A stretch of 64,000 nt of DNA, from the NCBI GenBank assembly GCA_022616075.1, contig JAKEFK010000374.1:8560-72559 (forward strand), in the 5' to 3' direction. The translations under genes and the position numbers were made by a program. Each line of letters opens with the position of its first letter. Positions within the stretch are counted from its first letter, which is position 1. Positions 1 through 64,000 of the stretch are shown piece by piece. Origin of the DNA: a bacterium. Lineage in GTDB: Bacteria > Acidobacteriota > HRBIN11 > JAKEFK01. Under the pieces are notes generated by a model. That model saw only the letters and a list, made by a program, of their open reading frames with translations. It was not told where the DNA came from and ran no database searches.

Positions 1-407
1 CCACTTTGATCCCGGATTTTTTCTCTATCAGGCTGGGAAGCAACGTGCAATACGTTTCATTATCTCCCACTTTCCATCCCATCGTTCCTGAGTCTCCCAT
101 GCATACGATCCGCAGTGTGTCAGAAGGCTTTTCGATTGTGAAAACTGGACCACGATAACCGAGCGAATTGAAACGAAAATCGGTCTTTCCATCGATATGA
201 CAGATAGCACCCGGTTGCGGCATCCAGCTCCAGGGGAGGTCAGGATCCTGCATCACACCTCCCCTCATCCAGAGTCTACCCGCGAGGTTGGAATATCTTG
301 CCTGAAACTTAACCCGCAAAAGTCTTAATAGACCTTCGGCTGAAAGGAACAAGAAAGAAACTATGATGAATGAGTAGATGATCTTTTTTGCTTTTGAGAA
401 TTCCATT
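1..407 (-). CDS. SGNH/GDSL-family hydrolase, N-terminal part; gene continues beyond window start
   Basis: Minus-strand ATG at 407-405 gives MEFSKAKKIIYSFIIVSFLFLSAEG... with a GDSGTMGW block (GDS(L) catalytic-serine motif). The frame is open to base 1. Not in the ORF track because it has no stop inside the window. Confidence 0.5.
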
Positions 408-506
408 TTCACTTAAACGTTTGTAGTAGCAACTTTAGTCACTATTTTATTAGCGAATAAATTGGTAACGTCCCAAAATTGTCGGCGATAGATCTGGTAA
501 GGGAGC

Positions 507-597
507 CCTCTCCCTTCCGCTGTGGAATAGGTATTCTGATTTGAAAAAGTAAGACAGCGGAAGGGAGAGGGGAGGGTGAGGGTAGGGTGAGGGTAGG
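507..597. repeat. Long hairpin (17-bp arms CCCTCTCCCTTCCGCTG / CAGCGGAAGGGAGAGGG) running into a G-tract run GGGGAGGGTGAGGGTAGGGTGAGGGTAGG (G-quadruplex-capable)
   Basis: Arms at 507-523 and 555-571 are reverse complements. At least five GGG tracts with 1-3 nt spacers lie in 561-597. Confidence 0.6.
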
Positions 598-895
598 TCG
601 AATGAGCATCTCCCGTTTCTCTAACCGCTGATTGATACTTGTTAATACACCTTCGATTGAATCTTTCAATTCCACATTCGTAAATCTCAAAATAGTAAAA
701 ATCATCAATGTAATTGTCTATACTGGTCTGCCTTTTAAACCTATATCCTCCCAGGCGTCGAGATCGTAATTTCGCCCAAAGTATTTTTCGCGCCAGTTTC
801 AGTGACCTTCTTCTGTTCTTTTGAGGTGGATCATTTGAAGCGACCATTTCAATCAAATGAAAGTCTCAGTTACCCACACTTTTCGGACGAACGCG

Positions 896-3061
896 CTAAT
901 TAATGTAACCGAGCGCTTTCAGCTGCTCCCGCAGTTCATCACTTTCTTTTTTGTCCTGAGCACCTTTTACCAGCTCCGTGGGCGTGACCGATTTCTGGAT
1001 ATACGCAGAAAGGAGAGCTTTCATTGATTGCATGGTTCTGGGTGCGGTCGCACTCAGGTCGTTCTTTTCCTCGGGATCCTTACGTAAATCGTAAAAAGAT
1101 TGCTGCCCTTTCTGTTTATCGAACACCATCTTAAATTCGTTGCTTTGAATTCCCCATTTGGCTTCATTACCGTAAGTTAGTTCGTAATAGATCGTGCGTC
1201 GCGACCGCTTTGCGCTGCCGGGTGGCTCCAACAAACTGATGCCATCAATCGGATTCCTAATTTCAGCGCCCATGAGAGCCGCTAAAGTGGGATAGATATC
1301 AACGAGGGAAACGAGGTCCGTTCGTTCTTCCTGCTTCTTACCCGGAAGACTTAAAATCAAGGGAACTGAGATTTCCTCTTTGTGAAGAGTTTTCCCGTGG
1401 CCGAAAGTATTATCCCGGTCAAAAAACATTTCTCCATGATCTCCGAAAATCAGGATCACTGTATTTTTGTCAAGGCCTAGTTGTTTCAATTTCCTCATCA
1501 ATAGGCCAAAATTCTGATCGTAGAAATAGACTTCGGCATTGTAACACTGTCGAACGAATTCTTTTTGTTGCTCGGTTGGTATAAGCTTGCCGCCCACCAC
1601 TTTGTCGAGCCATTCCATAGTTATATGCGGAGGCTGATCCAGAGCAGGCTTTGGAAACAGTTTTCTGAAGACATCTGCAGGAGGATGAAAAGGTTCATGG
1701 ACGGTATAGGAATGTAAAAACAGGAAAAACGGACGATTCGAGTTGGTCCCGATCCATTGTTGCGCATTATCCAGTGTTGCAACACGATTATGCGACTTTT
1801 CAGGATTCTCAAGGTATTCTTGAAATCCCTGTTCAAAGCCATAAAAGCCGGATACGAATCCGCCATCTGTGATACCCGCGGTGTAATACCCTGCTTGATG
1901 GGCAACTTCAGCGATTGTATTCAGTTCGCGTGGAATCAGTTTGGTTCTCACAATCTGATATGTGGGTCTGGACACCTGGTGCGAGGCAACATAGAGGCCA
2001 GTCATCACCGAAGTATGGGAGGAAAGCGTACTTGGGAAAGTACAGTATGCATTTCTGTAAACAATCGACTGTTTCGCGAAAGCGGCAAGATTGGGAGCAA
2101 AACCCGAAAACACGCGGTCAGCGCGAAGTGTGTCAATCGATATCAGAATGATATTCGGTTTGTTTGTCATCGAAGCAACATCGTAGATTTCTGGAGAACT
2201 CCAGGCGATGTAGGAATCCAGGTTACTGGATGGAGATTCAGACTTTAATTCCAATCTCACTTGTTTGCCGGCAAAATCGCTCAGATCTACTGATTCATCT
2301 TTCCATTTCGCATCTTTCGGAGAAGAATGCATGGTCCTTCGGAGTAATTCCTTTGAACCCCACTTGGTGTGGATGATGACGCTGTATACGAATTGAGTCT
2401 GTTGAGGAGTCTCCTTTTTTCTCGAAGGCACTCCAATACCAAAGAAGAGCCGCGGTTTTTGCGCAGGAAGCGTAACCTGAAAGATTATGTTCGAAGCCGC
2501 GCGGATAGCGAGTGAAGAACGAGTATCTTTGAAAAGCGTGGAGCGACCCCATAGATAGGATGACGTTTGAAGATCGCGGAAATCGGCATAAGGAGAAGCT
2601 GCGGCAGGATCTGCGCCGTCAAATTGAAATATCAGCTGCTTGACAGTCGGCTTGCTTAAATCCCTGGAGGAAAATCTTAACTGATACTGTTTCCATTCCG
2701 GAGTCAACCGGAAAACTGCAATTTGTTTGTTTTGTACGGTGATTTTTAAATTCCGGTCGACAGCAGAACGAGCTTGAAACTTCAGCCGGAATCCCTGTAT
2801 TTTCCTTTGTGCTTCAGGAAAAAGGAAGATCGCCCGTCTATCGGATGCAGAAATAAAATTCGTGCCAGTCGTCCAGCCTTCTCCTTGAAAATCTTGAAAT
2901 CCTGAAGATGTGATCGGCACATCGGACTTGATTTCTGTTGATGGATCCTCCAATAATTCGTGAAGGCGAATCAGTGGTGGACCTGTTCGCTTTTCTTCCT
3001 TCCGGCAACCGAGGAAACTAAAGATGCAAATAAGAACAATTACGAACAGTTTGCGAATCAT
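896..3061 (-). CDS. Lipoprotein, alkaline-phosphatase-superfamily sulfatase-like hydrolase/transferase (N-terminal unknown domain plus C-terminal sulfatase-like domain)
   Basis: Signal plus lipobox (FSFLGC). NIILISIDTLRADR metal-binding block and DHGEMF block. Lacks a clean C-x-P-x-R formylglycine motif (CTFPSTLSSHTS). Confidence 0.7.
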   Translation of the reverse strand: MIRKLFVIVLICIFSFLGCRKEEKRTGPPLIRLHELLEDPSTEIKSDVPITSSGFQDFQGEGWTTGTNFISASDRRAIFLFPEAQRKIQGFRLKFQARSAVDRNLKITVQNKQIAVFRLTPEWKQYQLRFSSRDLSKPTVKQLIFQFDGADPAAASPYADFRDLQTSSYLWGRSTLFKDTRSSLAIRAASNIIFQVTLPAQKPRLFFGIGVPSRKKETPQQTQFVYSVIIHTKWGSKELLRRTMHSSPKDAKWKDESVDLSDFAGKQVRLELKSESPSSNLDSYIAWSSPEIYDVASMTNKPNIILISIDTLRADRVFSGFAPNLAAFAKQSIVYRNAYCTFPSTLSSHTSVMTGLYVASHQVSRPTYQIVRTKLIPRELNTIAEVAHQAGYYTAGITDGGFVSGFYGFEQGFQEYLENPEKSHNRVATLDNAQQWIGTNSNRPFFLFLHSYTVHEPFHPPADVFRKLFPKPALDQPPHITMEWLDKVVGGKLIPTEQQKEFVRQCYNAEVYFYDQNFGLLMRKLKQLGLDKNTVILIFGDHGEMFFDRDNTFGHGKTLHKEEISVPLILSLPGKKQEERTDLVSLVDIYPTLAALMGAEIRNPIDGISLLEPPGSAKRSRRTIYYELTYGNEAKWGIQSNEFKMVFDKQKGQQSFYDLRKDPEEKNDLSATAPRTMQSMKALLSAYIQKSVTPTELVKGAQDKKESDELREQLKALGYIN

Positions 3062-4683
3062 TCGGAAATGTAACCCAGAGTTTTTAGTTGTTCTATGATT
3101 TCCCGGTCGGCCCCCGTACCGATAGAATCGAAATCCCTGTTTTCATTGTTCGGGCCATAACTCGCGATCTTCTTAGACTCTCGCCGCGGGAATGCCGAGC
3201 TGTATAGTTCTAACGGCACCTTGCCCGCCATGTCGGATGCTACCGGTAATCCATAACGATTTAGAACCAACGGGCAGACGTCATAAATAGAAAATCCATT
3301 TTGTTCGTGATTCTGTTTAAACTCCCGGCCGCTGAAAACATAAATTCCCTCGCGTTCATGATACGCAACCGCTCGTTCGTTCCCCGTATGTCCTTTTATG
3401 TGCGTCTTAAATCCGTGATCGCTGATAACCAGGGCTGTAACATCAGGAGGCGCGATCTCCAGAAAGCGACCGATCTGTTCATCCACGTAAACATAATAAT
3501 TCTCCACAATATTATGGAAATCCTTAACTTCTTCCGGATCAATCGGAGGCCAGGATTCTTCAGGCTTCATATGAAACCAGTACGAATGCTGAGAGAAATC
3601 AATGCCACGCAAATAAAGAAAAAACACATCCGGTTGGAAAGATGAATACAAGTCGAGACCTGCCTCTACGTATGCGGAATCTTGAAGATAGACCGGAAAA
3701 AGACGACGATTTAGAATCCGGTGTTTACGATACGCCATCGTGTGAGGATTGAGTTTTTCGAATTGCGGATCCAAAGGAAAGGAAGTAAATCGCTTGCATT
3801 CGGCTACGTATTTTTGCTTTCGGCTCTCGAAAACCGATTCGAAATAGGATTGGACCTCGGGAGGATAAATCGAAAGCATCCTTTCTCGATCAGACATCTT
3901 GGAGTGGATCGCCCGATCAGAAATCATGAATCCATTCACCGACTCAACAGGCCAGGTTACGAACCATCCAATCACACCGATTGTCAGCGAAGATTTTTCG
4001 GAAAGGATATTCCAGATGCGTTTGGTCCGGATCTGACCGGAATGAACGGGACGTTTCTTTTTATCCAGAAAGTCCAGAATTCCATGCTGTTGCGGGGATT
4101 GGCCTGTCGCAATCGAAGTCCAGACAACCGGGGAAAGCGTCCTGGGGATGGAAATCAATTCTCCATAACTTCCGTTCCGCATCAGTTTTTGAATATGAGG
4201 AAGACGGTTCTCCTTGACCAGTTTCTTCATTACACGCCACGTAGCCCCATCCAGCGCAAAGACCAAAGTTTTTGGATGCTCACGCCCTTCTGAAAAACGA
4301 AGATAATCAATCACCAGGTCCGGTTGTGAAAATTGAAAGCGTAGCCAGGCCTGCGCGGCCAATTCGTTTGAAGAGTGACTCCAACGATGCCTGAAACGTC
4401 CCCCTTTTACCGGAATATCTACATTTTTCCCGGCCGACAAAATACGGACGGTGCTTCCTTTAGAATAGGTTCCTTCTAACTCAATTGTCAGTTTTGAACC
4501 GGGATGCCTGAGTACGACGCACGTCGCATCCCCACGAACATTCAATTTCGCAGGAAGATTCTGGATCCGTCCCTGTGTCGAAAATGCGCCGATCCAGAAT
4601 CCTTCGACACCGGATTTCTGAGAGGCACGACAACCAGTAAACAGAAACAATGCGAGCAATGCTGCGGAAAAAACACGCGTCAT
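3058..4683 (-). CDS. Lipoprotein, type I phosphodiesterase/nucleotide pyrophosphatase-like (AlkP superfamily)
   Basis: Lipobox LFTGC. LVFALDGATW and ISDHGF blocks typical of NPP/AlkP core. 4-nt overlap with the upstream gene suggests an operon. Confidence 0.7.
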   Translation of the reverse strand: MTRVFSAALLALFLFTGCRASQKSGVEGFWIGAFSTQGRIQNLPAKLNVRGDATCVVLRHPGSKLTIELEGTYSKGSTVRILSAGKNVDIPVKGGRFRHRWSHSSNELAAQAWLRFQFSQPDLVIDYLRFSEGREHPKTLVFALDGATWRVMKKLVKENRLPHIQKLMRNGSYGELISIPRTLSPVVWTSIATGQSPQQHGILDFLDKKKRPVHSGQIRTKRIWNILSEKSSLTIGVIGWFVTWPVESVNGFMISDRAIHSKMSDRERMLSIYPPEVQSYFESVFESRKQKYVAECKRFTSFPLDPQFEKLNPHTMAYRKHRILNRRLFPVYLQDSAYVEAGLDLYSSFQPDVFFLYLRGIDFSQHSYWFHMKPEESWPPIDPEEVKDFHNIVENYYVYVDEQIGRFLEIAPPDVTALVISDHGFKTHIKGHTGNERAVAYHEREGIYVFSGREFKQNHEQNGFSIYDVCPLVLNRYGLPVASDMAGKVPLELYSSAFPRRESKKIASYGPNNENRDFDSIGTGADREIIEQLKTLGYISE

Positions 4684-4737
4684 GGAGAAGCGATTCTAAT
4701 CAGAATAATCCTTCAAAGCAAGCCAAACTAGTGTCCT

Positions 4738-4882
4738 GTAACATATGAATGTTTACTGACTTCTCCCCCTTATTAAGGGGAAGATTGGGAGGGGGTTGGG
4801 AGGGGGTCGTTTTTCATATCGAGAGAAGAGAAGACAACCCCCCTCTAACTCCCCCTTCATAAGGGGGGAGAATCACTGAGAA
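4738..4882. repeat. Dispersed structured repeat, family E copy 1 (CCCCTTATTAAGGGG hairpin; GGGAGGGGGTTGGGAGGGGG; CCCCCTTCATAAGGGGGG hairpin)
   Basis: Shares the two short hairpins (stems CCCC/GGGG with loops TTATTAA and TTCATAA) and a G-rich core with the copy at 46137-46236. Confidence 0.6.
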
Positions 4883-4903
4883 CCTTGTGTTACACGGCAC
4901 TAG

Positions 4904-6979
4904 TTACTGGATGCGAAATCTCAGGAATTGGAGGCCGACAGGATCAGAATTTTCGAATCGAAGTGTAAGCAGGCGATGAGAGTCCTTAACTTGAGACCCG
5001 TTAATCGTGGCACGAATGGTTTTACGGTCACCCTCCAGGCGCGCCTCTCGAATCAGCGTTTCATCCGCCAGCAACTTCAGATGAATCACACGTGATTCTG
5101 TCAACAAACGCAACTCAACATCCAGATTTTGCTTTTCCGAAACGGCAGGTAGCAAAAGACGTGCTTCACTTTTTTTACAGACAAACAGCCTTTTTTCTTT
5201 CACGTCGTCCGGTTCCCAGTTTTCATACAAAAACAAAGAGAGAGCATCATCACGTCCTCGAAGCTCATAAACGGACGCCGTTAGCCTGGGTAACTCGTAG
5301 ACGAGGATTTCTTGTCCTCTATTTAGAAGTTGCGCGTCAGGAAAAAGCCGCAAAAGCAAAGTTTCATAGCCATTGGACTTACTGTATGGTGGAAACAGAG
5401 CAACATAACGCAAGTCGAAAAGGCTTCGGAATACGGGAGCGATTTCGCTATCTCGTTTCAAAAGAGAGTCCGTCACGATTCGATCCAGTGTGATCCGTCT
5501 GAAGATGCGCGCCACGGGAATCTCCGAGAAAAATCTGGTCTGTTGAAAAGGAACTCGTGAAACCCGTCCGTTGAACAGCTTTTGCCGGTGAATGATTTGG
5601 TACGCGACCTCCTTGGAAGCCATGCCATCAAAACGGTATGGAAGTGTTAAGAGAGAGGAACCAGGATTTTGTCCTATCGTATGAAAAACATGCGAATTTG
5701 TCAGAGGAAGCGTGTATACAGGTATAGGGGACAATTCAACGACTAACAGGAGAAATAAAACACCAATCAGAATCTTCGCTACACGGGAATTGTTCCTGAG
5801 CGCAACAAGAACTGTATAAGCGGCTAAGATCGCAATACAAAACGTGACGATGATACTGAATCGCGTGGGCACGCGTACATGGTTGATCAGGGGTATTTTC
5901 ATAAGCAACGAGTAGGGAAGAATGAATTCGAAAGAACCCAATCCCACTATAGGACCAAGTGACAGCAGCATAAAGAAAATGCCTACACCCGCAATCAACA
6001 AAAGCAGTTTCTGTCTTTGTCGAATAGCGAGAATGAATCCAATGGATCCAGTAATCAACGCCACTAACCCGGCCGACAACCTGGTATACCTGTCTCTCAC
6101 CACTTCCCTTGGCAAATGTTTTGCGATCCATGGATTCATCACTCCGATATTTACATAATCGTCAAGGCTAACCGCAGTTTTTCTGGCCAGATCTTCCGCA
6201 TCCATGGATCGGAGAATGCCTGCCTGCTGGTCCTTGTAAAAGCGAATTAAAATCGGTGTTAAACAAATAATACCGATGACGGCAGCCAATAAAACATTGC
6301 GCAGCAAAGTGATTTTCCTCCATTCGGGTAGAAACAACATGCCTGCCAGCAACAATATTCCAAGAATCAAAATCAGATATACGCTGTAGTACTGATTTGA
6401 ATAATGGGCCAACGCAAAGAAGAACCCGAGCGCAGCAGCATAACGGAGCCTGGCTGTATCTACTAGCCGAAAAAAGCTCCAAAGCCCGAGTGGAATCCAT
6501 TGAGTGATGGCGAAATTCACATGGCCTCCCATCCGAACCATACGGAATGGGCAAAACGCGAATGCGATCGCGGCAAAAAGGGCCGCAACAGAACTTTTTG
6601 TCAAGTCCCGCACTAACAACCATGTGCCAAAGGCCGTAAGAAACGTAGAGAGCAAAATCGCAAGATTGGTCTGTGCAATATCGTTGAAAAAAGGAGAGAA
6701 TAGCAAGCCGGTTACACTGTTAAACTCCGTATAAGAGTGGAGTGCGAGGCTGGTTCCTATGGGAAAGAAGATAGAATCCGTGTAGTAGGGATCTTCGCCT
6801 CCCAAAATCTGTTGCCGGAACACGAAATTATTCCAGGGAAATTGCCATGCATCCATACCGCTGCCGATTAAGCGATCAGATAAGTGAAATGGGGCCGGAT
6901 AACTAAACAGAATTGTTAACAGTAGAAGCGAGAGTGCAGCGAAAGTGGGATTCTCTAAAGAAAATTTACGTTTCACCAT
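4904..6979 (-). CDS. Large polytopic membrane protein with C-terminal soluble domain (GT-C/YfhO-like glycosyltransferase candidate)
   Basis: 691 aa. About 12 hydrophobic segments in the N-terminal 420 aa, then a soluble C-terminal region. No diagnostic catalytic motif recognised. Confidence 0.55.
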   Translation of the reverse strand: MVKRKFSLENPTFAALSLLLLTILFSYPAPFHLSDRLIGSGMDAWQFPWNNFVFRQQILGGEDPYYTDSIFFPIGTSLALHSYTEFNSVTGLLFSPFFNDIAQTNLAILLSTFLTAFGTWLLVRDLTKSSVAALFAAIAFAFCPFRMVRMGGHVNFAITQWIPLGLWSFFRLVDTARLRYAAALGFFFALAHYSNQYYSVYLILILGILLLAGMLFLPEWRKITLLRNVLLAAVIGIICLTPILIRFYKDQQAGILRSMDAEDLARKTAVSLDDYVNIGVMNPWIAKHLPREVVRDRYTRLSAGLVALITGSIGFILAIRQRQKLLLLIAGVGIFFMLLSLGPIVGLGSFEFILPYSLLMKIPLINHVRVPTRFSIIVTFCIAILAAYTVLVALRNNSRVAKILIGVLFLLLVVELSPIPVYTLPLTNSHVFHTIGQNPGSSLLTLPYRFDGMASKEVAYQIIHRQKLFNGRVSRVPFQQTRFFSEIPVARIFRRITLDRIVTDSLLKRDSEIAPVFRSLFDLRYVALFPPYSKSNGYETLLLRLFPDAQLLNRGQEILVYELPRLTASVYELRGRDDALSLFLYENWEPDDVKEKRLFVCKKSEARLLLPAVSEKQNLDVELRLLTESRVIHLKLLADETLIREARLEGDRKTIRATINGSQVKDSHRLLTLRFENSDPVGLQFLRFRIQ

Positions 6980-6991
6980 CGCGGCATTTGA

Positions 6992-7456
6992 CTATTTCAA
7001 GAGTGAAACAACGCGAAGAATGAACTTGCCTTTCGTCGTGATGATTGCTCCACCAGGTCCTCGCTCAAGAAAACCTCCGAGAAAGAGATCCTCCAATCGC
7101 TGAGCTGCCCCATAGTGAGATTCGTACTCTTGCAGCAAATCACTTTCTGAGACTATCCGCCTGCGCAAAAAAGAGAGAATTCGCAACAGAATCGAGCTTT
7201 CCATATGACTTCTCACTCCAAACGATGTCAGAAATGCTCCTGTCCAGAAGATCAGAAGCGTGTCCCACACCGGACGTCCCGTCGCAAAAAAATAAACCAG
7301 CAACAAACCCGCTACCACCATGTGCACCAGTAGAACTCCGGCTAGTCCTGTTTGGAGCTTTCTACCCTTTAGCGCAACTTCACTCAGGAAAACAGCGGTA
7401 GCGAATCCTGCAAGAATCATGACAGCGACACCCATTACTTGATTCTCAGAATCCAA
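6992..7456 (-). CDS. Small membrane protein (3 TM plus about 60-aa C-terminal soluble tail)
   Basis: Hydrophobic N-terminal two thirds. Paralogous architecture to the adjacent 7435-7926 gene. 22-nt overlap with it. Confidence 0.5.
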   Translation of the reverse strand: MDSENQVMGVAVMILAGFATAVFLSEVALKGRKLQTGLAGVLLVHMVVAGLLLVYFFATGRPVWDTLLIFWTGAFLTSFGVRSHMESSILLRILSFLRRRIVSESDLLQEYESHYGAAQRLEDLFLGGFLERGPGGAIITTKGKFILRVVSLLK

Positions 7457-7926
7457 TAGGACACAACAACGAGGGCCGCGACAAAAGAGCCGAATGCGGT
7501 AAGCTGGTATCCATCATTTGTCACAGATATGAGCCCGAATTGTCTTGCATCTTTCAGACGGCTCGCGATTTCTTTGCTTGCTGTTTCCGTTTGATGATTC
7601 ACCGCATAATTGGCGAGCATCTGAAGGCTAACGCTTCGCTTTAACATAATACGCACAATGGTGAGACCAAACCAGTAAAAGAGAAGGCCAACCGTGGTAA
7701 GGGTCCATTCCTCGATTGAACCTGCAGTCAGAGTTCGACCTGTCCAAACCACAAAACCCGCCAGGATGGCTGCGGAAAACAAATGAAAGAGGATCACTCG
7801 CGAACGTATCAGATAAAATAACAAGGTTAGACTTAAAAATGTCGCTATCGCCATAAGCAGACAAGAGTTTTTTTTGACATGAATTAAACCATAAAAGGAT
7901 TCTCTACCAAAGACTAAAACATTCAA
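7435..7926 (-). CDS. Small membrane protein, paralog of 6992-7456 (start may be the internal Met at about 7854)
   Basis: Three TM segments, then a C-terminal tail (…GLISVTNDGYQLTAFGS…) resembling the partner's (…GGAIITTKGKFIL…). Confidence 0.5.
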   Translation of the reverse strand: MNVLVFGRESFYGLIHVKKNSCLLMAIATFLSLTLLFYLIRSRVILFHLFSAAILAGFVVWTGRTLTAGSIEEWTLTTVGLLFYWFGLTIVRIMLKRSVSLQMLANYAVNHQTETASKEIASRLKDARQFGLISVTNDGYQLTAFGSFVAALVVVSYWILRIK

Positions 7927-7936
7927 GCAGAATTGT

Positions 7937-8671
7937 ATGGAGTGGTTCTTTCTTATCCTGGTCGCAGCGATATTGCTTTTGTTTTTGCACTCAAAGTTGG
8001 TCGGTAAAATAGAGTCTGACTCAAAAGAAGAGGAGCCTGATCCAAATTTCGAAGAAATCTTTCACTACATAGACACGAGCTTGAAAGGGTATCCCGATCG
8101 ATTTAAGTTCACGGATAGTTATGGGATCCGGACCTGGACCTGTCATTCCCGCTTGTTTGATTTCCAGGTCTATTTGAAGAAGGAAACTCTACATTATCAG
8201 TTTCAGATTGCCTTTTGGGTTCAATTGCCTTTCGAATTCAAAATCCAGCGCTCTTTCAAACGACAGGACTTAAAGCTTGCGCAGTCTTCCGGCAAGGACA
8301 CCAGGGGATTGCTCGAGCAAAAAGAGATTCCAGCGCTGATTCAAAAACTTCAATTTTACGATTCACTGAAAATTTCATCCGGCGCGGTCGTTGGAATAAA
8401 AACGTTCCGAAAGCTTGAGGATTTGGAAGAGTGGCCAAAAACACTAGGAGCATCGATTACGTTTCTTCGCTTTCTTTTGAGCTATCAGGACCGGAAGGAG
8501 TCCAGCGAAAAAGGACTTGCGGTATGTCCGTACTGCAGAAATCCGGTGCTTGAAGATGAAAAAGCGGTATCTTGTCGCGAATGCCGGACCATTCATCATT
8601 CCGAGTGTTGGAATGAAACCGACCGTTGTTCGGTTTTCGGATGCGGTAACAAGTCCGAAATCGAGCTGTAG
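7937..8671 (+). CDS. Membrane-anchored protein with C-terminal Cys/His zinc-finger (RING/PHD-like, C2-C2-H-C-C2 ligand pattern)
   Basis: N-terminal TM (FFLILVAAILLLFLH). C-terminus CPYC-x12-CRECRTIHHSEC-x6-C-x4-C. Confidence 0.6.
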   Translation: MEWFFLILVAAILLLFLHSKLVGKIESDSKEEEPDPNFEEIFHYIDTSLKGYPDRFKFTDSYGIRTWTCHSRLFDFQVYLKKETLHYQFQIAFWVQLPFEFKIQRSFKRQDLKLAQSSGKDTRGLLEQKEIPALIQKLQFYDSLKISSGAVVGIKTFRKLEDLEEWPKTLGASITFLRFLLSYQDRKESSEKGLAVCPYCRNPVLEDEKAVSCRECRTIHHSECWNETDRCSVFGCGNKSEIEL

Positions 8672-8770
8672 AGAAGATTTTATCAGCGACCGCAGAGGCG
8701 CCGAGTCGCAGAGAAAGGGATCGTTTATTGACTTCTGAAGCTTTGTATTTTGGACGAAGTTGTCAAACAG

Positions 8771-8852
8771 TTTGTAACGCCGGCGAGACTGTCCGAAAAG
8801 TCAGCTGATAGAGGTATGCAAGGTCTAGCCGGCTAGAAGCCGGCGTTACAAA
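8771..8852. repeat. Inverted-repeat element family B (TTTGTAACGCCGGC … GCCGGCGTTACAAA)
   Basis: 14-bp terminal inverted repeats flank a roughly 50-bp spacer. Related copies at 21708-21784 and 39609-39638. Confidence 0.6.
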
Positions 8853-8963
8853 CGGCACAAACACTCTTCAAATCTACAATTCTCCAATTTCAATCTGAAA
8901 TCTAACATCTGAAATCTTAAATTTGGTTGCGGCCACAGGCCGCGCTGCCTCTCTGCGGTGAGG

Positions 8964-10367
8964 CTATACAGAAATATAGGCGAGGGTGAAAATCCAGCGG
9001 CGGCTCTTGAATTGCGAGTCGTTCCGACTATTGGGCGTTAACACAATTACGCCTTTTTCCGAAACAAAAGCTGCATCCAGGCGCCAGGAACCGATTCCGA
9101 ATCCCGCGCCCACGCTGTATCCATTAAAATAAACCCGTTCTCCGTTTGCATCAGCGTAAGGCTGCCCATCGCGGAAAATTCCGCTTCGGAGCACAAGACC
9201 GCGTCCGAAATGACCAAAGAGATATTCCGTGCCGGCGCGCCATTGCAGAAGCGATTCCTGGGTTGCGGTTGGCCTCAGGGCCGGATACGGAAGCGTTTCG
9301 TTTTGCAGAATAAGGGGATCGGAGGAATTACTGATCACCCTGGTGGCATCTTTCCAGTCGGAGTAAGTCAGAGAACCGCTAACCAGAAGAGAGTTTGAGG
9401 GACGAACCGCGATCCCGGCTCCCCACTCCATTGGAACATCCAGTGTGCTTTGAGCTGTAATGTTTAGATCGAGATTCCCTGTAGTCGTTTCCACACCGGT
9501 TACACCTTGAGGATTGCGAAATGTGTCAACCCGCGTAAATGGCCCCGTCTTGCGAAGTGTGATGTCCGATTCAACGGTATACGGAAAACGCAAATATCCA
9601 CCAAAGCTCGCCCGGGTCTGCGGAAAAAACAACAACCCAATTTTCAGGTAATTTCCGCTGCGCTCTTCGCGGTATGTCTGCCGAAGCGCCAAATCGGTTC
9701 GCGTATGCACTGTTGGTGAAAGAAGGCTGTCATGAAAATCTCCACTGAGATTGTATTCCGGTCCACTACGGAGAAATGACCATGTTCCACCAACCATGAT
9801 TGCTTTCGACGCGCGCGCGGCTATTCCAAATGCAAATTCTTCTTCGTCGTCCTTGATCTCTTCCAAAAAAGTTCCTTCGGATTGGAAGAAGACAGTGTTT
9901 GACACAAATTCAACAACGCCGGCTTGTTCTTTGAGCTGACGTTCAGGTCCCGTTGATGCCAGCCTGTGCCATGCAAAAGCGGGCACAATCGATATGTTTT
10001 TTGTTTGAAATCCATAAGAAAAGCTAACGCCCTGAAATTGGTTGCCACTCACCTCAAACCGCTGGATGGATTCGAAACGATCCGGAAAGACTTCGTCGGA
10101 AAAGTCTTCATCGCTGTCGCCCATATAACGGTAGTCCACGGAAAGCTGAAGGCCCGGAAGCTGGGCCAGCCCCGCAGGATTCCAATAGATCGCGCTTAAA
10201 TCGTTGGCAACTGCAACATATGCGCCTCCCATTCCGAGGGCGATTGCACCGTATCCTGAGTTCAACAAGCGAAAGGTGGAAGCGGGCTCCAGTTGCTGAC
10301 CGGAAGCAATGGATGAAAAAAACAAAAAAGCGAATAACAAATTAAGACTTCTTCTCATTTTCTGCAT
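8964..10367 (-). CDS. Outer-membrane beta-barrel transporter, FadL/TodX (OMPP1) family
   Basis: Signal peptide MQKMRRSLNLLFAFLFFSSIASG. N-terminal block GYGAIALGMGGAYVAVANDLSAIYWNPAGL matches the FadL-family hatch motif. The start was trimmed from 10442 because the upstream (DY)n codons lie in a palindromic repeat. Confidence 0.7.
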   Translation of the reverse strand: MQKMRRSLNLLFAFLFFSSIASGQQLEPASTFRLLNSGYGAIALGMGGAYVAVANDLSAIYWNPAGLAQLPGLQLSVDYRYMGDSDEDFSDEVFPDRFESIQRFEVSGNQFQGVSFSYGFQTKNISIVPAFAWHRLASTGPERQLKEQAGVVEFVSNTVFFQSEGTFLEEIKDDEEEFAFGIAARASKAIMVGGTWSFLRSGPEYNLSGDFHDSLLSPTVHTRTDLALRQTYREERSGNYLKIGLLFFPQTRASFGGYLRFPYTVESDITLRKTGPFTRVDTFRNPQGVTGVETTTGNLDLNITAQSTLDVPMEWGAGIAVRPSNSLLVSGSLTYSDWKDATRVISNSSDPLILQNETLPYPALRPTATQESLLQWRAGTEYLFGHFGRGLVLRSGIFRDGQPYADANGERVYFNGYSVGAGFGIGSWRLDAAFVSEKGVIVLTPNSRNDSQFKSRRWIFTLAYISV

Positions 10368-10391
10368 ACTCATAACCTGTCGCATCATATC

Positions 10392-10485
10392 AAAGAATAA
10401 TCGTGAATCATAATCTTGATCGTAATCGTAATCCTTACCCACATCTCACTTCGATTTGCGATCAGGATTAAGATCACGATTACGA
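10392..10485. repeat. GATC-rich imperfect palindrome built of GATTACGAT/GATCGTAATC units
   Basis: Arms of about 36 nt (AATCGTGAATCATAATCTTGATCGTAATCGTAATCC versus GGATTAAGATCACGATTACGATTACGATCCACGATT) with a roughly 30-nt loop. Lies between the stop of 10486-12813 and the start of the FadL-like gene. Confidence 0.6.
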
Positions 10486-12813
10486 TTACGATCCACGATT
10501 CATTTTGAGCATAATGAAAAAAGAAAAGAACCCAACCCAGTAAATCGCGAGAGCTATAAGAAAGTTCATACGAAATCCCAGTGTCAGCGCAAATATTACA
10601 CACAGAATGGAACCAACGACAGTCATATAAGCGTTCAATCCCCAACCCCAGGGGATCGCTTCAGGAAATCTTTTTCCTACGATTCTTAATGCAAGGGGAA
10701 ATGGCATTCCCAACACGAATCCCAACGGCACGATACTCAAACCGGAAATCACAAAACGCTGCATCATAGAAAAACCAAGAAAAGCATTTAGCAAACGAGG
10801 TGTCAAAAACATTTCTACTGCCACAAGAACGGTCAATGCAATCAGGATACGCAGCAGCCAGCTTCTTTCACGTCCTTCCACAAACCATCTTTGTAGAAAA
10901 AGACTGCCAGCGCCGGCAGAAATCAGCAGTGAGAATAGAACCGAGGTGATGGAGTAAACAGGCTGTCCCATGAACAATATATGTTTTTGGAAAAGTGAAA
11001 TCTCAATCAAGATGAAACCGGCTCCAATTGCGGAAAAGTAAAGCAAAATCGGAAATGGTGAGATGACAGACTTGATCTTCTTCAAACGAAAAAGCGGGAG
11101 AATGATGAAAAGAAAAGAGAGTATGGCAGCTTCTCCCAACAGTGTATAAAGGGCGAGATCACCCATATTATGAAACCGGATTGCGCTGTTCAGTTCATCC
11201 GGTAATATCGAAGTAGAAGTCTGAAAACTTCCGAGACGCTGGTAATGATCAAAGAAAGGCCAGTTATCGGTCGGCGGAGCCAATACGATGTCGGCCTTCT
11301 CAATAAAGGGATCACGCAAACGAGGCGTAAGCAGTTTGTAATAAATGTTTTTTTCCTTTTTGAATTCTTCGGTGGGCGCGTAAATCAGCTGAACTCTCGC
11401 CATTTTTTGTGAGTCGCGCAAAGTCTGAATTTCAGTTTCTGTGATTTTTCCTTTTTTTAGATAGAATCCGGTATCCCCACCTCTTCGCTGCGTTACAAAC
11501 ACATAATTTTCCGGATCCGGGATGCCTTTTTCCTGAAGTACTACAGAAGCAAGCGGCGCCGCGCGGAGTATCCCTCCACGATTGATGGCAAGCATGCCGC
11601 CCGGTTTTAACCGATCCCAGTATTCCTGAAATGCTTCTTTCGTAAATAAGTAGCTTTCTGAAAGATTGAAGGCTCCTGTTGCGAGCGCCATTGGCGAACA
11701 ATTGTGCACCGTTTGAATGAGATCGAATTGCTCTTTTGTTCGGCGCAAAACACTTCGGCCTTCATCGTTTACAAGCTCAACAGTAGGATGTTGAAAAGTG
11801 CTGCCTAAAAACTCCCGATACCTTTCCTGAACGATTTTAACCATCAGAGGGTCCATCTCTACAGCTACAATCTTATCCAGTCCGAACGAAACAGCATTGA
11901 GTACATCTTCACCGCCACCCGGCCCTATGATGCAAGCAGATTTTCGCGGCGCGATCAGGAATGGGACCGTGCGATTATTCACACGCGGCTGAATTTTCTC
12001 CCACTGCCCCCGAAAGGGCAACAAAAACGATACATTGGAGCCTCCATCCAGATAAATCAATTTACTGGGAGCGGTCGTAAGAACATCAAGGCGGGAGACA
12101 GGAGACCATGCTGAATATTCTATTTTGCGATTGGGCGCGCCATAGAATTTGCCGTGCTTTTCCTGAAAAATCTGAGTCATCGGCAGAGAGAAATGCCTTT
12201 CAGCACCGGGAATCAGCAAAAGTGCCACTCCTGCAAACAGAAAAGACGTAATTTTAACTACTCGCGAGGAAGGCCAGAAGGCTAATGCTGAGCAAGCCGC
12301 GAGAAGGCAGGAGGCCACAATGGCGCCGGAACCTCCCAGAGCAGGAACCAGCCACAACACGGAAATGCAGCCCAGCGCTGCGCCAATAAGATCAGCGCAG
12401 TAAAGTCTTCCTGCTTTTTCGGTGAAGCTGCTCAGAATTAACCCGATCACACAACCGGAGAAGAAGAAGGGAATAATGAGAATCGCGTAGTAAAACACGA
12501 GGCGCACGATTTGGCGCGGGTTGTCTGCGATGTCTTTGAACTGATGCGGAAGAAGTAGGATGATCTGGTAGCAGATTAGAATCGTGATAGCAAACAGCAG
12601 AGCTCCGAGACTCAAGCTGTTCTTCAGGTTTCCAATTCTTTTCTGAAAAAAGAACAGAAAGATGCCACTCAAACCAAAACCGAACAGGGCTGTGCTGATA
12701 ATTAGAAATGCGAAATGGTGAAAAAAGAATACAGAAAAAACCCTGGTGAGAGAAATTTCAAATAAGAGCGTAGCTGCCGAAATCAGGAAGATACCAAGAT
12801 ACATTGTAATCAA
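10486..12813 (-). CDS. Polytopic membrane domain fused to spermidine/spermine-synthase-like aminopropyltransferase domain
   Basis: About 200-aa multi-TM N-terminus. IIGPGGGEDVLNAVSFGLDKIVAVEMDP is a SAM-binding block typical of spermidine synthases. More TM segments at the C-terminus. Start is TTG at 12813 or ATG at 12804. Confidence 0.7.
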   Translation of the reverse strand: MITMYLGIFLISAATLLFEISLTRVFSVFFFHHFAFLIISTALFGFGLSGIFLFFFQKRIGNLKNSLSLGALLFAITILICYQIILLLPHQFKDIADNPRQIVRLVFYYAILIIPFFFSGCVIGLILSSFTEKAGRLYCADLIGAALGCISVLWLVPALGGSGAIVASCLLAACSALAFWPSSRVVKITSFLFAGVALLLIPGAERHFSLPMTQIFQEKHGKFYGAPNRKIEYSAWSPVSRLDVLTTAPSKLIYLDGGSNVSFLLPFRGQWEKIQPRVNNRTVPFLIAPRKSACIIGPGGGEDVLNAVSFGLDKIVAVEMDPLMVKIVQERYREFLGSTFQHPTVELVNDEGRSVLRRTKEQFDLIQTVHNCSPMALATGAFNLSESYLFTKEAFQEYWDRLKPGGMLAINRGGILRAAPLASVVLQEKGIPDPENYVFVTQRRGGDTGFYLKKGKITETEIQTLRDSQKMARVQLIYAPTEEFKKEKNIYYKLLTPRLRDPFIEKADIVLAPPTDNWPFFDHYQRLGSFQTSTSILPDELNSAIRFHNMGDLALYTLLGEAAILSFLFIILPLFRLKKIKSVISPFPILLYFSAIGAGFILIEISLFQKHILFMGQPVYSITSVLFSLLISAGAGSLFLQRWFVEGRERSWLLRILIALTVLVAVEMFLTPRLLNAFLGFSMMQRFVISGLSIVPLGFVLGMPFPLALRIVGKRFPEAIPWGWGLNAYMTVVGSILCVIFALTLGFRMNFLIALAIYWVGFFSFFIMLKMNRGS

Positions 12814-12814
12814 A

Positions 12815-12865
12815 GTAGTGCGGGCGTCTCGCCTGCAAACTGCTCACACCGGACGTCGGCGCTAC
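12815..12865. repeat. REP-like palindromic element family A (degenerate copy)
   Basis: CAAAGTAGTGCGGGCGTCTCGCCTGC…GGACGTCGGCGCTAC. Related to copies at 15535, 27810, 37504, 48076, 50567, 59352 and 63414. Confidence 0.5.
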
Positions 12866-12881
12866 ATCGCTTACAGTGCAT

Positions 12882-13847
12882 TTAAACATCGAGGAGCTTG
12901 AGGGCATGGATCGCATGCGTAAGCGGACCGATTTTCCGGCCTATAGCAGTCCAGTGCGTCTCGATCGTTTGCGCCAGGATGTAACAGGCATTCTGCATCC
13001 ATTCATGATCATCGGGCAAGAATTCGGCAAGAGAACTGATCGCATCCAGACAATGACCGGTCGCATAAACGAGCGACTCATCCCTTTTCTTGAATGAACC
13101 AACCTCCTTCAATGTTTCGCGCCATTCCAGCGGAGTGACCGGAAGTGATTGCTTGCGAAACCAGCACCGTTGCAGCGATCCATCATCCCTCTGCGATTTC
13201 TTGATGAGATGAACAGCCTCCTGAATGTACTGGTACGCATCGAGCCAGGCGCCGTTCAAATGTGATGGCTCTACGTCCTCCTCCAAGCAGAATCGCCGGA
13301 GCGCGAAGGAAATGCCTTCCAGGCGATGCGTTCCGAAGCAGTGCCCATTGCCATACTTCTTTGCGCATTCTGATTGCAAGATTCGTTCAACACTCAGCAG
13401 TTCCCCTTTTTCATTGACCCATTCGGACGTGATTCCAGGATAAGTCGAAAAGAGCATGAGGGACCAGCTTTTTTCGCGGTGATCACTTTGAAAAGTTCTC
13501 TTTGCCGAATCGGCCAAATCCTCCAATGTCCCTTCAGTGCCGCGAGTTGTTACAATCGGAGTTCCTTTGAAGTGCACTCCCGAAACCGCAAATACGCCGA
13601 GCGATTCGTTCAACCTGTCGGGCCGGTCCATTGCGAAGTACGGTCCGTGTGCATCTTCTTCAATCACTCCTGCTTCGCGGCAAAGGAAATCAACGGCGCG
13701 CTGCCGTTCCCCTGACGACAGATTGTACAGAGTCTGAGATGGGCCGCCGGCAAGAATCATGTGAACTATATCTCGCGTTGGGAAAGAACTGTCGAGCTGA
13801 ACTTGCGGAAGCCTGCTGATTGCGTTTTCAGATGTGTGGATAATCAT
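12882..13847 (-). CDS. Hypothetical protein (321 aa) with duplicated G-H-C motifs
   Basis: GNGHCFGTH and ATGHCLD about 100 aa apart. A SQRDDGS block reminiscent of alpha/alpha-toroid QW motifs. ATGA overlap with the upstream 64-aa gene. Confidence 0.5.
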   Translation of the reverse strand: MIIHTSENAISRLPQVQLDSSFPTRDIVHMILAGGPSQTLYNLSSGERQRAVDFLCREAGVIEEDAHGPYFAMDRPDRLNESLGVFAVSGVHFKGTPIVTTRGTEGTLEDLADSAKRTFQSDHREKSWSLMLFSTYPGITSEWVNEKGELLSVERILQSECAKKYGNGHCFGTHRLEGISFALRRFCLEEDVEPSHLNGAWLDAYQYIQEAVHLIKKSQRDDGSLQRCWFRKQSLPVTPLEWRETLKEVGSFKKRDESLVYATGHCLDAISSLAEFLPDDHEWMQNACYILAQTIETHWTAIGRKIGPLTHAIHALKLLDV

Positions 13848-14038
13848 GAGAATAGCGCATCGATGATAAATCCATCCTGCTCGTTGTACCGAATTTGAAA
13901 AGAGGTGCTACTGTCTTCATCCTTTAGAATGTATTCCGATCCGGACTGCTTGGACTGCGCTGCCAAAACCTCCCGGATCTTGTCCTCTTCTAAACTGCTC
14001 AGACTTCTTATGTAATCAAAAGCTTCTTCGTTGGTCAT
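13844..14038 (-). CDS. Small acidic hypothetical protein (64 aa), translationally coupled to 12882-13847
   Basis: Asp/Glu-rich. Its stop overlaps the downstream start in ATGA. Confidence 0.4.
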   Translation of the reverse strand: MTNEEAFDYIRSLSSLEEDKIREVLAAQSKQSGSEYILKDEDSSTSFQIRYNEQDGFIIDALFS

Positions 14039-14158
14039 ACGGCAACTCCTACCATATATTAACCGCCAAAACGCAAAGACGCCAAGTCAAAGAACTATAG
14101 ACACGGCGCTTTCACAAATGTTCATTGGGGGCAAACTTCATGTTAACATCAAGCCCGA

Positions 14159-15538
14159 ATGCGCACACATTTTCTGGCGATTGGCTGCCTTGCGCTCGTG
14201 TTGGTTTGCCTGGGTCTTTTCTATGGCAGGCCTGTGATCCAGAACGATGGAATCTCCTATTACGCCCTGGTTGTCAGTCTTCTGGAGGATCACGACTTCA
14301 ATCTCGAAAACCAGCGCGCAAAATACCGGGAAGTGCGAGTCATTCCAAAGCCCAATTCGAAAGTAGCTTCTTACTATTCTTGCGGCATCGCTTTCCTGTA
14401 CGCTCCTTTTCTCTATACTATGGATTTGTTTCCGGCGATTCGCGAAGCGCGGCCCTATGCGCAAAACGTTAAATTTCCCTTTTCTCACAATCTTGGAATT
14501 TTTCTTGGGAGTGTGTTTTATTCTTTTCTTTCCATCATACTAGCCTACTATTTCCTCATCCATCATCAACAACTCTCCCCGGGCAGGTCTCTGTTCCTGG
14601 CACTTTCTTGCTTCCTTGGAACGCCCTTGCTGTTCTACACATTTACGGTTCCTTCCTTCACTCATGCATCTGATACATTTCTGGTGACTGCGGCATTCCT
14701 GCTGGCCATTTCGAAGAACAAACTACAGGTCGGGTTCATTCGTTTTCGAAATGTGCTGCTCGGCTTTTTTCTGGCCTTCTCGGTGCTGTTGCGAAACAAC
14801 AATATTGTTATCGTGCCTGTCATGGTTTTAGGAGTGCTCTATTTTGAACGGAAAGAAGGCTGGAGACAGGCGATTCACACAAGTCTGGAAATTTTTGGAG
14901 GAGCGCTGCCAGTTCTGATCGTTCACGCTTTCTTCAATTTGAGCCAGTATGGAAAATTGATTGCCACGGGATATGTCATCGACGTTCAGCAAAGAGCTCA
15001 GAAACGTTTTTTCCGTTTCTTCTGGATCTTTTTTCATCCAGTTCCAGGGATCTACCCGTGGTCTCCTGTTGCTCTCATTGCATCGATCGGACTTGTTCTC
15101 GCAGCAATCAAAAAACGGTCTGAGGCATTACTCGCAGTGGCCGTCGCGATCGTGGTTATCATCAGCATCCGTTTTGCCGCAATCATTTTTCCCGGAAGCA
15201 CTTTTGGTCAAAGACTCCTGACGCACCTTTATATTTTTTGGGTATTCGGACTGTCGGAAGTGTTCAAAAGGTCGAGGAAACTTACGATTGGTTTGACTGC
15301 AGCCTGTTTGGTGTGGACCTTCCTGCTGTTTAACACGTATTTCATTTTGACGGGCATGCGACATAGCAAGATCATGGCGATCAAGGGGGGCTCTTCACCT
15401 CATGTGTGGCTTCAAACGGCGATGGAATCTTATCAGGAGGCAAAAACGAAAGGTGAGACCACAAACCCTGTTGAGTTCTGGTACAGGAATTTAGGCGCCA
15501 AACCCTATCCCGTCATCCTGCATCTTTTGCGAATGTAA
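14159..15538 (+). CDS. Polytopic membrane protein, GT-C (ArnT/PMT-like) glycosyltransferase candidate
   Basis: 459 aa, about 11 TM. N-terminal loop with a DGISYY-type acidic patch, as in GT39/GT83 enzymes. Confidence 0.55.
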   Translation: MRTHFLAIGCLALVLVCLGLFYGRPVIQNDGISYYALVVSLLEDHDFNLENQRAKYREVRVIPKPNSKVASYYSCGIAFLYAPFLYTMDLFPAIREARPYAQNVKFPFSHNLGIFLGSVFYSFLSIILAYYFLIHHQQLSPGRSLFLALSCFLGTPLLFYTFTVPSFTHASDTFLVTAAFLLAISKNKLQVGFIRFRNVLLGFFLAFSVLLRNNNIVIVPVMVLGVLYFERKEGWRQAIHTSLEIFGGALPVLIVHAFFNLSQYGKLIATGYVIDVQQRAQKRFFRFFWIFFHPVPGIYPWSPVALIASIGLVLAAIKKRSEALLAVAVAIVVIISIRFAAIIFPGSTFGQRLLTHLYIFWVFGLSEVFKRSRKLTIGLTAACLVWTFLLFNTYFILTGMRHSKIMAIKGGSSPHVWLQTAMESYQEAKTKGETTNPVEFWYRNLGAKPYPVILHLLRM

Positions 15539-15584
15539 CGCGGGCGTCTCGCCTGCGAGAGCGCAGACGGGACGTCCGCGCTAC
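15535..15584. repeat. REP-like palindrome family A; supplies both convergent stop codons
   Basis: gTAAcgcgggcgtctcgcctgcgagagcgcagacgggacgtccgcgCTAc. TAA terminates the plus-strand gene and CTA (minus-strand TAG) terminates the radical SAM gene. Arms pair with G.U wobbles. Confidence 0.7.
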
Positions 15585-16654
15585 TTTCTGTTCAAGATTA
15601 TTGACTCCGTAAATGCGCGGGCCAGTTGCAGGGGTTGATAGACAATGCTTGGCCACAGGAAAATCTCGTTCGTGCAATAGCATTCTTTGCACTCAATCGA
15701 ACGTCGCAGAGCCTGAGCTTCCGGGGATTGCCAGATTTCATGAAATGTTTTGTGGCGAAGATTTCCCAGTGGTGGATGGGTCTCGCAAACCGAAACATCT
15801 CCATTTGCATAAACCACGCCGCTGAGCACACCTGCGCGGCACGGTACGACTTGCTGTCTTTCCTCAGCAGTGCGAATTTTAGCCCATTGCAACATCGGTT
15901 CTACGGATCCACCGAAACGTCCTTTTTCGCGCGGCGCCCACAAATGACGTACGTACTCGTATAACTTTGTATAGGCGAGCAGTTCCGGACCCTGCAGGGA
16001 TGGATTCTTCCGGTCGCCTCGAATCAACGCGAGGTTGTGATGATCCATCGCCGGACACCGCTCATACAAATAAGTCGTCAGCTTTTGGATCTCTTCAAGG
16101 TTGCCGGAAGTCGCGGTGGAAATTGCATGAATGCGCAACCGCGGATCGTGCTTCTGCATCTCCGACAGTTGATCGTACGTCTCCATGGCTTTTTGAAAGG
16201 ACCGCGGATTTCCGCGAAATGTATTGTGAAACTCTTCGGTGCCATCCAGCGACAACTCCGCCGCGAAAAGCTCCAGGTCAGGTTCATTCTCAAGAATATC
16301 TGTGAGGTAACGAACGGTGCGATCCGTGAAGTAACCACTGGTCGGACAATAAATCTGTTTGACTCCATTATTCCGGATGAAAGCGCGGCAAATTTCGGCG
16401 AATTCAGCTCGAAGGAAGGGCTCGCCTCCTCCGAGATTCAAATTCTCCACTTTTCCCAATCCGCGTGAAAGCGCGAGGATTTCCTCGAGTGTCAAATCAT
16501 CCTTTTGATTCAGGCTGCGCCAGTAAAAACAGTGCTCACATGTGAGATTGCAAATCGAAGTGACAAAAAGAATTAAGAACGGAGGAGTTCCGGGAGTCCC
16601 GTAATTCTTCGAAGAGATTCGCGCGTGGCGAATCGCGCGGTTCACAAAGCTCAT
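15581..16654 (-). CDS. Radical SAM enzyme with C-terminal SPASM/twitch-like cysteine cluster
   Basis: [10 protein letters not shown] (Cx3Cx2C). C-terminal CRAG…CETH…CKECYC cysteines. Confidence 0.8.
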
Positions 16655-17574
16655 GCCTTCCCTGCCGGCTTTGCAGTCCAGTAGCCGGCAAATTCGCCAA
16701 CAGACCAGAACAAAGTCAAAAGAATTAGATAGGGAAAAGCTTTCATGAATTCAGGGATCAATCTCTTTTTCTGTAATATAGCACGGATTTTCCGGCCCAG
16801 CAGAATAAATGGAAGAAGCGGTGATAGCGCGAGAAACGTCAGACGTTGAGCGATACCGCAATGCTGCGCGCGAGTGCCGGAAAAGGAACGCCCCCAAACA
16901 TAGCGTTCCTTCAGCGCTTTTGCAAGACTCAGATTCTGGCGGTGCTGATACACGATCAACTCCGGCGCCAGCCAAAGCGTTTTTCCACTTTGTAACAAAT
17001 GGTCGTGGAAGGTCGTTTCGTGAAAGGAATTTTGCCACAGGGATCGAGTATTCTCCAGCGTCTCACGTTTGTAGGAGACGTTTGCATCCGTAAGAAAGTA
17101 AGAAGGGCCGGAGGGAAGCGGATTTTGATAACGTCCAAAATCAGAAAAATAAACGGCCCAGTTGAGTGCCCGATCCACATCGTTTTCCATCGAACCTCCG
17201 ATGGCCGCATGTGGTTGCTGATGAAACTCTACGAGTCGTCGCGCCCAATCTGGATGAGCGCGTCCGTGATCTTCGATCAATGCAAGTATTTTCCCGCGCG
17301 CGATGCTCAAGCCCCGCGCGCGCAATTCATCGTGATGCTCCCGGCTTGCTCCATTCCGGTTGACAATCGTGCGTAAGTCGTCGATCTTCAAAAATTGCAC
17401 ATCGGGAAAATCCTGTTCCAGAGCTGGAATTGCAACATCCGATCCATCGTGGGGAACAACAATTTCCATTGAGGGTGGATCATTTTGTGTCCGCAGAGAT
17501 TCCAAACACTTGCGCAAATGATGGACATCACTTACCACAGCAACGATTACCGATAATTCCGGTTCTTGATCCAT
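16651..17574 (-). CDS. Glycosyltransferase family 2 (E-D-H in place of canonical DxD)
   Basis: [22 protein letters not shown]-terminal GT-A fold block. LIEDH. 4-nt overlap with the radical SAM gene. Confidence 0.7.
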
Positions 17575-17577
17575 GCG

Positions 17578-18492
17578 TTATTCCACTTTCATCAAAGCAT
17601 CGCCAGGTCCGAACAAATAGCCCATCAGCTCACCGGCAATATAAACAACGGCCGCAGGAATCAATAAAGGAAACGTTCGGACATATTTGCCTACCCGGTG
17701 TTTCTTTTGCAACACTCTGGCAGAAATTCTCGCCAGCAGCAAGGCCGGAAGCGCAGGTGAAACCAGAGTATAAATAAAGCGCTTTCCGGGCGGCATCACT
17801 TTCCTGCGGGCGCCGGCATACGCGCGGCTGAATAAATAGCGTTGGCCCAGATAATATCCGTATGGAAACGGACCTCGATGATACACAACCATTGCGGGCA
17901 CAGATTTTAAGATGGCACCCTCCTCTGCAAGTCTAGAGTATAGAAACGCCTCCCAATAACCTTCCTTGAGCTGAGATAGATGCTTTAAGAGAATCTCTTT
18001 GCGAAAAGCGACGTTGTTCCCGGGTAAATCATAAACATTTCCCTGCGGCATCGGTGGCATGTAAGCGTTGTACTCCACAAAATAAGTGACCCAATCTCGA
18101 AGACGTACGTAGTTATCATCCTGAACCGTGCCTCCGATTGCTGCAACTTGAGGATCGAATGAGTTTGCAATAGTGTTCACCCAGTTTTTTGCTGCAGTGC
18201 AATGTTCTTCTATGATCGCAACGAAATCTCCACGAGCATTTTCTACTCCAATTCTTCGTAACTCCGGAATCGTTTTCCTTGAATCCTGCGGAAATATTTT
18301 TACGAAAGGATATTTTTGCTGGAGGCGATTCCGGGTTCCTTCGCCGTGACAATCGACAACAAGCACTTCAAAATCGGGCTCATCTTCTTGTTGAGCGAGT
18401 GAAGCGATGCAATCATCGACGAAAGGTGGGCCCACAACCGAAGCGACAACCACCGAAACTTTCGGGGTCAAACGATCAAGAGCTCCAGACAT
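17578..18492 (-). CDS. Glycosyltransferase family 2, paralog of 16651-17574
   Basis: VSVVVASVVGPPFVDDCIASL. IIEEH. Similar C-terminal basic/hydrophobic tail. Confidence 0.7.
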   Translation of the reverse strand: MSGALDRLTPKVSVVVASVVGPPFVDDCIASLAQQEDEPDFEVLVVDCHGEGTRNRLQQKYPFVKIFPQDSRKTIPELRRIGVENARGDFVAIIEEHCTAAKNWVNTIANSFDPQVAAIGGTVQDDNYVRLRDWVTYFVEYNAYMPPMPQGNVYDLPGNNVAFRKEILLKHLSQLKEGYWEAFLYSRLAEEGAILKSVPAMVVYHRGPFPYGYYLGQRYLFSRAYAGARRKVMPPGKRFIYTLVSPALPALLLARISARVLQKKHRVGKYVRTFPLLIPAAVVYIAGELMGYLFGPGDALMKVE

Positions 18493-19195
18493 CAGTTTTT
18501 GGATCCCAGAATGGACCGGTCAGCCCAATCTGTCCGAAGATTTCCACCATCTCTTCTGCGGCAGGACGTCTTGATTCCACCGTTAAACGATTTTCGTACC
18601 ATTGCAATGCAAGAAACCAGAGCTGATGCAGATTCAAAATGGGACGCTTCGGAGTCCCTTTGGATTCGCACCACCGGTCGACATTCTCTTCCGACCGGAA
18701 GAGAAGCATTGTGGATCACGTAAAGATAACATCCTTCCACCAAAGAGCAGCAGGTACAGCGAAGTGCACCGCACATTCCTGCGGCACCACAGAACCATTT
18801 TTCACTTCAAGCAGGATCGGCTCATTCGTATAACCATCCGTGGCATTTACAATTGCATCCTTTTGCAGGGCAGCAGCAACGCCCAATCCGTCCCAGATAC
18901 AATTTGCAAAATAAGACTTCCCTTCAATCTCCACGCGGAAGGAAGTTGGTATACCGGAAAAAGGGGGCGCCATGCGGATTCGCGAAGGATCCTGAGGTTC
19001 TGGAACAAGAAGGCGTTTCGCGTGCAATCGCTGATACGCCTCGTCCACTTGATCATTTGAAACTCCAAGCATCCGGGCAACTTCGGCTGAGGAAGGTGCT
19101 TTTGTTGTTTCCGCGATCGTCTGATAAATCTGCAGTTTTACTCTTGTATCAAAATCCACGAATTCATCATATATGAGTACCAAAGTATTGAGCAA
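18476..19195 (-). CDS. MerB-family (organomercurial-lyase-like) protein interrupted by an in-frame UGA at 18718-18716; candidate selenoprotein or pseudogene
   Basis: The 159-aa and 77-aa ORFs are in one frame, separated by a single TGA. FANCIWDGL resembles MerB WCALDTL (Cys96/Asp99). ECAVHF resembles MerB CCHVHFF. Confidence 0.5.
18684..18705 (-). promoter_or_regulatory. SECIS-like mRNA hairpin: 9-bp stem UUCUCUUCC/GGAAGAGAA with GGUC tetraloop, starting 11 nt 3' of the in-frame UGA
   Basis: Perfect complementarity read directly. The loop sequence and its distance from the UGA are as in the E. coli fdhF SECIS minimal hairpin. Confidence 0.45.
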
Positions 19196-19309
19196 TAAGA
19201 AATGAGTATTCCTCAGCAGGTCTCATCGCTCATTACTCATCACTCTGGCACCGAAAAGGAGTGCGGGCGCAATTTCTTGCGCCCTTTGATGATGAGGAAT
19301 TATAAAGGT

Positions 19310-20773
19310 CTAAAGCTCTTCGTCTTTTTCGGCTCCGAGTCTACAGAGGTCTTCCAGATATTGAACACCGCCGGAAACATTTTGCGTTTCGTGCGGTGGA
19401 GGGCATCCTTCCGTGCGGATTGGCATCACCGTTTGTTGCCGCCGGTTACGGGGATCCATTCTTTCAATCGGAAGCGGTATATTTTTAAAAGCCGCTCGCA
19501 TTTTGCTAAATTCATCCGTTTGGACAGCCGGTTCGCGCCGCTCGGTCAGAAAAGTAATTTCGCGTCGCGCGCCGACCATTCGTTCATAGAATGGAGGATG
19601 AGTCCTGAACCAGGATGCTCCGCTTGCGTACCCTTTTTCAGTGGCCATTTTATCGAAGAAACGAGAAAAGCCACGAGGATCATAACCGGCATGCCATGCA
19701 TATTGCACACCAAGTTGATCTGCTTCTAATTCGAATTCGCGGCTTTTTCCAAGGATATTCAGGTTCAATGCAAGTCCCAGGCCCATCGCTCCATAATTGA
19801 GACCGTAGTAGAGACCGGGACTGCCCGCAACAGCTCCTGCAATTCTTGCCGCCTGAATTAAAATGTTCGCCATATTCGCTTTTCGCTGCAGTTTGTGCCC
19901 GTGGCGCGCGGCAGCATGTGCGATTTCGTGCGAGATGACGCCTGCGACTTCCGCTTCATTATCAGCAGCCTCCAGCAATCCGCGGTTAATGAACAGGAAA
20001 CCGCCCGGCAGCGCAAAGGCATTGATCTCTTTGGAATTGAGAACGGTGACTTTTACAGGAACCTGCAAATCGGAATGCTTTGCCAGATTCTCTGTAAGAT
20101 TCGACACATAATTCTGAACGATTGAGCTTTCCAATTCAGGTGGCATTGCGCCTTGCCGCCTCAACTGAATGATCGCTTCCAATCCGGTTTTTACATCGTC
20201 TTCCTGGTCTTCGGCAACAACTCGATAACCGATGTCATTTACATTGGCCCATCGCCGGTTGCGGTAAGAACCGGAGGAGAGCTCCTGGTTGATCCGCTGA
20301 CGCTCAGCCGGCCAGTGTTGAATGAGGTCCACTTTGGCTTTGCGATTGTCGTACGCAACTGGAATTGCCTGATCGGAGAGAATGTCAGCCCTGGCTTTCA
20401 GGATGCGTAAGTTTTGGATTTGACAGTGTCGCTGATGGCGCTCACCTTCATCGATTCTGCCGCCGACCATGTACAAATCACCGCTTGCTGAACGGAGCTC
20501 ATTTTCATATTGACGGCTCCGGTTCTCATACACATCAACACAGTAATCCTTCGATTCATCCAGATAATCCTTCATTTTTTCAAGCTGAGCAGATGTGTAG
20601 CGAAAACGTGAGGCTTCCTCGAAAAGTTCCGCATAAGGCTGGCGCGTTATGTCCAGTACTTCAGGAGCCAGTGGTCGTTGCGGCAGTGCTTTCGGCCGGC
20701 CCGCGCATCCTGCAAGAACGATAGGTGCAACAATCAGGAAAAGAACAAGACCATGACAAATTGCCGGCTTCAA
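19310..20773 (-). CDS. M48-family zinc metalloprotease lipoprotein
   Basis: Lipobox LAGCAG. HEIAHAAARHG (HExxH). Confidence 0.75.
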   Translation of the reverse strand: MKPAICHGLVLFLIVAPIVLAGCAGRPKALPQRPLAPEVLDITRQPYAELFEEASRFRYTSAQLEKMKDYLDESKDYCVDVYENRSRQYENELRSASGDLYMVGGRIDEGERHQRHCQIQNLRILKARADILSDQAIPVAYDNRKAKVDLIQHWPAERQRINQELSSGSYRNRRWANVNDIGYRVVAEDQEDDVKTGLEAIIQLRRQGAMPPELESSIVQNYVSNLTENLAKHSDLQVPVKVTVLNSKEINAFALPGGFLFINRGLLEAADNEAEVAGVISHEIAHAAARHGHKLQRKANMANILIQAARIAGAVAGSPGLYYGLNYGAMGLGLALNLNILGKSREFELEADQLGVQYAWHAGYDPRGFSRFFDKMATEKGYASGASWFRTHPPFYERMVGARREITFLTERREPAVQTDEFSKMRAAFKNIPLPIERMDPRNRRQQTVMPIRTEGCPPPHETQNVSGGVQYLEDLCRLGAEKDEEL

Positions 20774-20861
20774 CGTTGCTACCCTCCAACACTATAAAAA
20801 TAAGTCCCAGTGAAAGAGCGTCAATCTTCCGTTGTAGCGAACCCGGCAAAATTTATGTCGT

Positions 20862-20920
20862 GTAGTTGCAGAGCATTTGCCACGTCTTTGGCAAAGCCGT
20901 GGCAAATGCTCTGCCACTAC
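20862..20920. repeat. MITE-family D minimal copy (abutting terminal inverted repeats GTAGTTGCAGAGCATTTGCC / GGCAAATGCTCTGCCACTAC)
   Basis: Near-perfect 20-bp inverted repeat. Same terminal inverted repeats as the roughly 200-bp elements at 29033 and 52813. Confidence 0.65.
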
Positions 20921-20925
20921 GAATT

Positions 20926-21690
20926 CTACTTCAGGCGGGCCTTTAAATCATGTTGCAAGTTCTTAATCACCAGCCGATCCTCTTCCAACGCCAGCGTCGC
21001 CGAAAAGCGTCCGCACGTTGGACAGCAGTTCTCGTCTGAAGAACGCCAGACATAGTTGCTTGCCTTCATCTGCTCGAAATTTACCAGCGTCTCCCGAATG
21101 ACCGTGCAATCTTTGGGCAGCCGGGACCGCAAATCTTCCATCCAGGATTGAGTATCCAAAATTTGCCACCCTGAATCCTTCCACATCAGCACATTATCCA
21201 GCTCTGCATTTGCGGTACTGGCGGACCTGTGCGGAATTTGCAATAACACTCCGCTTGCGCTTTTAATAATTCGTGGCTCTTCGAACCAGCCGACATTCAG
21301 ATCGGTGCGATCCGAGTAAAAAGGGCGCAGCATGTTGGGCGAAGTTTTGTCGGAGTAAAAAAGCACTACTGCAGTATTCGTACGTGGATACTGTGTGGAA
21401 TAATTCGATTTACCATAATTTTCCGATTCATACTTGTCGAGCCATTCGTAAAGGACGTAGTAAAAATTCTTGTCATCCAGCTGCCCCAAATCTCCCAGCT
21501 TTTTGATGGTGCAGCGCTCGACGGAGTCGTCCGGAGATTTTGCAGGCAAGCATTCCTTACGGACGGCATCCCAACTGTGGGTGGAATTCACATCGATGAT
21601 CGGATATTCAGCCTCCGGTTGAACACGAACCGTTTCAGCTGAAAACGCTGTGGACACAAAGAAACAGAGAATCAGTAGTATTCGTAGCAT
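20926..21690 (-). CDS. Secreted hypothetical protein (about 254 aa)
   Basis: Signal peptide MLRILLILCFFVSTAFSAE. Start trimmed from 21864 because the extension reads through the family-B repeat. Confidence 0.5.
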   Translation of the reverse strand: MLRILLILCFFVSTAFSAETVRVQPEAEYPIIDVNSTHSWDAVRKECLPAKSPDDSVERCTIKKLGDLGQLDDKNFYYVLYEWLDKYESENYGKSNYSTQYPRTNTAVVLFYSDKTSPNMLRPFYSDRTDLNVGWFEEPRIIKSASGVLLQIPHRSASTANAELDNVLMWKDSGWQILDTQSWMEDLRSRLPKDCTVIRETLVNFEQMKASNYVWRSSDENCCPTCGRFSATLALEEDRLVIKNLQHDLKARLK

Positions 21691-21707
21691 TTTGTCCTCG
21701 CCAATTG

Positions 21708-21784
21708 TTTGTAACGCCGGCTTCCAGCCGGCCAGACTTGTATACCTCAAAATGTATTGCCGGCTGGAAGCCGGCGCTACAAAG
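21708..21784. repeat. Inverted-repeat element family B (25-bp arms TTTGTAACGCCGGCTTCCAGCCGGC / GCCGGCTGGAAGCCGGCGCTACAAA)
   Basis: Near-perfect inverted repeats with a roughly 28-bp spacer. Confidence 0.7.
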
Positions 21785-21885
21785 AGTTCATTCAAACCAG
21801 ATTTCGATGATGTAAGATCACCAACCGCTAAACTTAAATGCGTCAAACCATGTGTTTTGATCATTGATTTCTCCGTGAAGACTTT

Positions 21886-24800
21886 TTACTTTGCGTCTTT
21901 GCGACTTTGCGTTGAAGATTGATCGATGTGCCGAAGACCCTCGCGAGCGGTTTCATTTTCCGGTTCCAACTCGAGTACCTGCATGAAAAGCTCCTGTGCG
22001 CCGAGTATATCTCCCTGATTCAGGATTTCGCGGGCGGCGCTCAGGATGTTTTCCACTTCGCTGTGCCGCAGCTGATGTTGCAGAGTTTCTAACTCCACTT
22101 CGGTAATCTTCAAATCGTCTTCTGTAAGGGACCCCGTTTTGTTGATATCTATTTTCGGACTTCTGATTCGCTGGTGTTTTTCAGGAAGCACTCGATGAAA
22201 GCTCTCTAAAGCGCCAAGTGCTCCCTCACGGTCGCCTGATTCCAAATACTGCAGACCCTTCTGAAGAATCACTCCCAGATCGGCCTCCTTTTGCTTTTTT
22301 ATTTCCACCGACTCGGCAAAATCTCTCAAAACGGTTTCATACTCCAATAACAGTAAAGACCTGGAAAATAAACGATCCATGCGGGCGCGCATTCTGGATA
22401 TATCCCCTGATTCAATTTCAATCACCAGCATCGGCAACTCATCTATAATGCTGTCTCCATCTTCCGCATAAGCGGTTCGGCTTGCAGTCTCCTTCAAACG
22501 AATCAATAAATCCGGCAAATGTTTAAACTCTCTTTTTACGACAAGTTTCACAACGGCGCGTATCGTTTCAAGCACGTTCCGGTTTTCGGCTTCCGCTGCT
22601 TCTATCTGCGCTCTCAACTGCATCGCGGGTTCCATTTCCGGCTGCTGATCCAAAACTTGATCCAGCTTTTCGAGCGCTTGATGGTAAAGTCGTTGATGAT
22701 AAAGCAATGCCGCTTCTTCCAACTCTCCCTGGATGCTAGTCCGGAACGCTTCATCCTTTTGTATTTCAGCATCTAACTTATTAGAAACATAACGAACCTG
22801 TTCGGCCAGATCGTCGAAAGAAAATTCTGCCAGCGCTTTCCTGGACTTATCCAGTTTTCGGTGCGCTTCCTCGAAGTTGCCATAGAAAATTAGCTCTTCC
22901 GCCTCGGCCAGCATAGCAATAATGGATAGGCGGATTTGTCGCTCTTTTTTCAGACGCTGCTGAGCTTGCTCAATCCATTCTTTCAGATAAGGTTCATCCG
23001 ACAGCGAGCTTGCTTTTTTCCAGCATTCGATGGCTTTCTGCCATCTGTGCCTGTCATAGTATTCTTTTCCTTTTTGAAGCGCGGACTGGAGGCGCTGGGC
23101 AGTGTGCTGCGCGTTGATCGCTTCTTCAATGGAACTTTTTAGTTCCAGGGCTTCCTGTTCAACAACATCTTTTTCCAGAAGGGGAGAAATCCTTTCCAGG
23201 GCTTCGGCATATGCACCCTGCTTATATAATCCCTTGATTTTTCTTAATTCTTCCGATACGTCTTCAAGATGTTTTTGTTGTTCGCGCGTGTGAAGAAGGA
23301 TTTCAGCTTCAAGAGTTTCAATCTGTCTCTCCCATTCGATCAGGCGATACCCCGGTTGAATCGACTTCAACAATTTTTCCACCTTGTTCTGCGCTTCCTG
23401 CCAATGTTCTTTCAACACGAGCGAGTAACACTCCTTCAATTGCCGGAGCAGCTCTTCTTGAATGTAGAACTCTTCTCTTAAATGGTTCTCCGCGTCGCTT
23501 AGCGCTTGCTGTATTTCCTCCGAATCCGGAAATAGTTGCAAGATTTCGTTCCAGCATTCCATGGCACGTTCCCATTCAAGCCCGGAAGCGAACTCTTGCG
23601 CCTCCTGCAACCTCGCTCCGCGATATGCGCTCAAAATTTCTAACCGAAGTTCGTCCGCTTCCGGCAAAGAGATTTGACTGCGAAGTGTGTCGATCCTGTT
23701 CAGGGCATCAACATAATGGCCCGAATCCAGCAAATTTCTGGTTTCCGAAAAGGCCTCCGTAAGCAATTTGTCCCGCTCAAATAGTTTTTCGGCCGCTGAC
23801 GTTTCAATTTCACCGAATACCGATTGATGCGGCTCCAACCAGCCGAATGGATCTTTTGTCAACAACTTATTCAAGATTCGAGGGACCTGATCATATTGTT
23901 CCGCCTGAAAGGCAGACTCCAGGGATACGACTGCTTTTCGGATCCGATCGATTTCCTTCCGGCAAGTATCGATTCCCAAATTTGCATGCAGTTTTGTCAG
24001 CAGCTTCGAGGCGACCTCAAAATCACAAAAAGAAAGCGGCTGCACGGCTAACTCCAGCCCCTGTTTGATCTGATCTTGAACTTTCTCCCACCTGCTTTCC
24101 AGAATCTGATCGCGCAACTCTTTAGCGGCTCGATGCGAAGAATTTTCTTCCAGAATTTCCTGGGCAATTCCAAAAGCCTGCTCCTCGTCTCCCTGCGCAA
24201 ACAGCGACCGGGCCTCATCCATTTTCCTGTTGTACTTCTCTGTAAATTCGTCTTCGCGGGCAAGCTGAATCCGTTGCTGCATGCTGATGATGTCCGGGTC
24301 ATTTGGTTGCAAATGCCACGCGGACTCCAAGCTGGCCATGGCCGCCAGGTAATCCTTCCGCTCCAGCCGGTCTTCGGCTTCCTGCAAGTAAGATCCGACC
24401 GCTTGTTTTTTCCCCGCGATCAACTGGTCCTGCAGTTTTTTGAGCTGATTGAGAACGCCGGTACCTTCCAGTTGAATATTACCGATTCGTTCCAGGACGA
24501 ACTGCGCCTGCGCAAAATTCCCTTTGCGGATAAAGAGTCTGGTGTGGCGAATGTCCCGCTTTGTCTTTTCGGAAAGCGCGTTTTTTAACAGTTTTTTCCA
24601 GCGCGGGTTGTCCGGTTGATCTTTCAACAAGGATTGAAGGACCTTGATCGCTTGAGCGAATTTATGCTCCGCAATCAACTTGTGAGTCAATTGCTCACTT
24701 GCCTGCAACTGCGGATCAGAGACAGGCTGACCAAATGAAGCGAGATCGTTCAGTATTTCCTCGGCGCTCTGGTAGCGGTTCTCGGGCTCTTTTTGCAAAG

Positions 24801-26445
24801 CCTTCATGATGATCCGTTCGAGATCAGCAGAAAAAGCCGGAACGATCTCAGAAGGTCTGGGAGGATCCGCTTTTAAATGAGCATAAATGACGGCTACAGG
24901 AGTCGGACCATCGAAAGGAAGACGTCCGGTTAACAAGCTGTACATGAGAACGCCTATGGAATACAAATCGGCGCGCGCATCGACCGCTTTTTCTTCAAAC
25001 ACTTCCGGAGCCATGTAATGCGGAGATCCAAGAAGCGACCCGGTCTGCGTAATCCTGGAATAATCAGCCGATAAAGAGATGCCGAAATCCATTATTTTCA
25101 GGCGCGACCGCACATCGATCATGATGTTTTGCGGTTTCAAATCCCGGTGAATAATGCCGGCGCGGTGCGTTTCCCGGATCGCATGCAATACTTGCTCTAG
25201 AATCGGGATCGATGTTTCCGCCGGAAGCCGTCCTTGCGTACGCATGTAATCTGCAAGTGTCCTTCCTTCTACAAACTCCATGGACACGTAATGGACACCG
25301 TTTTGCTCGCCGATGTCGTAAACCCGGCACACATTGGGATGAGTTACTTTGCGCGCAAGGATAACTTCCCTTTTGAATCTGGCCAGTGTTTTTTCGTCTT
25401 CGGCGATGTCGAGTGAAACGGTTTTTAAAGCAACTGGGATTTCCAAAATCTTATCCAGCGCTTTGAAGACCATTCCCATTTCGCCGTGACCGAGTTTGCC
25501 TTCAATTAAGTAGCGTCCCGCAAAGACTTCGCCCGTTTCCGGTTCGGAAAGAAGGGGTACAAGCGGAACCGGTTGAGTCGTAGACAACTCCAACTCCGCC
25601 AGAAATTCGTCGATCGTCTGATGACGTTCTTCGCGACGTTTTGCCAGAGCTTTTAAAATTAGACGGTCTAACGATTCCGGAAAGGTTCCCGCGGGAAAAT
25701 AAAAGGAAGGCGGACTCGGCATTTCATGCGCATGTTTCATGAAATAACCTTGAGGACTCTTCGAGTAAAAGGGCAGATTCCCGGTTAACATTTGATAAAA
25801 AGTTACGGCGAGCGAATATATGTCCGATCGACCGTCCAACGTCTGTCTTTCTCCGGAAAGTGTGCACTGTTCCGGACTGCAGTATTCCGGTTTTCCGATG
25901 AACAGATTGACCGCCGTTAATTGCAAGGAAGTCTCCAACAGAGGTTTCGCTATTCCAAAGTCAATTACCTTTGTGACTTCCGGTTCCCGGTCATTTAAGA
26001 GAATGAGATTATCCGGAGAAATATCCCGGTGGATGATTCCATTTTGGTGAGCACACTGTAGTCCGGATGCCGCTTGCCGCATGATCCTGATCGCGTCCGA
26101 AATCGGAATTCGTCCGACTCTGCGGATCCTGTGCCATACACTCTCTCCCCTGATCAATTCCATCACCATAAAAAAAGAATCGGTTTCGAGAGTTCCAAAT
26201 TCGTAAAGCTGCACGAGATTCGCGTGACGAAGTTTGGTGAGAATCTTTGCTTCACGGATGAAACGATCGATAAAACTGCTGCCGCCGGCTAGCCGGGCGT
26301 GAATCACCTTGATCGCTCGCTCTTCGTCCAGAAATGCGTGGCGTGCCCTGTAGACGGCGCCCATTCCGCCTTTTCCTAAGAGTTCGAGGATTTCGTATTC
26401 CCGGATCCTGGAACCGATCAAAGAGTCTTTTTGCGGCTCAGCCAT
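21886..26445 (-). CDS. Giant tandem Ser/Thr protein kinase (two Hanks-type kinase domains) fused to about 1000 aa of TPR/helical repeats
   Basis: Domain 1: GKGGMGAVY, AIKVI, HRDISPDN, DFG, SPE. Domain 2: GHGEMGMVF, ALKTV, HRDLKPQN, DFG, APE. Confidence 0.85.
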   Translation of the reverse strand: MAEPQKDSLIGSRIREYEILELLGKGGMGAVYRARHAFLDEERAIKVIHARLAGGSSFIDRFIREAKILTKLRHANLVQLYEFGTLETDSFFMVMELIRGESVWHRIRRVGRIPISDAIRIMRQAASGLQCAHQNGIIHRDISPDNLILLNDREPEVTKVIDFGIAKPLLETSLQLTAVNLFIGKPEYCSPEQCTLSGERQTLDGRSDIYSLAVTFYQMLTGNLPFYSKSPQGYFMKHAHEMPSPPSFYFPAGTFPESLDRLILKALAKRREERHQTIDEFLAELELSTTQPVPLVPLLSEPETGEVFAGRYLIEGKLGHGEMGMVFKALDKILEIPVALKTVSLDIAEDEKTLARFKREVILARKVTHPNVCRVYDIGEQNGVHYVSMEFVEGRTLADYMRTQGRLPAETSIPILEQVLHAIRETHRAGIIHRDLKPQNIMIDVRSRLKIMDFGISLSADYSRITQTGSLLGSPHYMAPEVFEEKAVDARADLYSIGVLMYSLLTGRLPFDGPTPVAVIYAHLKADPPRPSEIVPAFSADLERIIMKALQKEPENRYQSAEEILNDLASFGQPVSDPQLQASEQLTHKLIAEHKFAQAIKVLQSLLKDQPDNPRWKKLLKNALSEKTKRDIRHTRLFIRKGNFAQAQFVLERIGNIQLEGTGVLNQLKKLQDQLIAGKKQAVGSYLQEAEDRLERKDYLAAMASLESAWHLQPNDPDIISMQQRIQLAREDEFTEKYNRKMDEARSLFAQGDEEQAFGIAQEILEENSSHRAAKELRDQILESRWEKVQDQIKQGLELAVQPLSFCDFEVASKLLTKLHANLGIDTCRKEIDRIRKAVVSLESAFQAEQYDQVPRILNKLLTKDPFGWLEPHQSVFGEIETSAAEKLFERDKLLTEAFSETRNLLDSGHYVDALNRIDTLRSQISLPEADELRLEILSAYRGARLQEAQEFASGLEWERAMECWNEILQLFPDSEEIQQALSDAENHLREEFYIQEELLRQLKECYSLVLKEHWQEAQNKVEKLLKSIQPGYRLIEWERQIETLEAEILLHTREQQKHLEDVSEELRKIKGLYKQGAYAEALERISPLLEKDVVEQEALELKSSIEEAINAQHTAQRLQSALQKGKEYYDRHRWQKAIECWKKASSLSDEPYLKEWIEQAQQRLKKERQIRLSIIAMLAEAEELIFYGNFEEAHRKLDKSRKALAEFSFDDLAEQVRYVSNKLDAEIQKDEAFRTSIQGELEEAALLYHQRLYHQALEKLDQVLDQQPEMEPAMQLRAQIEAAEAENRNVLETIRAVVKLVVKREFKHLPDLLIRLKETASRTAYAEDGDSIIDELPMLVIEIESGDISRMRARMDRLFSRSLLLLEYETVLRDFAESVEIKKQKEADLGVILQKGLQYLESGDREGALGALESFHRVLPEKHQRIRSPKIDINKTGSLTEDDLKITEVELETLQHQLRHSEVENILSAAREILNQGDILGAQELFMQVLELEPENETAREGLRHIDQSSTQSRKDAK

Positions 26446-26563
26446 TGGAAGTTCCTTCCATTATAGTGCATAAATTTTTACCGCAGAGATCGCTGAGGGC
26501 GCAGAGGTAAAAAGAGAATTTTCATTTCTTATCACTGCGCTCTCGGCGTGCTCTGCGGTGAAT

Positions 26564-27613
26564 TTAGGTGCCCCATTTAAAGATTTGTTGGAGTTCGAAA
26601 GGAACGGCCGTCTCGATTTGATCGAACGTGCATTCTTTGCGCGGTTTGTCGTGACGCCAACGCAAGAATGAGGCAGCGTGGCGAAAGCGTTCCCCCTGCA
26701 AATGATCAAACGCGACTTCACAGACAAGCTCCGGACGCAAACGCACCCAGTTCGTAGCGGCGTCGGCCTGCGACCATCTGCTGATTCCGCCGGGCGCTCG
26801 GCCTGCTCCAAATCCGTCAGCACCCGTTTTGTCCCGGTATGGTTTCAAGAATTTTACGAGTTTCTGGCGTTCCTCTTTTTGAAAATTCGAAGCATGCCCC
26901 ACATAATGCAACGTTTTCCCACGATACAATCCCAGCAACAATGAGCCGATCGCCTTCCCTTTTTGATCTTTGTACCAGCGAAAACCACCGACAACACAAT
27001 CGATCGTGCGCTGATGTTTTATTTTCATCATCACGCGCTTGCCGGGAATGTAAATCTCATTCGCCTCTTTGGCGATCACACCATCCAGCCCGGCTCCTTC
27101 AAAACGAACAAACCAATCTTTTGCCGTGGCGATGTCCGTTGTAGCGGGAGTCAAATAAACCGGTGGTCTGAATCTCGAAGCGATCAGTTCCAGTTTTTTC
27201 CGCCGTTTCTCGAAAGGAAGGTTCATGTAATTCGTACCAAGATGCGCCAGCAGATCAAAAGCAACAAAAGACGCAGGAATTTCTTTTGCGAGCTTGGCGA
27301 TGCGCGATGCGGCCGGATGAATTCTCATTTGCAGAGCATCAAAATCAAGACCTTTTGAGCTCGCAATTACAACTTCACCGTCCAGGACGATTTTTTTAGG
27401 AATAATTCTCTTCAGGTGCTCCTCAAGCTCCGGAAAATACCGGCCCAATGGTTTCAGGTCGCGGCTTTGGATCATAAGCTCATCGCCATCCCAGAAAACC
27501 AGCGCACGAAACCCATCCCACTTGGGCTCAAATATCCATCCGTTTTCTTCCGGAAGTTGGCGTGAAAGAACAGCGAGCATTGGCTGAATGGGAGGCTGAA
27601 CAGGAAGCTTCAT
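26564..27613 (-). CDS. ATP-dependent DNA ligase (LigC-like, adenylation plus OB domains only)
   Basis: Motif I EPKWDGFRA (KxDG). Confidence 0.8.
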   Translation of the reverse strand: MKLPVQPPIQPMLAVLSRQLPEENGWIFEPKWDGFRALVFWDGDELMIQSRDLKPLGRYFPELEEHLKRIIPKKIVLDGEVVIASSKGLDFDALQMRIHPAASRIAKLAKEIPASFVAFDLLAHLGTNYMNLPFEKRRKKLELIASRFRPPVYLTPATTDIATAKDWFVRFEGAGLDGVIAKEANEIYIPGKRVMMKIKHQRTIDCVVGGFRWYKDQKGKAIGSLLLGLYRGKTLHYVGHASNFQKEERQKLVKFLKPYRDKTGADGFGAGRAPGGISRWSQADAATNWVRLRPELVCEVAFDHLQGERFRHAASFLRWRHDKPRKECTFDQIETAVPFELQQIFKWGT

Positions 27614-27750
27614 TTATTTACCGGAGGTCCGTAGACGTAATTGAGCAAAAAAAGAATCACGCTTAGGATAATCACCCCGCTGATCACAATCGTCAGAAGC
27701 AACTTTGATTTTCTCTCCGCAGCCGTCTTTTTGTGTTTCTTCTTTGGCAT
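27610..27750 (-). CDS. Unannotated 46-aa single-TM protein (MPKKKHKKTAAERKSKLLLTIVISGVIILSVILFLLNYVYGPPVNK), stop overlapping the ligase ATG (ATGA)
   Basis: Lys-rich N-terminus plus a 23-residue hydrophobic helix. Below the 60-aa cutoff of the ORF track. Confidence 0.5.
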   Translation of the reverse strand: MPKKKHKKTAAERKSKLLLTIVISGVIILSVILFLLNYVYGPPVNK

Positions 27751-27809
27751 GAGATCCTATCCTAAATAGTATACGGAACCCTGTGTCGGGGATACAATTC
27801 GTAATCAAA

Positions 27810-27860
27810 GTAGCTCGGGCGTCTCGCCTGAGGCATACGCAGACGGGACGTCCGCGCTAC
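27810..27860. repeat. REP-like palindrome family A
   Basis: GTAGCTCGGGCGTCTCGCCTG…CGCAGACGGGACGTCCGCGCTAC, between divergent genes. Confidence 0.7.
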
Positions 27861-27885
27861 TTCGCTAACGTAGAACGGCAAAATC

Positions 27886-29028
27886 ATGTCTCGCATCAAA
27901 AATCCGCAGATTGTTCCGTACAGGGGTTACGGGAGCTCATTCAAAATCTTTCTCAAAGGCCGGGTCCTGGAAAACAAAAACGTGGGTCTTTCCACGGAAC
28001 ACGATTCGGCATGGAAAAATCTTCGAAATGTTTGGAAAAGATTTGAAAGCGATGAGATTCCCGGCGCGCGATTAATCGCGTCGATGAATCAGGTTTCCGA
28101 AGAAGTAACGGCAAATGAAGAAGGGTACTTTACGGTCACTTTGCAAACACCAGAGCCCTTACCGGATGAGAATCTCTGGCATCCGGTGGATTTGCAGCTG
28201 TTAAGTCCGTTCCATCCCGCTCAAGAACCGATTCGTGAAACGGGACTTGTCATGGTAGCTCCTAAAGGTGCGAGATTTGGAGTTATCAGTGATATGGATG
28301 ACACCGTGTTGCAATCGGATGCCACCAATTTTCTTCGCATGGTAAAAAACGTGGCGCTGGGAAATGCCAGGACCCGGATGCCATTCAAAGGCGTCGCAGC
28401 ATTTTACCAGGCCTTGCACGAAGAAGATGGCAAACCGACCAATCCGCTTTTTTATGTATCAAGCAGCCCCTGGAATCTATATGATCTGTTGATGGAATTT
28501 TTTAACTTGCAGAATATTCCCATTGGACCTTTACTGCTTCGGGATTGGGGAACTTACCGCAGCGGTCTTCCTCACAAACATCGCGAGCATAAATTGCAAT
28601 CAATCCGGCATATTCTGGATCTCTTGCCGGGTCTTCCTTTCCTTTTGATTGGCGACAGCGGACAAAAGGACCCTGAGATCTATCATGAGGTCCTGTCGAT
28701 GTACCCGAAACGGATTCTCGCAATCTACATACGAAACGTAAGTCGCAATCTAAAAAGGCCGGCGGCAATTCGGGAGCTCGCCAAAAAAGTAATTGACGCG
28801 GGAAGCACGTTGATCCTGACGGATGACACTCTTGCAGCTGCAAGACATGCAATCGAACAGGGCTGGATTAAACCGGACAAATTTCCCGAAATCATGGCCG
28901 AAAAGATTGCAAATGAAAAAGCGGAACTTGTGAAAAAAGAAGCCCCTACGGTAAAAATCGAAGCAACAGAAAACAAAAAGAGCGAAATTGATCGCGGGGC
29001 AATCGAAAAACAACTTAAGGAAAAATAG
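27886..29028 (+). CDS. App1-like phosphatidate phosphatase family protein (DUF2183, HAD-like DxDxT)
   Basis: ISDMDDTVL. LIGDSGQKDPEIY. Confidence 0.7.
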   Translation: MSRIKNPQIVPYRGYGSSFKIFLKGRVLENKNVGLSTEHDSAWKNLRNVWKRFESDEIPGARLIASMNQVSEEVTANEEGYFTVTLQTPEPLPDENLWHPVDLQLLSPFHPAQEPIRETGLVMVAPKGARFGVISDMDDTVLQSDATNFLRMVKNVALGNARTRMPFKGVAAFYQALHEEDGKPTNPLFYVSSSPWNLYDLLMEFFNLQNIPIGPLLLRDWGTYRSGLPHKHREHKLQSIRHILDLLPGLPFLLIGDSGQKDPEIYHEVLSMYPKRILAIYIRNVSRNLKRPAAIRELAKKVIDAGSTLILTDDTLAAARHAIEQGWIKPDKFPEIMAEKIANEKAELVKKEAPTVKIEATENKKSEIDRGAIEKQLKEK

Positions 29029-29032
29029 AAAA

Positions 29033-29242
29033 GTAGTGGCAGAGCATTTGCCATTGTCTTCGAATGAGATTGTTCTCTCACGCTGCCTGTCATAGCACGA
29101 GCATACGTCCTGCCAACAAATGCTCTACTTCGTCCGGGAGGCTAGCAGACCATTTTCATGCAAATACAATTTAGAGTTGAGGGAGAACCTTTAGTTAGTT
29201 AACGTTTGTATACACGCGGGATGGAAAATGCTCTGCCACTAC
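29033..29242. mobile_element. MITE-like element family D (about 210 bp, terminal inverted repeats GTAGTGGCAGAGCATTTGCC / AAATGCTCTGCCACTAC)
   Basis: Terminal inverted repeats plus an internal partial repeat of the terminal sequence. Second full copy at 52813-53012. Confidence 0.65.
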
Positions 29243-29984
29243 GACCTTGTTTAGATAAGAATATTGTCGAAGCGAAGCCAAGTGCGAGGAGCCCGAAACT
29301 CATTCCGAGTGGAATCCAGGGAGACGCAGGTGATCGCTTTTCGACTGGTGCGATCTTTTTTGCAGGTAGGCTGACTACCTGAACCGGTTCGGGCTCTTTC
29401 GGTTCCTCGGTCGGCTCGGGTTTCTTTATTTTAGTTCTGGCGGCTACCTTCTGCGTTGTCAGCTCAAAATTTTCCTGAAACATTTCGTCGCTCAGCACGA
29501 TTCTTCTATAACTATTTGTCCTTTTGTCACGAACAATGACGGTCGTGGAAAAGGGACCTTTCTGAACAATATGGACCGTTTGACCTTTTCCGACCGAGCC
29601 GGCCGGTCGAACAGCAACGGCCGTTTGGGCAGCAGAATCCCATTGAGCTTTTAGCTCCTCCTGTGAGGGACCAGTCTTTACCTCGACTTGCTCGATCTTG
29701 TGGACCGTTATGCCATCGGTGGAGAAACCATACGGAAAATCCGGACGCTTCAAGCCCATATTGCGATAATCAATTGCGTCGGTCCGCACGGTGGTGGTTA
29801 TCCCGGTAGAAAGAAACAAGTAGGTTTTCTCACCGCGGAACTCCATCTTACTAACTCTTTTTGACGTCCCATCCTTCAAATGTACGAGAAAGTCGGCGTG
29901 GCAAACCTGAAGGAAACCAAAGAGCAACATAAAGAGAATGGCGTAAACTTTACAGCCCGAGCTGTTGCTTGAGTTCGTTTTCAT
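29199..29984 (-). CDS. Secreted protein with Pro/Glu-rich linker and C-terminal single TM anchor
   Basis: Signal peptide. PEPTEEPKEPEP linker. C-terminal PLGMSFGLLALGFASTIFL helix followed by basic residues. Overlaps the rhomboid gene's 3' end. Confidence 0.5.
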   Translation of the reverse strand: MKTNSSNSSGCKVYAILFMLLFGFLQVCHADFLVHLKDGTSKRVSKMEFRGEKTYLFLSTGITTTVRTDAIDYRNMGLKRPDFPYGFSTDGITVHKIEQVEVKTGPSQEELKAQWDSAAQTAVAVRPAGSVGKGQTVHIVQKGPFSTTVIVRDKRTNSYRRIVLSDEMFQENFELTTQKVAARTKIKKPEPTEEPKEPEPVQVVSLPAKKIAPVEKRSPASPWIPLGMSFGLLALGFASTIFLSKQGRSGRAFSIPRVYKR

Positions 29985-31926
29985 ATTCCTTTAACCGTCT
30001 ATAAGTGGCAAAACCGGAGAGACATTTGCTCTCATCCGGCATCGGCGTGGCATTGCTGCTGGCGAGAATGTTTTCAATCATCTTCTTGTAAGATTCGCCG
30101 GAAGTTAGCGGCGCGCCAGGAAACATCTTTTTGAAATCAAAACGGTAACTGAATGTCCGGTAATGAATATACTTGCCCCTGTTGGTTGGATCAGGCACAA
30201 CAAGATCCAGGACAAGGTAATCTTTTTCAGCCTTTGGCGCAGTGGGAGATGGATTCTTGATCCGTCCAACAGAAATATAACGAATCTGTTTCCACGGGAG
30301 GAGTCCGTGTTCCTGTTTCTCATTTCGTAATTGCATCCCTTCCACTGTGCATCTTTCAATCCAACAGGAAACGGTTGTGCTATTTTGATTGAAACCGGGA
30401 TCCGGCAGAAGCACAAAGTCGGCGTCCTTCGGAGTTTCGATAGTGTGCGGATCGAATATTGATTCATCCAACTCCGGGGTCTTAGGCGTAATGAAGATGC
30501 GATATCGTTGCAGATCAGATTTCAATATGGCATGCCATTGCGAATCCACCTTTGGATGCGAATACGCCTTTGACAAAAACTCGATGCCTCTTTGCTTGAG
30601 ATCCAACTTATCCATGCAAAGATGACCTGCTTTGATTAAGGCCTGGATCGTCAAAGGATCATCGGGGTAAATCCCGATCAACTTTTCATATATTTCAAGA
30701 CTGGTTCTATAATCCGGTAAATGTTCATAAAAAGCGGCCAATCCGAGTAACGTTTTTGGCGGAAGCGCTTTTGATCTTATAGTGCCTCGTCCGTATTCGC
30801 TGTAAATATCCCATATCAAATTAACGTCCCTTTTGCGTATTAATGCTTCCAATAAATTTGCCGTATATTGGCGGTCCGCTTCTTCATTTCCATTAAGGAG
30901 CGCAATCCTCTTTAATTCCATATATGCTTCGACATGATCCGGCTCCGATTGGATTACCTGATGCAAAAGTTCTTTTGCCTGCACATAATTTGATTTTTGC
31001 GATAATTCCATCGCGCGAAGGAAACGGGAATCCTGAACAATTCCAATCTTCTTCTCAATGTATGGGTCAATGAATTTTTCTTCGAACCGGAGCACATTCA
31101 TCGCAATTCCGAATACCGCTCCGAAAAGGAAACCGCCGATATGAGCCCAGAAAGCCACACCGGCGCTTTCTCCAAGAGTCGCGGCGGACCAGAACTGGAT
31201 GAGTAACCACAAAGGAAGAGCAATCCATGCGGGAGCAAGAAAAGTGCCGCGAATCCAAATTCCAATCAAATAGAAAAACTTGATACGAGTGTTATACAGC
31301 CGCACAAGAAACGCGCCCATGATCGCGGCAATTGCTCCGGATGCGCCGATTAAAGGGACTTCGCTTTCCGGGAATTTCAAATCATGCGTCCACGCAGCCA
31401 GAATTCCACCGCTCAGATAAAAGGTGAGATAAAGAGGTTTTCCCCAAAGATCCTCAATCGTGCAACCGGCGATGTAGAGGAAAAGCATGTTTCCAAGGAG
31501 ATGCTCCCAGTTACCGTGCAAAAACATGCTGGTGATAAAACTCCACCAGTGGGGCTTAACCGGACGATGACCGTATTGAAAATCAGGGGATTCCTCGATC
31601 ATCTTCCAAACGTTTTCAGCTTTTTTATCCAGAACCGCCTGCTCCTCTGCGATTTGCTGGTCCGTCAGACCCGAGATGTCTTTCTCCCCGACTTCTTTAA
31701 GTGATTCCTGATCGAAAAGTTTCAGCAGATTCTGCGGTAGCTCCAGGTAAGGGTGGTCCCGGTAGTAGCGAAGCATATCCTGTGCAGCTTTGTCTATTTC
31801 AACTTCATCGGGCGCAGAGGATGAGAGGGTAACAAAAATCAGAACATTGAGTCCGATCAAAAAGTAAGTGATCCAGGATCGTCGTCTGACAACTTGATCT
31901 TCATGACCATAAGGTATGAGCAACAT
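29950..31926 (-). CDS. Rhomboid-family intramembrane serine protease fused to TPR-containing C-terminal region
   Basis: GASGAIAAIMGAF (GxSG) and AHIGGFLFG (catalytic His) in TM helices. TPR-like repeats after residue 290. Confidence 0.8.
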   Translation of the reverse strand: MLLIPYGHEDQVVRRRSWITYFLIGLNVLIFVTLSSSAPDEVEIDKAAQDMLRYYRDHPYLELPQNLLKLFDQESLKEVGEKDISGLTDQQIAEEQAVLDKKAENVWKMIEESPDFQYGHRPVKPHWWSFITSMFLHGNWEHLLGNMLFLYIAGCTIEDLWGKPLYLTFYLSGGILAAWTHDLKFPESEVPLIGASGAIAAIMGAFLVRLYNTRIKFFYLIGIWIRGTFLAPAWIALPLWLLIQFWSAATLGESAGVAFWAHIGGFLFGAVFGIAMNVLRFEEKFIDPYIEKKIGIVQDSRFLRAMELSQKSNYVQAKELLHQVIQSEPDHVEAYMELKRIALLNGNEEADRQYTANLLEALIRKRDVNLIWDIYSEYGRGTIRSKALPPKTLLGLAAFYEHLPDYRTSLEIYEKLIGIYPDDPLTIQALIKAGHLCMDKLDLKQRGIEFLSKAYSHPKVDSQWHAILKSDLQRYRIFITPKTPELDESIFDPHTIETPKDADFVLLPDPGFNQNSTTVSCWIERCTVEGMQLRNEKQEHGLLPWKQIRYISVGRIKNPSPTAPKAEKDYLVLDLVVPDPTNRGKYIHYRTFSYRFDFKKMFPGAPLTSGESYKKMIENILASSNATPMPDESKCLSGFATYRRLKEYENELKQQLGL

Positions 31927-31993
31927 AGCAGCAGGAGCGCTTTTTTATCATACAGCATTCCCGATGTGGTGCGGACGACTCGCAAACTACAAA

Positions 31994-32761
31994 CTATCCC
32001 CAGAAGCCTGTGACCCAACGGATTCTTCCTGCCGGCGAGAGTAGAAAAATGTTCGTGCCTTTGCTCATTTCTGTTCCATCCGTTTTCAATACTTTCCAAT
32101 GCGCAAGCACAGCGCCCTGACATTCGTGGACGTCGCCATCTCTAACAATCGTCAAGCCTGGCATGAAATGATGGATCGCGGAAAGATGCCCATTCAAATC
32201 CTCAAGTCCGGATGTGCAGCTGTACTTATCCTGAAAACTCATATTTCCTTCCAGGAGCGTCTCCATCTTCTGCCTTCGTGCCTCCGGATCTTTCGAATTC
32301 CACAACTCGAAATAAGCATCCACTTTGTTCTGGATATCGGAATGCTGGTCGCAGGAAGCAACGTTTGCAAAGAGAGCGAGCTGATAACGCCATCCTTGGA
32401 TGAACTCATCACGCACAGCCGCATCAGACAACTCGTGCCGCAGCGTAACCTGTGTGCCGTCCGAAAGTTCTTGTAATGTGATCGTGACCAGCGAGCCTTC
32501 CGGTGGAATCGGTTTGCCCGAATCAAAACCATAAGAAAACACAATTCTTTCGGGTGGCTCGATCTCCAGGATTTTCCCTGAAGCCTGGATTCCATTGGGA
32601 AAGCGGATTTTCATTGACCCTCCCGGCCGCCCTTCTATAGTGGATCCCTCGCCCCACCAATCGGCGAAACGTTTCGAATCGGTGAAATATCGAAATACCG
32701 TTGACCGCTTTGCGCAAATCAGAATCTTCCTTTCCAGATTGTGTGTCAGACCGGTGGTCAT
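31994..32761 (-). CDS. SRPBCC (AHSA1-like) domain plus SnoaL/NTF2-like domain protein
   Basis: N-terminal AHSA1-like block. 4-nt overlap with the ArsR gene. Confidence 0.6.
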   Translation of the reverse strand: MTTGLTHNLERKILICAKRSTVFRYFTDSKRFADWWGEGSTIEGRPGGSMKIRFPNGIQASGKILEIEPPERIVFSYGFDSGKPIPPEGSLVTITLQELSDGTQVTLRHELSDAAVRDEFIQGWRYQLALFANVASCDQHSDIQNKVDAYFELWNSKDPEARRQKMETLLEGNMSFQDKYSCTSGLEDLNGHLSAIHHFMPGLTIVRDGDVHECQGAVLAHWKVLKTDGTEMSKGTNIFLLSPAGRIRWVTGFWG

Positions 32762-33096
32762 GATGATTTACTCCTTTTCTTTTGTCGTGGCCCACGCCGG
32801 GCACTTTCCAGCTCGGCGCGAATCTTCAAGCGATACAAAGCGTCGTCCCACATTTGCTCCAGGTATTTGCGGAGAGCTCCCAGCTCCTCCTTTCTTGCGA
32901 GGTAAAAACGGAACGTTCCTTCTTCACGCTTTGACACGAGGCCAGCCTCCTCCAGAATGCGAAGATGCTGGGAAACAGCTCCGAACGTGACATCACGCTG
33001 ACGCCGGCAGATCTCACCGGCAGAGAGCTCTTCGTCCCAAACCAATCGCAAAATCTCCCGCCTTCTCGGCGTTTGCAATGCTTGAAATACTTCCAT
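32758..33096 (-). CDS. ArsR/SmtB-family transcriptional regulator
   Basis: ELSAGEICRRQRDVTFGAVSQHLRILEEAGLV (HTH). Confidence 0.8.
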   Translation of the reverse strand: MEVFQALQTPRRREILRLVWDEELSAGEICRRQRDVTFGAVSQHLRILEEAGLVSKREEGTFRFYLARKEELGALRKYLEQMWDDALYRLKIRAELESARRGPRQKKRSKSS

Positions 33097-33146
33097 GTGC
33101 TATATTTTAGTATAAACTAAAATAAAGTCAAGAAAAAAAATCCTCT

Positions 33147-34574
33147 CTATCTTGGCGCCTTGGCGTCTTGGCGGTTTCGTCGCACATAAACCGTTCCGCC
33201 GTTCAGCGAACCATCGAAGGTCTTGATCAGATCGAAATCCTTTTCCAGCGCTTTCATCATTTCCGGATACAGAGTTCTTGCATCTTCCGGAAATATGTAC
33301 AGCACCCACAACTGTGAACCATCAGATTGCAAAGCGCGCAGGGATTCCGGTGTTTCTACTTTCTCGTATGGAAGGCGATGGTACCCGTGATAGACCAGCC
33401 TAATTCTCCCGGCTGTCGCGATCACGTCGCGGGGCGATTTGTTCTTTTCCACAAAAATCCTGGCTCCGAGAAAATCCTGTTTCGGGCCATATGCTCGAGG
33501 CAATGCAAGCGCGGAAAGCAAAATCAACAGGATGCAGATGGCTGTGCCTGGAAACCGGCCGTACTTCTCCGGAACCAAAAGAGCTCCAAGGGACATGGTT
33601 CCCCGAACCAGAACAAGCATTGCCAGACCAAAATTAAAAAAGAAGAAACGGGGCCACAGGGGATGTCCGAGAGCCAGAGTAATCACTGACCCGATCAAAA
33701 CGGGCAGGATCAACAATTGAACGACGATTGGCTTTGTGCGGCTATAGCTGAAGAGGCCTGCTCCGAAGATGAGCAAAGCGACCAGAGCGACGATGCCTCC
33801 AGCAAAATGCAATTTCATTCCTCGAACGATCTCAAGTAGGGTCCACAGGGGCTGCTTCCACATGGCCACCGTACTTTCTTCGCCCATTGTCAGAAACATT
33901 TTCCCGAGAACAGGTGAGTACAAAAGGAGCGTGAGCAGGCCACCAAGACAAAATCCATACAGAAGTCCGTCCCATGGCCGTACTTTTATCTCGCGCCGGA
34001 CCTTCCACAAATAAATAACAAAGTGACCTGCAGGAACAAATAACATCGTCAGCTGTGTGTACATTCCTAAAGCGAGCGTTACTCCGTAAAGCATCCATTT
34101 CTTGCGGTCATTGGACGCCAGACAGCGCAAGAGAAGCAGCGCGCTTGCCATGGTCCAGAATTGAAGGCCCGTATAGCCTCTTGCATTCTGACTGAACCAG
34201 ATGTGGAAATACGAAACACACAACAGGCCCACCGTGAGAAGGGCTTCTAACCGGTTAGTAACCTCACATCCAAACCGGGAAACGAGCCAGAGGGCGCCTA
34301 CGCCGAAGATGACTGCCGGCAAACGGAGGGCCCATTCACTTTCACCAAACAGCACTATAGATAAATGAGCAAGGATGGAATAAAAGAAATGCTGATTCTC
34401 AGAATCAAATGCAAATATCAGTTCGTTGAACGGAAGCCTTACGTAACGAACGGCTGTGAGCACTTCATCAAACCACAGACCTTCGTTTAAACGGTACATG
34501 CGTAAAAAAGTCGCGACACCAAGAGTGAAGAGAAACAGCATGTTGAATAATGCATCGCGATGGTCGTTGTTCAT
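33147..34574 (-). CDS. GT-C family membrane glycosyltransferase (ArnT/PMT GT39/GT83-like)
   Basis: About 12 TM. The C-terminal tail RQDAKAPR is encoded by the CTTGG-palindrome repeat at 33149-33178. Confidence 0.6.
   Translation of the reverse strand: MNNDHRDALFNMLFLFTLGVATFLRMYRLNEGLWFDEVLTAVRYVRLPFNELIFAFDSENQHFFYSILAHLSIVLFGESEWALRLPAVIFGVGALWLVSRFGCEVTNRLEALLTVGLLCVSYFHIWFSQNARGYTGLQFWTMASALLLLRCLASNDRKKWMLYGVTLALGMYTQLTMLFVPAGHFVIYLWKVRREIKVRPWDGLLYGFCLGGLLTLLLYSPVLGKMFLTMGEESTVAMWKQPLWTLLEIVRGMKLHFAGGIVALVALLIFGAGLFSYSRTKPIVVQLLILPVLIGSVITLALGHPLWPRFFFFNFGLAMLVLVRGTMSLGALLVPEKYGRFPGTAICILLILLSALALPRAYGPKQDFLGARIFVEKNKSPRDVIATAGRIRLVYHGYHRLPYEKVETPESLRALQSDGSQLWVLYIFPEDARTLYPEMMKALEKDFDLIKTFDGSLNGGTVYVRRNRQDAKAPR
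33149..33178. repeat. CTTGG-pentamer repeat family C (half element)
   Basis: TCTTGGCGCCTTGGCGTCTTGGCGG. Confidence 0.6.
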
Positions 34575-34608
34575 GCCGCTATTTTGCCCTATTCTAAGCT
34601 GGAAAACT

Positions 34609-36120
34609 ATGGCTTCTCAGCCGTCAGCATGGCGCTTTTCAACGCGCGGAATTGCCGTTCGTTTGTTCTTCACCTGCTGGATCCTTTACGCTTTGCATTT
34701 TGCGACAAACATCGTTCGCGAAATTTATCTTGCTGCCTCGCTAGGAGATCATTGCTCGTTTCGAGTGGATGAGTACGCCGGTTTACATCCGGATCTTTTT
34801 GAGAAGAAAGGATACGGATGGCACATCAATAACAATCCAGGCGCTTCGATGATCGCATCGCTGCCCTATTTCTTGAACCGGTTCTGGATCGATCCTCTTG
34901 TCGATCGCGTACGGAACAGCCGGAGCGCGTCCGGATCGGTGAGTCCGCCTCATTATGATTCCCCGTGGCCGATGGCGCGCAAGTTTTATGCGCAAGCGTG
35001 GCAGCGCGGACTGGACATCAAGCTGGGACTCGCCGCATTGGTTATGCAAGTTTTCTGCATGGCGCCTTTATCGGCTGCCGGTGTTGTGATGATGTTTTAC
35101 GTTTTGCGCCGCATTTTTGATTCCAACCGAATCGCTTTCTGGCTATCCATTCTTTATGGATTTGCTACTCCCATTTTTTTTCGCACCGGAACGCTGAATC
35201 AAAACTTAATGACGGCACACATCGTTTTTGCCGGTTTCACGCTTTTGTGGAATCCAGCCACGCGAACGAATTGGAAAGTGGAATGGCGCTTTACTTTGGC
35301 CGGACTCGCAGGCGGACTCGCCGTATTGCTGGATTACAGCGGCGTCATCTTACTTACTTTACTCTTCGTGTACGGATGGTTTAAGAACAAAGAAAATCGT
35401 TTGGGGAATAGCTTGCTATTTATTGCGAGCGCGTTTCTTCCGATTCTCTTACTGTGGTTCTATCAATGGAGGAGTTTTGGGCATCCGTTTTATCCACCGC
35501 AATACCACATGCCGGTGATCAACCCATGGGTGGAAACAGGGTTTCGCGGGTTTGTGGGTCCGAGACCACATTTGATGTGGTCCCTGTTGTTTGATTACCG
35601 TTACGGTTTGTTTTTGAGCTGTCCCCTTTTATTGTTGGCTCCCTTTTCCTTCTTGATCCGGCGTTACAATTTCCCGCGATTGGAAAAAACGTTCTTTTTC
35701 CTCTTCTTTCTCGGTCTTTGGATTTTTTTTAGTGGAGTCAATTACACCAACTTGCAATTCAATACCGGAATCCGGTATCTGGTGGCGATCGTCCCTTTCT
35801 TGTTTATACCGGCTGTGATGGTACTCATGGCCTTGCCTCGCGCACTTGCATTGCTGGTGTCACTGGTGGCTCTGTTTCAATCCTGGTGTCTCGCGATGTA
35901 CCGCGACGTGGAACGAGGCTCAGGAATTCTGGAACCTGTGAAGCAGATTCTTAGTGACGGCTTGGAGTTGCCTGTTTTCACAACCCTGAGCCGCATGCAA
36001 GCTCTGAAAGAATTACTACCGTTCGGCGCCTCTCCCTTGCCAGTCTTTCTGGTAACCGCCTGTGTTCTCTATTTTACCTGGCGCCGTTCGGGACATACAC
36101 GCGATGAACTCCATTTATAG
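34609..36120 (+). CDS. Polytopic membrane protein (about 503 aa), putative glycan-processing membrane enzyme
   Basis: Start trimmed to MASQ at 34609 to avoid overlap with the convergent gene. At least 10 TM. Confidence 0.5.
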   Translation: MASQPSAWRFSTRGIAVRLFFTCWILYALHFATNIVREIYLAASLGDHCSFRVDEYAGLHPDLFEKKGYGWHINNNPGASMIASLPYFLNRFWIDPLVDRVRNSRSASGSVSPPHYDSPWPMARKFYAQAWQRGLDIKLGLAALVMQVFCMAPLSAAGVVMMFYVLRRIFDSNRIAFWLSILYGFATPIFFRTGTLNQNLMTAHIVFAGFTLLWNPATRTNWKVEWRFTLAGLAGGLAVLLDYSGVILLTLLFVYGWFKNKENRLGNSLLFIASAFLPILLLWFYQWRSFGHPFYPPQYHMPVINPWVETGFRGFVGPRPHLMWSLLFDYRYGLFLSCPLLLLAPFSFLIRRYNFPRLEKTFFFLFFLGLWIFFSGVNYTNLQFNTGIRYLVAIVPFLFIPAVMVLMALPRALALLVSLVALFQSWCLAMYRDVERGSGILEPVKQILSDGLELPVFTTLSRMQALKELLPFGASPLPVFLVTACVLYFTWRRSGHTRDELHL

Positions 36121-36161
36121 TTTGGTAAAATAGCGCAAGAGCGACGCTAAGGAGTGGTGCA

Positions 36162-36602
36162 ATGTCGACCGCATTGATGGTTAGATCGGAGAAAAAGGGG
36201 CCGGTCTTTTTTCCTGACCGGGAATACGGAAACATTATCCCCCATGCAATTTCGAGTCTTGAGGAACTGGCCAGGAATCTGAATATCCCTACCATCGATT
36301 CTTTCACTTATATGGAACCTGACTTACTTCGTTCAGCAATTGATATGGTGGAAGGAGAAAAAGCTGAAAAATTGAAGAAACGATTGCGCGATCAGCTGGA
36401 ATGGCACAGTGCTGAAGAAGGATTGAAGTCAATTGAGGGACTGAAAGCATCGGTAAAAGATTCCTCCTCCAGGATAGAATTCCGAATGCGAGGGCCGCAC
36501 AACGAACTGGTGGATGCCCTATTCCAGGATCTTCAGGATGTTTCCGAGATCCTTACCGAGCTGGCCAAATCCGGTGACCGCTTCCGTTTTGAAGCCGCAT
36601 AG
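36162..36602 (+). CDS. Hypothetical soluble protein (146 aa)
   Basis: AAGGAG Shine-Dalgarno 8 nt upstream. Coiled-coil-like middle. Confidence 0.5.
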   Translation: MSTALMVRSEKKGPVFFPDREYGNIIPHAISSLEELARNLNIPTIDSFTYMEPDLLRSAIDMVEGEKAEKLKKRLRDQLEWHSAEEGLKSIEGLKASVKDSSSRIEFRMRGPHNELVDALFQDLQDVSEILTELAKSGDRFRFEAA

Positions 36603-36628
36603 TTTGCGGCAGGAAAATGAATCGGTGT

Positions 36629-37492
36629 TCAACTGGTGTCTAAGGTTTCACTAAAATTCATCTGCATTTCGTATTGCGCGGAAGACCATTCAAAACCGAT
36701 TCGCCGCAAAAAGGTGATGGTTCCGGTAGCCGATCCATCCACATTTCCAATGCGCGCGGATCTTCCCGGTTGAACGTGTGTTTGAAGAGCGGCCAGCAGT
36801 GCTGCGCCTGCGCCCTGTTTTCTGTGATCATGTTGAATGGCAAATTGCGGTATGTCACCAGTGTCAGGAAATACGATGCCGTAACCAATGAGCTGGGATC
36901 CACTAAAGATGCCAAGCAAAATTTTTGGCATTTTGCTTCGCTGTATCGATGATATTGAATTTTGCCAGGAGGGATGCCAGTCCCAGAATCGTTCAAAGAG
37001 TTCCCACATCGGCTCGATCGTTTTTATGGTGAAAGAAGACTGGCGGGACTGCGCTTCTTTTGGACCGGAGAAAATCTCGAGATCTCGCTCAACGGAAAAA
37101 CCTGTCTTTTTATATAAAGTGAACGCCGCGGAGTTTTTCGCGAATACTTCAAGCACGTATCGAGTGGCTCCCGTTCCTTTCAGTCTGGATAAGCTGAATT
37201 CGAATATTCCTTGAGCGATTCCTTTTCGTCTCGCTTCAGGAACAATTCCGGTTGCTACATCATAGATGGTAGGAATCCCTTGATAGTGATCGAACGCATT
37301 GATTGTGAATCCAACCGGCTCGTCCTCCTGAAATGCCGCAACGGATAATTCCTTTTGTCCTCCTCTTCGCGTTAAAAGTTCGGAAAACTGATCCCGCGTA
37401 AGATTCATCGGAACGAAATAATCGGAAAAAGCGCGGAGGAAGATAGGATGTAAATCAATCAGGTCGAAGTCATCAAGAAAGCGGTATTCCAT
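36629..37492 (-). CDS. Tandem GNAT-family N-acetyltransferase
   Basis: Two acetyl-CoA-binding-like blocks (RRKGIAQGIFEF… and RKQGAGAALLAAL…). Start trimmed to MEYRF. Confidence 0.65.
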   Translation of the reverse strand: MEYRFLDDFDLIDLHPIFLRAFSDYFVPMNLTRDQFSELLTRRGGQKELSVAAFQEDEPVGFTINAFDHYQGIPTIYDVATGIVPEARRKGIAQGIFEFSLSRLKGTGATRYVLEVFAKNSAAFTLYKKTGFSVERDLEIFSGPKEAQSRQSSFTIKTIEPMWELFERFWDWHPSWQNSISSIQRSKMPKILLGIFSGSQLIGYGIVFPDTGDIPQFAIQHDHRKQGAGAALLAALQTHVQPGRSARIGNVDGSATGTITFLRRIGFEWSSAQYEMQMNFSETLDTS

Positions 37493-37503
37493 AGCTCTAA
37501 GAT

Positions 37504-37583
37504 TGCGGGCAGGATGCCCGCGGCCCGTAATGCAGGCTGGAAGCCTGCGCTCCATATGCCCGCGGACGAGACGTCCGCGCTAC
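37504..37583. repeat. REP-like composite palindromic element (family A right arm plus extra hairpins)
   Basis: …CGCGGACGAGACGTCCGCGCTAC plus the GCAGGCTGGAAGCCTGC hairpin. Confidence 0.5.
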
Positions 37584-37590
37584 TTTGTTT

Positions 37591-39012
37591 TCAATCTTCC
37601 ACCACGTGGGATTCAAACATCTTGCGGTATTGTTCCCAGCGTTTGCGATCGAATTGTCCATCGTCTGAAAGACATTTTGACGCCGCGTAACCCATGAATA
37701 AAGCATGGTGTGTATTGTCATGCACAAAAAGTCCCTGACGGCCAAAGCTCACAAGACCTTCTACCTGATTGCACCACCGATCCAACCCTTCAAAATATTT
37801 TTCATAACCCTGGTAATAAACGGGATAAGCGTTGGGCAACCGGCGAACTAGAATCTTTCGGACGTTCGCCGTAATCGGAATTTCAGCGCGCCGCAACGAC
37901 TCCAGCGCAACCTGCCCGAGTTCCTCATCCGCTTGCTTCCAGATAGGGCCATTCACGTCACACGGAATCTCACCGCACAAAACGGTGATTCCCGCCGTTC
38001 CTGTTCCATTGGAAAAAATCTTGGGCTCGGAAAGACGCGAGATGGTAATCTCCGGTTCCGGAAAATAGTGAGCATCGTATTCTGTAAAGCGATCCTCATC
38101 CAAAACGAGATACACCAGAATCATTCCGCGGAAGCGAATTTTTGTCGCCGCATCCAACACGGATTGCGGTGGACCAGGCGAAGCGCTTCGGGCAAGCACA
38201 TTCACAGGAATTGTGGAGAAAACATTGCCGGCTTTCAGTTCATGTGAAGTGCCGTCTTTTTGATAGCGCACACCCGTCATTCTGTTCTCTGATAGCTCCA
38301 CCTGCTCGACACGCGCTTGAAAATGGATTTGGGCGCCTTCTTTTAGCGCAGCATCTTTGAACGCATCGGAGATTTGTCCGTAGCCCAGGCGCGGATAAAA
38401 AAAGTAACCATCTCCGGGTGAACGAAGTCCCGGCATGGTGGAAAGGATTTTCCACAAAATTTTCGTCAGAGAGCTTGCGGAGATTCTTCGATGAGCCTGA
38501 ACTGCAGCCAGTTCTTCCGGAGGCACACCCCACAATTTTCGCGCGTAGGGAAAATAAAAATCGCGACAGATCGTGCTTCCAAGGCCGGCTTCCAGAACAC
38601 TCGCAAAAGAGTCCTGCTTCCTTGTACTCTTCCGGAAAAATTTGCCGATCCGATCCGTAATCACTCCTGCAACGAAACTGGGAGGAAGACGAAGAGCCAG
38701 ATCGATCAAACGCAACGGGAAGTGGATCCACCGCCCTTGCATGCGAATCCGGCCGTGACGGGGCCGTTCGAGTAAATCGTTGCCCAACAGACTTCGTATG
38801 TCCTTCAGCACTTCCGGATCGCAGGCCGGATGCAGACGATGACTGCCAAAATCGACGCGGATGCCCTCAATCTCAAAGCTTCCTGCATTGCCTCCGGCGT
38901 GCGGGTTCTGTTCAAGGACAGTTACGTCGGTCACTCCCCTCCGAGCCAGATGAAACGCTGCGCCTAAACCTGCCGGTCCGGCCCCCAAAACTACCACATG
39001 AGGCCGTTTCAT
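37591..39012 (-). CDS. FAD-dependent oxidoreductase (amine-oxidase/UDP-galactopyranose-mutase-like fold)
   Basis: VVVLGAGPAGLGAAFHLARRG Rossmann dinucleotide motif. Paralog of 44216-46060. Confidence 0.7.
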   Translation of the reverse strand: MKRPHVVVLGAGPAGLGAAFHLARRGVTDVTVLEQNPHAGGNAGSFEIEGIRVDFGSHRLHPACDPEVLKDIRSLLGNDLLERPRHGRIRMQGRWIHFPLRLIDLALRLPPSFVAGVITDRIGKFFRKSTRKQDSFASVLEAGLGSTICRDFYFPYARKLWGVPPEELAAVQAHRRISASSLTKILWKILSTMPGLRSPGDGYFFYPRLGYGQISDAFKDAALKEGAQIHFQARVEQVELSENRMTGVRYQKDGTSHELKAGNVFSTIPVNVLARSASPGPPQSVLDAATKIRFRGMILVYLVLDEDRFTEYDAHYFPEPEITISRLSEPKIFSNGTGTAGITVLCGEIPCDVNGPIWKQADEELGQVALESLRRAEIPITANVRKILVRRLPNAYPVYYQGYEKYFEGLDRWCNQVEGLVSFGRQGLFVHDNTHHALFMGYAASKCLSDDGQFDRKRWEQYRKMFESHVVED

Positions 39013-39018
39013 CGAAGT

Positions 39019-39588
39019 CTAAATAAGAAAGGGGAGAAATCGTTTTGTTCGCACACAGTAATCATGGTATTCCGGGAATTTCGTTAAAAGCAATTTCTCT
39101 TCAGCAATTGCCTGGCGGACGATCACCACCGCGATCAATAGTCCCAGCAGAAACAACCAGGACTGCAACGCCAGCTGCAGGCCGATGACCAGCAGCAAAT
39201 CACCCGCATAAATCGGATGCCGTACGAAACGATAGATTCCATTTGTCACCAGCAAGTGTTTTTCCGCCAGCTGTAGATCCTCAACATTCCGCCAGTTCGG
39301 ACCCAAATGAATGCGCGCGCTAATCGACATACAGAGTCCCAGGACAAACAGAATCAAACCGAGATTCCGCACAAAAGAGGGAGGATCCTTGATCGGCAGC
39401 ACATCCAAAAACAGTGTTTGAACGAGAAAAAAAATCAGCAGCGCGATTTTTATCAACTTCAGCACAATTTGCAATGGGTTACGCGGTTTGAGTTGAACCT
39501 GCTGGGCTGAAGGATATTTTCTTTTCCAGATCTCCCAGATCAATTTGTGCAGCAACAGTCCGCCGAAAAGTAAAAGTCTTAGAGGCAT
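39019..39588 (-). CDS. Isoprenylcysteine carboxyl methyltransferase (ICMT)/phospholipid methyltransferase family membrane protein
   Basis: RHPIYAGDLLL motif. Four or five TM. Confidence 0.7.
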   Translation of the reverse strand: MPLRLLLFGGLLLHKLIWEIWKRKYPSAQQVQLKPRNPLQIVLKLIKIALLIFFLVQTLFLDVLPIKDPPSFVRNLGLILFVLGLCMSISARIHLGPNWRNVEDLQLAEKHLLVTNGIYRFVRHPIYAGDLLLVIGLQLALQSWLFLLGLLIAVVIVRQAIAEEKLLLTKFPEYHDYCVRTKRFLPFLI

Positions 39589-39608
39589 TGAAACGTTAGT
39601 ATAAGCAA

Positions 39609-39638
39609 TTTTGCCGGCTAGAAGCCGGCGTTACAAAC
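39609..39638. repeat. Family B short copy (GCCGGCTAGAAGCCGGCGTTACAAAC)
   Basis: Matches the right arm of the 8771 and 21708 elements. Confidence 0.5.
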
Positions 39639-40389
39639 CCCCTGTGATCATTCGCTTAAAACCGCGAAGCGTTTTGCGAAACCCTACAAATCGATCGAAG
39701 GAAGGAGTGCCGATTGTGGAGAAAAGATCGTTGTTGGCAAAATAGTACATGTCAATGCGCGGCAAAAAATGAACATCCGACTGAGGCGTTGCAAATTCCA
39801 TTTTTGTAGAACAGGCTGCATAGAAATGAGACTCCACAATGGCTCTTGCGGCAGCCGATTGTTTTCCATAAGGGTAAGCGAACGCAACCTCCTGTTGCCC
39901 TGTCCGGTCTTGCAGAGTCTTGCGCGCGCCGACTATTTCTTCCGATATCTTTGACCCCGGAAGCCGCGTAAGGTCTGGATGTGTTGCTGTATGCACTCCG
40001 AATTCGATTTGCTCTTCCTTCATCTGCGCAATCTGGTCCCATGTGAGCAGATCAAAGCTGGGAATGTTGTCCGGCTGGCCGTACCAGCGGTTATTTTTCC
40101 CGCAAAACGAAGTGACCAGAAAAACGGTGGCAGGATATCCATATTCCTTCAGCACAGGATGGGCGACATCATAGACACTCTGAAATCCATCATCGAACGT
40201 GATGGCTACGCTTTTTGAAGGTAGATCACGATTCTCGCGGATTCGCCCGGCAACATCGCGAAGTTTCATAACTTCAAAGGAAGCATCGGAAAGATTTTTC
40301 ATCTGGCGTCGGAATTTTTCAGGCGCCGTGGAAATCACCGAACCGCTGGAATCTAAGGAATGATAAGTGAGTATTGGAATGCAAATCAT
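39631..40389 (-). CDS. Polysaccharide deacetylase (CE4)
   Basis: VAITFDDGFQSVYDVAHPVLKEYGYPATVFL. Confidence 0.75.
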   Translation of the reverse strand: MICIPILTYHSLDSSGSVISTAPEKFRRQMKNLSDASFEVMKLRDVAGRIRENRDLPSKSVAITFDDGFQSVYDVAHPVLKEYGYPATVFLVTSFCGKNNRWYGQPDNIPSFDLLTWDQIAQMKEEQIEFGVHTATHPDLTRLPGSKISEEIVGARKTLQDRTGQQEVAFAYPYGKQSAAARAIVESHFYAACSTKMEFATPQSDVHFLPRIDMYYFANNDLFSTIGTPSFDRFVGFRKTLRGFKRMITGGL

Positions 40390-41363
40390 TTGTCGTCATA
40401 CGGTTCAGCGCGCATCCATTCGATGATGGTTTTCAGTATTTCATCCAGCGTCTTTACCGGTTTATAGCCGACCCGCTTCTGAATCTTATCCAGCGAAGGG
40501 ACTCTTCTTCTGAGATCATCAAATGCGTGACTGTATGCTTCTTCGTACGGAACATAACGAATTTCGGAGTTGCTGCCGGTCAATGCCTTGATCCGTATGG
40601 CCAGGTCCTCAATGGAAATTTCTTCGATCGAACCGATGTTGTAAACGTGACCGTACGAGCCGGCATCCTCGGTCAGAGCAATCATTCCATTCACAACGTC
40701 CTTTACGTGAGCAAAGCACCTTGTTTGTTTGCCATCGCCGTACACCTGAATCGGTTCGCCACGGAGCGCGGCCTTGACAAAACGTGGTATCACCATTCCA
40801 TATTGTCCGGTCTGTCGCTCTCCGACCGTGTTGAAGAAACGCAGAATCAATACAGGCAAACCAAACTGGCGGTGATAGGCAAGCCCCAGGAATTCATCAA
40901 TTGCTTTGGAACAGGCATAACTCCAGCGTGAAAAACTTGTGCTGCCAAGAACACAATCATCATTTTCACTGAACGGAACTTTTTCGCTCTTACCGTAAAC
41001 TTCTGAAGAGCTGGCAAGCAGCACGCGCTTTCGAAATTTTTTTGCAATTTCCAAAACGACTTCCGTGCCCTTGATGTTGGTTTCAATCGTTCGCACCGGC
41101 TGCTTCACGATCAGGCTGACGCCGACTGCGGCTGCGAGATGATAGACCATATCATTACGGTCGATCAGCATATGCATCAGCCCTTCATCCATCACGGAAC
41201 CATGAATGAAACGGAATTCCGCTTTGCCCTGGCAACCAGACATGTTCCGGATGTTGCCCGTGGAAAGATCATCGATCACATCAACGCTATGTCCCATCCC
41301 CATTAGCTTTTCAGCAAGGTGGCTTCCAATAAAACCGGCTCCGCCCGTGATCAACGCTTTCAT
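40386..41363 (-). CDS. NAD-dependent NDP-sugar epimerase/dehydratase (UDP-glucuronate decarboxylase-like SDR)
   Basis: MKALITGGAGFIGSHL. YxxxK region. Confidence 0.8.
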   Translation of the reverse strand: MKALITGGAGFIGSHLAEKLMGMGHSVDVIDDLSTGNIRNMSGCQGKAEFRFIHGSVMDEGLMHMLIDRNDMVYHLAAAVGVSLIVKQPVRTIETNIKGTEVVLEIAKKFRKRVLLASSSEVYGKSEKVPFSENDDCVLGSTSFSRWSYACSKAIDEFLGLAYHRQFGLPVLILRFFNTVGERQTGQYGMVIPRFVKAALRGEPIQVYGDGKQTRCFAHVKDVVNGMIALTEDAGSYGHVYNIGSIEEISIEDLAIRIKALTGSNSEIRYVPYEEAYSHAFDDLRRRVPSLDKIQKRVGYKPVKTLDEILKTIIEWMRAEPYDDK

Positions 41364-42580
41364 GACATTGCTCCCGCAAGACGTTTTTGCTGAACTCGCT
41401 CAATCAATCCCAGATATTGCTGTATGTGACTTTCCTCATTCCAGTATTGCAAGTATGCTCCGTGACCCTTTCGGCCAAGTTCTTCCCGCAGAGGATCATC
41501 TTCGGCCAATCGCCTGATCGCTGCCAGAAGTTCGTCTTGACTATTGTAAATGATCCCACCGCCGCTATCATCCACCACCTCAGGGAGAGCTCCCAAATTG
41601 TTCACGATCACCGGTGTTTCCTGTGAGAAAGCTTCAATGATGATAATTCCGAAAACTTCATAACAAATGGAAGGAACAATCACAGCTCTTGCGTGTTTGT
41701 AGTAATTGCGCAATTTTGAATGACCGAGTTTTCCCAGGAATTGTATGTTCTCCGATACGGCCGCCATCTGTTTTAGTTGATCCGTGTAAGTTCCCTCTCC
41801 AGCGATGAGGAGCTCAAATTCGGGATGATCCCGAAACAAAGGAATTATATTCTGAAGTCCTTTGATCTTCTCCAGTCTTCCCACAAAAAGGAAGTACGGA
41901 CCCGTATGCGGAAACGCAGATTCTTCATCTTCGCCACTTTTTGTTGCGAGGAAATAAGGAATGTGGACCATAGGAATATCCAATCCCATTTCGTGATGTT
42001 TCTTCAGAGTGAAACGACTGGGTGAGATAAACATGTCGACATGGTTCAACATCTTTCTCATCAGATCCGTGTAGCGCCACCATTGCGGAGGCCTTTTTCC
42101 GTAAATCTGACAGCCAATGCAACTGCGCGATGTACAAACTTCGCGATCATATTTCCAGAGCACATGCATGGGACAAACCAGCCAGTGTTCGTGTGTTGTG
42201 TAGAGTTTAACCGCATCACCATATTGAAGCGCTTTAAGTCCAATCAAAGACATATTGTGATAATGAATCACATCGTAACGGTTTTTCTCCAACACTTCCC
42301 GTATCTTTTTCTGTTTCAGGTAAGGAACGCTCGTCTGTTGAGTCAGAAGCGGAGACAAAAACCCTGCTTTGCTTTTCAGGATGTGAACCGTAACGTTATC
42401 GTGATTCGGGTAATCCCCTTTCAAGCCTTCTGTTTCCAACAGGTAAAAAGAATCGGCGTCATGAATGACATCGATGTTATGTCCACGCCGAGCGAGCTCC
42501 TGGACCAGCCTGTAAATGTAGATTGCATCCCCGCCAAAACTGTAGGGAGGGTAAAACGTGGTAACCATGCAAAACCGCAT
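41360..42580 (-). CDS. Glycosyltransferase family 4
   Basis: Begins MRFCMVTTFYPP (start trimmed from 42718 because the extension reads through the family-C palindrome). C-terminal GT-B EX7E region. Confidence 0.7.
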   Translation of the reverse strand: MRFCMVTTFYPPYSFGGDAIYIYRLVQELARRGHNIDVIHDADSFYLLETEGLKGDYPNHDNVTVHILKSKAGFLSPLLTQQTSVPYLKQKKIREVLEKNRYDVIHYHNMSLIGLKALQYGDAVKLYTTHEHWLVCPMHVLWKYDREVCTSRSCIGCQIYGKRPPQWWRYTDLMRKMLNHVDMFISPSRFTLKKHHEMGLDIPMVHIPYFLATKSGEDEESAFPHTGPYFLFVGRLEKIKGLQNIIPLFRDHPEFELLIAGEGTYTDQLKQMAAVSENIQFLGKLGHSKLRNYYKHARAVIVPSICYEVFGIIIIEAFSQETPVIVNNLGALPEVVDDSGGGIIYNSQDELLAAIRRLAEDDPLREELGRKGHGAYLQYWNEESHIQQYLGLIERVQQKRLAGAMS

Positions 42581-42590
42581 ATGATTGGAC

Positions 42591-42667
42591 CGCCAAGGCG
42601 CCAAGATCGCCAAGAATATCAAAGATATGATCTTTTTTAAAACTTGGCGTCTTGGCGTCTTGGCGGT
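42591..42667. repeat. CTTGG-pentamer palindrome family C (full hairpin)
   Basis: CCGCCAAGGCGCCAAGATCGCCAAG … CTTGGCGTCTTGGCGTCTTGGCGG. The right arm encodes the PPRRQDAKF tail of the GT4 at 42637-43836. Confidence 0.7.
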
Positions 42668-43836
42668 TCCATCATGCTTTCGAAAATCTGAAGAGTTTGA
42701 CGGGCAGTTTTCTCCCATTGAAAGTGTTTTACGCGTTCCAATCCTCTGGAACGCATTTGTTGTCTGAGCGAATCATCGGCAAGCACGCGTCGAATCGTCT
42801 CAAGCGCTTGATTGGAATCGTCAGGATCAAAAAATTCGCCTGCTTCACCAATGATTTCGGGGAGAGATCCTGCCTTGCTGGCAACGATCGGGGTTCCACA
42901 GGCCATTGCTTCCACAGCAGGAAGGCCGAATCCCTCTTGCAATGAAGGGAAGACAAACAACGTAGCTGAGTTATACAGATGAGCCAGATCACCATCATCA
43001 ATATAGCCGGTGAAAATGACTCCTTTCCGGATTTGCAGCTGCTCCACCAGGTTTTTAAGAGCCTCATAATCAGAATAGAAAGAGTCCTTTTCGAAATCCC
43101 CCGCAAACACCAGTTTGTAATCTGAAAAGGAAGCTGTTTGCGTCAATTCACCAAATGCTTTCGTGAGCATCTGAAGATTCTTGTGCGGACTGATTCCACC
43201 AACGTAGAGCAGGTAGCGGTTGCCGGATAATCCGAACCGGGACAGAACTTTTGACCGTTTTTCATCTTCCGGCATAACCCGAAAAGCTTCGCCTGCAGCT
43301 TCCGAAACAACGCTGATTCGTGATTCTGCAATGCCACGATGTTCCATGATTTGTTGCTTGGAATAATGAGAAACGGTGACGATCCGGTCTGACTGGCGTA
43401 ATGCGATTTTTTCTTTCAGGTTCCAAAAGAATTCCAATTTTTTGTTTGGAAACACTGAGTGCGCAAAACGCGCAGGGGTCATGTCATGAATTGTGACCAC
43501 AATTTTTGTCCTATTCCACACCGGGAAGTAAGAATAAATGGCAGGGAAAAAGAATAGATCGAGTGAATGTTTTGCGACAGCACGAGTCATTCTCAAGAGA
43601 TCAGAAATCGATCGCCGGCCGGAAGAAGAGGCGGCTTGAGTTGGAGCTGCCTGCGTGGAAACCGTCACAAGGTTGACGTTTTGGGGGAATTGATTTTCGA
43701 TCGCGGTCTGATGATCCACAAAAAACCAGTATTCGTTTCGATCATCGATTTCCGCCAGGGCGGTCAATAGCTCTCTTGTGAAACGTCCGAATCCGCGCCG
43801 GTTCGACCAGCAACATGCGTCCACGCCAATCCGCAT
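42637..43836 (-). CDS. Glycosyltransferase family 4
   Basis: Begins MRIGVDACCW (trimmed start). GT-B C-terminal domain. Confidence 0.7.
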   Translation of the reverse strand: MRIGVDACCWSNRRGFGRFTRELLTALAEIDDRNEYWFFVDHQTAIENQFPQNVNLVTVSTQAAPTQAASSSGRRSISDLLRMTRAVAKHSLDLFFFPAIYSYFPVWNRTKIVVTIHDMTPARFAHSVFPNKKLEFFWNLKEKIALRQSDRIVTVSHYSKQQIMEHRGIAESRISVVSEAAGEAFRVMPEDEKRSKVLSRFGLSGNRYLLYVGGISPHKNLQMLTKAFGELTQTASFSDYKLVFAGDFEKDSFYSDYEALKNLVEQLQIRKGVIFTGYIDDGDLAHLYNSATLFVFPSLQEGFGLPAVEAMACGTPIVASKAGSLPEIIGEAGEFFDPDDSNQALETIRRVLADDSLRQQMRSRGLERVKHFQWEKTARQTLQIFESMMEPPRRQDAKF

Positions 43837-43910
43837 TTTATTAAATTCGGAGCGCGGGCCTCCGTGCCCGCGGCTTGGCGGGCAGGGACGCCCGCCCTCC
43901 ATGGTGAAAC

Positions 43911-44219
43911 TCAGTTACGGAGTTCGACAATGCGGTTATAGATCCAGCCAATGGTGGTTCCAATCAAGCTGCCGACGGCAAAACCCCAGAAGAAACCGAT
44001 AATGCTACCCAGAAAAGAGACTCTATAACCTATGAAAAACTGGCTTAGCAATTGAAGATGCGGACCAACGACGTCGCCCCCTTTGAGGACAAGCCAGTTT
44101 GTAGCGATAAAAATAATGAGGCCAAAGACTATGCCTAGAATCAATCCAAAAATTTTGGCGTTCAGTATGACGATTGCGTGAACTAGTCTTTCTTCTTCAC
44201 GTGGCTCGGTCGGTGTCAT
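43911..44219 (-). CDS. Small membrane protein (2-3 TM), free-standing homolog of the C-terminal domain of 44216-46060
   Basis: FIATNWLVLKGG…GPHL…F.GY…WGF..G aligns with FIATIWVLIVGR…GPTL…FYGY…WGFFFG of the neighbour. Confidence 0.55.
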   Translation of the reverse strand: MTPTEPREEERLVHAIVILNAKIFGLILGIVFGLIIFIATNWLVLKGGDVVGPHLQLLSQFFIGYRVSFLGSIIGFFWGFAVGSLIGTTIGWIYNRIVELRN

Positions 44220-46060
44220 AGATAATCCAGAAGATTATTGAACGAAGATGCTTCGGCTTCCTTCTTCACATAGTACAAAAAGATACCAATCACCAGATTC
44301 CGCAAGTACGCAACTAACCACCCGAAGAAAAATCCCCAGAAGAAGCTGTAACCAAAACCCACGAAAGCTCCTTTCGTCGATAAAGTATACCCGTAAAAAT
44401 ACTCTTTCAGTAACCAGAGCGTGGGTCCTCCACTTACCCTTCCCACAATAAGGACCCAGATGGTTGCGATGAATACGCAGAGCCCGCAAACGGTTCCGAT
44501 AGCGGTCGCAAATGCGAGTTTATCCATTCTCGCAAGTGTTTTCATCACCGCGCGATCCAGAGCCGGCGTGAGACGTTCCGGAACCATCGGTTGTTTAGAC
44601 GCAAGCATTGCAAACTCATCTTCTGCCTGCGATCCTGTCACTTCTTCGTGGTAATCAGGATCCGCGTTGACGGCCCAGAGGTCGTAGGTTTCCCCTTCAA
44701 TGTTTCGAACCGCGAGCATCGCAGTCAGCATGGAGTGGTCTTGATTATTGTACTTGTGCATACCGTTACGCCCCACCAGCTGTAGATTATTCAACCTTTC
44801 CAGAAAATCCTGTATCAACTGCAGACTTTGCTTATAGGTGGAATCATAGACCGGATACGCTTTCTGCATCCTCACAACCGTACCGTCTTCCACGTCCCGT
44901 TGAGCGCAGAGCCCAAGAACTTCCAGCTCCTTCCGTGCAAGATCGATTAATTCCGCATCTGGTTTATTCCACAAACCGTCGCCCTCAAAGCAAAAATACT
45001 CAAGACCAAGACAGGTCTTCTCCGGATCCGGAACCATTTCGGGGCTCCAGTTCTTGAAGTTTTGAATCCGTCCGACCTTCACCTGTGGATCATGAATGTA
45101 AATCCAGTTGTCCGGAAACAGTTCCTTCTTGTTCACTATAAGAGCGACGGTAACAAAATCACGGTAATTCAATGCGGATGCCGCCTGCCGCACCTCTTCA
45201 GGCGCTTCGGGAGAGAGTTTGTGGATTAGCTCCCGTATCGGCATTGTGCTGATGAAATGTGTTCCGGAAATGATTTCCTGATTCCCATCGCTTCGCACTT
45301 CAACGGCCTGAATTCCATTTTCATCCCAAATCAGTTTCTCCACGTCCGAATTCAGCCTGATCGCGCCACCCTTTTGAGTTACGATACCGGCAACCCTTTG
45401 CCACATCATGCCAGGGCCGAATCTGGGATAGTGAAAAGCGTCAATAAGTGATTTGATTACGTCCCCTTTTTTCTGGTTTTGTTGCTTCAGGAGCGTGTTT
45501 TTCAAGACAGTTATCAAAGATAGTCCTTTGATTCTCTGAGCAGCCCATTCCGCGCGTATTTCGCTGCAAGGGATTCCCCAAACCTTTTCCGTATAAGTCT
45601 GGAAAAAAATTCGATAGAGTCTTTTCCCAAAACGATTGGATACCCATTGTTCGAAAGTATCATTCTTTGGATCAGGAAAAAGGCGAGCCCAGATGTAACT
45701 TGTGACAATCAAGAAACTATTGAAAAAACCGAGGCCTAGAAGCGCATTCCACGCACGAAGGGGGTAATAGAAAAATTTGTGATTGTAGTAGATCCGTGAG
45801 AGGCGTCCGCGATGGAGAAAATCGCTTTGGAGAACGTCATGCCACATTTTCTCCACAGCGCGAACTTTGGTGAAAAACCGGTGCCCGCCGATATCGAAAT
45901 GATAACCTTTATAGCTGACGGTGCGCGCCAAACCGCCAACGAGTGGATCCTTTTCCAAAACGATCGATTCGATCCCGCGATGGCAAAGCTCATATGCAGC
46001 GGTCAGCCCGGCTGGCCCCCCGCCGATAATGACAACCCTCTTGGTGGCAGCTTCATCCAT
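44216..46060 (-). CDS. FAD-dependent oxidoreductase fused to C-terminal 2-3-TM membrane domain
   Basis: VVIIGGGPAGLTAAYEL Rossmann motif. Paralog of 37591-39012. Confidence 0.7.
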   Translation of the reverse strand: MDEAATKRVVIIGGGPAGLTAAYELCHRGIESIVLEKDPLVGGLARTVSYKGYHFDIGGHRFFTKVRAVEKMWHDVLQSDFLHRGRLSRIYYNHKFFYYPLRAWNALLGLGFFNSFLIVTSYIWARLFPDPKNDTFEQWVSNRFGKRLYRIFFQTYTEKVWGIPCSEIRAEWAAQRIKGLSLITVLKNTLLKQQNQKKGDVIKSLIDAFHYPRFGPGMMWQRVAGIVTQKGGAIRLNSDVEKLIWDENGIQAVEVRSDGNQEIISGTHFISTMPIRELIHKLSPEAPEEVRQAASALNYRDFVTVALIVNKKELFPDNWIYIHDPQVKVGRIQNFKNWSPEMVPDPEKTCLGLEYFCFEGDGLWNKPDAELIDLARKELEVLGLCAQRDVEDGTVVRMQKAYPVYDSTYKQSLQLIQDFLERLNNLQLVGRNGMHKYNNQDHSMLTAMLAVRNIEGETYDLWAVNADPDYHEEVTGSQAEDEFAMLASKQPMVPERLTPALDRAVMKTLARMDKLAFATAIGTVCGLCVFIATIWVLIVGRVSGGPTLWLLKEYFYGYTLSTKGAFVGFGYSFFWGFFFGWLVAYLRNLVIGIFLYYVKKEAEASSFNNLLDYL

Positions 46061-46136
46061 TGAAATTTATTACTATACTGTAAATTTCAACAAAAGAATA
46101 AAAGGGAATAAAAGTGGTGTCATAATGCTGATTTGC

Positions 46137-46236
46137 CTTTTCTCGCCCCTTATTAAGGGAGGAGATCAAGAGGGGGTTTGTATAATTTGGTAGTTCCCAA
46201 CCTCCGTTTAATCCCCTCCTTCATAAGGAGGGGAAA
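46137..46236. repeat. Family E structured repeat copy 2
   Basis: CCCCTTATTAAGGGAGG … AGAGGGGGTTTG … CCCCTCCTTCATAAGGAGGGG. Confidence 0.6.
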
Positions 46237-46271
46237 TCCGAACACACAAACTAAGATTAGCGGGAATAAAA

Positions 46272-48032
46272 ATGAAGCAGATTGCACATCTTTGCATACT
46301 ACTCATTCTCTTCATCGCGGTTAATCTGGCAGCTGAAGAGAATCAACAGGTTAAGGATACCGTTGAGAATTACTTTGAAGAACTTTTGAAATTGGATCCC
46401 TTTATGGCGACTTCCATTGGGGATAAGCGGTATAACGATCAATTTCCAAATTCCATTGGACCGGAGCATCGAAAGAAAATGGAAAATCTGGAAAAGGAAT
46501 ATCTCGCCAGAATCAAAACTCTCGACGCGTCTCAGTTAACGGGTCAGGACCTTTTGACGTACGAGATTTTCAAAAGGGATCGCGAAATACAAATCGAGGC
46601 TTATCGTTTTCCGAATCACCTGCTTCCAGTGGATCAATCGGGCAGTATTCCGAGTTTTTTTGCTCTGCAAGGGTCAGGCGAAGGTTCGCATCCGTTCAAG
46701 ACGGTTAAAGACTACGAAGACTTTCTTCGTCGGATCGATGGTTTTGAAGTCTGGATGAATCAAGCCATCGTCAATATGAAAGAAGGCGCCGGTAAGGATT
46801 ACGTTCAGCCGGCCGTCGTGATGGAGAAGGTCTTGCCGCAGCTGAAAGCACACGTTGTGCAAAATCCGGAAGAAAGCATTTTCTGGGGACCGATTCGGAA
46901 TTTTCCGAAAAGTTTCAATCAGGAAGATCGCAAGCGTCTGACCACAGAATACCAGAATGCGATTCAAAACAAGATTGTTCCTGCATATCGCAAGTTGCAT
47001 GACTATGTTCGTGACGATTACATGAAGAAAACACGTCCGACTGTCGGCCTCAATGCTTTGCCGGAAGGAGCCGCCTGGTATGCGTACAATGTGAAAAGTT
47101 ATACAACAACCGATCTCACGCCGGAACAGATTCACCAGATAGGGTTGGCGGAAGTAAAACGAATCCACGATGAAATGCGCAAAGTCATGAAAGAGGTCGG
47201 TTTTGAAGAAGATCTAAAAGCTTTTTTCAAGATTGCGAATGAAGATCCCCGATTTTATTACACAAAACGTGAAGATCTTCTCAATGGCTATCGCCAGTTG
47301 AAAGAAAAAATTCGACCGCTTTTGCCAAAGCTCTTTGATGTGATGCCGAAAGCGGACTATGAAGTTCGCGCTGTGGAAGAATTCCGTGAGAAGTCTGCGT
47401 CCGGTGGCTCCTACGATAGTGCCTCCCCTGATGGCTCACGCCCCGGTGTTTTTTATGTGAATGCTTACGACCTTTCTGCCCGGCCGAAATGGGCAATGGA
47501 AGCGCTCTCTCTTCATGAAGCGGCACCAGGTCATCATTTTCAAATTGCAATCCAGCAAGAGCTGGACAATCTGCCGCGGTTCCGGCGTTTCGGGGGTTAT
47601 GGCGCTTTCATAGAAGGCTGGGGACTCTACGCGGAATCACTCGGCAAGGAGCTTGGCGTTTACACGGATCCATACCAGTACTTCGGATCGCTAAACGCGG
47701 AATTGTGGCGCGCCATCCGCCTGGTGGTGGATACCGGTTTGCACGCGAAGGATTGGACTCGCGAGGATGTCCTGAACTATATGTACGAGAATTCTGCGGT
47801 GAAGGAAGCCCGCGCCGTCAGTGAAGCTGAGCGATACATCTCAAATGCAGGTCAGGCGCTTGGATACAAGATCGGACAAATGAAAATTCGGGAACTTCGC
47901 GAACGCGCCGAAAAAGCGCTGGGAAACAAATTCAGCGTGCGCGAATTTCATAGCCAGGTTCTGCTGGACGGCGCCTTGCCTCTGGACGTTTTGGAACGCA
48001 AAATCGATCGGTGGATTCAAAGCAAAAAATAG
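46272..48032 (+). CDS. DUF885-family secreted protein (putative metallopeptidase-like)
   Basis: Signal peptide. LHEAAPGHHFQ block. Confidence 0.6.
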   Translation: MKQIAHLCILLILFIAVNLAAEENQQVKDTVENYFEELLKLDPFMATSIGDKRYNDQFPNSIGPEHRKKMENLEKEYLARIKTLDASQLTGQDLLTYEIFKRDREIQIEAYRFPNHLLPVDQSGSIPSFFALQGSGEGSHPFKTVKDYEDFLRRIDGFEVWMNQAIVNMKEGAGKDYVQPAVVMEKVLPQLKAHVVQNPEESIFWGPIRNFPKSFNQEDRKRLTTEYQNAIQNKIVPAYRKLHDYVRDDYMKKTRPTVGLNALPEGAAWYAYNVKSYTTTDLTPEQIHQIGLAEVKRIHDEMRKVMKEVGFEEDLKAFFKIANEDPRFYYTKREDLLNGYRQLKEKIRPLLPKLFDVMPKADYEVRAVEEFREKSASGGSYDSASPDGSRPGVFYVNAYDLSARPKWAMEALSLHEAAPGHHFQIAIQQELDNLPRFRRFGGYGAFIEGWGLYAESLGKELGVYTDPYQYFGSLNAELWRAIRLVVDTGLHAKDWTREDVLNYMYENSAVKEARAVSEAERYISNAGQALGYKIGQMKIRELRERAEKALGNKFSVREFHSQVLLDGALPLDVLERKIDRWIQSKK

Positions 48033-48075
48033 TTCGCGCGCGGACAGCAAAATCCCGTAACCGGACGGGAGGGAT

Positions 48076-48101
48076 GTAGTGCGGGCGACTCGCCCGTCTA
48101 C
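48076..48101. repeat. REP-like family A minimal hairpin (GTAGTGCGGGCGACTCGCCCGTCTAC)
   Basis: Palindromic core CGGGCG-ACT-CGCCCG. Confidence 0.5.
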
Positions 48102-48124
48102 AATCCATTGGCACAGTCCTTGCC

Positions 48125-50560
48125 TTGCCTCAACACATGGAAATCTTGTTTCAAGATTTTCGGTATGCGTTGCGCGTTCTGCGCACAAACCCTGGTTTCA
48201 CCATAGTTGCTATCCTGACCCTTGCTTTAGGAATCGGCTCGAATACCGCCATTTTTAGCGTCACCAACGGACTCTTTTTGCGCCCACTCCCTGTTCCCTC
48301 ACCGGATCAGATGGTTCGAATCTACCCACTACAAACAGATGGTGGTTCTGAAATAGTTTCGTATCCGAATTACAGACAGCTTCGCTATCGCTTGCGGAGT
48401 CTGGAGCTTGCAGCACACCAACACACAGCGATCAGTTTTGGAACGGGAAAAGGTTCAACCACCCTGAATGCGGAGCTGGTCAGCGGAAACTATTTTCAAA
48501 CGTTTCAAGTCCAGGCACTGGCCGGGAGGATTCTCTCTCCTGAAGATGATCAGGCAGGGGCTAGTCCGGTGGCTCTGATCAGCCATCGTTTGTGGAATAG
48601 TCATTTTCATCTGGATCCTGCGATTCTAGGTCAGAAAATTTATTTGAACAGACATCCATTCAGCGTCATTGGTGTTTTGCCAAAAAGTTTTCATGGTACC
48701 TATTTGACTGCCGATGCAGACGTGTGGACTTCCATCGCAATGCATGAACAAGTGAGGCCGCGTGGTATTCCACTGGAAAGTCCCGGGTGGGGATGGCTGA
48801 GCCTGACCGTGCGCTTGAAGGATGGAATCAATATCGAGAAGGCTCAATCTGAGCTCGATCAAGTCGCGCCGCAAATCCAAAAGGATTTGCCACGATACAA
48901 CGATGGATTGGCTTTCCGTGTAATCAAAGCGAGCGCTCTTCCGGAAAGCCTGAGTGAAGAGCTACGTAAAGCTGTCGGGTTTCTCACGATCGTGACCGGA
49001 TTGGTATTGCTCGTTGTATGTGCCAACCTTGCCGGCGCACTTCTGCCACGCGTAATTGCCCGAAGACGCGAAACAGCAATTCGAAAGTCGTTAGGCGCCA
49101 GTCAATCACGACTGGTTCGCCAGTGGCTCACCGAAAGCGTACTTCTTGCCATTTTTGGCGGTGTGGCGGGTGTATTCGCAGCCATCTGGTTCAAAGAAGC
49201 GTTTAAACTTCTGCTGCCCCCGGAATGGCAATTATTTATGCCTGTATTCTCGCTTGATGCACGTGTAATTTTGTTTGTATTCTTCATAAGCTTGCTCACA
49301 GGAATCCTGTGTGGATTAACCCCAGCACTTCAATTGCGCAGACCAGATATGAACGCTGCTCTGAAAGGCGAAACCGGCGGAGTCCCGCGTTACCGTCTCT
49401 TCGGAATGTTTGTTGCCTCACAAACATCAATCTCGCTGGTTCTTCTGATAGTCGCCGCGCTCTTGCTCAGAAGTCTTTTGACTTCCAACGCCTTCAATAT
49501 TGGATTCGATGCAAAAAATGTTCTGGTCGCAACGGTGGACACGCAACGTCATTCCTTTACCGATGAGCAAGGCCGTGAATTTTTTGATCGACTTACAGCG
49601 AGGCTCAAGTCCTTGCCAATGGTCCGTTCCGTCACATTCGCAACGGTCACTCCACTGGGAGGCGCGCGCGAATCCCAGGGTTTTGAAATTCCCGGCAAAC
49701 AGACGGCATCCGGAAAACGCATTTTTAGCATCGCTACCAACAGCATTGGCCCTGACTATTTTCAAACGATGGGAATCCCTTTACGAAAAGGACGGGACTT
49801 TACAGATCAGGAAATTCAAGGCAAGACTATGCCCGCAGCGATCATCAATGAAACCATGGCCAAAATGTTCTGGCCTCAACAGAATCCGGTTGGTAAAAAC
49901 ATTCGTTTGTCGGATGGACCGGAGCTGGAAATCGTTGGAATCGCAAACGACATTCAGTATTACTCGATTGGAGAAGATCCACAGCCTTACGTTTACACAA
50001 CACCCGCCACTGTCTTCATCGGTCAGATGACGATACATATTCGAACCACGGGTGATCCAAGCAAGCTTGCTCAAACAATCATTCGGGAAATCGCTGCGGT
50101 GGATCAGAACGTCGCGCCTTACGATGTAATGCCATTCTTAACACTACGATGGCTTCAACTATTTCCGCTCCGTGCTCTTGCAACGGTTGCCGGATTCCTG
50201 GGAATGCTGGCGCTCATTCTTACCGCTATCGGAATCTATGGCGTCCTGTCTTACGCCGTAACGCAACGAACAAAAGAGATTGGCGTTCGAATTGCGCTGG
50301 GCGCTACACCCGGATCCATTTTGCAGCTCATCCTCAGTCAGGGAATGACATTTGTTCTCATCGGAGCTGCCGCAGGTTTAACTGGAGCTTTCTTCGTGAC
50401 CCGATTCCTGTCTTTCCTTCTCTTTCAAATCAGCCCAACCGACTCAATAAGTTTTCTGATCGTAACGGCGCTGCTTGCGGTTATCGCAATACTCGCTTCG
50501 GTCATTCCCGCACGCAGAGCAATGAGAATCGAACCCACCATCACGCTCCGCTACGAATAA
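48125..50560 (+). CDS. MacB/FtsX-like ABC transporter permease with large periplasmic domain (acidobacterial duplicated orphan permease type); no ATPase gene adjacent
   Basis: N-terminal FRYALRVLRTNPGFTIVAILTLALGIGSNTAIFSV. Two FtsX-like 4-TM modules. Confidence 0.8.
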   Translation: MPQHMEILFQDFRYALRVLRTNPGFTIVAILTLALGIGSNTAIFSVTNGLFLRPLPVPSPDQMVRIYPLQTDGGSEIVSYPNYRQLRYRLRSLELAAHQHTAISFGTGKGSTTLNAELVSGNYFQTFQVQALAGRILSPEDDQAGASPVALISHRLWNSHFHLDPAILGQKIYLNRHPFSVIGVLPKSFHGTYLTADADVWTSIAMHEQVRPRGIPLESPGWGWLSLTVRLKDGINIEKAQSELDQVAPQIQKDLPRYNDGLAFRVIKASALPESLSEELRKAVGFLTIVTGLVLLVVCANLAGALLPRVIARRRETAIRKSLGASQSRLVRQWLTESVLLAIFGGVAGVFAAIWFKEAFKLLLPPEWQLFMPVFSLDARVILFVFFISLLTGILCGLTPALQLRRPDMNAALKGETGGVPRYRLFGMFVASQTSISLVLLIVAALLLRSLLTSNAFNIGFDAKNVLVATVDTQRHSFTDEQGREFFDRLTARLKSLPMVRSVTFATVTPLGGARESQGFEIPGKQTASGKRIFSIATNSIGPDYFQTMGIPLRKGRDFTDQEIQGKTMPAAIINETMAKMFWPQQNPVGKNIRLSDGPELEIVGIANDIQYYSIGEDPQPYVYTTPATVFIGQMTIHIRTTGDPSKLAQTIIREIAAVDQNVAPYDVMPFLTLRWLQLFPLRALATVAGFLGMLALILTAIGIYGVLSYAVTQRTKEIGVRIALGATPGSILQLILSQGMTFVLIGAAAGLTGAFFVTRFLSFLLFQISPTDSISFLIVTALLAVIAILASVIPARRAMRIEPTITLRYE

Positions 50561-50566
50561 ACAAAG

Positions 50567-50616
50567 TAGCGCGGACGTCCCGTCTGCCAATGTCGCAGGC
50601 GAGACGCCTGCGCTAC
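50567..50616. repeat. REP-like palindrome family A (opposite orientation)
   Basis: GTAGCGCGGACGTCCCGTCTGCC…GCAGGCGAGACGCCTGCGCTAC. Confidence 0.7.
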
Positions 50617-50677
50617 TTTGCTGAATTAAGGTAGAATATTTTCTCTTAAAATCGCATCTAAAGGGGTAAGGACAACT

Positions 50678-51721
50678 ATGAAGCAGGTTCTAGCGACTCA
50701 TGATCTGGATTATGTCCGTTCGATTCTTCGTGAGTACTACGGGCGTCATCTAAAAAGTAAATCCGATCTATCTCAAAAAGCCTGCTGCATAGACGAAAGT
50801 CAAAAACGTTTCAAAGACATCCTCGAATTGATTCCCGAAGACGTAAAAGCGCGTCATTATGGATGTGGTTGTCCGGTTCCGGAAGATGATCTGACGGGAT
50901 TGCGAGTCCTGGATTTAGGATCGGGAGCGGGTGTGGATGCTTTTATATTGTCTTATCTTGTCGGACCATCCGGATTTGTTTATGGCATCGACATGACGGA
51001 TGAACAACTGGAGATTGCTAACGGCTATGCTCCGACCGTGATGAAACGCTTTGGTTACAGTGAAACGAACGTCCATTTTGAGAAAGACTTTATCGAAGTT
51101 GCAGGATCGATTCCGGATCAATCTATCGACATTGTTATTTCTGATTGTGTAATCAATTTGTCTCCGCGAAAGGATCTTGTTTTCAAGACGATTTTTCGTG
51201 TGTTGAAGGATGGCGGAGAATTTTATGTTTCAGACATTGCTTCCGACCGCCGAGTGCCTGATTCGATTCGAAATAATCCAGAAATGCTCGCTGAATGTCT
51301 TGGTGGCGCTGAATATGAGCACGATTGGTTCGACGTTATGAAGGATTGTGGTTTTCAAGATCCGCGGACTGTAAGCCGGATGGAAGTTCAAAGAGATGTT
51401 CTTGGTGAGCCAATTGTATTCTACTCCATGACCGTTCGCGGTTTCCGTTTTGTAGATCCGCTCGATCGGCGTTGTGAAGACTACGGCCAGATCGCCACAT
51501 ACAAAGGAAACATTCCCGGTCTTCGCGCGCGATTCGCGCTGGATAACCATCACATATTTGAATCTCATCGACCTGTGCCCGTTTGCCGCAATACCGCGCG
51601 AATGTTGCAGGAATCCAGACTCGGCCGCTATTTTGACGTCACGCCCTCCATCAGGCATTTTGGATTGTTTGACTGTGCCCCAACAACGAATAGTACAGAT
51701 ACCAAATCACCTTGTTGCTAG
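50678..51721 (+). CDS. arsM: ArsM-like SAM-dependent (arsenite) methyltransferase
   Basis: VLDLGSGAGVDAF SAM motif. Conserved-cysteine blocks KACCIDES, YGCGCP and DCVINL, as in ArsM. Confidence 0.65.
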   Translation: MKQVLATHDLDYVRSILREYYGRHLKSKSDLSQKACCIDESQKRFKDILELIPEDVKARHYGCGCPVPEDDLTGLRVLDLGSGAGVDAFILSYLVGPSGFVYGIDMTDEQLEIANGYAPTVMKRFGYSETNVHFEKDFIEVAGSIPDQSIDIVISDCVINLSPRKDLVFKTIFRVLKDGGEFYVSDIASDRRVPDSIRNNPEMLAECLGGAEYEHDWFDVMKDCGFQDPRTVSRMEVQRDVLGEPIVFYSMTVRGFRFVDPLDRRCEDYGQIATYKGNIPGLRARFALDNHHIFESHRPVPVCRNTARMLQESRLGRYFDVTPSIRHFGLFDCAPTTNSTDTKSPCC

Positions 51722-52816
51722 ATGAATCTTCTCCTTTCGCTCGCAGCCCTGTTTGTTTCTTATGCCAACGGCACAAACGATAACTTCAAAGGGGTCGCAA
51801 CTCTTTATGGCGGCAAAGTTTTCAGTTACAAAAAAGCATTAGTCTGGGCTTCTGTAACAACTTTTGTCGGATCGATTCTCAGCTTCATTCTGGCTACTAA
51901 GTTATTAGCAATATTTTCCGGAATAGGAATCGTGAGTCAGACAACTTTGCAGAATCCCGCATTCCTTGCCACTGTGGCTCTTGCTGCTGCCTGCACAGTT
52001 ATGCTGGCAACCCTCCTTCGTTTTCCGATATCCACAACGCACAGCCTCCTGGGTGGATTGGTAGGAAGCGGCCTTGCAAGCGGAGGACTTACCTCATTCG
52101 CTGCATTAGGAAAGTTATTCTTTCTACCGCTTCTCATTGGGCCGGCTGCAGCCCTAATTTTTACAGCAGTCCTCTATGCGATTTTTCACAGGGTTCGCGA
52201 AATGGCAAAAGTTGAAAGCTCGTATTGCCTGTGCGTTGGAGAAACCCAGGAGGTTTTAGTTGGCACACCTGGTCTGCTAACGATTCGTTCGACCGGCGTC
52301 AGGATATCAATGGAAGACGAAAAGGATTGCCGCTTGATTTATCCTGGCCGTTTCTTTGGTTGGAATCTGCAAAAATTGATGGATCAAGCTCACATCCTCA
52401 GCGCGGGCGCAGTTTCATTTGCGCGGGGCCTGAACGATACACCTAAGATCGCGGCTTTATTGCTGCTCGTTCCTTCTATCACCCCGAAGAGCGGTTTGTT
52501 GCTTGTTGCACTTTTCATGCTGGCGGGCGGAGCCATTCACTCTCACAGGATCGCACGAAGAATGAGTTTTGAGGTGACTGAAATGAATCCCGGACAGGCC
52601 TACACCGCAAATCTTGTAACAGCCCTTCTGGTTATTTCAGGTTCTTTGATGGGCTTTCCGCTTTCTACGACTCATGTTTCTTGCGGCGCGTTGTTTGGCA
52701 TCGGCATGGTGAATGGAACCGCAAGCAAAAATACGATCGCGCAAATCCTGTTTGCCTGGGTAATCACCCTTCCTACAGCAGCAATTCTCGCTGCCCTGTT
52801 CTGGTTAGTTCTGTAG
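51722..52816 (+). CDS. PiT-family inorganic phosphate (or arsenate) transporter
   Basis: ANGTNDNFKG and ARGLNDTPK (GxNDxxN/K signature of both PiT halves). Its ATG directly abuts the arsM stop. Confidence 0.75.
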   Translation: MNLLLSLAALFVSYANGTNDNFKGVATLYGGKVFSYKKALVWASVTTFVGSILSFILATKLLAIFSGIGIVSQTTLQNPAFLATVALAAACTVMLATLLRFPISTTHSLLGGLVGSGLASGGLTSFAALGKLFFLPLLIGPAAALIFTAVLYAIFHRVREMAKVESSYCLCVGETQEVLVGTPGLLTIRSTGVRISMEDEKDCRLIYPGRFFGWNLQKLMDQAHILSAGAVSFARGLNDTPKIAALLLLVPSITPKSGLLLVALFMLAGGAIHSHRIARRMSFEVTEMNPGQAYTANLVTALLVISGSLMGFPLSTTHVSCGALFGIGMVNGTASKNTIAQILFAWVITLPTAAILAALFWLVL

Positions 52817-53012
52817 TGGCAGAGCATTCACCATTTCTTCTTGACTGAATTTGCTACTTCCAACCGATACAAGCAAATTATCGGCGAGTGAATGCTCTGC
52901 TTTCTCGTGACTCAAGCAGAGCATTTTCACCCGATAAGCAATTTTTGAATGAGGTCAGAGTCTACTTGCTTTGCGTGTTTATACAAATCGCCAGGAAAAT
53001 GCTCTGCCACTA
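52813..53012. mobile_element. MITE-like element family D (about 200 bp); left terminal inverted repeat contains the PiT stop codon
   Basis: GTAGTGGCAGAGCATT … AAATGCTCTGCCACTAC, plus internal GAATGCTCTGC/GCAGAGCATTTT sub-repeats. Homologous to 29033-29242. Confidence 0.65.
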
Positions 53013-53057
53013 CGAAGGATAGGGCGGGCCTCTCTGCCCGCCCTACAACCAGTTCAG

Positions 53058-56000
53058 TTATTGCACTCCGAACACGAGATCGTCGCGATCGTTATAACTT
53101 CCGGAGGTGCAACTGGAAGCCGTTCCCTGGTATCGGAAATTGCCGCGAACTGCCTGGTTTGCTCCTGCCGGCAGTGTATAGCTGGCCGTAAATGTTCTGA
53201 CTCCCGCAGCGGAGCACTGCTGGGTACCAATCAGGGTCCAGCTTGGTGTGGCTGCGGTGGCAGTTCTGTAGACATCGATCCGATCAGCCGTGCTGTAGCA
53301 GTACACTGTGAAGGTAATTGTTACAGCTTTGCCAGAGGCAAAAGCAGTTCCGTCATTTGTCGCAATCTTCATTCGATCAATCGATTCGTCTACATGATAG
53401 GTACCCGAATTTCCATCTATGCAAGAGTCGTTAATCGTGTTCGGTCGATTCGTTTCATTGCCATTTGTCATCGTGCCTCGTCCATTGATCAGCGTTGCTC
53501 CCGTGTCGCAGGATTTTCCTCCGCTCGGACACGCCGGCGCCTGATAAGTGGCATTGAATGTCGCTATCAAATCGCCAGCAGCAACATTATTTACAGTCAC
53601 GTTGACCGCTGTTGATGTCGTTGAATTGTTCGCTGCATCAAAAGCTTTGCTCGTCAAGTTGTGAGCGCCGTTGGAAGTTGTTGTTGTGTTCCAGCTGATG
53701 CTATACGGTGAAGTTGTATCCGTTCCTAATAAAGTCGTACCATCCAGATAGAATTCGACTTTCGTCACTCCAACGTTGTCGCTCGCATTTGCGCTCACCG
53801 TAACTCCCGTTCCACTAACGGTCGTGCCACTTGTGGGTGCTGTGATGGAGGTTGTTGGAGGCGTTGTGTCCGCTGCCTGATTGACTGCAAAGACCAGGTC
53901 ATCACGGTCATTGTAGCTGCCGCTTGAGCAGGAGGCGTTCGTACTCTGATACCGGAACTGGGCGCGTATCGCCTGAAGTGTTCCGGTCGATGGAAGTGTG
54001 TACGACGCAGTGAATGTCCTGGAGACTCCTCCTGCCGTACAGGCCTGTGTTCCAATCAATGTCCAGGATGGCGAAGCAGCATTCGAGGTGTAGTAAAGAT
54101 CCAGGCTATCTGCAGTTCCCCAGCACCATGCAGTTGCAGAAATGGTGACAGTCTTGCCGCCCGCTAATGCAGTTCCATCGTTTGTCGATACAGACAATCG
54201 ATCCAGAGACTCATCATTATGGTAGGTTCCGGAAGTGCCATCCGCACAACTATCGTTAATTGTGTTCGGCTGATTTGTTTCAGCGCCGCCGCTCATCGTA
54301 TCGCGGCCGTTGATTATCGACGCACCCGTATCGCATCCGCACGATGTTGTGCCATTGCACCTGGGCGCTTGGAGTGTTCCGTCAAATGCTGCTGCTGCAG
54401 GAGTACACCCGCCGCCACCTGATGCGGTTGTGAAGCTAAATATGGAACTATAGGAACCCGCGCCGCAACTATTGTTCGCGCGCGCTCTCCAGTAGTAAAC
54501 CGTTGAATTCGACAGGGCCGGTGAAACCGTCCACGTGCTGGAAGTGACGTTCTGGGATCGTACAACTGTAGCGCAACTGCTGTCGCTGCATACTTGAATA
54601 TCGTACGAAGTTGCGCCGGAGACGTCGCTCCAATCCAATGCGGGAGTCGTTGAAACATTCGTTGCATTGTTTACAGGACTCACTAACGAAGGAGTCCCCG
54701 GAAGCGTACATCCGCCGGCTGGAGTCGCAGATGCGCAAGAGCTCTGCGCTGGTCCGTAACACTTGTCACCAGCAGTGGAGCCAACAGCTACCACATTGTA
54801 ATAGTACGTTCGGCCGTTAACGACCTGAGTGTCGGTATAAGAAGTGCCTGTTGGGCTGGCTATTAGCACTTTGCCATAGTTGCAGCCAGCGTGTCCTTCT
54901 GTCCGAAGCACCCAGTATTTGGAAGCGCCGGCTACAGCGGTCCAGGAAAGCGCGACCGAATGATCACCAGGCGTAGGTGTTACTGTAGGAGCTGATGTCG
55001 GTCCGCTGGAGCATCCGCTATTTACGGGAGTCGGTGTCGAGCAAGCAATATTATGCCGATTGAATGCCGCATAGATAGCGGTCATGTGCGGAGTCCCGTC
55101 GTTCACATTTCCGTTGTCATCATCAGCTGCAAGCCATTGCATATAACCGTTTGAGGATCCGCAACCGTTCGACGTTCCCGCGGTACAATCGCACGCGTGC
55201 CACGTTCCAACGTTTCCACTTCCTTGATAGAAAATTTTGTTGCCGATCATGAAAGCAGTGTTGGAGTTGTAAGTAAACGGAGCCGCAGTTAAATCGCGCG
55301 TAACTAGATCCCACGCTGCCTGCCGTACGGGGGCTGCAGAACAATGAACCTGGCGTCCGCACGGTCCTGTACCGCTGGAACACTGGCCGCAGACAAAGTT
55401 TTGGGGTGTATCCGGTGTGTTGGGATTGTGTTTTGCCCAGTCAGCATCGCGCACGCCCGAACAGTTTGTGTCGCAGTGCGTGCCGGTGATGGATTCGTTT
55501 GCATTGAAACCTGTACCGTCCGCTGTTTGGCCGCAACCGTCATCCGCCGTCCAGAAGAAACCGTGTCCGACACAGGATGCCTGATAACGATAGATCGCGG
55601 CGATATCCGCGTAAGCTTCACTGGAACTGCTGAGAACTCCAGCGGCGTCGTTATCATCCATGCCGTGTCCCCATTCATGATCGAATACCCCAGCAAGCTC
55701 ACCCGTGTTACGGCATCCACCGCCACTCCGGTAAAAGTTGATTGTGGATCCATTCCAGAATCCATTACATGTCTGGTTGATATTTACGTTCGCCGTTAAT
55801 TGAGCCTGGAGCCATGTGTTCGTAGGAAGCCAACCGCGCGCTTGTTCAGCGATCTTGTTTACTTCATAGAATGCTGAACGTGCCGAAGCAGTATTTCCCG
55901 CGCCGCCAAATCCAGGAGTTGTACAATCATGCTGGCCATTCGTGCCGCCCAGATTCAGACCGCCCGCCTGGCTATAGCTGATCGATCCGCAAGCATCTGA

Positions 56001-57101
56001 GATTCGAACGTACTTTCCACTTAGAGTTGTCGTTACATTCCCGCTGGTATATTCAAAAACACCCGCACTGTTCGCGAAATTATTCGGAGATGCGAGTCCG
56101 GTATTTGCCCAGGGCATGGGGAAATTGGATTGCATAACTCCGCAGAATTCATTCGAAGGACAAACTTCGGTGCTCGTTAAAGGATAAACGCCACCCTGGA
56201 TCTCTTCCTTCACATATTGATTCGCATCCTGAAACGAAATCAGCTCTTCTGTTTCGGCATCCACCATGACTTCCCATTGAGCCAGATCAGGATCGCGAGA
56301 AAAACCGTACGTCCAGACCAAACGGTGGCGGTAACCCTTCCCAACAGGACCATTGAAGGATTCGCCGGACTGATATTCCGCCGGCGCATAAGGAATGATT
56401 TCAAGCGTTGCATCTTTCCAGAATTTATCGCGGTGCGATTTTCCATCTACATGCGCAAAACCTTTTTCAATTGCTTTTTCCTTCGGGACTTTTGCGACCG
56501 TATCCATGCGCACATCGCCCCAGCTCTCCGTTCCTATTAGGATCAGGTTGCCGTGACTGATCGTAGCGACAATCCTTCCATATCGCACAGGGATTCCTCT
56601 CACCTGCTGCGGAATGCTCACCTGCCACAAAGTTTCTGCGACCTGTGTAGCTTGAACCTTACTCATCTGACGAACATCCAGACCAAGAGTTTTGTGATTC
56701 TCATGAATGAATTGTTTAAGTACATCCGCCACAACGGCAGCATCGATCTGCTGCACGTTCCGCCCTATTTTGCGCGCAACATCTTCCATTGTCACTCTGT
56801 TATCGACTCCATCACCAGGGATCAAAGGAATGTGACCCATGATGTTTGTGGGAGTTGCAGACCGCGGATCGACATATACTCGAAAATGGGACCCGTACTT
56901 CGCAAAGAAGCGATCCCACTCTTGACGATTCGGCAACTGCAGAATCACGTTTTCCAGTTCGGCATTTGCGGAACTGATCGAGAGATCCTTTTTAAAGAAA
57001 GCTTTGTGTTCCAGTCCCTGGTTTTGTTTGTCCGGCTGAAACGCCCAGCTCGTGGAAAGGAACAGCACAAAAAGAAACAGAGCGGAAAGTTTTGCGCGCA
57101 T
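53058..57101 (-). CDS. Giant secreted zinc metalloprotease with FN3/Ig-like modules and two tandem copies of a roughly 190-aa Cys-rich C-terminal domain
   Basis: Signal peptide MRAKLSALFLFVLFLSTSWA (start trimmed from 57179). HEWGHGMDDND (HExxH). The duplicated domain is QAPxCxG…CDTGAxIINGR…TINDSCxDGTSGTYH…SYNDRDDLVF. Confidence 0.75.
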   Translation of the reverse strand: MRAKLSALFLFVLFLSTSWAFQPDKQNQGLEHKAFFKKDLSISSANAELENVILQLPNRQEWDRFFAKYGSHFRVYVDPRSATPTNIMGHIPLIPGDGVDNRVTMEDVARKIGRNVQQIDAAVVADVLKQFIHENHKTLGLDVRQMSKVQATQVAETLWQVSIPQQVRGIPVRYGRIVATISHGNLILIGTESWGDVRMDTVAKVPKEKAIEKGFAHVDGKSHRDKFWKDATLEIIPYAPAEYQSGESFNGPVGKGYRHRLVWTYGFSRDPDLAQWEVMVDAETEELISFQDANQYVKEEIQGGVYPLTSTEVCPSNEFCGVMQSNFPMPWANTGLASPNNFANSAGVFEYTSGNVTTTLSGKYVRISDACGSISYSQAGGLNLGGTNGQHDCTTPGFGGAGNTASARSAFYEVNKIAEQARGWLPTNTWLQAQLTANVNINQTCNGFWNGSTINFYRSGGGCRNTGELAGVFDHEWGHGMDDNDAAGVLSSSSEAYADIAAIYRYQASCVGHGFFWTADDGCGQTADGTGFNANESITGTHCDTNCSGVRDADWAKHNPNTPDTPQNFVCGQCSSGTGPCGRQVHCSAAPVRQAAWDLVTRDLTAAPFTYNSNTAFMIGNKIFYQGSGNVGTWHACDCTAGTSNGCGSSNGYMQWLAADDDNGNVNDGTPHMTAIYAAFNRHNIACSTPTPVNSGCSSGPTSAPTVTPTPGDHSVALSWTAVAGASKYWVLRTEGHAGCNYGKVLIASPTGTSYTDTQVVNGRTYYYNVVAVGSTAGDKCYGPAQSSCASATPAGGCTLPGTPSLVSPVNNATNVSTTPALDWSDVSGATSYDIQVCSDSSCATVVRSQNVTSSTWTVSPALSNSTVYYWRARANNSCGAGSYSSIFSFTTASGGGGCTPAAAAFDGTLQAPRCNGTTSCGCDTGASIINGRDTMSGGAETNQPNTINDSCADGTSGTYHNDESLDRLSVSTNDGTALAGGKTVTISATAWCWGTADSLDLYYTSNAASPSWTLIGTQACTAGGVSRTFTASYTLPSTGTLQAIRAQFRYQSTNASCSSGSYNDRDDLVFAVNQAADTTPPTTSITAPTSGTTVSGTGVTVSANASDNVGVTKVEFYLDGTTLLGTDTTSPYSISWNTTTTSNGAHNLTSKAFDAANNSTTSTAVNVTVNNVAAGDLIATFNATYQAPACPSGGKSCDTGATLINGRGTMTNGNETNRPNTINDSCIDGNSGTYHVDESIDRMKIATNDGTAFASGKAVTITFTVYCYSTADRIDVYRTATAATPSWTLIGTQQCSAAGVRTFTASYTLPAGANQAVRGNFRYQGTASSCTSGSYNDRDDLVFGVQ

Positions 57102-57451
57102 GAAAGACCCTCCTCTAGGTTTTATCGTCATGTGTTCAAAAAAAGTTGCGGGGAGCGGAACGAAATTGCATACGACCAAGACTTCGTTTCACCGTTCCCT
57201 CCGTCCACACATTGTTTTGCCGATTGCTTTGCATCATCGGTGCCAAACTCTTTCCCTCGATTCAACTCATTGAATCCACAGGGGTTATCTTGATCGCCCG
57301 GCACTGCCCTTCTCGAGCATGGTGGAATCGATTGTTGCGGTCGCACCCATCCAAATCATCTACTCTCTCGAGGACAAAGGAGGGAATGGTTTCGTCGTTG
57401 GCGGCAGGAAACAATTGTTGGCAGTTTCCTTTGTAGCGATTGGAATTTCAG

Positions 57452-57480
57452 TTGCCTTCCACACTCGACTCCATTAAACT
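57452..57480 (+). promoter_or_regulatory. Sigma70-like promoter candidate (TTGCCT-N17-TAAACT) for the DsbA-like gene
   Basis: Hexamers and spacing read directly. About 70 nt upstream of the ATG, which has an AAGGA Shine-Dalgarno. Confidence 0.3.
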
Positions 57481-57548
57481 TTCAGATTCACAAAATCGCG
57501 TGTCGATTCGGTTAGACTAGAAGTTCAAAATTCTAAAAGGATAAAAGA

Positions 57549-58436
57549 ATGAAGTATCAAAAGTTGTACACACTTTTTCTGTTTCTTATTGTTTTCGCAT
57601 TTCAGCTTACGGCGTGCGCGCAGGACCAACCGAAAGCTGAAACAGCGGCAAAGCCTTCCATGACCCATGAACAAATCGCGACCTACATTCGCAAAGCTTT
57701 TAATGTGCCTGCCAATGTGACCATTACCGTAAAGGAAAATGCCGAATCGAAAGCGATTCCCGGCACTTACGCAGTCAATGTGGAATTCAAAGGAGAGAGA
57801 GGCAGCCAGACTCAAGAAGCGTGGATCACAAAAGAGAACATGCTTGTTATCGGACGCGTAATGGACATGTCGGTTGATCCGTACAAAAAGAACCAGGAAA
57901 AAATTGTATTGGGAACAAATGTTCCGGTAACAGGCGCGCAGGACGCAAAAGTCACCATCGTTGAATATTCCGATTTCCAGTGCCCTTATTGCAGCAATGC
58001 GCACGTAACGGTGAAGGATATGCTGAAACAATATGAGGGGAAAGTGAAGGTCGCTTACAAGCATCTTCCTCTAACCAACATTCACAATTGGGCCGAAGAA
58101 GCTGCCATTGCTTCAGTATGCGTTCACAAACAGAAACCGGAGACATTCTGGAAACTTTCCGATTATTACTTTACAAATCAGAAAACGATTACCAAAGAAA
58201 CCCTCGGCGCCAAACTGCAAGAATTTTCGACGCAGGAAGGCTTGAATCATGAAGAGCTAAAAAAATGCATGGCGGATCCTGTGTCCAAACAGCAAGTGAC
58301 CGCCGATACGACAGAAGCTGGAAGTCTTGGTTTGAGCTCTACACCTTCTTTCTTTGTAAACGGCCGAATGGTAGTCGGAGCGATTCCAGCGGATCAGTTC
58401 AAGCAAATCATTGATGAGGCCTTAACGACCCAGTAA
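57549..58436 (+). CDS. DsbA-family thiol:disulfide oxidoreductase lipoprotein
   Basis: Lipobox LTAC. CPYC active site. Confidence 0.8.
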   Translation: MKYQKLYTLFLFLIVFAFQLTACAQDQPKAETAAKPSMTHEQIATYIRKAFNVPANVTITVKENAESKAIPGTYAVNVEFKGERGSQTQEAWITKENMLVIGRVMDMSVDPYKKNQEKIVLGTNVPVTGAQDAKVTIVEYSDFQCPYCSNAHVTVKDMLKQYEGKVKVAYKHLPLTNIHNWAEEAAIASVCVHKQKPETFWKLSDYYFTNQKTITKETLGAKLQEFSTQEGLNHEELKKCMADPVSKQQVTADTTEAGSLGLSSTPSFFVNGRMVVGAIPADQFKQIIDEALTTQ

Positions 58437-58443
58437 AGGTCAC

Positions 58444-59346
58444 ATGTCAAGTTCCGATCTGCCGCTTCCCCCTCCCCAAAAAGGAGGGGGAGAGGGGCGG
58501 GATATTCCTGTTTTAAGAAACGCTCTTATTCTCACCTCTCTCTTTTTCGTTGTTGAAGCCATTGCAGGATTTGTTACAAACAGTCTCTCCCTGCTTTCGG
58601 ATGCCGGCCACATGCTTTCGGATATTCTTGCGTTGCTTGTCTGTTTGTATGCCGCAAACATGGCACGACGCGCTCCAACTGCCGAAAAAAGTTATGGCTA
58701 TTACCGCACAGAGGTATTAGCAGCTCTATTTAATGGTCTGGTTCTTTTCTTAATGATCGGATTCATTTACTACGAAGCGATGTTCAGGATTTTTCAACCT
58801 GTGGCGGTCAGCAGCGCTGGGGTGATCGCGGTCGGTGGAGCAGGCCTCGTTGTGAACCTGCTATCAGCCTGGATGCTTCACGGACACGATGATTTGAATG
58901 TGAGAGGCGCCTACTATCACGTAATCATGGACGCGCTCAGCTCGCTCGGCGCATTGATCGCAGGAATCCTGATCTATGTGACCGGCTGGCCGGTGTTTGA
59001 TCCGTTGTTGAGTTTCCTGATCGGCGCTCTCGTGCTTTTCAGCGCATGGTCTCTGATCCGCGACTCTATCAATATCTTAATGGAAGCAGTCCCGAAGCAT
59101 CTGAATCTAACGCGCATCCGGGAAGAGGTAAAAAGGTTGAATGGTGTTCAGAATATTCATGATTTGCACATCTGGAGCATCGGTTCGAAAGAGCATGCAG
59201 TTTCAGCCCATCTGGTGGTCAATCCCGGTTGTGATCCCATTGATGTGCGCACTCGAGTGGAGGATCTTCTTCGCCGCGCTTTCCATTTGGAACACACCAC
59301 CCTGCAGGTGGAAGTGCAGGAGGATTGCATCGAACCGCACGAATGA
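58444..59346 (+). CDS. Cation diffusion facilitator (CzcD/ZitB-like) metal efflux transporter
   Basis: SLLSDAGHMLSDILAL (HxxxD). Six TM plus a C-terminal cytoplasmic domain with His/Asp. Confidence 0.8.
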   Translation: MSSSDLPLPPPQKGGGEGRDIPVLRNALILTSLFFVVEAIAGFVTNSLSLLSDAGHMLSDILALLVCLYAANMARRAPTAEKSYGYYRTEVLAALFNGLVLFLMIGFIYYEAMFRIFQPVAVSSAGVIAVGGAGLVVNLLSAWMLHGHDDLNVRGAYYHVIMDALSSLGALIAGILIYVTGWPVFDPLLSFLIGALVLFSAWSLIRDSINILMEAVPKHLNLTRIREEVKRLNGVQNIHDLHIWSIGSKEHAVSAHLVVNPGCDPIDVRTRVEDLLRRAFHLEHTTLQVEVQEDCIEPHE

Positions 59347-59351
59347 GCAAA

Positions 59352-59401
59352 GTAGCGCCGGCGTCCCGCCTGCGTAGTCGCAGACGAGACGTCCGCGCTA
59401 C
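59352..59401. repeat. REP-like palindrome family A
   Basis: GTAGCGCCGGCGTCCCGCCTGCG…CGCAGACGAGACGTCCGCGCTAC. Confidence 0.7.
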
Positions 59402-59405
59402 AGCG

Positions 59406-59633
59406 TTAAAAAAGCGTTGGGGTTGGATCCTTGCTGTGAGTTTTTTCGAAAAGCTTTTGCAGGATTAAAGATTTCCAGTAACCAGGATCATTTACTGTTG
59501 TTTCAATCTCAAAATCAGAGAACTTTCCGGAATGCTTCGCCAGTTTAACGACAAGCTCATCGATCGAATTTCCTTTGATGCGCATTGCCTGTTTTCTCTT
59601 CCGTTTTGTAACGAGACGCACCCGCCATTTCAT
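59406..59633 (-). CDS. Possible small basic protein (75 aa); uncertain
   Basis: ORF only. No motif. Sits in the promoter region of the plus-strand operon. Confidence 0.25.
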   Translation of the reverse strand: MKWRVRLVTKRKRKQAMRIKGNSIDELVVKLAKHSGKFSDFEIETTVNDPGYWKSLILQKLFEKTHSKDPTPTLF

Positions 59634-59687
59634 TGCCTTTCATCATAACATGCAATAAGATAACAGGAATCGAGAGGTCAGATTTTT

Positions 59688-60350
59688 ATGCGGCTTTTCT
59701 CTGTTTTTCTGTTCTTACTTTTCACAGTTCAAACACAGGCACACGATGTATCTGGCACCGTAGAAGTGCTGTTAAAAGGAGAAAAGAAGAAGACCGATCT
59801 TTCCTCAGTCATCATTTATCTGGATCCGGTTTCGCAATCGATTATTCCGGAAGAAGCATTGAAGAAGACCTTCACGATGTCCACAAAAAACAAGCAATTC
59901 GCACCACGCGCTCTTGCGGTTCCCGTTGGGGCAAAGGTCCAGTTTCCCAATTTTGATTCGATTTTTCACAACATCTTTTCTGTTTCCTCACCCAATCAGT
60001 TCGACCTTGGGCTTTATAAGGGAGGCGGCAGCAAGACTCAATCCTTTCAGAAACCGGGAGTCGTAAAAGTATTCTGCAATGTGCATCCGCAAATGTCCGC
60101 TACCATCGTTGTCAGCGCGTCGCCCTATTACACCATCGCGGATCAAGCCGGCAACTTCATGCTTGGCGACATCCCGAATGGAAGTTTTCAGCTACGCGCC
60201 TTCGCCGAGGAAGGACAGACCGTGAAAAAGATCGACGTAGGAGAGAAAGCTTTGCAGGTCCTCTTGACGATTGACGGCAGGACTTTCAAAAAATTGCGGC
60301 ACAAAAACAAATTCGGAAAGGATTATTCCTCTACTGATGAACGCTATTAG
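59688..60350 (+). CDS. Secreted cupredoxin-like plus carboxypeptidase-regulatory-like domain protein (putative Cu-binding)
   Basis: Signal peptide. FCNVHPQM (C-x2-H-x2-M type-1-copper-like ligands) with an upstream His. 14-nt overlap with the downstream kinase gene. Confidence 0.55.
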   Translation: MRLFSVFLFLLFTVQTQAHDVSGTVEVLLKGEKKKTDLSSVIIYLDPVSQSIIPEEALKKTFTMSTKNKQFAPRALAVPVGAKVQFPNFDSIFHNIFSVSSPNQFDLGLYKGGGSKTQSFQKPGVVKVFCNVHPQMSATIVVSASPYYTIADQAGNFMLGDIPNGSFQLRAFAEEGQTVKKIDVGEKALQVLLTIDGRTFKKLRHKNKFGKDYSSTDERY

Positions 60351-62370
60351 TAACAGGCGCGGCCTGAGTCTCAATATAAAATTTTTCCTGCTGACAGCGC
60401 TGATCATTGTTCTGCTCATCGCTGTCACCATTCTGTTCAGCTCGCGCAGAGCCACCGCGCTGGCTCATGAGACCATTCGCTCTGATTTGAAACAAACACT
60501 CTCCGTGTTTGAAACGTTTCAAAAAGACCGTTACGAAAAGTTAAAGATTGCCAACAAAATCATTGCTCAGAATCCTTACATCCAGGCGTACATTCAAGAA
60601 TCGGATTCCAATAGCATCCTGGATCTTGCCAAACAAACCGAAGAGACGATCCGAAGCGATTTCGTGCTCCTGACAGACGCGGACGGAATTGTTTTGGCGC
60701 GCACTGATAAACCGGGAGCAACCGGCCAGAACTTCGCCGATGTGCCTCTCGTTGCAGGAGCGCTGGATGGGGAAGAAGTCAACGGTTTAATGCTGGAGAA
60801 CCAGAATCTGTACCATGCAATTGCCGTTCCTGTCGTAACGCAGGACATTATTACTGCAGCTCTTGCTATCGGTTATTCGATCAACGACACGCTCGCTATT
60901 CAAATCAAAGAAATGACGCACTCGGAAACCGGTTTCTTCATTGAAAAAGATGGCGTATCGCTTATAGCCAGCACGATCACAAGCGAAAAAGAAGATTTGA
61001 CCCGATCTCTTACGAATGCCGGTAAACCGGATGAGCCCTTTCAATTTCAAATGGGCCCGGAAAAATACGTGGGAGTTTACAGGCCGCTGAAGAATCTTGA
61101 CGGCAAGATGCTGGGAAGATTTGTAGCTTTCCGTTCGCTGGATCGCGAGTTGTATGGTTTCCGGCAGTTTCAAAAGAACATTCTGATCGTGGGCCTGGGA
61201 ATGATGGTTCTGGCTTTCATTTTGAGTTTTCTGGGCTCGCGGCGGATCACCGGTCCGCTTCGCAATTTGACGGATGCGGTGAATGAAGTCAAAGAAGGAA
61301 ACTACGACGTCCCGATTGAAACAACGTCTCGCGATGAAGTGGGAATTCTTGCTGAGTCCTTTCGAAAGCTGCTGGCTCAGCTTAAAGAGAAACAGCAGCT
61401 CGTTGAGTATCTTTCGCAACAGCCGACTGTACCCGGAGCTCCCACGATTGGACCGGGGCAAGTATCTTCGAAACACCAAACAACATCACCATCACAATCC
61501 TCCGTTTCCATGAGCTCAATCGGACCCGGCTCGGTGATCGCCAACCGTTATGAAGTGCAATCGATCCTGGGGACCGGAGGAATGGGAGTCGTGTTGAAAG
61601 CCCTCGACCGGCAGCTCGATGAAGTGGTCGCCCTGAAACTTCTAAAAGGGGAAGTCTTTCAGCAGGATCCCGTCGCTCTGGACCGTTTCAAACAGGAATT
61701 AAAGCTGGCGCGCCGCATCACACACCGCAATGTTGTCCGGACGTTCGATTACAGTGAGCTGGATAATTACTACGTTATTAGTATGGAATATGTAAAAGGG
61801 ATTACTTTAAAACAGCTGATTCGCCAGCGAGGGATGCTTCCTGTCCGGATCGGACTGCAGATCGGCAAACAGATTTGCAGCGCGCTGGATGCAGCGCACG
61901 AGAGGGGAGTCGTTCACCGCGACATGAAACCTCAGAATGTGCTTCTGGAAAGCACGGGAGACGTGAAGATCATGGACTTTGGCATCGCGCGCGTGGCCGA
62001 TATGAAAGGTATGACCTCCACCGGAACAATCATGGGCACACCCGACTACATGTCCCCGGAACAGGCTCAGGGTCTGGATATGGATCAACGCACAGACGTC
62101 TATTCTACCGGAGTGGTTCTATTCGAAGTATTCACTGGAAGGCTTCCCTTTTCCGCTGATTCTGCGCTGGTAGTGTTAAACAAACACATCCGTGAAGCTC
62201 CGCCAAAACCCACCAGCTTCAATCCAGCCTTGCCTCCGGCGCTGGAACAAGTGCTCCTACGTTCACTCGAAAAAGATCCGGATCAGCGTTATCAGAAAAT
62301 CTCACTCTTATATGAAGACCTGGAAGCCGTCTCAGCAAAAATCTCCACCGCGCAAGAACGAATCGCGTAG
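60337..62370 (+). CDS. Receptor Ser/Thr protein kinase: periplasmic sensor domain, TM, HAMP, Hanks kinase
   Basis: Start trimmed to MNAISNRRG. HAMP block LRNLTDAVNEVKEGNYDV. GTGGMGVV, ALKLL, HRDMKPQN, DFGIA, SPE. Confidence 0.8.
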   Translation: MNAISNRRGLSLNIKFFLLTALIIVLLIAVTILFSSRRATALAHETIRSDLKQTLSVFETFQKDRYEKLKIANKIIAQNPYIQAYIQESDSNSILDLAKQTEETIRSDFVLLTDADGIVLARTDKPGATGQNFADVPLVAGALDGEEVNGLMLENQNLYHAIAVPVVTQDIITAALAIGYSINDTLAIQIKEMTHSETGFFIEKDGVSLIASTITSEKEDLTRSLTNAGKPDEPFQFQMGPEKYVGVYRPLKNLDGKMLGRFVAFRSLDRELYGFRQFQKNILIVGLGMMVLAFILSFLGSRRITGPLRNLTDAVNEVKEGNYDVPIETTSRDEVGILAESFRKLLAQLKEKQQLVEYLSQQPTVPGAPTIGPGQVSSKHQTTSPSQSSVSMSSIGPGSVIANRYEVQSILGTGGMGVVLKALDRQLDEVVALKLLKGEVFQQDPVALDRFKQELKLARRITHRNVVRTFDYSELDNYYVISMEYVKGITLKQLIRQRGMLPVRIGLQIGKQICSALDAAHERGVVHRDMKPQNVLLESTGDVKIMDFGIARVADMKGMTSTGTIMGTPDYMSPEQAQGLDMDQRTDVYSTGVVLFEVFTGRLPFSADSALVVLNKHIREAPPKPTSFNPALPPALEQVLLRSLEKDPDQRYQKISLLYEDLEAVSAKISTAQERIA

Positions 62371-62375
62371 GAAAA

Positions 62376-62435
62376 CCGCCAAGGCGCCAAAACGCCAAGA
62401 ATCACTCTAATTTGTTTCTTGGCGGCTTGGCGGTT
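62376..62435. repeat. CTTGG-pentamer palindrome family C (hairpin between convergent genes)
   Basis: ACCGCCAAGGCGCCAAAACGCCAAGAA … TTCTTGGCGGCTTGGCGGT. Encodes the AKPPRNKLE tail of the Smr protein. Confidence 0.7.
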
Positions 62436-62686
62436 AAAATGACTGCGGTGGAGCCCCAATTGGGTCCTTCTTCAAAAGATTCGACATAATCGGATTTCGC
62501 CAGTATAGACCTGACCATCTCTCGCTGAACGCCGATTCCTTTCCCATGAATAATCCGGACAAAACGGAATCCTTTCTCAACGCACTGGAACAGATACTCT
62601 TCCACAACCGTCTTTACATCCCGCGGAGCAAACGGATGTAGATCAAGAACATCCGTGATCGGAATCTCTTCCATCAATCCACGCAA
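62402..62686 (-). CDS. Stand-alone Smr-domain protein
   Basis: LDLHPF…IIHGKGIGV (Smr LDLHG/GKG blocks). Confidence 0.65.
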   Translation of the reverse strand: MRGLMEEIPITDVLDLHPFAPRDVKTVVEEYLFQCVEKGFRFVRIIHGKGIGVQREMVRSILAKSDYVESFEEGPNWGSTAVILTAKPPRNKLE

Positions 62687-63363
62687 GGCGCAGTAAGGCT
62701 GGAGGTTTGATCCACAACTTCGGCTTTCACAAAATCAAAAACGATGAAGTGATAACCACGTGGGCGATAGGAAGGAACGGTCAACGCATCGAAATCATAC
62801 GTGCCGCTTTGTAAGAATTTTTTGGTGAAGTAGTAGCGCGCAACAAGCTGATGCGATGGATATTCGGTCATGTAGGCGGCGGTGTCAGCCACTTGAAGCG
62901 AACAGGTTAGCGGTTTCTCAGGGTCCCTGGTGCGGACTTGCAGCTCAACCGTTTCCGAATCAATGACAGGGAGTTTGCGATCAAACGTCAGCAAATAGTT
63001 CGAACCGGTACTGGGCTCCTTGGGAACCAACAAAAAGATCACCCGCCCGCCGGCTTGATCCGGATAAACATTCACGAACAGCGTCTTTTGCTCTGTAGTA
63101 AAAATCACGCCCTGATAACTTTTATCCAGTTTCTGCAGCGCGGCGTTGTCCAGTTTTTTTACCGCGGCGGCGTAAGTGCTCATGTCTTGAAGTATGTGGG
63201 CAACCGTTTCGTATGTGACAGGTTGCGGCGTAGTTGATGTAAAGGAAGGATTCGCAGGCGGTTGTTCCTGATTCTCTTTTTGACCACCACAAGCAATGAA
63301 CAAAGCGGATAAAAGGACGACGCAACATAGCGTAAACCCGCTGACTTTCATATTTGCCCTCAA
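62674..63363 (-). CDS. Lipoprotein of unknown function
   Basis: Lipobox LFIACGG. No motif recognised. Confidence 0.5.
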   Translation of the reverse strand: MRANMKVSGFTLCCVVLLSALFIACGGQKENQEQPPANPSFTSTTPQPVTYETVAHILQDMSTYAAAVKKLDNAALQKLDKSYQGVIFTTEQKTLFVNVYPDQAGGRVIFLLVPKEPSTGSNYLLTFDRKLPVIDSETVELQVRTRDPEKPLTCSLQVADTAAYMTEYPSHQLVARYYFTKKFLQSGTYDFDALTVPSYRPRGYHFIVFDFVKAEVVDQTSSLTAPCVD

Positions 63364-63413
63364 TTCCGTTCCTACTATAATCTAATCTCGATAAGGAGAA
63401 AAGGATAAACAAA

Positions 63414-63474
63414 GTAGCGCGGGCGTCCCGCCTGCGAGCTGCGCAGACGAGACGTCCGCGCTACTTCAGCAACG
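63414..63474. repeat. REP-like palindrome family A (in divergent promoter region)
   Basis: GTAGCGCGGGCGTCCCGCCTGCG…CGCAGACGAGACGTCCGCGCTAC. Confidence 0.7.
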
Positions 63475-63489
63475 ACAAAAGGAACCGAA

Positions 63490-63876
63490 GTGGCAGACTA
63501 TACAGAAGATCACGCAAAGTCAGGCATTGATGCCGCTCTGCCTGCCATCGAGTGCTGGCCGAACCAGTATGCGGGTTATCAGATCAACATCACCATCCCT
63601 GAATACACTGCGGTTTGCCCGAAGACGGGTTTGCCCGATTTCGGAACAATCATCATTGAATATGAACCGGACAAACTTTGTTTGGAATTAAAGTCACTGA
63701 AGAACTATATCAATTCTTACCGCACGCTCGGCATCTTCTACGAAAATGCTGTGAACCGCATTTTGCGAGATCTGGTTGAAGCATGCCAGCCGAAGCGGGC
63801 CGTGGTCCGCGGCGAGTTTAACGTCCGTGGTGGAATGAAAAGTGTGATTGAAGCGAGGCATCCGGCCCGGAGCTGA
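63490..63876 (+). CDS. queF: NADPH-dependent 7-cyano-7-deazaguanine (preQ0) reductase, type I QueF
   Basis: EYTAVCPKTGLPDFG (catalytic Cys) and the ELKSLKNY…SYR block. GTG start with an AAGGA Shine-Dalgarno. Confidence 0.85.
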   Translation: MADYTEDHAKSGIDAALPAIECWPNQYAGYQINITIPEYTAVCPKTGLPDFGTIIIEYEPDKLCLELKSLKNYINSYRTLGIFYENAVNRILRDLVEACQPKRAVVRGEFNVRGGMKSVIEARHPARS

Positions 63877-63880
63877 ACAA

Positions 63881-64000
63881 TTAACCGGTTTTCTGTCGCA
63901 CGAATCTTACCGACAACAAATATCCTGCTGCTTCAGGCACAGAGCGAATCACAGCTCCGTGCGCTCTCAATTCTTTTTTCTTCAGCTTTTTTGTAAGGGG
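63881..64000 (-). CDS. 3' end of a minus-strand gene continuing beyond the window (…KKELRAHGAVIRSVPEAAGYLLSVRFVRQKTG*)
   Basis: Open frame from the window edge to a TAA at 63883-63881. Not identifiable from 39 residues. Confidence 0.3.
   Translation of the reverse strand, partial: PLTKKLKKKELRAHGAVIRSVPEAAGYLLSVRFVRQKTG

Follow-up and report, generated by a model that had tools for sequence, protein, structure and literature searches.

Membrane glycosyltransferases with a minimal cellulose-synthase-like fold, such as the mannosyltransferase PcManGT and hyaluronan synthase, have a GT-A domain with a DxD motif, followed by long C-terminal helices. According to a 2020 structure paper, PcManGT reportedly depends on dolichyl phosphate and belongs to a pathway of lipid-linked glycans. 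The Twitch-type enzymes BtrN, BlsE and SpeY combine a radical SAM core with one four-Cys auxiliary-cluster domain, and DesII is also likened to them; their genes lie amid carbohydrate biosynthesis genes and work in small-molecule antibiotic pathways. SkfB of the sporulation killing factor, a thioether-forming Twitch enzyme, has an additional N-terminal region of ~100 residues and an adjoining precursor peptide gene. The methylmercury-cleaving MerB carries Cys96, Asp99 and Cys159 as catalytic residues. In SaoL of the SAO system, also a MerB-family protein (PF03243), selenocysteine is found at the Cys159 position, and the database entries are truncated at the UGA (Haft & Gwadz, bioRxiv 10.1101/2022.07.06.499078).

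Genes related to these stand side by side in the window, by which we mean the whole 64-kb stretch of DNA analysed. We suggest, with a probability of about 0.7, that they represent two unrelated units, a glycan cassette and a MerB-family selenoprotein, which form one packed block only in this lineage.

Gene block and its boundaries

The block consists of four co-directional open reading frames on the minus strand, as originally predicted. The MerB-like gene (18476-19159, 227 codons, PF03243, E = 1.6e-28) is followed by two genes for membrane-associated glycosyltransferases of the GT2 type (PF00535), GT2a (17578-18492, 304 aa, E = 3.5e-13) and GT2b (16651-17574, 307 aa, E = 2.3e-12), and by a radical SAM gene (15581-16654, 357 aa, Pfam Radical_SAM 1.9e-14 and SPASM 7.4e-10). 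Read from the sequence, the MerB-like gene shares 17 nt with GT2a (18476-18492), and GT2b shares 4 nt with the radical SAM gene (16651-16654), both as claimed before; GT2a and GT2b, for which zero overlap was given, are in fact separated by a 3-nt gap (17575-17577). The gene content and tight packing of the proposed operon are thus real, and the four genes are probably co-transcribed here. Because of the 17-nt overlap, the MerB-like gene and the cassette are probably also expressed together.

The gene of a BepA/LoiP-like M48 metallopeptidase lies upstream on the same strand (19310-20773, PF01435, E = 1.1e-28). The hairpin noticed earlier between it and the block (GGGCGCAAGAAATTGCGCCC, 19265-19284, minus strand, by folding) is located 3' of the M48 gene and is terminator-like; it is conserved in two relatives (L009 and L094), where a run of 7-8 T follows. 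It separates the M48 gene from the downstream transcription unit. On the other side, a convergent gene on the plus strand (14159-15538) encodes a membrane GT-C-like protein of the LA_3751/LA_3752 family (NCBIfam NF047440, E = 1.5e-9).

The proposed glycan cassette and its detached remainder

The two GT2s are paralogues, as had been proposed, with 31% identity over 295 residues (E = 9e-48), and GT2b aligns over its full length with the GT2a family. Its orthologues (32-59% identity) adjoin GT2a and/or the radical SAM gene in relatives. The E-E-H motif of GT2a and E-D-H motif of GT2b do replace DxD: in an alignment with a GT2 of known structure (6p61), they coincide with its DxD. Among 40 members of the family, E95 and H97 never vary, and E96 hardly does. 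In the AF2 model of GT2a (pLDDT 93), long C-terminal helices occupy residues 211-294, and its best structural matches in Foldseek are PcManGT and hyaluronan synthase (TM 0.61-0.64), with which it shares the order of GT-A domain and helices. However, identity to them is just 12-18%, and the window's enzymes differ from both by the E-x-H motif and by occurring as two tandem paralogues.

The radical SAM enzyme carries a CX3CX2C motif (C35/C39/C42) and has four invariant C-terminal cysteines in its family (C272, C290, C325 and C327). Hence, the SPASM assignment made before holds for the Pfam match and fails for the seven-Cys SPASM pattern. With four cysteines only, which align, the CxC pair included, with those of the SkfB twitch domain, a Twitch-type single auxiliary cluster is indicated, as in BtrN, BlsE and SpeY, to none of which, nor to DesII, the enzyme has significant sequence similarity. 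All NCBIfam models score 60 bits or less (cutoffs 170-725). More than 3,700 homologues with about 65-79% identity are found across phyla, and the enzyme belongs to an uncurated family, highly conserved in glycan loci.

We counted neighbours within a 10-kb radius in the 80 best radical SAM loci, drawn from orthologues in 495 species genomes (63-74% identity). These loci belong mostly to Acidobacteriota and Gemmatimonadota, with single MAGs labelled Chloroflexota, Anaerolineae and Myxococcota. At least one glycan gene is present in 79/80 of them. A Wzx-like flippase is the most constant partner (62/80); PMT_2 (29/80), GT4s (24-29/80) and a polysaccharide deacetylase (22/80) are further ones; GT-C enzymes, a sugar epimerase/dehydratase and a carbamoyltransferase also occur in relatives. 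The window's GT2 family is encoded within the radius in 39 of the 80 loci, often directly adjoining, so the association of the GT2 pair with the radical SAM gene is genuine and conserved. The triad is not obligatory, as the GT2 family is missing in the other 41.

According to the original prediction, the set is unlike a standard polysaccharide locus. This view is not supported, since the relatives' radical SAM genes lie in glycan loci and the remainder of such a locus is present in the window at 33147-46060 (Pfam and NCBIfam; no strand assigned to the region as a whole), separated from the cassette. It comprises genes of a PMT_2 GT-C (33147-34574), an LA_3751-like GT-C on the plus strand (34456-36120), a GNAT protein (36629-37555), an FAD oxidoreductase (37591-39012), an ICMT/PEMT-like methyltransferase (39019-39588), a polysaccharide deacetylase (39631-40389), an SDR epimerase/dehydratase (40386-41363), two GT4s (41360-42718 and 42637-43902) and a PRK07208 FAD oxidoreductase (44216-46060). 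Orthologues of these genes recur beside the radical SAM gene in relatives. In two loci (L007 and L008) the order is GT4-GT4-PMT_2-ICMT-FAD oxidoreductase-GT2-GT2-rSAM-Wzx, and the GT4, PMT_2, ICMT and FAD oxidoreductase genes of the window correspond to it. Judged by sequence and gene order, GT2a-GT2b-rSAM (15581-18492) appears to be a detached module of a widespread cell-envelope glycan pathway. This Wzx-type envelope setting differs from the antibiotic pathways of BtrN, BlsE, SpeY and DesII.

Family membership, the arrangement of cysteines, the conserved motifs, the structural similarities and the genomic context are shown by the analysis; the substrate, the kind of reaction and the sequence of steps are inferred, both the radical SAM and the GT2 family being without a characterised member. 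At the cytoplasmic face, the two membrane-anchored paralogues, with an E-x-H metal site instead of DxD, would transfer sugars to an acceptor linked to a lipid (polyprenyl phosphate). The radical SAM enzyme would generate a 5'-deoxyadenosyl radical at its CX3CX2C cluster and, with one Twitch-type auxiliary cluster, modify a sugar of the lipid-linked intermediate or of a nucleotide-sugar precursor. Oxidation, epimerisation, dehydration and decarboxylation are candidate reactions, by comparison with BtrN, BlsE, DesII and SpeY. The Wzx-like flippase would then flip the product, and the GT-C/PMT_2 enzymes, the deacetylase and the methyltransferase would transfer or decorate it.

Protein or peptide as alternative substrate

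In the structural comparison of the radical SAM enzyme (AF2 model, pLDDT 87), two enzymes that modify sugars, BlsE and DesII, rank among the top matches, with BtrN and SpeY further down. SkfB is the closest single PDB match in both sequence (E = 1.6e-8) and structure, and SuiB and anSME rank level with the sugar enzymes; a protein substrate is therefore still compatible with the fold alone. The enzyme might thus mature proteins, acting like anSME on sulfatase-family or GT-C proteins, or modify a glycoprotein acceptor. We consider this unlikely. Sulfatase-family and phosphodiesterase genes do lie at 896-4683 of the window and in a few related loci, and PMT_2 enzymes are able to glycosylate proteins; however, sulfatase homologues are present in just 5/80 loci, anSME models are absent from the best 25 NCBIfam matches, the seven-Cys SPASM of anSME-type enzymes is missing, and the commonest partner, the Wzx-like flippase, handles lipid-linked glycans.

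The original prediction leaned to peptide chemistry of the glycocin type. On this reading, the genes would make a RiPP or glycopeptide: the rSAM/SPASM enzyme would crosslink a ribosomal peptide, the GT2s would glycosylate it and the M48 peptidase would cut off the leader. The name of the C-terminal domain in Pfam, the presence of the RiPP maturases SkfB and SuiB among the best PDB matches, and weak matches to the mycofactocin glycosyltransferase MftF (31-45 bits) are in line with this. Nevertheless, the neighbourhood data already largely refute the proposal, which we regard as very improbable. Polysaccharide genes surround the radical SAM gene, and M48 genes are found in 0/80 loci, the window's own being parted from the block by the conserved hairpin. 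The block leaves no room between its genes, and the earlier remark that a precursor-peptide ORF is not evident proved correct: no conserved small ORF is found within 4 kb of the radical SAM gene in the 80 loci. RiPP maturase models score far below their cutoffs (for example, MftC 45 vs 265, MftF 45 vs 280, SkfB equivalog 36 vs 300 bits). The number of C-terminal cysteines is that of a Twitch enzyme, and as CX3CX2C begins at residue 35 there is no room for an N-terminal, leader-recognising domain. Unlike SkfB, the enzyme thus lacks both the N-terminal region and the peptide gene.

The probable MerB-like selenoprotein, probably a separate unit

Loss of synteny among relatives, which the original prediction named as counting against it, is found for the MerB-like and M48 genes, as MerB-like genes, too, occur in 0/80 radical SAM loci. 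M48 adjoins the MerB-like gene only in relatives at 87-100% identity, and MerB-like loci beyond the immediate lineage are without GT2 and radical SAM genes. In a relative with 65% MerB identity the flanking genes are retained, and the cassette and M48 are missing, so we interpret the adjacency as a lineage-specific rearrangement. Two loci (L095 and L096) keep the order unk312-MerB-GT-C-unk321 without cassette or M48; in L095 an orthologue of the GT-C-like protein at 14159-15538 is encoded directly 3' of MerB, and L096 lacks an M48 gene. Hence, the MerB-like gene lies outside the conserved glycan cassette, and the M48 peptidase is a neighbour outside the system. Within the main glycan locus, orf554 is of the same paralogue type as this GT-C-like protein.

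Alternatively, all four genes might form one system, in which the MerB-like selenoenzyme acts with the radical SAM enzyme and the GT2s, for instance on an organometallic or selenium-containing glycoconjugate. The overlap with GT2a, the common direction, the absence of a terminator between the genes and the repetition of the arrangement in relatives at 87-100% identity would fit. We give it little credence, as L095 and L096 have the same flanks without the cassette, radical SAM loci are free of MerB-like genes and, elsewhere, MerB-like neighbourhoods are heterogeneous and unrelated.

Two separate units thus remain our preferred reading, and the MerB-like protein can be considered alone. Its most likely start is GTG 19159, not TTG 19195, because its homologues start with M/V-DFDT. 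The PF03243 match (99.7 bits) extends across the in-frame TGA (18716-18718, minus strand), and the equivalents of MerB C96 and D99 are present in the sequence FANCIWDG. In the alignment, the UGA, within the T-U-S-T motif, corresponds to the catalytic Cys in MerB2 (5c17) at the position of Cys159; homologues with a full-length protein have Cys there. TGA is conserved in 76/76 homologous loci extending beyond the site, and ~75 conserved codons follow. The UGA noticed at first is thus borne out and meaningful. Directly downstream, folding gives a SECIS-like hairpin (18686-18703, minus strand, CUCUUCC-GGUC-GGAAGAG), with its loop at +23 to +26, counting from the U of UGA, a consensus 7-bp stem and one compensatory change. 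Synonymous sites within the stem are frozen (CTC for 56/56 Leu, CGG 58/59, TCG 59/59), and the Leu and Thr codons nearby show free variation.

The gene is predicted to encode an overlooked selenium-containing relative of MerB; public databases record its homologues as truncated proteins of 147-149 aa. Selenocysteine would be inserted by means of the hairpin, and the enzyme would most likely cleave a carbon-metal bond with Cys, Asp and Sec. Least probable of all, the UGA could be a true stop, leaving a pseudogene or a split gene for 147-aa and 75-aa polypeptides, the shorter of which would begin at an invariant ATG three codons past the stop: public gene calls split it so, and selA, selB, selD and tRNA-Sec were not found within the window, but TAA or TAG never replaces the TGA among the 76 homologues (55-90% protein identity), the TGA aligns with the catalytic Cys, the frozen sites are limited to a hairpin at SECIS distance, and the N-terminal fragment alone would miss a catalytic residue.

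The protein keeps PF03243 above cutoff and two catalytic residues of MerB, and differs by Sec at the third; it stays under the cutoffs of the two MerB equivalog models (39 vs 193 and 29.5 vs 200). Neither merA, merT, merP nor a mercury-type merR is found near the MerB-like genes, in the window or in the loci examined. The most plausible reading of the protein is a selenoprotein other than SaoL. The SaoL model gives it 45 bits (cutoff 140), and the SAO neighbours (ABC transporter, SaoE and others) are absent from the MerB-like loci examined. The motif is T-U here and C-U in SaoL. SAO has been described from anaerobes (bioRxiv 10.1101/2022.07.06.499078), whereas the named hosts of the MerB-like homologues are Thermoanaerobaculia and unclassified soil MAGs.

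Anatomy of the block and relation of its two units

The block at 15581-19195 is a chance fusion of two units, a conserved, putatively glycan-modifying module and a candidate MerB-like selenoprotein that is widespread but has so far gone unrecognised. In the window sequence its minus strand carries four tightly packed open reading frames: a radical SAM gene (rSAM, 15581-16654; 357 aa; Pfam Radical_SAM 1.9e-14, SPASM 7.4e-10), two family-2 glycosyltransferase genes, GT2b (16651-17574, 307 aa) and GT2a (17578-18492, 304 aa), and a frame that matches Pfam MerB (18476-19159) with an in-frame TGA at 18716-18718. The four-gene anatomy of the original prediction is thereby borne out by ORFs and Pfam with minor corrections: the overlaps of 17 and 4 nt are there, and the middle junction, given as 0, is a 3-nt gap. 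The M48 metallopeptidase gene (19310-20773, minus strand) is followed by a conserved GC-rich hairpin and a T-run, and is outside the transcription unit of the MerB-like, GT2 and rSAM genes.

Neighbourhoods of rSAM were counted within 10 kb of the gene in the 80 best loci. Conserved synteny of rSAM, GT2 and MerB-like genes, proposed as a check, was not found: neither the MerB-like gene nor M48 is present in any of the 80 loci, and the GT2a/GT2b family occurs in 39, directly adjacent to rSAM in about 16. The neighbourhoods of the MerB-like gene vary from genome to genome, and the M48-MerB-GT2 arrangement is common only to relatives at 87-100% identity. In two loci with a MerB 65% identical to that of the window (L095, L096) the order is unk312-MerB, a convergent LA_3751-like GT-C (in the window at 14159-15538, plus strand) and unk321, where unk312 and unk321 are the flanking genes. 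This is the order of the window without M48 and without GT2a-GT2b-rSAM, hence the cassette and M48 are lineage-specific insertions, or were lost in the relative.

Clustering of the neighbours over 83 MerB-like loci, which is noisy because of spurious antisense ORFs, gave clade-specific neighbours only. In one clade among loci L094-L173 four proteins recur on the same strand: downstream, in 26 loci, a GNAT-like acetyltransferase; upstream, in 23, a rhodanese-like/membrane protein; and, besides these, a nuclease-like protein in 21 loci and a CGC-motif protein similar to DUF1573 in 16, all annotated by eye from the sequence. In the window the start of the MerB-like gene is closely preceded by a long, imperfect hairpin (19165-19243, minus strand; about 35 bp) with many TGAG repeats. 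The hairpin is due to about 47 inserted nucleotides that the 87-90% identical relatives L009 and L094 lack, and the M48-MerB intergenic region folds with -61.9 kcal/mol (z=-6.0).

The radical SAM-GT2 cassette and envelope glycans

The rSAM matches no curated family: its NCBIfam scores reach 60 bits at most, where the cutoffs are 170-725, so that the proposed assignment to an HMM subfamily gave no model at its cutoff. Conservation is nonetheless very high. There are more than 3,700 homologues, with the top 120 clusters 67-95% identical, and a scan of single genomes representing each species gave relatives in 495 of them. The best 80 loci, at 63-74% identity, belong mostly to Acidobacteriota and Gemmatimonadota, with single Chloroflexota, Anaerolineae and Myxococcota-labelled MAGs among them. 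No account of this family came up in literature searches on the rSAM/GT2 glycan locus, and to our knowledge little work has gone into radical SAM reactions with envelope polysaccharides.

The radical SAM motif CX3CX2C is formed by C35, C39 and C42. In the C-terminal domain the only cysteines invariant among 41 sequences are C272, C290, C325 and C327, which align with the twitch-domain cysteines of SkfB, the CxC pair included. The seven-Cys SPASM motif with its two auxiliary clusters was not found in rSAM. Judged by its cysteines, the enzyme is a predicted Twitch protein, with a truncated SPASM-like domain and a single putative auxiliary cluster, and not a seven-Cys SPASM protein. Its AF2 model (pLDDT 87) matches SkfB, BlsE, SuiB, DesII, anSME and MoaA with similar Foldseek scores, and PDB sequence and profile searches return only SkfB and generic radical SAM cores. 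The modelled fold does not discriminate the substrate class, as the Foldseek list mixes peptide-modifying enzymes with sugar-modifying Twitch and related ones.

The two GT2s are paralogues, as was proposed (31% identity, E=9e-48), with PF00535 scores of 47.6 and 50.3 bits against a cutoff of 23.3. No canonical DxD was found in them; E95-E96-H97 of GT2a and E-D-H of GT2b align with the DxD of a solved GT2, which agrees with the earlier reading of this motif. E95 and H97 are invariant among 40 family members and E96 is nearly so. The AF2 model of GT2a (pLDDT 93) has long helices C-terminal to its GT-A domain, and its best structural matches are the membrane mannosyltransferase PcManGT and hyaluronan synthase. 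To judge from the model, this structure would suit an acceptor that is lipid-linked or close to the membrane.

The view that the block does not match a standard polysaccharide locus does not hold for the orthologous loci. At least one glycan gene lies within 10 kb of rSAM in 79 of the 80, and a Wzx-like flippase in 62. Flippase, further glycosyltransferases and sugar-modifying enzymes, as in lipid-linked/Wzx-type glycan loci, are found side by side. In L007 and L008 the order is GT4-GT4-PMT_2-ICMT-like-FAD oxidoreductase-GT2-GT2-rSAM-Wzx; in Terriglobales it is Wzx (divergent)-rSAM-GT2-GT2-GT2-GT4-GT4 and, further on, a deacetylase, with a carbamoyltransferase and PMT_2; in many Gemmatimonadota it is FAD oxidoreductase-rSAM-single GT2. 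In the window genome the locus is split, since its remaining genes, orthologues of those near rSAM in relatives, are at 33147-46060, about 15 kb away from the GT2-GT2-rSAM cassette. They encode PMT_2, an LA_3751-like GT-C, two paralogous PRK07208-type FAD oxidoreductases, an ICMT/PEMT-like methyltransferase, a polysaccharide deacetylase, an SDR epimerase/dehydratase and two GT4s. No Wzx homologue was found within the 64-kb window.

The original prediction leaned towards peptide or glycocin-type chemistry, and this reading is not supported by HMM scores, Cys pattern, precursor ORFs or neighbourhood, which speak alike against a RiPP, a glycocin and a mycofactocin system. The RiPP maturase models (sactisynthase, ranthipeptide/SCIFF, MftC and similar) all stay below their curated cutoffs for rSAM, the best NCBIfam scores being 35-60 bits where 265-725 would be needed. 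With CX3CX2C starting at residue 35, the enzyme has no N-terminal leader-recognition domain, and Pfam finds no PqqD-like domain in it or in its neighbours. Within the block there is no intergenic space for a precursor gene. The absence of an evident precursor, noticed already from the sequence, extends to the relatives: no small-ORF family within 4 kb of rSAM is common to more than 3 of the 80 loci, in a search that may miss peptides which are very short or variable. A single small ORF recurs near rSAM, a DUF5989 membrane peptide (49-59 aa) with a 76-aa ORF, preceding the carbamoyltransferase in Terriglobales loci (L001 4250-4669; L004 5465-5931; L037, L053, L061); being rare (3/80 loci), it is no precursor candidate.

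Glycocin glycosyltransferases are DxD GT2s accompanied by an adjacent precursor, thiol-disulfide oxidoreductases and a peptidase-ABC exporter. Here E-x-H stands in place of DxD and the neighbours are glycan genes, not glycocin partners, which argues against an S/O-glycosyltransferase of this type. Mycofactocin scores are far too low (MftC 45 against a cutoff of 265; MftF 45 and 31 against 280), and no small ORF was found that could be the precursor. Sulfatase maturation of the anSME type does not fit the Cys pattern; no anSME model is among the top NCBIfam matches of rSAM, and sulfatase homologues occur in 5 of the 80 loci. M48 as a leader peptidase is at odds with the conserved terminator-like hairpin that separates it from the block and with its absence from the rSAM loci. 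A hopanoid system can be dismissed, as no HpnH, HpnI or HpnJ model is among the NCBIfam matches.

Hence, on the basis of the Cys pattern, the lack of a leader domain and small ORF, and the structural matches of GT2a, we assign the GT2a-GT2b-rSAM triad to a lipid-linked envelope-glycan pathway, in which rSAM would modify a sugar. The type of reaction on the sugar is proposed by analogy alone. The rSAM family could be a new class of Twitch radical SAM enzymes whose targets are envelope glycans, lipid-linked or polymeric; the radical reaction might be an epimerisation, an oxidation or C-C/C-O bond formation. The enzyme could be coupled to E-x-H membrane GT2s across Acidobacteriota and Gemmatimonadota.

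The FAD oxidoreductase-rSAM-single GT2 arrangement recurs in Gemmatimonadota loci L045, L046, L064, L072, L076, L078 and L081. Their single GT2 is 32-37% identical to GT2b, which points to a GT2 duplication confined to the form of the locus found in acidobacteria.

The MerB-like gene as a candidate selenoprotein

When the TGA is read through, the Pfam MerB match covers residues 79-201 (1.6e-28) and therefore spans the stop. Of the 120 best homologous clusters nearly all have a length of 147-149 aa and terminate exactly at this codon, and every locus inspected has an in-frame 75-aa ORF after it. In 76 of 83 loci the sequence reaches beyond the site; the codon is TGA in each of these, never TAA or TAG, and about 75 conserved codons follow. 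Directly 3' of the UGA there is a hairpin, CUCUUCC-GGUC-GGAAGAG, with a 7-bp stem (+16 to +33) and its GGUC loop at +23 to +26, counted from the U of UGA; the E. coli fdhF SECIS has its GGUC loop just 1 nt away from this position. Synonymous sites in the stem are frozen (Leu CTC 56/56, Arg CGG 58/59, Ser TCG 59/59), and at the adjacent positions six codons are in use for Leu and four for Thr.

In the alignment the UGA falls on the catalytic Cys of MerB2 (PDB 5c17). Equivalents of Cys96 and Asp99 are present, and the third catalytic position would be Sec. A search with the C-terminal piece returns mostly stand-alone ORFs of 70-79 aa, together with several full-length proteins of 202-235 aa that have Cys exactly at the UGA position. 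T/A-C occupies the aligned Sec site in P0402, P0458, P0463, P0471, P0494, P0500 and P0501. UGA, a SECIS-like hairpin and Cys homologues are the standard bioinformatic criteria for selenoproteins, and at the sequence level the candidate shows each of them. Neither selA, selB, selD nor tRNA-Sec was found within the 64-kb window, in which the tRNA scan found no tRNA. Rfam gave nothing useful for the whole window at the gathering threshold or for the SECIS region at a permissive E-value; the latter null is uninformative, since bacterial SECIS elements are poorly covered in Rfam.

The protein differs from SaoL, the only MerB-like selenoprotein found in the literature searched. It scores 45.3 bits on NF040728 against a cutoff of 140, its motif around the UGA is T-U whereas that of SaoL is C-U, and the SAO nine-gene neighbourhood was not seen around the loci examined. 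It also stays below the cutoffs for MerB, with equivalog scores of 39.2 (cutoff 193) and 29.5 (cutoff 200), and no mer genes were found nearby in the loci examined. A 2026 review of prokaryotic selenoproteins has SaoL alone among MerB-like families (PMC13188914), and a 2021 survey of mer genes gives no MerB for Acidobacteria (PMC8261052).

One full-length homologue, P0122 (225 aa, 57% identical to the MerB-like protein), lacks both catalytic positions, with Ser for Cys in the NSIWD motif and Gly for Sec, and may be a non-catalytic derivative of the family.

Annotation, wider meaning and further genes of the window

We put at roughly three in ten the chance that the block holds both a new Twitch rSAM class acting on envelope glycans and a second, independent family of organometal-lyase selenoenzymes. 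For rSAM, a tempting but wrong natural-product annotation is removed. The family occurs within envelope-glycan loci in at least 495 species genomes and keeps about 65% identity between phyla, which makes it a well-defined place to look for new radical chemistry on sugars in soil phyla that are abundant.

Public genomes and metagenomes systematically misannotate the MerB-like gene, giving it as a fragment of 147 aa or overlooking it. The same sequence is present in two public MAG contigs. In CDKODR010000034.1 (GCA_975752425.1; L174 2433-2867) a spurious antisense call of 144 aa takes its place, and in JAKEHM010000093.1 (GCA_022615055.1; L175 2334-3017) it is split into genes of 147 and 77 aa. 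The T-U family could be very abundant in soil bacteria and is invisible to surveys of mercury-cycling genes, because database entries end at the stop. If the protein cleaves methylmercury or another organometal, both the demethylation potential of soils and the known selenoprotein set of Acidobacteriota are underestimated.

The first 46 kb of the window contain many genes that modify envelope glycoconjugates. At 896-4683 and 4904-6979 there are membrane sulfatase-family and phosphodiesterase-family proteins, resembling phosphoethanolamine or phosphoglycerol transferases, with another PMT_2 GT-C alongside. In a 1519-aa protein at 21886-26445 (minus strand) two Ser/Thr kinase domains precede a long TPR region, and a second kinase protein, with Cache-HAMP-kinase architecture, is at 60271-62370.

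Follow-up and report, generated by a model that had tools for sequence, protein, structure and literature searches.

Closest described proteins and recoding signals

The organomercurial lyase MerB (EC 4.99.1.2; E. coli plasmid R831b; PDB 3F0P, 3F2F, and 1S6L) and MerB2 from Bacillus (PDB 5C17) are the closest structurally characterized relatives of the protein described here, which has the same fold and the same Pfam domain. The catalytic Cys-x-x-Asp motif is also alike, and the second metal ligand is in the same alignment column. MerB2 and the D99S variant of MerB bind copper (PDB titles; Haft and Gwadz, bioRxiv 10.1101/2022.07.06.499078).

A relative that contains selenocysteine (Sec) has been described as well: SaoL, a MerB-like "selenocysteine-assisted organometallic lyase" (NCBIfam NF040728; Haft and Gwadz, bioRxiv 10.1101/2022.07.06.499078; J Bacteriol 2023). 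The Sec of SaoL aligns to Cys159 of MerB. SaoL marks the nine-gene SAO locus, which also encodes an ABC transporter, an efflux pump, and other proteins, and which is found in strict anaerobes (about 52 species, most of them Firmicutes; bioRxiv 10.1101/2022.07.06.499078). Given this precedent, Sec at the Cys159 position is not new as an idea, and the remark in a preliminary description of this DNA that no MerB-family selenoprotein was known is out of date.

For the insertion of Sec, the closest described signal is the SECIS element of E. coli fdhF. It is a hairpin within the coding sequence that begins about 11 nt past the UGA and has a GGUC apical loop, and the hairpin described below has all of these features. 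The fdhF element that we used for comparison is identical to the fdhF sequence of about 5,400 E. coli genomes.

A MerB-like gene with an in-frame UGA

The window (the whole 64-kb stretch of DNA that we analyzed) contains a MerB-like reading frame on its minus strand (Table 1). The frame is open from 19195 to 18476 except for a single internal stop codon, a TGA, and it terminates in a second TGA at 18478-18476. The preliminary description correctly recognized two open reading frames (ORFs) in one frame with only this TGA and two sense codons between them, but it placed the start at 19195 (a TTG) and arrived at a joined protein of roughly 239 amino acids. Relatives begin with M/V-D-F-D-T, so we chose the GTG at 19159 as the likely start, which gives 227 codons with the UGA as residue 148. 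We propose that this is one intact gene in which the UGA is decoded as Sec at the position of Cys159 of MerB, as directed by the hairpin that follows; based on comparisons of sequences, we estimate the probability of this at roughly 85%.

Table 1. Features of the MerB-like gene and its downstream neighbor (positions are those of the window)
Feature	Position	Strand	Basis or remark
MerB-like predicted selenoprotein, complete coding sequence	18476..19159	-	GTG start at 19159; 227 codons including the predicted Sec148, plus TGA terminator
N-terminal helical, winged-helix-like region, about residues 1-60	18980..19159	-	Weak GntR, LexA, and TrmB-type Pfam matches
MerB catalytic domain (Pfam PF03243), residues 67-189 from the GTG	18593..18961	-	Residues 79-201 in TTG-start numbering
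Cys87 codon (TGT), equivalent of MerB Cys96	18899..18901	-	y-A-n-C-v-w-D aligned with Y-A-W-C-A-L-D of MerB
Asp90 codon (GAC), equivalent of MerB Asp99, the proton donor	18890..18892	-	Alignment; invariant across the family
UGA, predicted Sec148, at the position of catalytic Cys159 of MerB	18716..18718	-	Conservation and profile alignment
Putative SECIS hairpin, 9-bp stem and GGUC apical loop	18684..18705	-	Family core of 7 bp, CUCUUCC/GGAAGAG
Cys164 codon (TGC), in the invariant W-C motif, 16 residues after the predicted Sec	18668..18670	-	Family alignment
79 codons 3' of the UGA: end of the MerB core and family-specific tail	18479..18715	-	In-frame conservation
Downstream family-2 glycosyltransferase gene (PF00535)	17578..18492	-	ATG at 18492-18490, 14 nt before the stop codon of the predicted selenoprotein; not part of the family

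The match to PF03243 runs across the UGA and covers the entire profile (E = 1.6e-28; profile positions 1-126 of 126). Its score of 99.7 bits, versus a cutoff of 27, places the protein in the MerB superfamily. The N-terminal region corresponds to three helices (H3-18, H24-31, and H35-47) in the AF2 model of the homolog P0002, and it is the reason that JGI names truncated ORFs of this family "MocR family regulator." At the other end, the family-specific tail (about residues 190-227) has the pattern WY.NRLT.ESRRP..EM..IF..GL.GPFWDP. Because the downstream glycosyltransferase gene overlaps it, this C-terminal extension sits in a compact operon. A scan for promoters and terminators around the gene gave results at or below chance.

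NCBI annotates the locus as two ORFs, MCI0412547.1 (147 amino acids) and MCI0412546.1 (77 amino acids). The databases contain hundreds of stand-alone ORFs of 75-86 amino acids that correspond to the part beyond the UGA, and no model in NCBIfam release 20.0 claims these sequences.

Conservation of the UGA and of the codons beyond it

We compared the gene to its relatives in 80 loci or genomes that we fetched, which represent about ten phyla and are mostly from soil bacteria. The site is TGA in all 80 and TAA or TAG in none; in contrast, the true terminators of the family's genes are a mixture (TGA in 40, TAG in 26, and TAA in 10). The conserved TGA is found in Acidobacteriota, Chloroflexota, Verrucomicrobiota, Planctomycetota, KSB1, Krumholzibacteriia, Armatimonadota, Methylomirabilota, Gemmatimonadota, and others. 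More broadly, the clade is present in at least 236 species-level genomes, many of them from soil, and every family member that we saw is in a metagenome-assembled genome; the gene's carriers include the closed chromosomes OY970330.1, OY970373.1, and OY969111.1.

Beyond the UGA, 76 of the 80 loci have a conserved tail of 75-86 residues in the same frame, and it diverges in the manner of a coding sequence. Over 67 of these downstream codons, sequences differ pairwise by a mean of 0.56 at the third codon position and 0.21 at the first two positions; before the UGA, the corresponding values are 0.58 and 0.25. The pattern is the same on both sides, and the locus is not decaying. Residues T150, M151, L152, F154, R155, S156, E157, W163, and C164 are invariant, and the residue just before the predicted Sec is Thr in 79 of the 80 loci and Ala in the other. 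At the second codon past the UGA, the amino acid is always Thr but the third base is free (40 ACC, 35 ACG, 2 ACA, and 2 ACT), and therefore the codons that separate the UGA from the next AUG are translated.

The hairpin downstream of the UGA

The two arms of the hairpin are UUCUCUUCC (18705-18697) and GGAAGAGAA (18692-18684), with the GGUC loop at 18696-18693. The hairpin begins 11 nt past the UGA, and its loop occupies nucleotides 23-26 if the U of the UGA is nucleotide 1. The perfect 9-bp stem, the loop, and the spacing are just as given in the preliminary description, and so is the likeness to fdhF, whose GGUC loop is at nucleotides 22-25. There are also differences from fdhF. The fdhF element has a bulged U, whereas the stem here is a continuous helix of 7-9 bp without a bulge. 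The family's hairpins are more stable, with folding energies of -9.1 to -12.0 kcal/mol (-12.0 at this locus), versus -4.2 kcal/mol for the minimal fdhF hairpin. And their sequences hardly differ between phyla, an unusual degree of uniformity for a bacterial SECIS element.

The window contains six distinct perfect hairpins with a stem of at least 9 bp and a loop of 3-8 nt, versus about 1.5 in shuffled sequences, and only this one lies directly behind an in-frame TGA. When the 71-nt context is folded, the result is not unusual (z = -1.4), so the significance of the hairpin comes from its conservation and not from this single sequence.

The hairpin is retained in 78 of the 80 loci, and the contigs of the remaining two end too soon past the TGA. 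Whether relatives keep both the UGA and the hairpin was a check proposed in the preliminary description, and all of its checks that we could carry out favored a selenoprotein. In 1.16 Mb of these loci, the 12-nt core of the hairpin has 78 occurrences, every one of them at the expected place. The hairpin codons (CTC TTC CGG TCG GAA) show almost no synonymous change while the adjoining codons vary freely. Specifically, synonymous variation is zero at CTC (74 of 74), CGG (79 of 79), and TCG (79 of 79), versus 1.3-1.85 bits at the flanking codons. In homologs with Cys instead of the UGA, the same peptide (MLLFRS) is encoded with other codons (such as CGC for Arg), and there is no hairpin.

Across the alignment, 89% of cells are paired in the tested structure, versus about 50% if the partner is slid. 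The stem is almost invariant, and support from covariation is thin: at one core pair (CG in 62 sequences, UA in 4, and AU in 1), there are five compensatory sequences, namely AUCUUCC/GGAAGAU (L048) and UUCUUCC/GGAAGAA (four loci). An Rfam scan of the whole window at the gathering thresholds gave no match to a SECIS element and no other meaningful match, and a permissive scan of 18400-19000 gave no SECIS, only chance matches with E values of 4-7.

The UGA aligns with the catalytic cysteine of MerB

Profile and fold comparisons put the UGA column at catalytic Cys159 of MerB, and in MerB2 the profile alignment pairs it with the catalytic Cys. The preliminary description had put the UGA roughly at Cys159, and its pairing of FANCIWDGL with WCALDTL of MerB was correct as well. 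However, its pairing of ECAVHF with CCHVHFF was wrong: C159-C-H-V-H-F-F of MerB aligns with U-S-T-M-L-L-F. The family profile matches MerB2 (5c17) with E = 2.9e-15 and E. coli MerB with E of about 1e-6, and we also aligned it to the MerB entries 3f2g, 3fn8, and 1s6l.

The structural comparison used P0002, a full-length homolog that is 57% identical and has Gly at the Sec column. Its AF2 model, built from an alignment anchored by full-length homologs, has a pLDDT of 95.9. When we compared this model to the PDB with Foldseek, the top 11 matches were all MerB or MerB2, with TM scores of 0.6-0.7 over about 196 columns, including the N-terminal winged-helix-like part.

Among ten more distant full-length homologs, seven have Cys at the UGA column (P0306, P0352, P0369, P0371, P0377, P0380, and P0384), as would be expected from the preliminary proposal of a Cys-to-Sec replacement. 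Around this column, these Cys-form proteins have the motif T/A-C-x-[ST]-[MIFL]. Some homologs have Trp (TGG) or Gly (GGA) instead. Overall, the catalytic set of MerB is represented by invariant equivalents of Cys96 and Asp99 (for Cys87, n = 29 full-length family members), together with the predicted Sec at position 159, which would be a chemical analog of Cys but not the identical residue. W163 and C164 do not vary either (29 of 29), and MerB has Ala at the position of C164. Cys164 is a candidate for an auxiliary or resolving thiol.

The differences from MerB are substantial. Besides having Sec in place of Cys159, the protein has no equivalent of Cys160, and it is only 15-19% identical to MerB. 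Its scores fall far below the NCBIfam cutoffs for MerB equivalogs (39.2 versus 193 bits for PRK13239 and 29.5 versus 200 bits for NF033555). Also, the genes of this clade lie on chromosomes of uncultured soil or sediment bacteria rather than on plasmids or transposons.

With SaoL, the clade shares membership in the PF03243 superfamily, a UGA-encoded Sec (as predicted here) at the Cys159 position, and the retained equivalents of Cys96 and Asp99. However, the score against the SaoL model, NF040728, is 45.3 bits versus a cutoff of 140, and the match includes residues 12-138 only. SaoL has a C-U dipeptide where the present clade has T-U-[A/S]-T-M, and the clade has the invariant W-C motif and a longer C-terminal tail. 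SaoL is found in the SAO locus, whereas the present clade lacks a conserved neighborhood and is found in other phyla; the nine-gene SAO neighborhood (the SaoA/P/B ABC transporter, SaoE, SaoC, SaoT, and SaoD) was not found at the clade's loci. Judging from these scores, motifs, neighborhoods, and phyla, the present clade is not SaoL.

Genomic context

In the window, the neighbors of the gene encode an M48 peptidase, two family-2 glycosyltransferases, and a radical SAM/SPASM protein. The downstream glycosyltransferase is not conserved at other loci. When we clustered the neighbors within about 7 kb on each side at 81 loci, no cluster was shared by more than 11 loci. We considered a conserved operon and rejected it: the only candidate was a cluster in which the gene follows DUF1573, rhodanese, and MauE genes, and this is restricted to the Chthoniobacterales. 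A search with tblastn for linked merR, merT, merP, or merA genes, using Tn501-type MerA, MerP, MerT, and MerR sequences, gave sporadic generic matches in 6 of the 80 loci and none in the window. The gene stands alone, and because there is neither a mer operon nor an SAO locus, a dedicated role in resistance is not supported.

We also searched for the Sec machinery, using ARAGORN for tRNA-Sec and the E. coli proteins SelA, SelB, and SelD as tblastn queries. Neither the 64-kb window nor the 1.16 Mb of sequence from the 80 related loci yielded selA, selB, selD, or tRNA-Sec; tRNA-Sec of the 8/4 type can escape detection. These genes are not expected to be linked to a selenoprotein gene, so their absence from the window and the loci is uninformative. 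We treat the absence of tblastn matches to FdhF, as a second selenoprotein, in the related loci in the same way. A scan of the window for TGA-ended ORFs with long in-frame extensions did not find a credible second selenoprotein.

Proposed mechanism

If the UGA is decoded as Sec, then the hairpin (stem CUCUUCC/GGAAGAG, loop GGUC), starting 11 nt past the UGA, would act as a bacterial SECIS element, recruiting SelB and the Sec-tRNA(Sec) that it carries to a ribosome that has the UGA in its A site. In the folded protein, the thiolate of Cys87 and the selenolate of Sec148 would bind the metal of an organometallic compound, much as in MerB. Asp90 would then protonate the carbon, and the carbon-metal bond would be cleaved. 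Our default guess for the substrate is methyl- or aryl-mercury. Selenols have a low pKa and a high affinity for soft metals. Sec should favor the capture of substrate at low concentrations, but it should hamper the release of the metal, and the family-invariant Cys164 may help with that release. Both the carbon-metal lyase function and the substrate are predicted from homology to MerB at 15-19% identity, and we see the chances that they are right as about even.

Alternative explanations

The protein could also be a true selenoprotein that is not a carbon-metal lyase, such as a sensor or chaperone for a metal or metalloid, or a thiol/selenol redox protein built from the MerB fold and the winged-helix-like region. 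No mer operon or transporter is linked to the gene, the DUF1573, rhodanese, and MauE neighbors in the Chthoniobacterales suggest sulfur or selenium and redox chemistry, and the "MocR family regulator" name, the low identity to MerB, and the binding of copper by MerB2 and by MerB D99S would all fit. However, the full catalytic triad of MerB is present in the sequence and invariant (Cys87, Asp90, and Sec148), and Asp90, as the proton donor, would be needless if the protein only bound a metal. Furthermore, authentic MerB structures include the winged-helix-like region too. We consider a role other than lyase to be rather unlikely.

Another explanation is that the UGA is recoded without selenium: a near-cognate or suppressor tRNA, such as a SelC*-type tRNA-Cys with a UCA anticodon, would insert Cys, Trp, or another amino acid, and the hairpin would be a stimulator of read-through or a binding site for a SelB-like protein. 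Opal-suppressor tRNAs that mimic tRNA-Sec do insert Cys, and unusual suppressor-like tRNAs have been described in Acidobacteria (PMC5389517); also, some homologs have Cys, Trp, or Gly at this column. But the hairpin has the GGUC loop and the spacing of the fdhF SECIS, which binds SelB, and there is the precedent of SaoL for Sec. If Cys were the product, a Cys codon would provide it at no cost, and the Cys-form relatives do so without a hairpin. Finally, the reported selC* systems are in anaerobic Deltaproteobacteria, Firmicutes, and Nitrospirae and not in the phyla considered here (PMC5389517). Thus, recoding without selenium seems very unlikely.

We also considered whether the gene might be split, with termination at the UGA and a restart at the AUG three codons on, so that fragments of 147 and about 75 residues would assemble and the hairpin would couple termination to reinitiation. 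Gene callers predict exactly these two ORFs, and codon +3 is ATG in 78 of 79 sequences. However, L027 has ATC, and the contiguous Cys-form homologs have Met or Ile in this column, which implies that the Met is a structural residue. Selection at the protein level acts on the two codons that precede this AUG, as shown by the invariant Thr at +2 with free synonymous change. Reinitiation also gives no reason for the stop codon to be TGA every time, and the break would strip the equivalent of catalytic Cys159 from both fragments. We regard a split gene as even less plausible than recoding without selenium.

Last, the idea that a MerB-like gene was killed by a nonsense mutation and that the downstream frame is open by chance, which was the alternative in the preliminary description, is almost certainly wrong: this sequence by itself would be compatible with a pseudogene, the public annotation has two ORFs, and decayed copies occasionally occur (in L028, a TGG has become TGA 14 codons past the first TGA, and in L044, the frame is lost after 36 codons), but the presence of this TGA in every one of the 80 species, which represent about ten phyla, the coding-type divergence on both sides of it, and the invariant residues beyond it refute this, and identities of 51-69% rule out a dead element that spread recently.

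Implications

If the UGA does encode Sec, then hundreds of database entries are halves of selenoproteins: a 147-residue "organomercurial lyase" or "MocR family regulator" and a "hypothetical protein" of about 77 residues. A reference sequence with U148 would correct the annotation in at least 236 species-level genomes. The SECIS is highly uniform and fdhF-like, and it may allow the protein to be expressed directly in E. coli. Sec would also have a use in organometallic chemistry outside the SAO and HgcA systems, which are strictly anaerobic (Haft and Gwadz, bioRxiv 10.1101/2022.07.06.499078).

We can also imagine a broader role, which is possible although doubtful. The family may be a second, previously unrecognized, and much more widespread clade of Sec-dependent MerB-like lyases, encoded by a stand-alone chromosomal gene, that acts independently of mer operons to demethylate methylmercury or another organometal or organometalloid. 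The proposed carriers are abundant uncultured bacteria of soils and sediments (Thermoanaerobaculia and other Acidobacteriota, Chloroflexota, Chthoniobacterales, and others), and a SECIS that is near-identical in about ten phyla would suggest that the gene and its recoding signal were passed on together by horizontal transfer. Which enzymes degrade methylmercury in soils and sediments, outside of the classical mer operons, is still debated, and a Sec-containing relative of MerB in dominant soil phyla is a concrete candidate. If this role is correct, such a clade of lyases would connect the cycling of selenium in soils with that of mercury.

One reading frame of the MerB family

On the minus strand, a single frame runs from 19195 to a terminal TGA at 18478-18476, and as claimed in the preliminary description, only the TGA at 18718-18716 interrupts it. 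NCBI's annotation divides the gene in two: MCI0412547.1 (147 amino acids, "hypothetical protein") and MCI0412546.1 (77 amino acids, "alkylmercury lyase family protein"). When the UGA is read as cysteine, the joined protein matches Pfam's MerB family (PF03243; E = 1.6e-28, 99.7 bits) across the whole profile, and the match crosses the UGA. Because relatives open with M/V-D-F-D-T, we took a GTG as the start codon.

Features of the MerB-like gene and of the window
Feature	Position	Strand	Details
MerB-like gene	19159-18476	-	GTG start (set by homology); 227 codons; UGA is codon 148
Hairpin	18705-18684	-	Perfect 9-bp stem UUCUCUUCC/GGAAGAGAA, GGUC loop; begins at the 11th nucleotide past the UGA
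Cys87			MerB Cys96; Y-A-N-C-x-W-D on Y-A-W-C-A-L-D
Asp90			MerB Asp99; same block
Sec148 (predicted)			MerB Cys159; T-U-A-T-M-L-L-F on F-C159-C160-H-V-H-F-F
M48 peptidase gene			Neighbor on one side
Two GT2 glycosyltransferase genes, then radical SAM/SPASM gene			Neighbors on the other side
1,519-residue protein	21886-26445	-	Two N-terminal Ser/Thr kinase-like regions (HRDxKPxN and DFG motifs, by eye), followed by a very long stretch of helical, TPR-like repeats
Other perfect hairpins, 9-10 bp	33103-33124, 46212-46234, 53020-53045, 58467-58491		First three between ORFs of the ORF map, where terminators are expected; last just within the 5' end of the CDF gene (58444-59346)
ArsM-like SAM methyltransferase	50678-51721	+	Top NCBIfam match PRK11873 (arsenite methyltransferase), 173 bits, below the 263-bit cutoff
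PiT/PHO4 phosphate transporter	51722-52816	+	Directly after the ArsM-like gene
DsbA/thioredoxin-like protein, then cation-diffusion-facilitator (CDF) metal efflux protein	57549-59346	+	PF13462 and PF01323; PF01545
Second kinase-like ORF	60271-62370	+

Conservation of the UGA and of the tail

Conservation across relatives is the decisive line of evidence for the predicted decoding. From a search space of 5.8 billion proteins, 1,657 relatives of the MerB-like protein were returned, and 119 of the best 120 end at the identical point (...D-I-[IV]-[YF]-T; query coverage 61-63%). With the 77-residue downstream ORF as the query, 700 proteins were returned; each of the best 120 is a separate, stand-alone ORF (75-86 residues). 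In a scan with one genome per species, relatives were found in 236 genomes. The best 80 of these are all metagenome-assembled and belong to Thermoanaerobaculia, Holophagales, Vicinamibacterales, Anaerolineae, Chloroflexia, Chthoniobacterales, Planctomycetota, KSB1, Krumholzibacteriia, Armatimonadota, Methylomirabilota, and Gemmatimonadales. TGA directly follows a conserved threonine in all 80 loci, and an in-frame conserved tail of 75-86 residues follows it in 76; the true terminators of these genes are TGA (40), TAG (26), or TAA (10).

The tail evolves as coding sequence: sequences differ pairwise by a mean of 0.56 at the third codon position and of 0.21 at the first two, versus 0.58 and 0.25 upstream of the UGA. 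The threonine two codons past the UGA is invariant but its codon is free (ACC 40, ACG 35, ACA 2, ACT 2). A pseudogene due to a nonsense mutation, which had been offered as the alternative, is excluded by the TGA in 80 of 80 loci, the coding-type divergence of the conserved tail, and the free threonine codon. A split gene, in which translation would stop at the UGA and resume at the codon +3 AUG, is very unlikely: the invariant threonine precedes the proposed restart, and one locus has ATC instead of ATG at codon +3. The synonymous change at an invariant threonine shows, by comparison, that the UGA is read through. Some bacteria possess suppressor tRNAs that place cysteine at UGA (PMC5389517).

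Two loci appear damaged downstream of the Sec codon, which may reflect decay or assembly errors: in L028, the codon for the invariant Trp163 is TGA instead of TGG (about 6731-6739), and in L044, the conserved frame is gone 36 codons past the Sec codon (after about 10550).

A hairpin under selection

The GGUC loop of the hairpin lies at nucleotides 23-26, counting the U of UGA as 1. The E. coli fdhF SECIS, whose sequence is present without mismatch in the fdhF gene of about 5,400 E. coli genomes, has its GGUC loop at nucleotides 22-25. Thus, the stem, loop, spacing, and likeness to fdhF had been described accurately. As a single sequence, the hairpin is only suggestive: the fold of its 71-nt context is no better than that of shuffled sequences (z = -1.4). 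Even so, perfect hairpins with stems of at least 9 bp are rare in the window (six distinct ones; about 1.5 expected), and no other follows an in-frame TGA.

Across 79 sequences, synonymous use in the hairpin is frozen (Leu +5, CTC in 74/74; Arg +7, CGG in 79/79; Ser +8, TCG in 79/79), whereas flanking codons have 1.3-1.85 bits of synonymous entropy. Third-position divergence is 0.15 in hairpin codons and 0.56-0.58 elsewhere. In 1.16 Mb, the 12-nt core was found 78 times, always at the expected place. The relatives retain both the UGA and the hairpin, a comparison that the preliminary description had proposed. As a control, two homologues with cysteine encode the peptide MLLFR[S/T] by CTG CTG TTC CGC TCG or CTC CTC TTC CGC ACC, and an equivalent hairpin was absent from both. 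These frozen sites and this control argue that the hairpin is under selection at the RNA level. In the tested structure, 89% of cells are paired, versus about 50% with a slid partner; at the outermost core pair, CG (62), UA (4), and AU (1) occur, and in locus L048, Leu-to-Ile and Glu-to-Asp substitutions preserve the pair. Strict covariation support is thin because the element barely varies. Overall, this putative SECIS bears the hallmarks of SelB binding.

Position of the predicted selenocysteine

We built a profile from 29 full-length family members and aligned it to MerB and MerB2 from PDB (E = 2.9e-15 for MerB2, 5c17; about 1e-6 for E. coli MerB, 3f2g, 3fn8, and 1s6l). Cys87, Asp90, and the UGA are invariant within the family, and the alignment puts the predicted Sec where the MerB fold has a catalytic metal ligand. 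The UGA had been placed near Cys159, which the alignment bears out; the pairing of ECAVHF with CCHVHFF was wrong, because the latter segment aligns with the residues at the UGA. A profile of the C-terminal part, compared to 1.84 billion cluster representatives, identified full-length homologues of 202-238 residues. Cysteine does occupy the UGA column, as had been suggested for checking, in seven of the ten that were aligned (the others have Trp, Ala, and Gly, one each). An AlphaFold2 model of one full-length homologue, P0002 (pLDDT 95.9, pTM 0.92), supports the fold assignment: MerB and MerB2 entries account for all 11 of its closest PDB matches (TM 0.6-0.7 over about 196 columns).

P0002 itself (L085, 847-1524; Logan SRR28208100) is 57% identical to the window's protein. 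It has GGA (Gly) in place of TGA, with the hairpin (CTC TTC CGG TCG GAA GAG) intact, and Ser at the position of Cys96. Both metal ligands seem to have been lost recently, in an inactivated copy or one with a new function, unless the sequence is an assembly error.

Comparison with SaoL

The preliminary description knew of no selenoprotein in the MerB family, but SaoL (NF040728) was already described: its Sec, in a C-U motif, aligns with Cys159 of MerB, and it is the marker of the nine-gene SAO locus of about 52 strictly anaerobic species (Haft and Gwadz, bioRxiv 10.1101/2022.07.06.499078). Reviews from 2022 and 2026 include no other MerB-like selenoprotein (Haft and Tolstoy 2025 lay outside this comparison). 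Our clade is not SaoL: the protein scores 45.3 bits against a cutoff of 140, the motif is T-U, the tail is distinct, the SAO neighborhood is missing, and the phyla differ. The protein is also under the equivalog cutoffs for MerB.

Genomic neighborhood

No conserved partner genes were found among the related loci compared, nor any linked mer genes. In the window, the start codon of the first GT2 gene overlaps the 3' end of the MerB-like gene. In Chthoniobacterales only (L037, L042, L047, L050, L052, L056, L061-L063, L065, L070, and L080), genes for a DUF1573 protein with a CGC motif, a rhodanese, and a MauE-family membrane protein lie about 0.1-2 kb upstream on the same strand. DUF1573 is itself a listed selenoprotein family, with a UGC motif (PMC9312934). 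In 9 loci, a kinase cluster recurs close to the MerB-like gene, probably a sign of how abundant this family is. The ArsM-like gene, 32 kb away, is possibly another organometalloid-related gene, and the DsbA-like and CDF pair (metal/thiol homeostasis) is about 40 kb away.

Potential mechanism

By analogy to MerB, Cys87 and the predicted Sec148 would coordinate the metal atom of an organometallic substrate, with Asp90 donating a proton to the carbon. The family also has an invariant W163-C164 motif, which MerB lacks and which could furnish a helper thiol. On chemical grounds, a selenolate would be better at capturing soft metals at low concentrations, but release of the metal would be harder.
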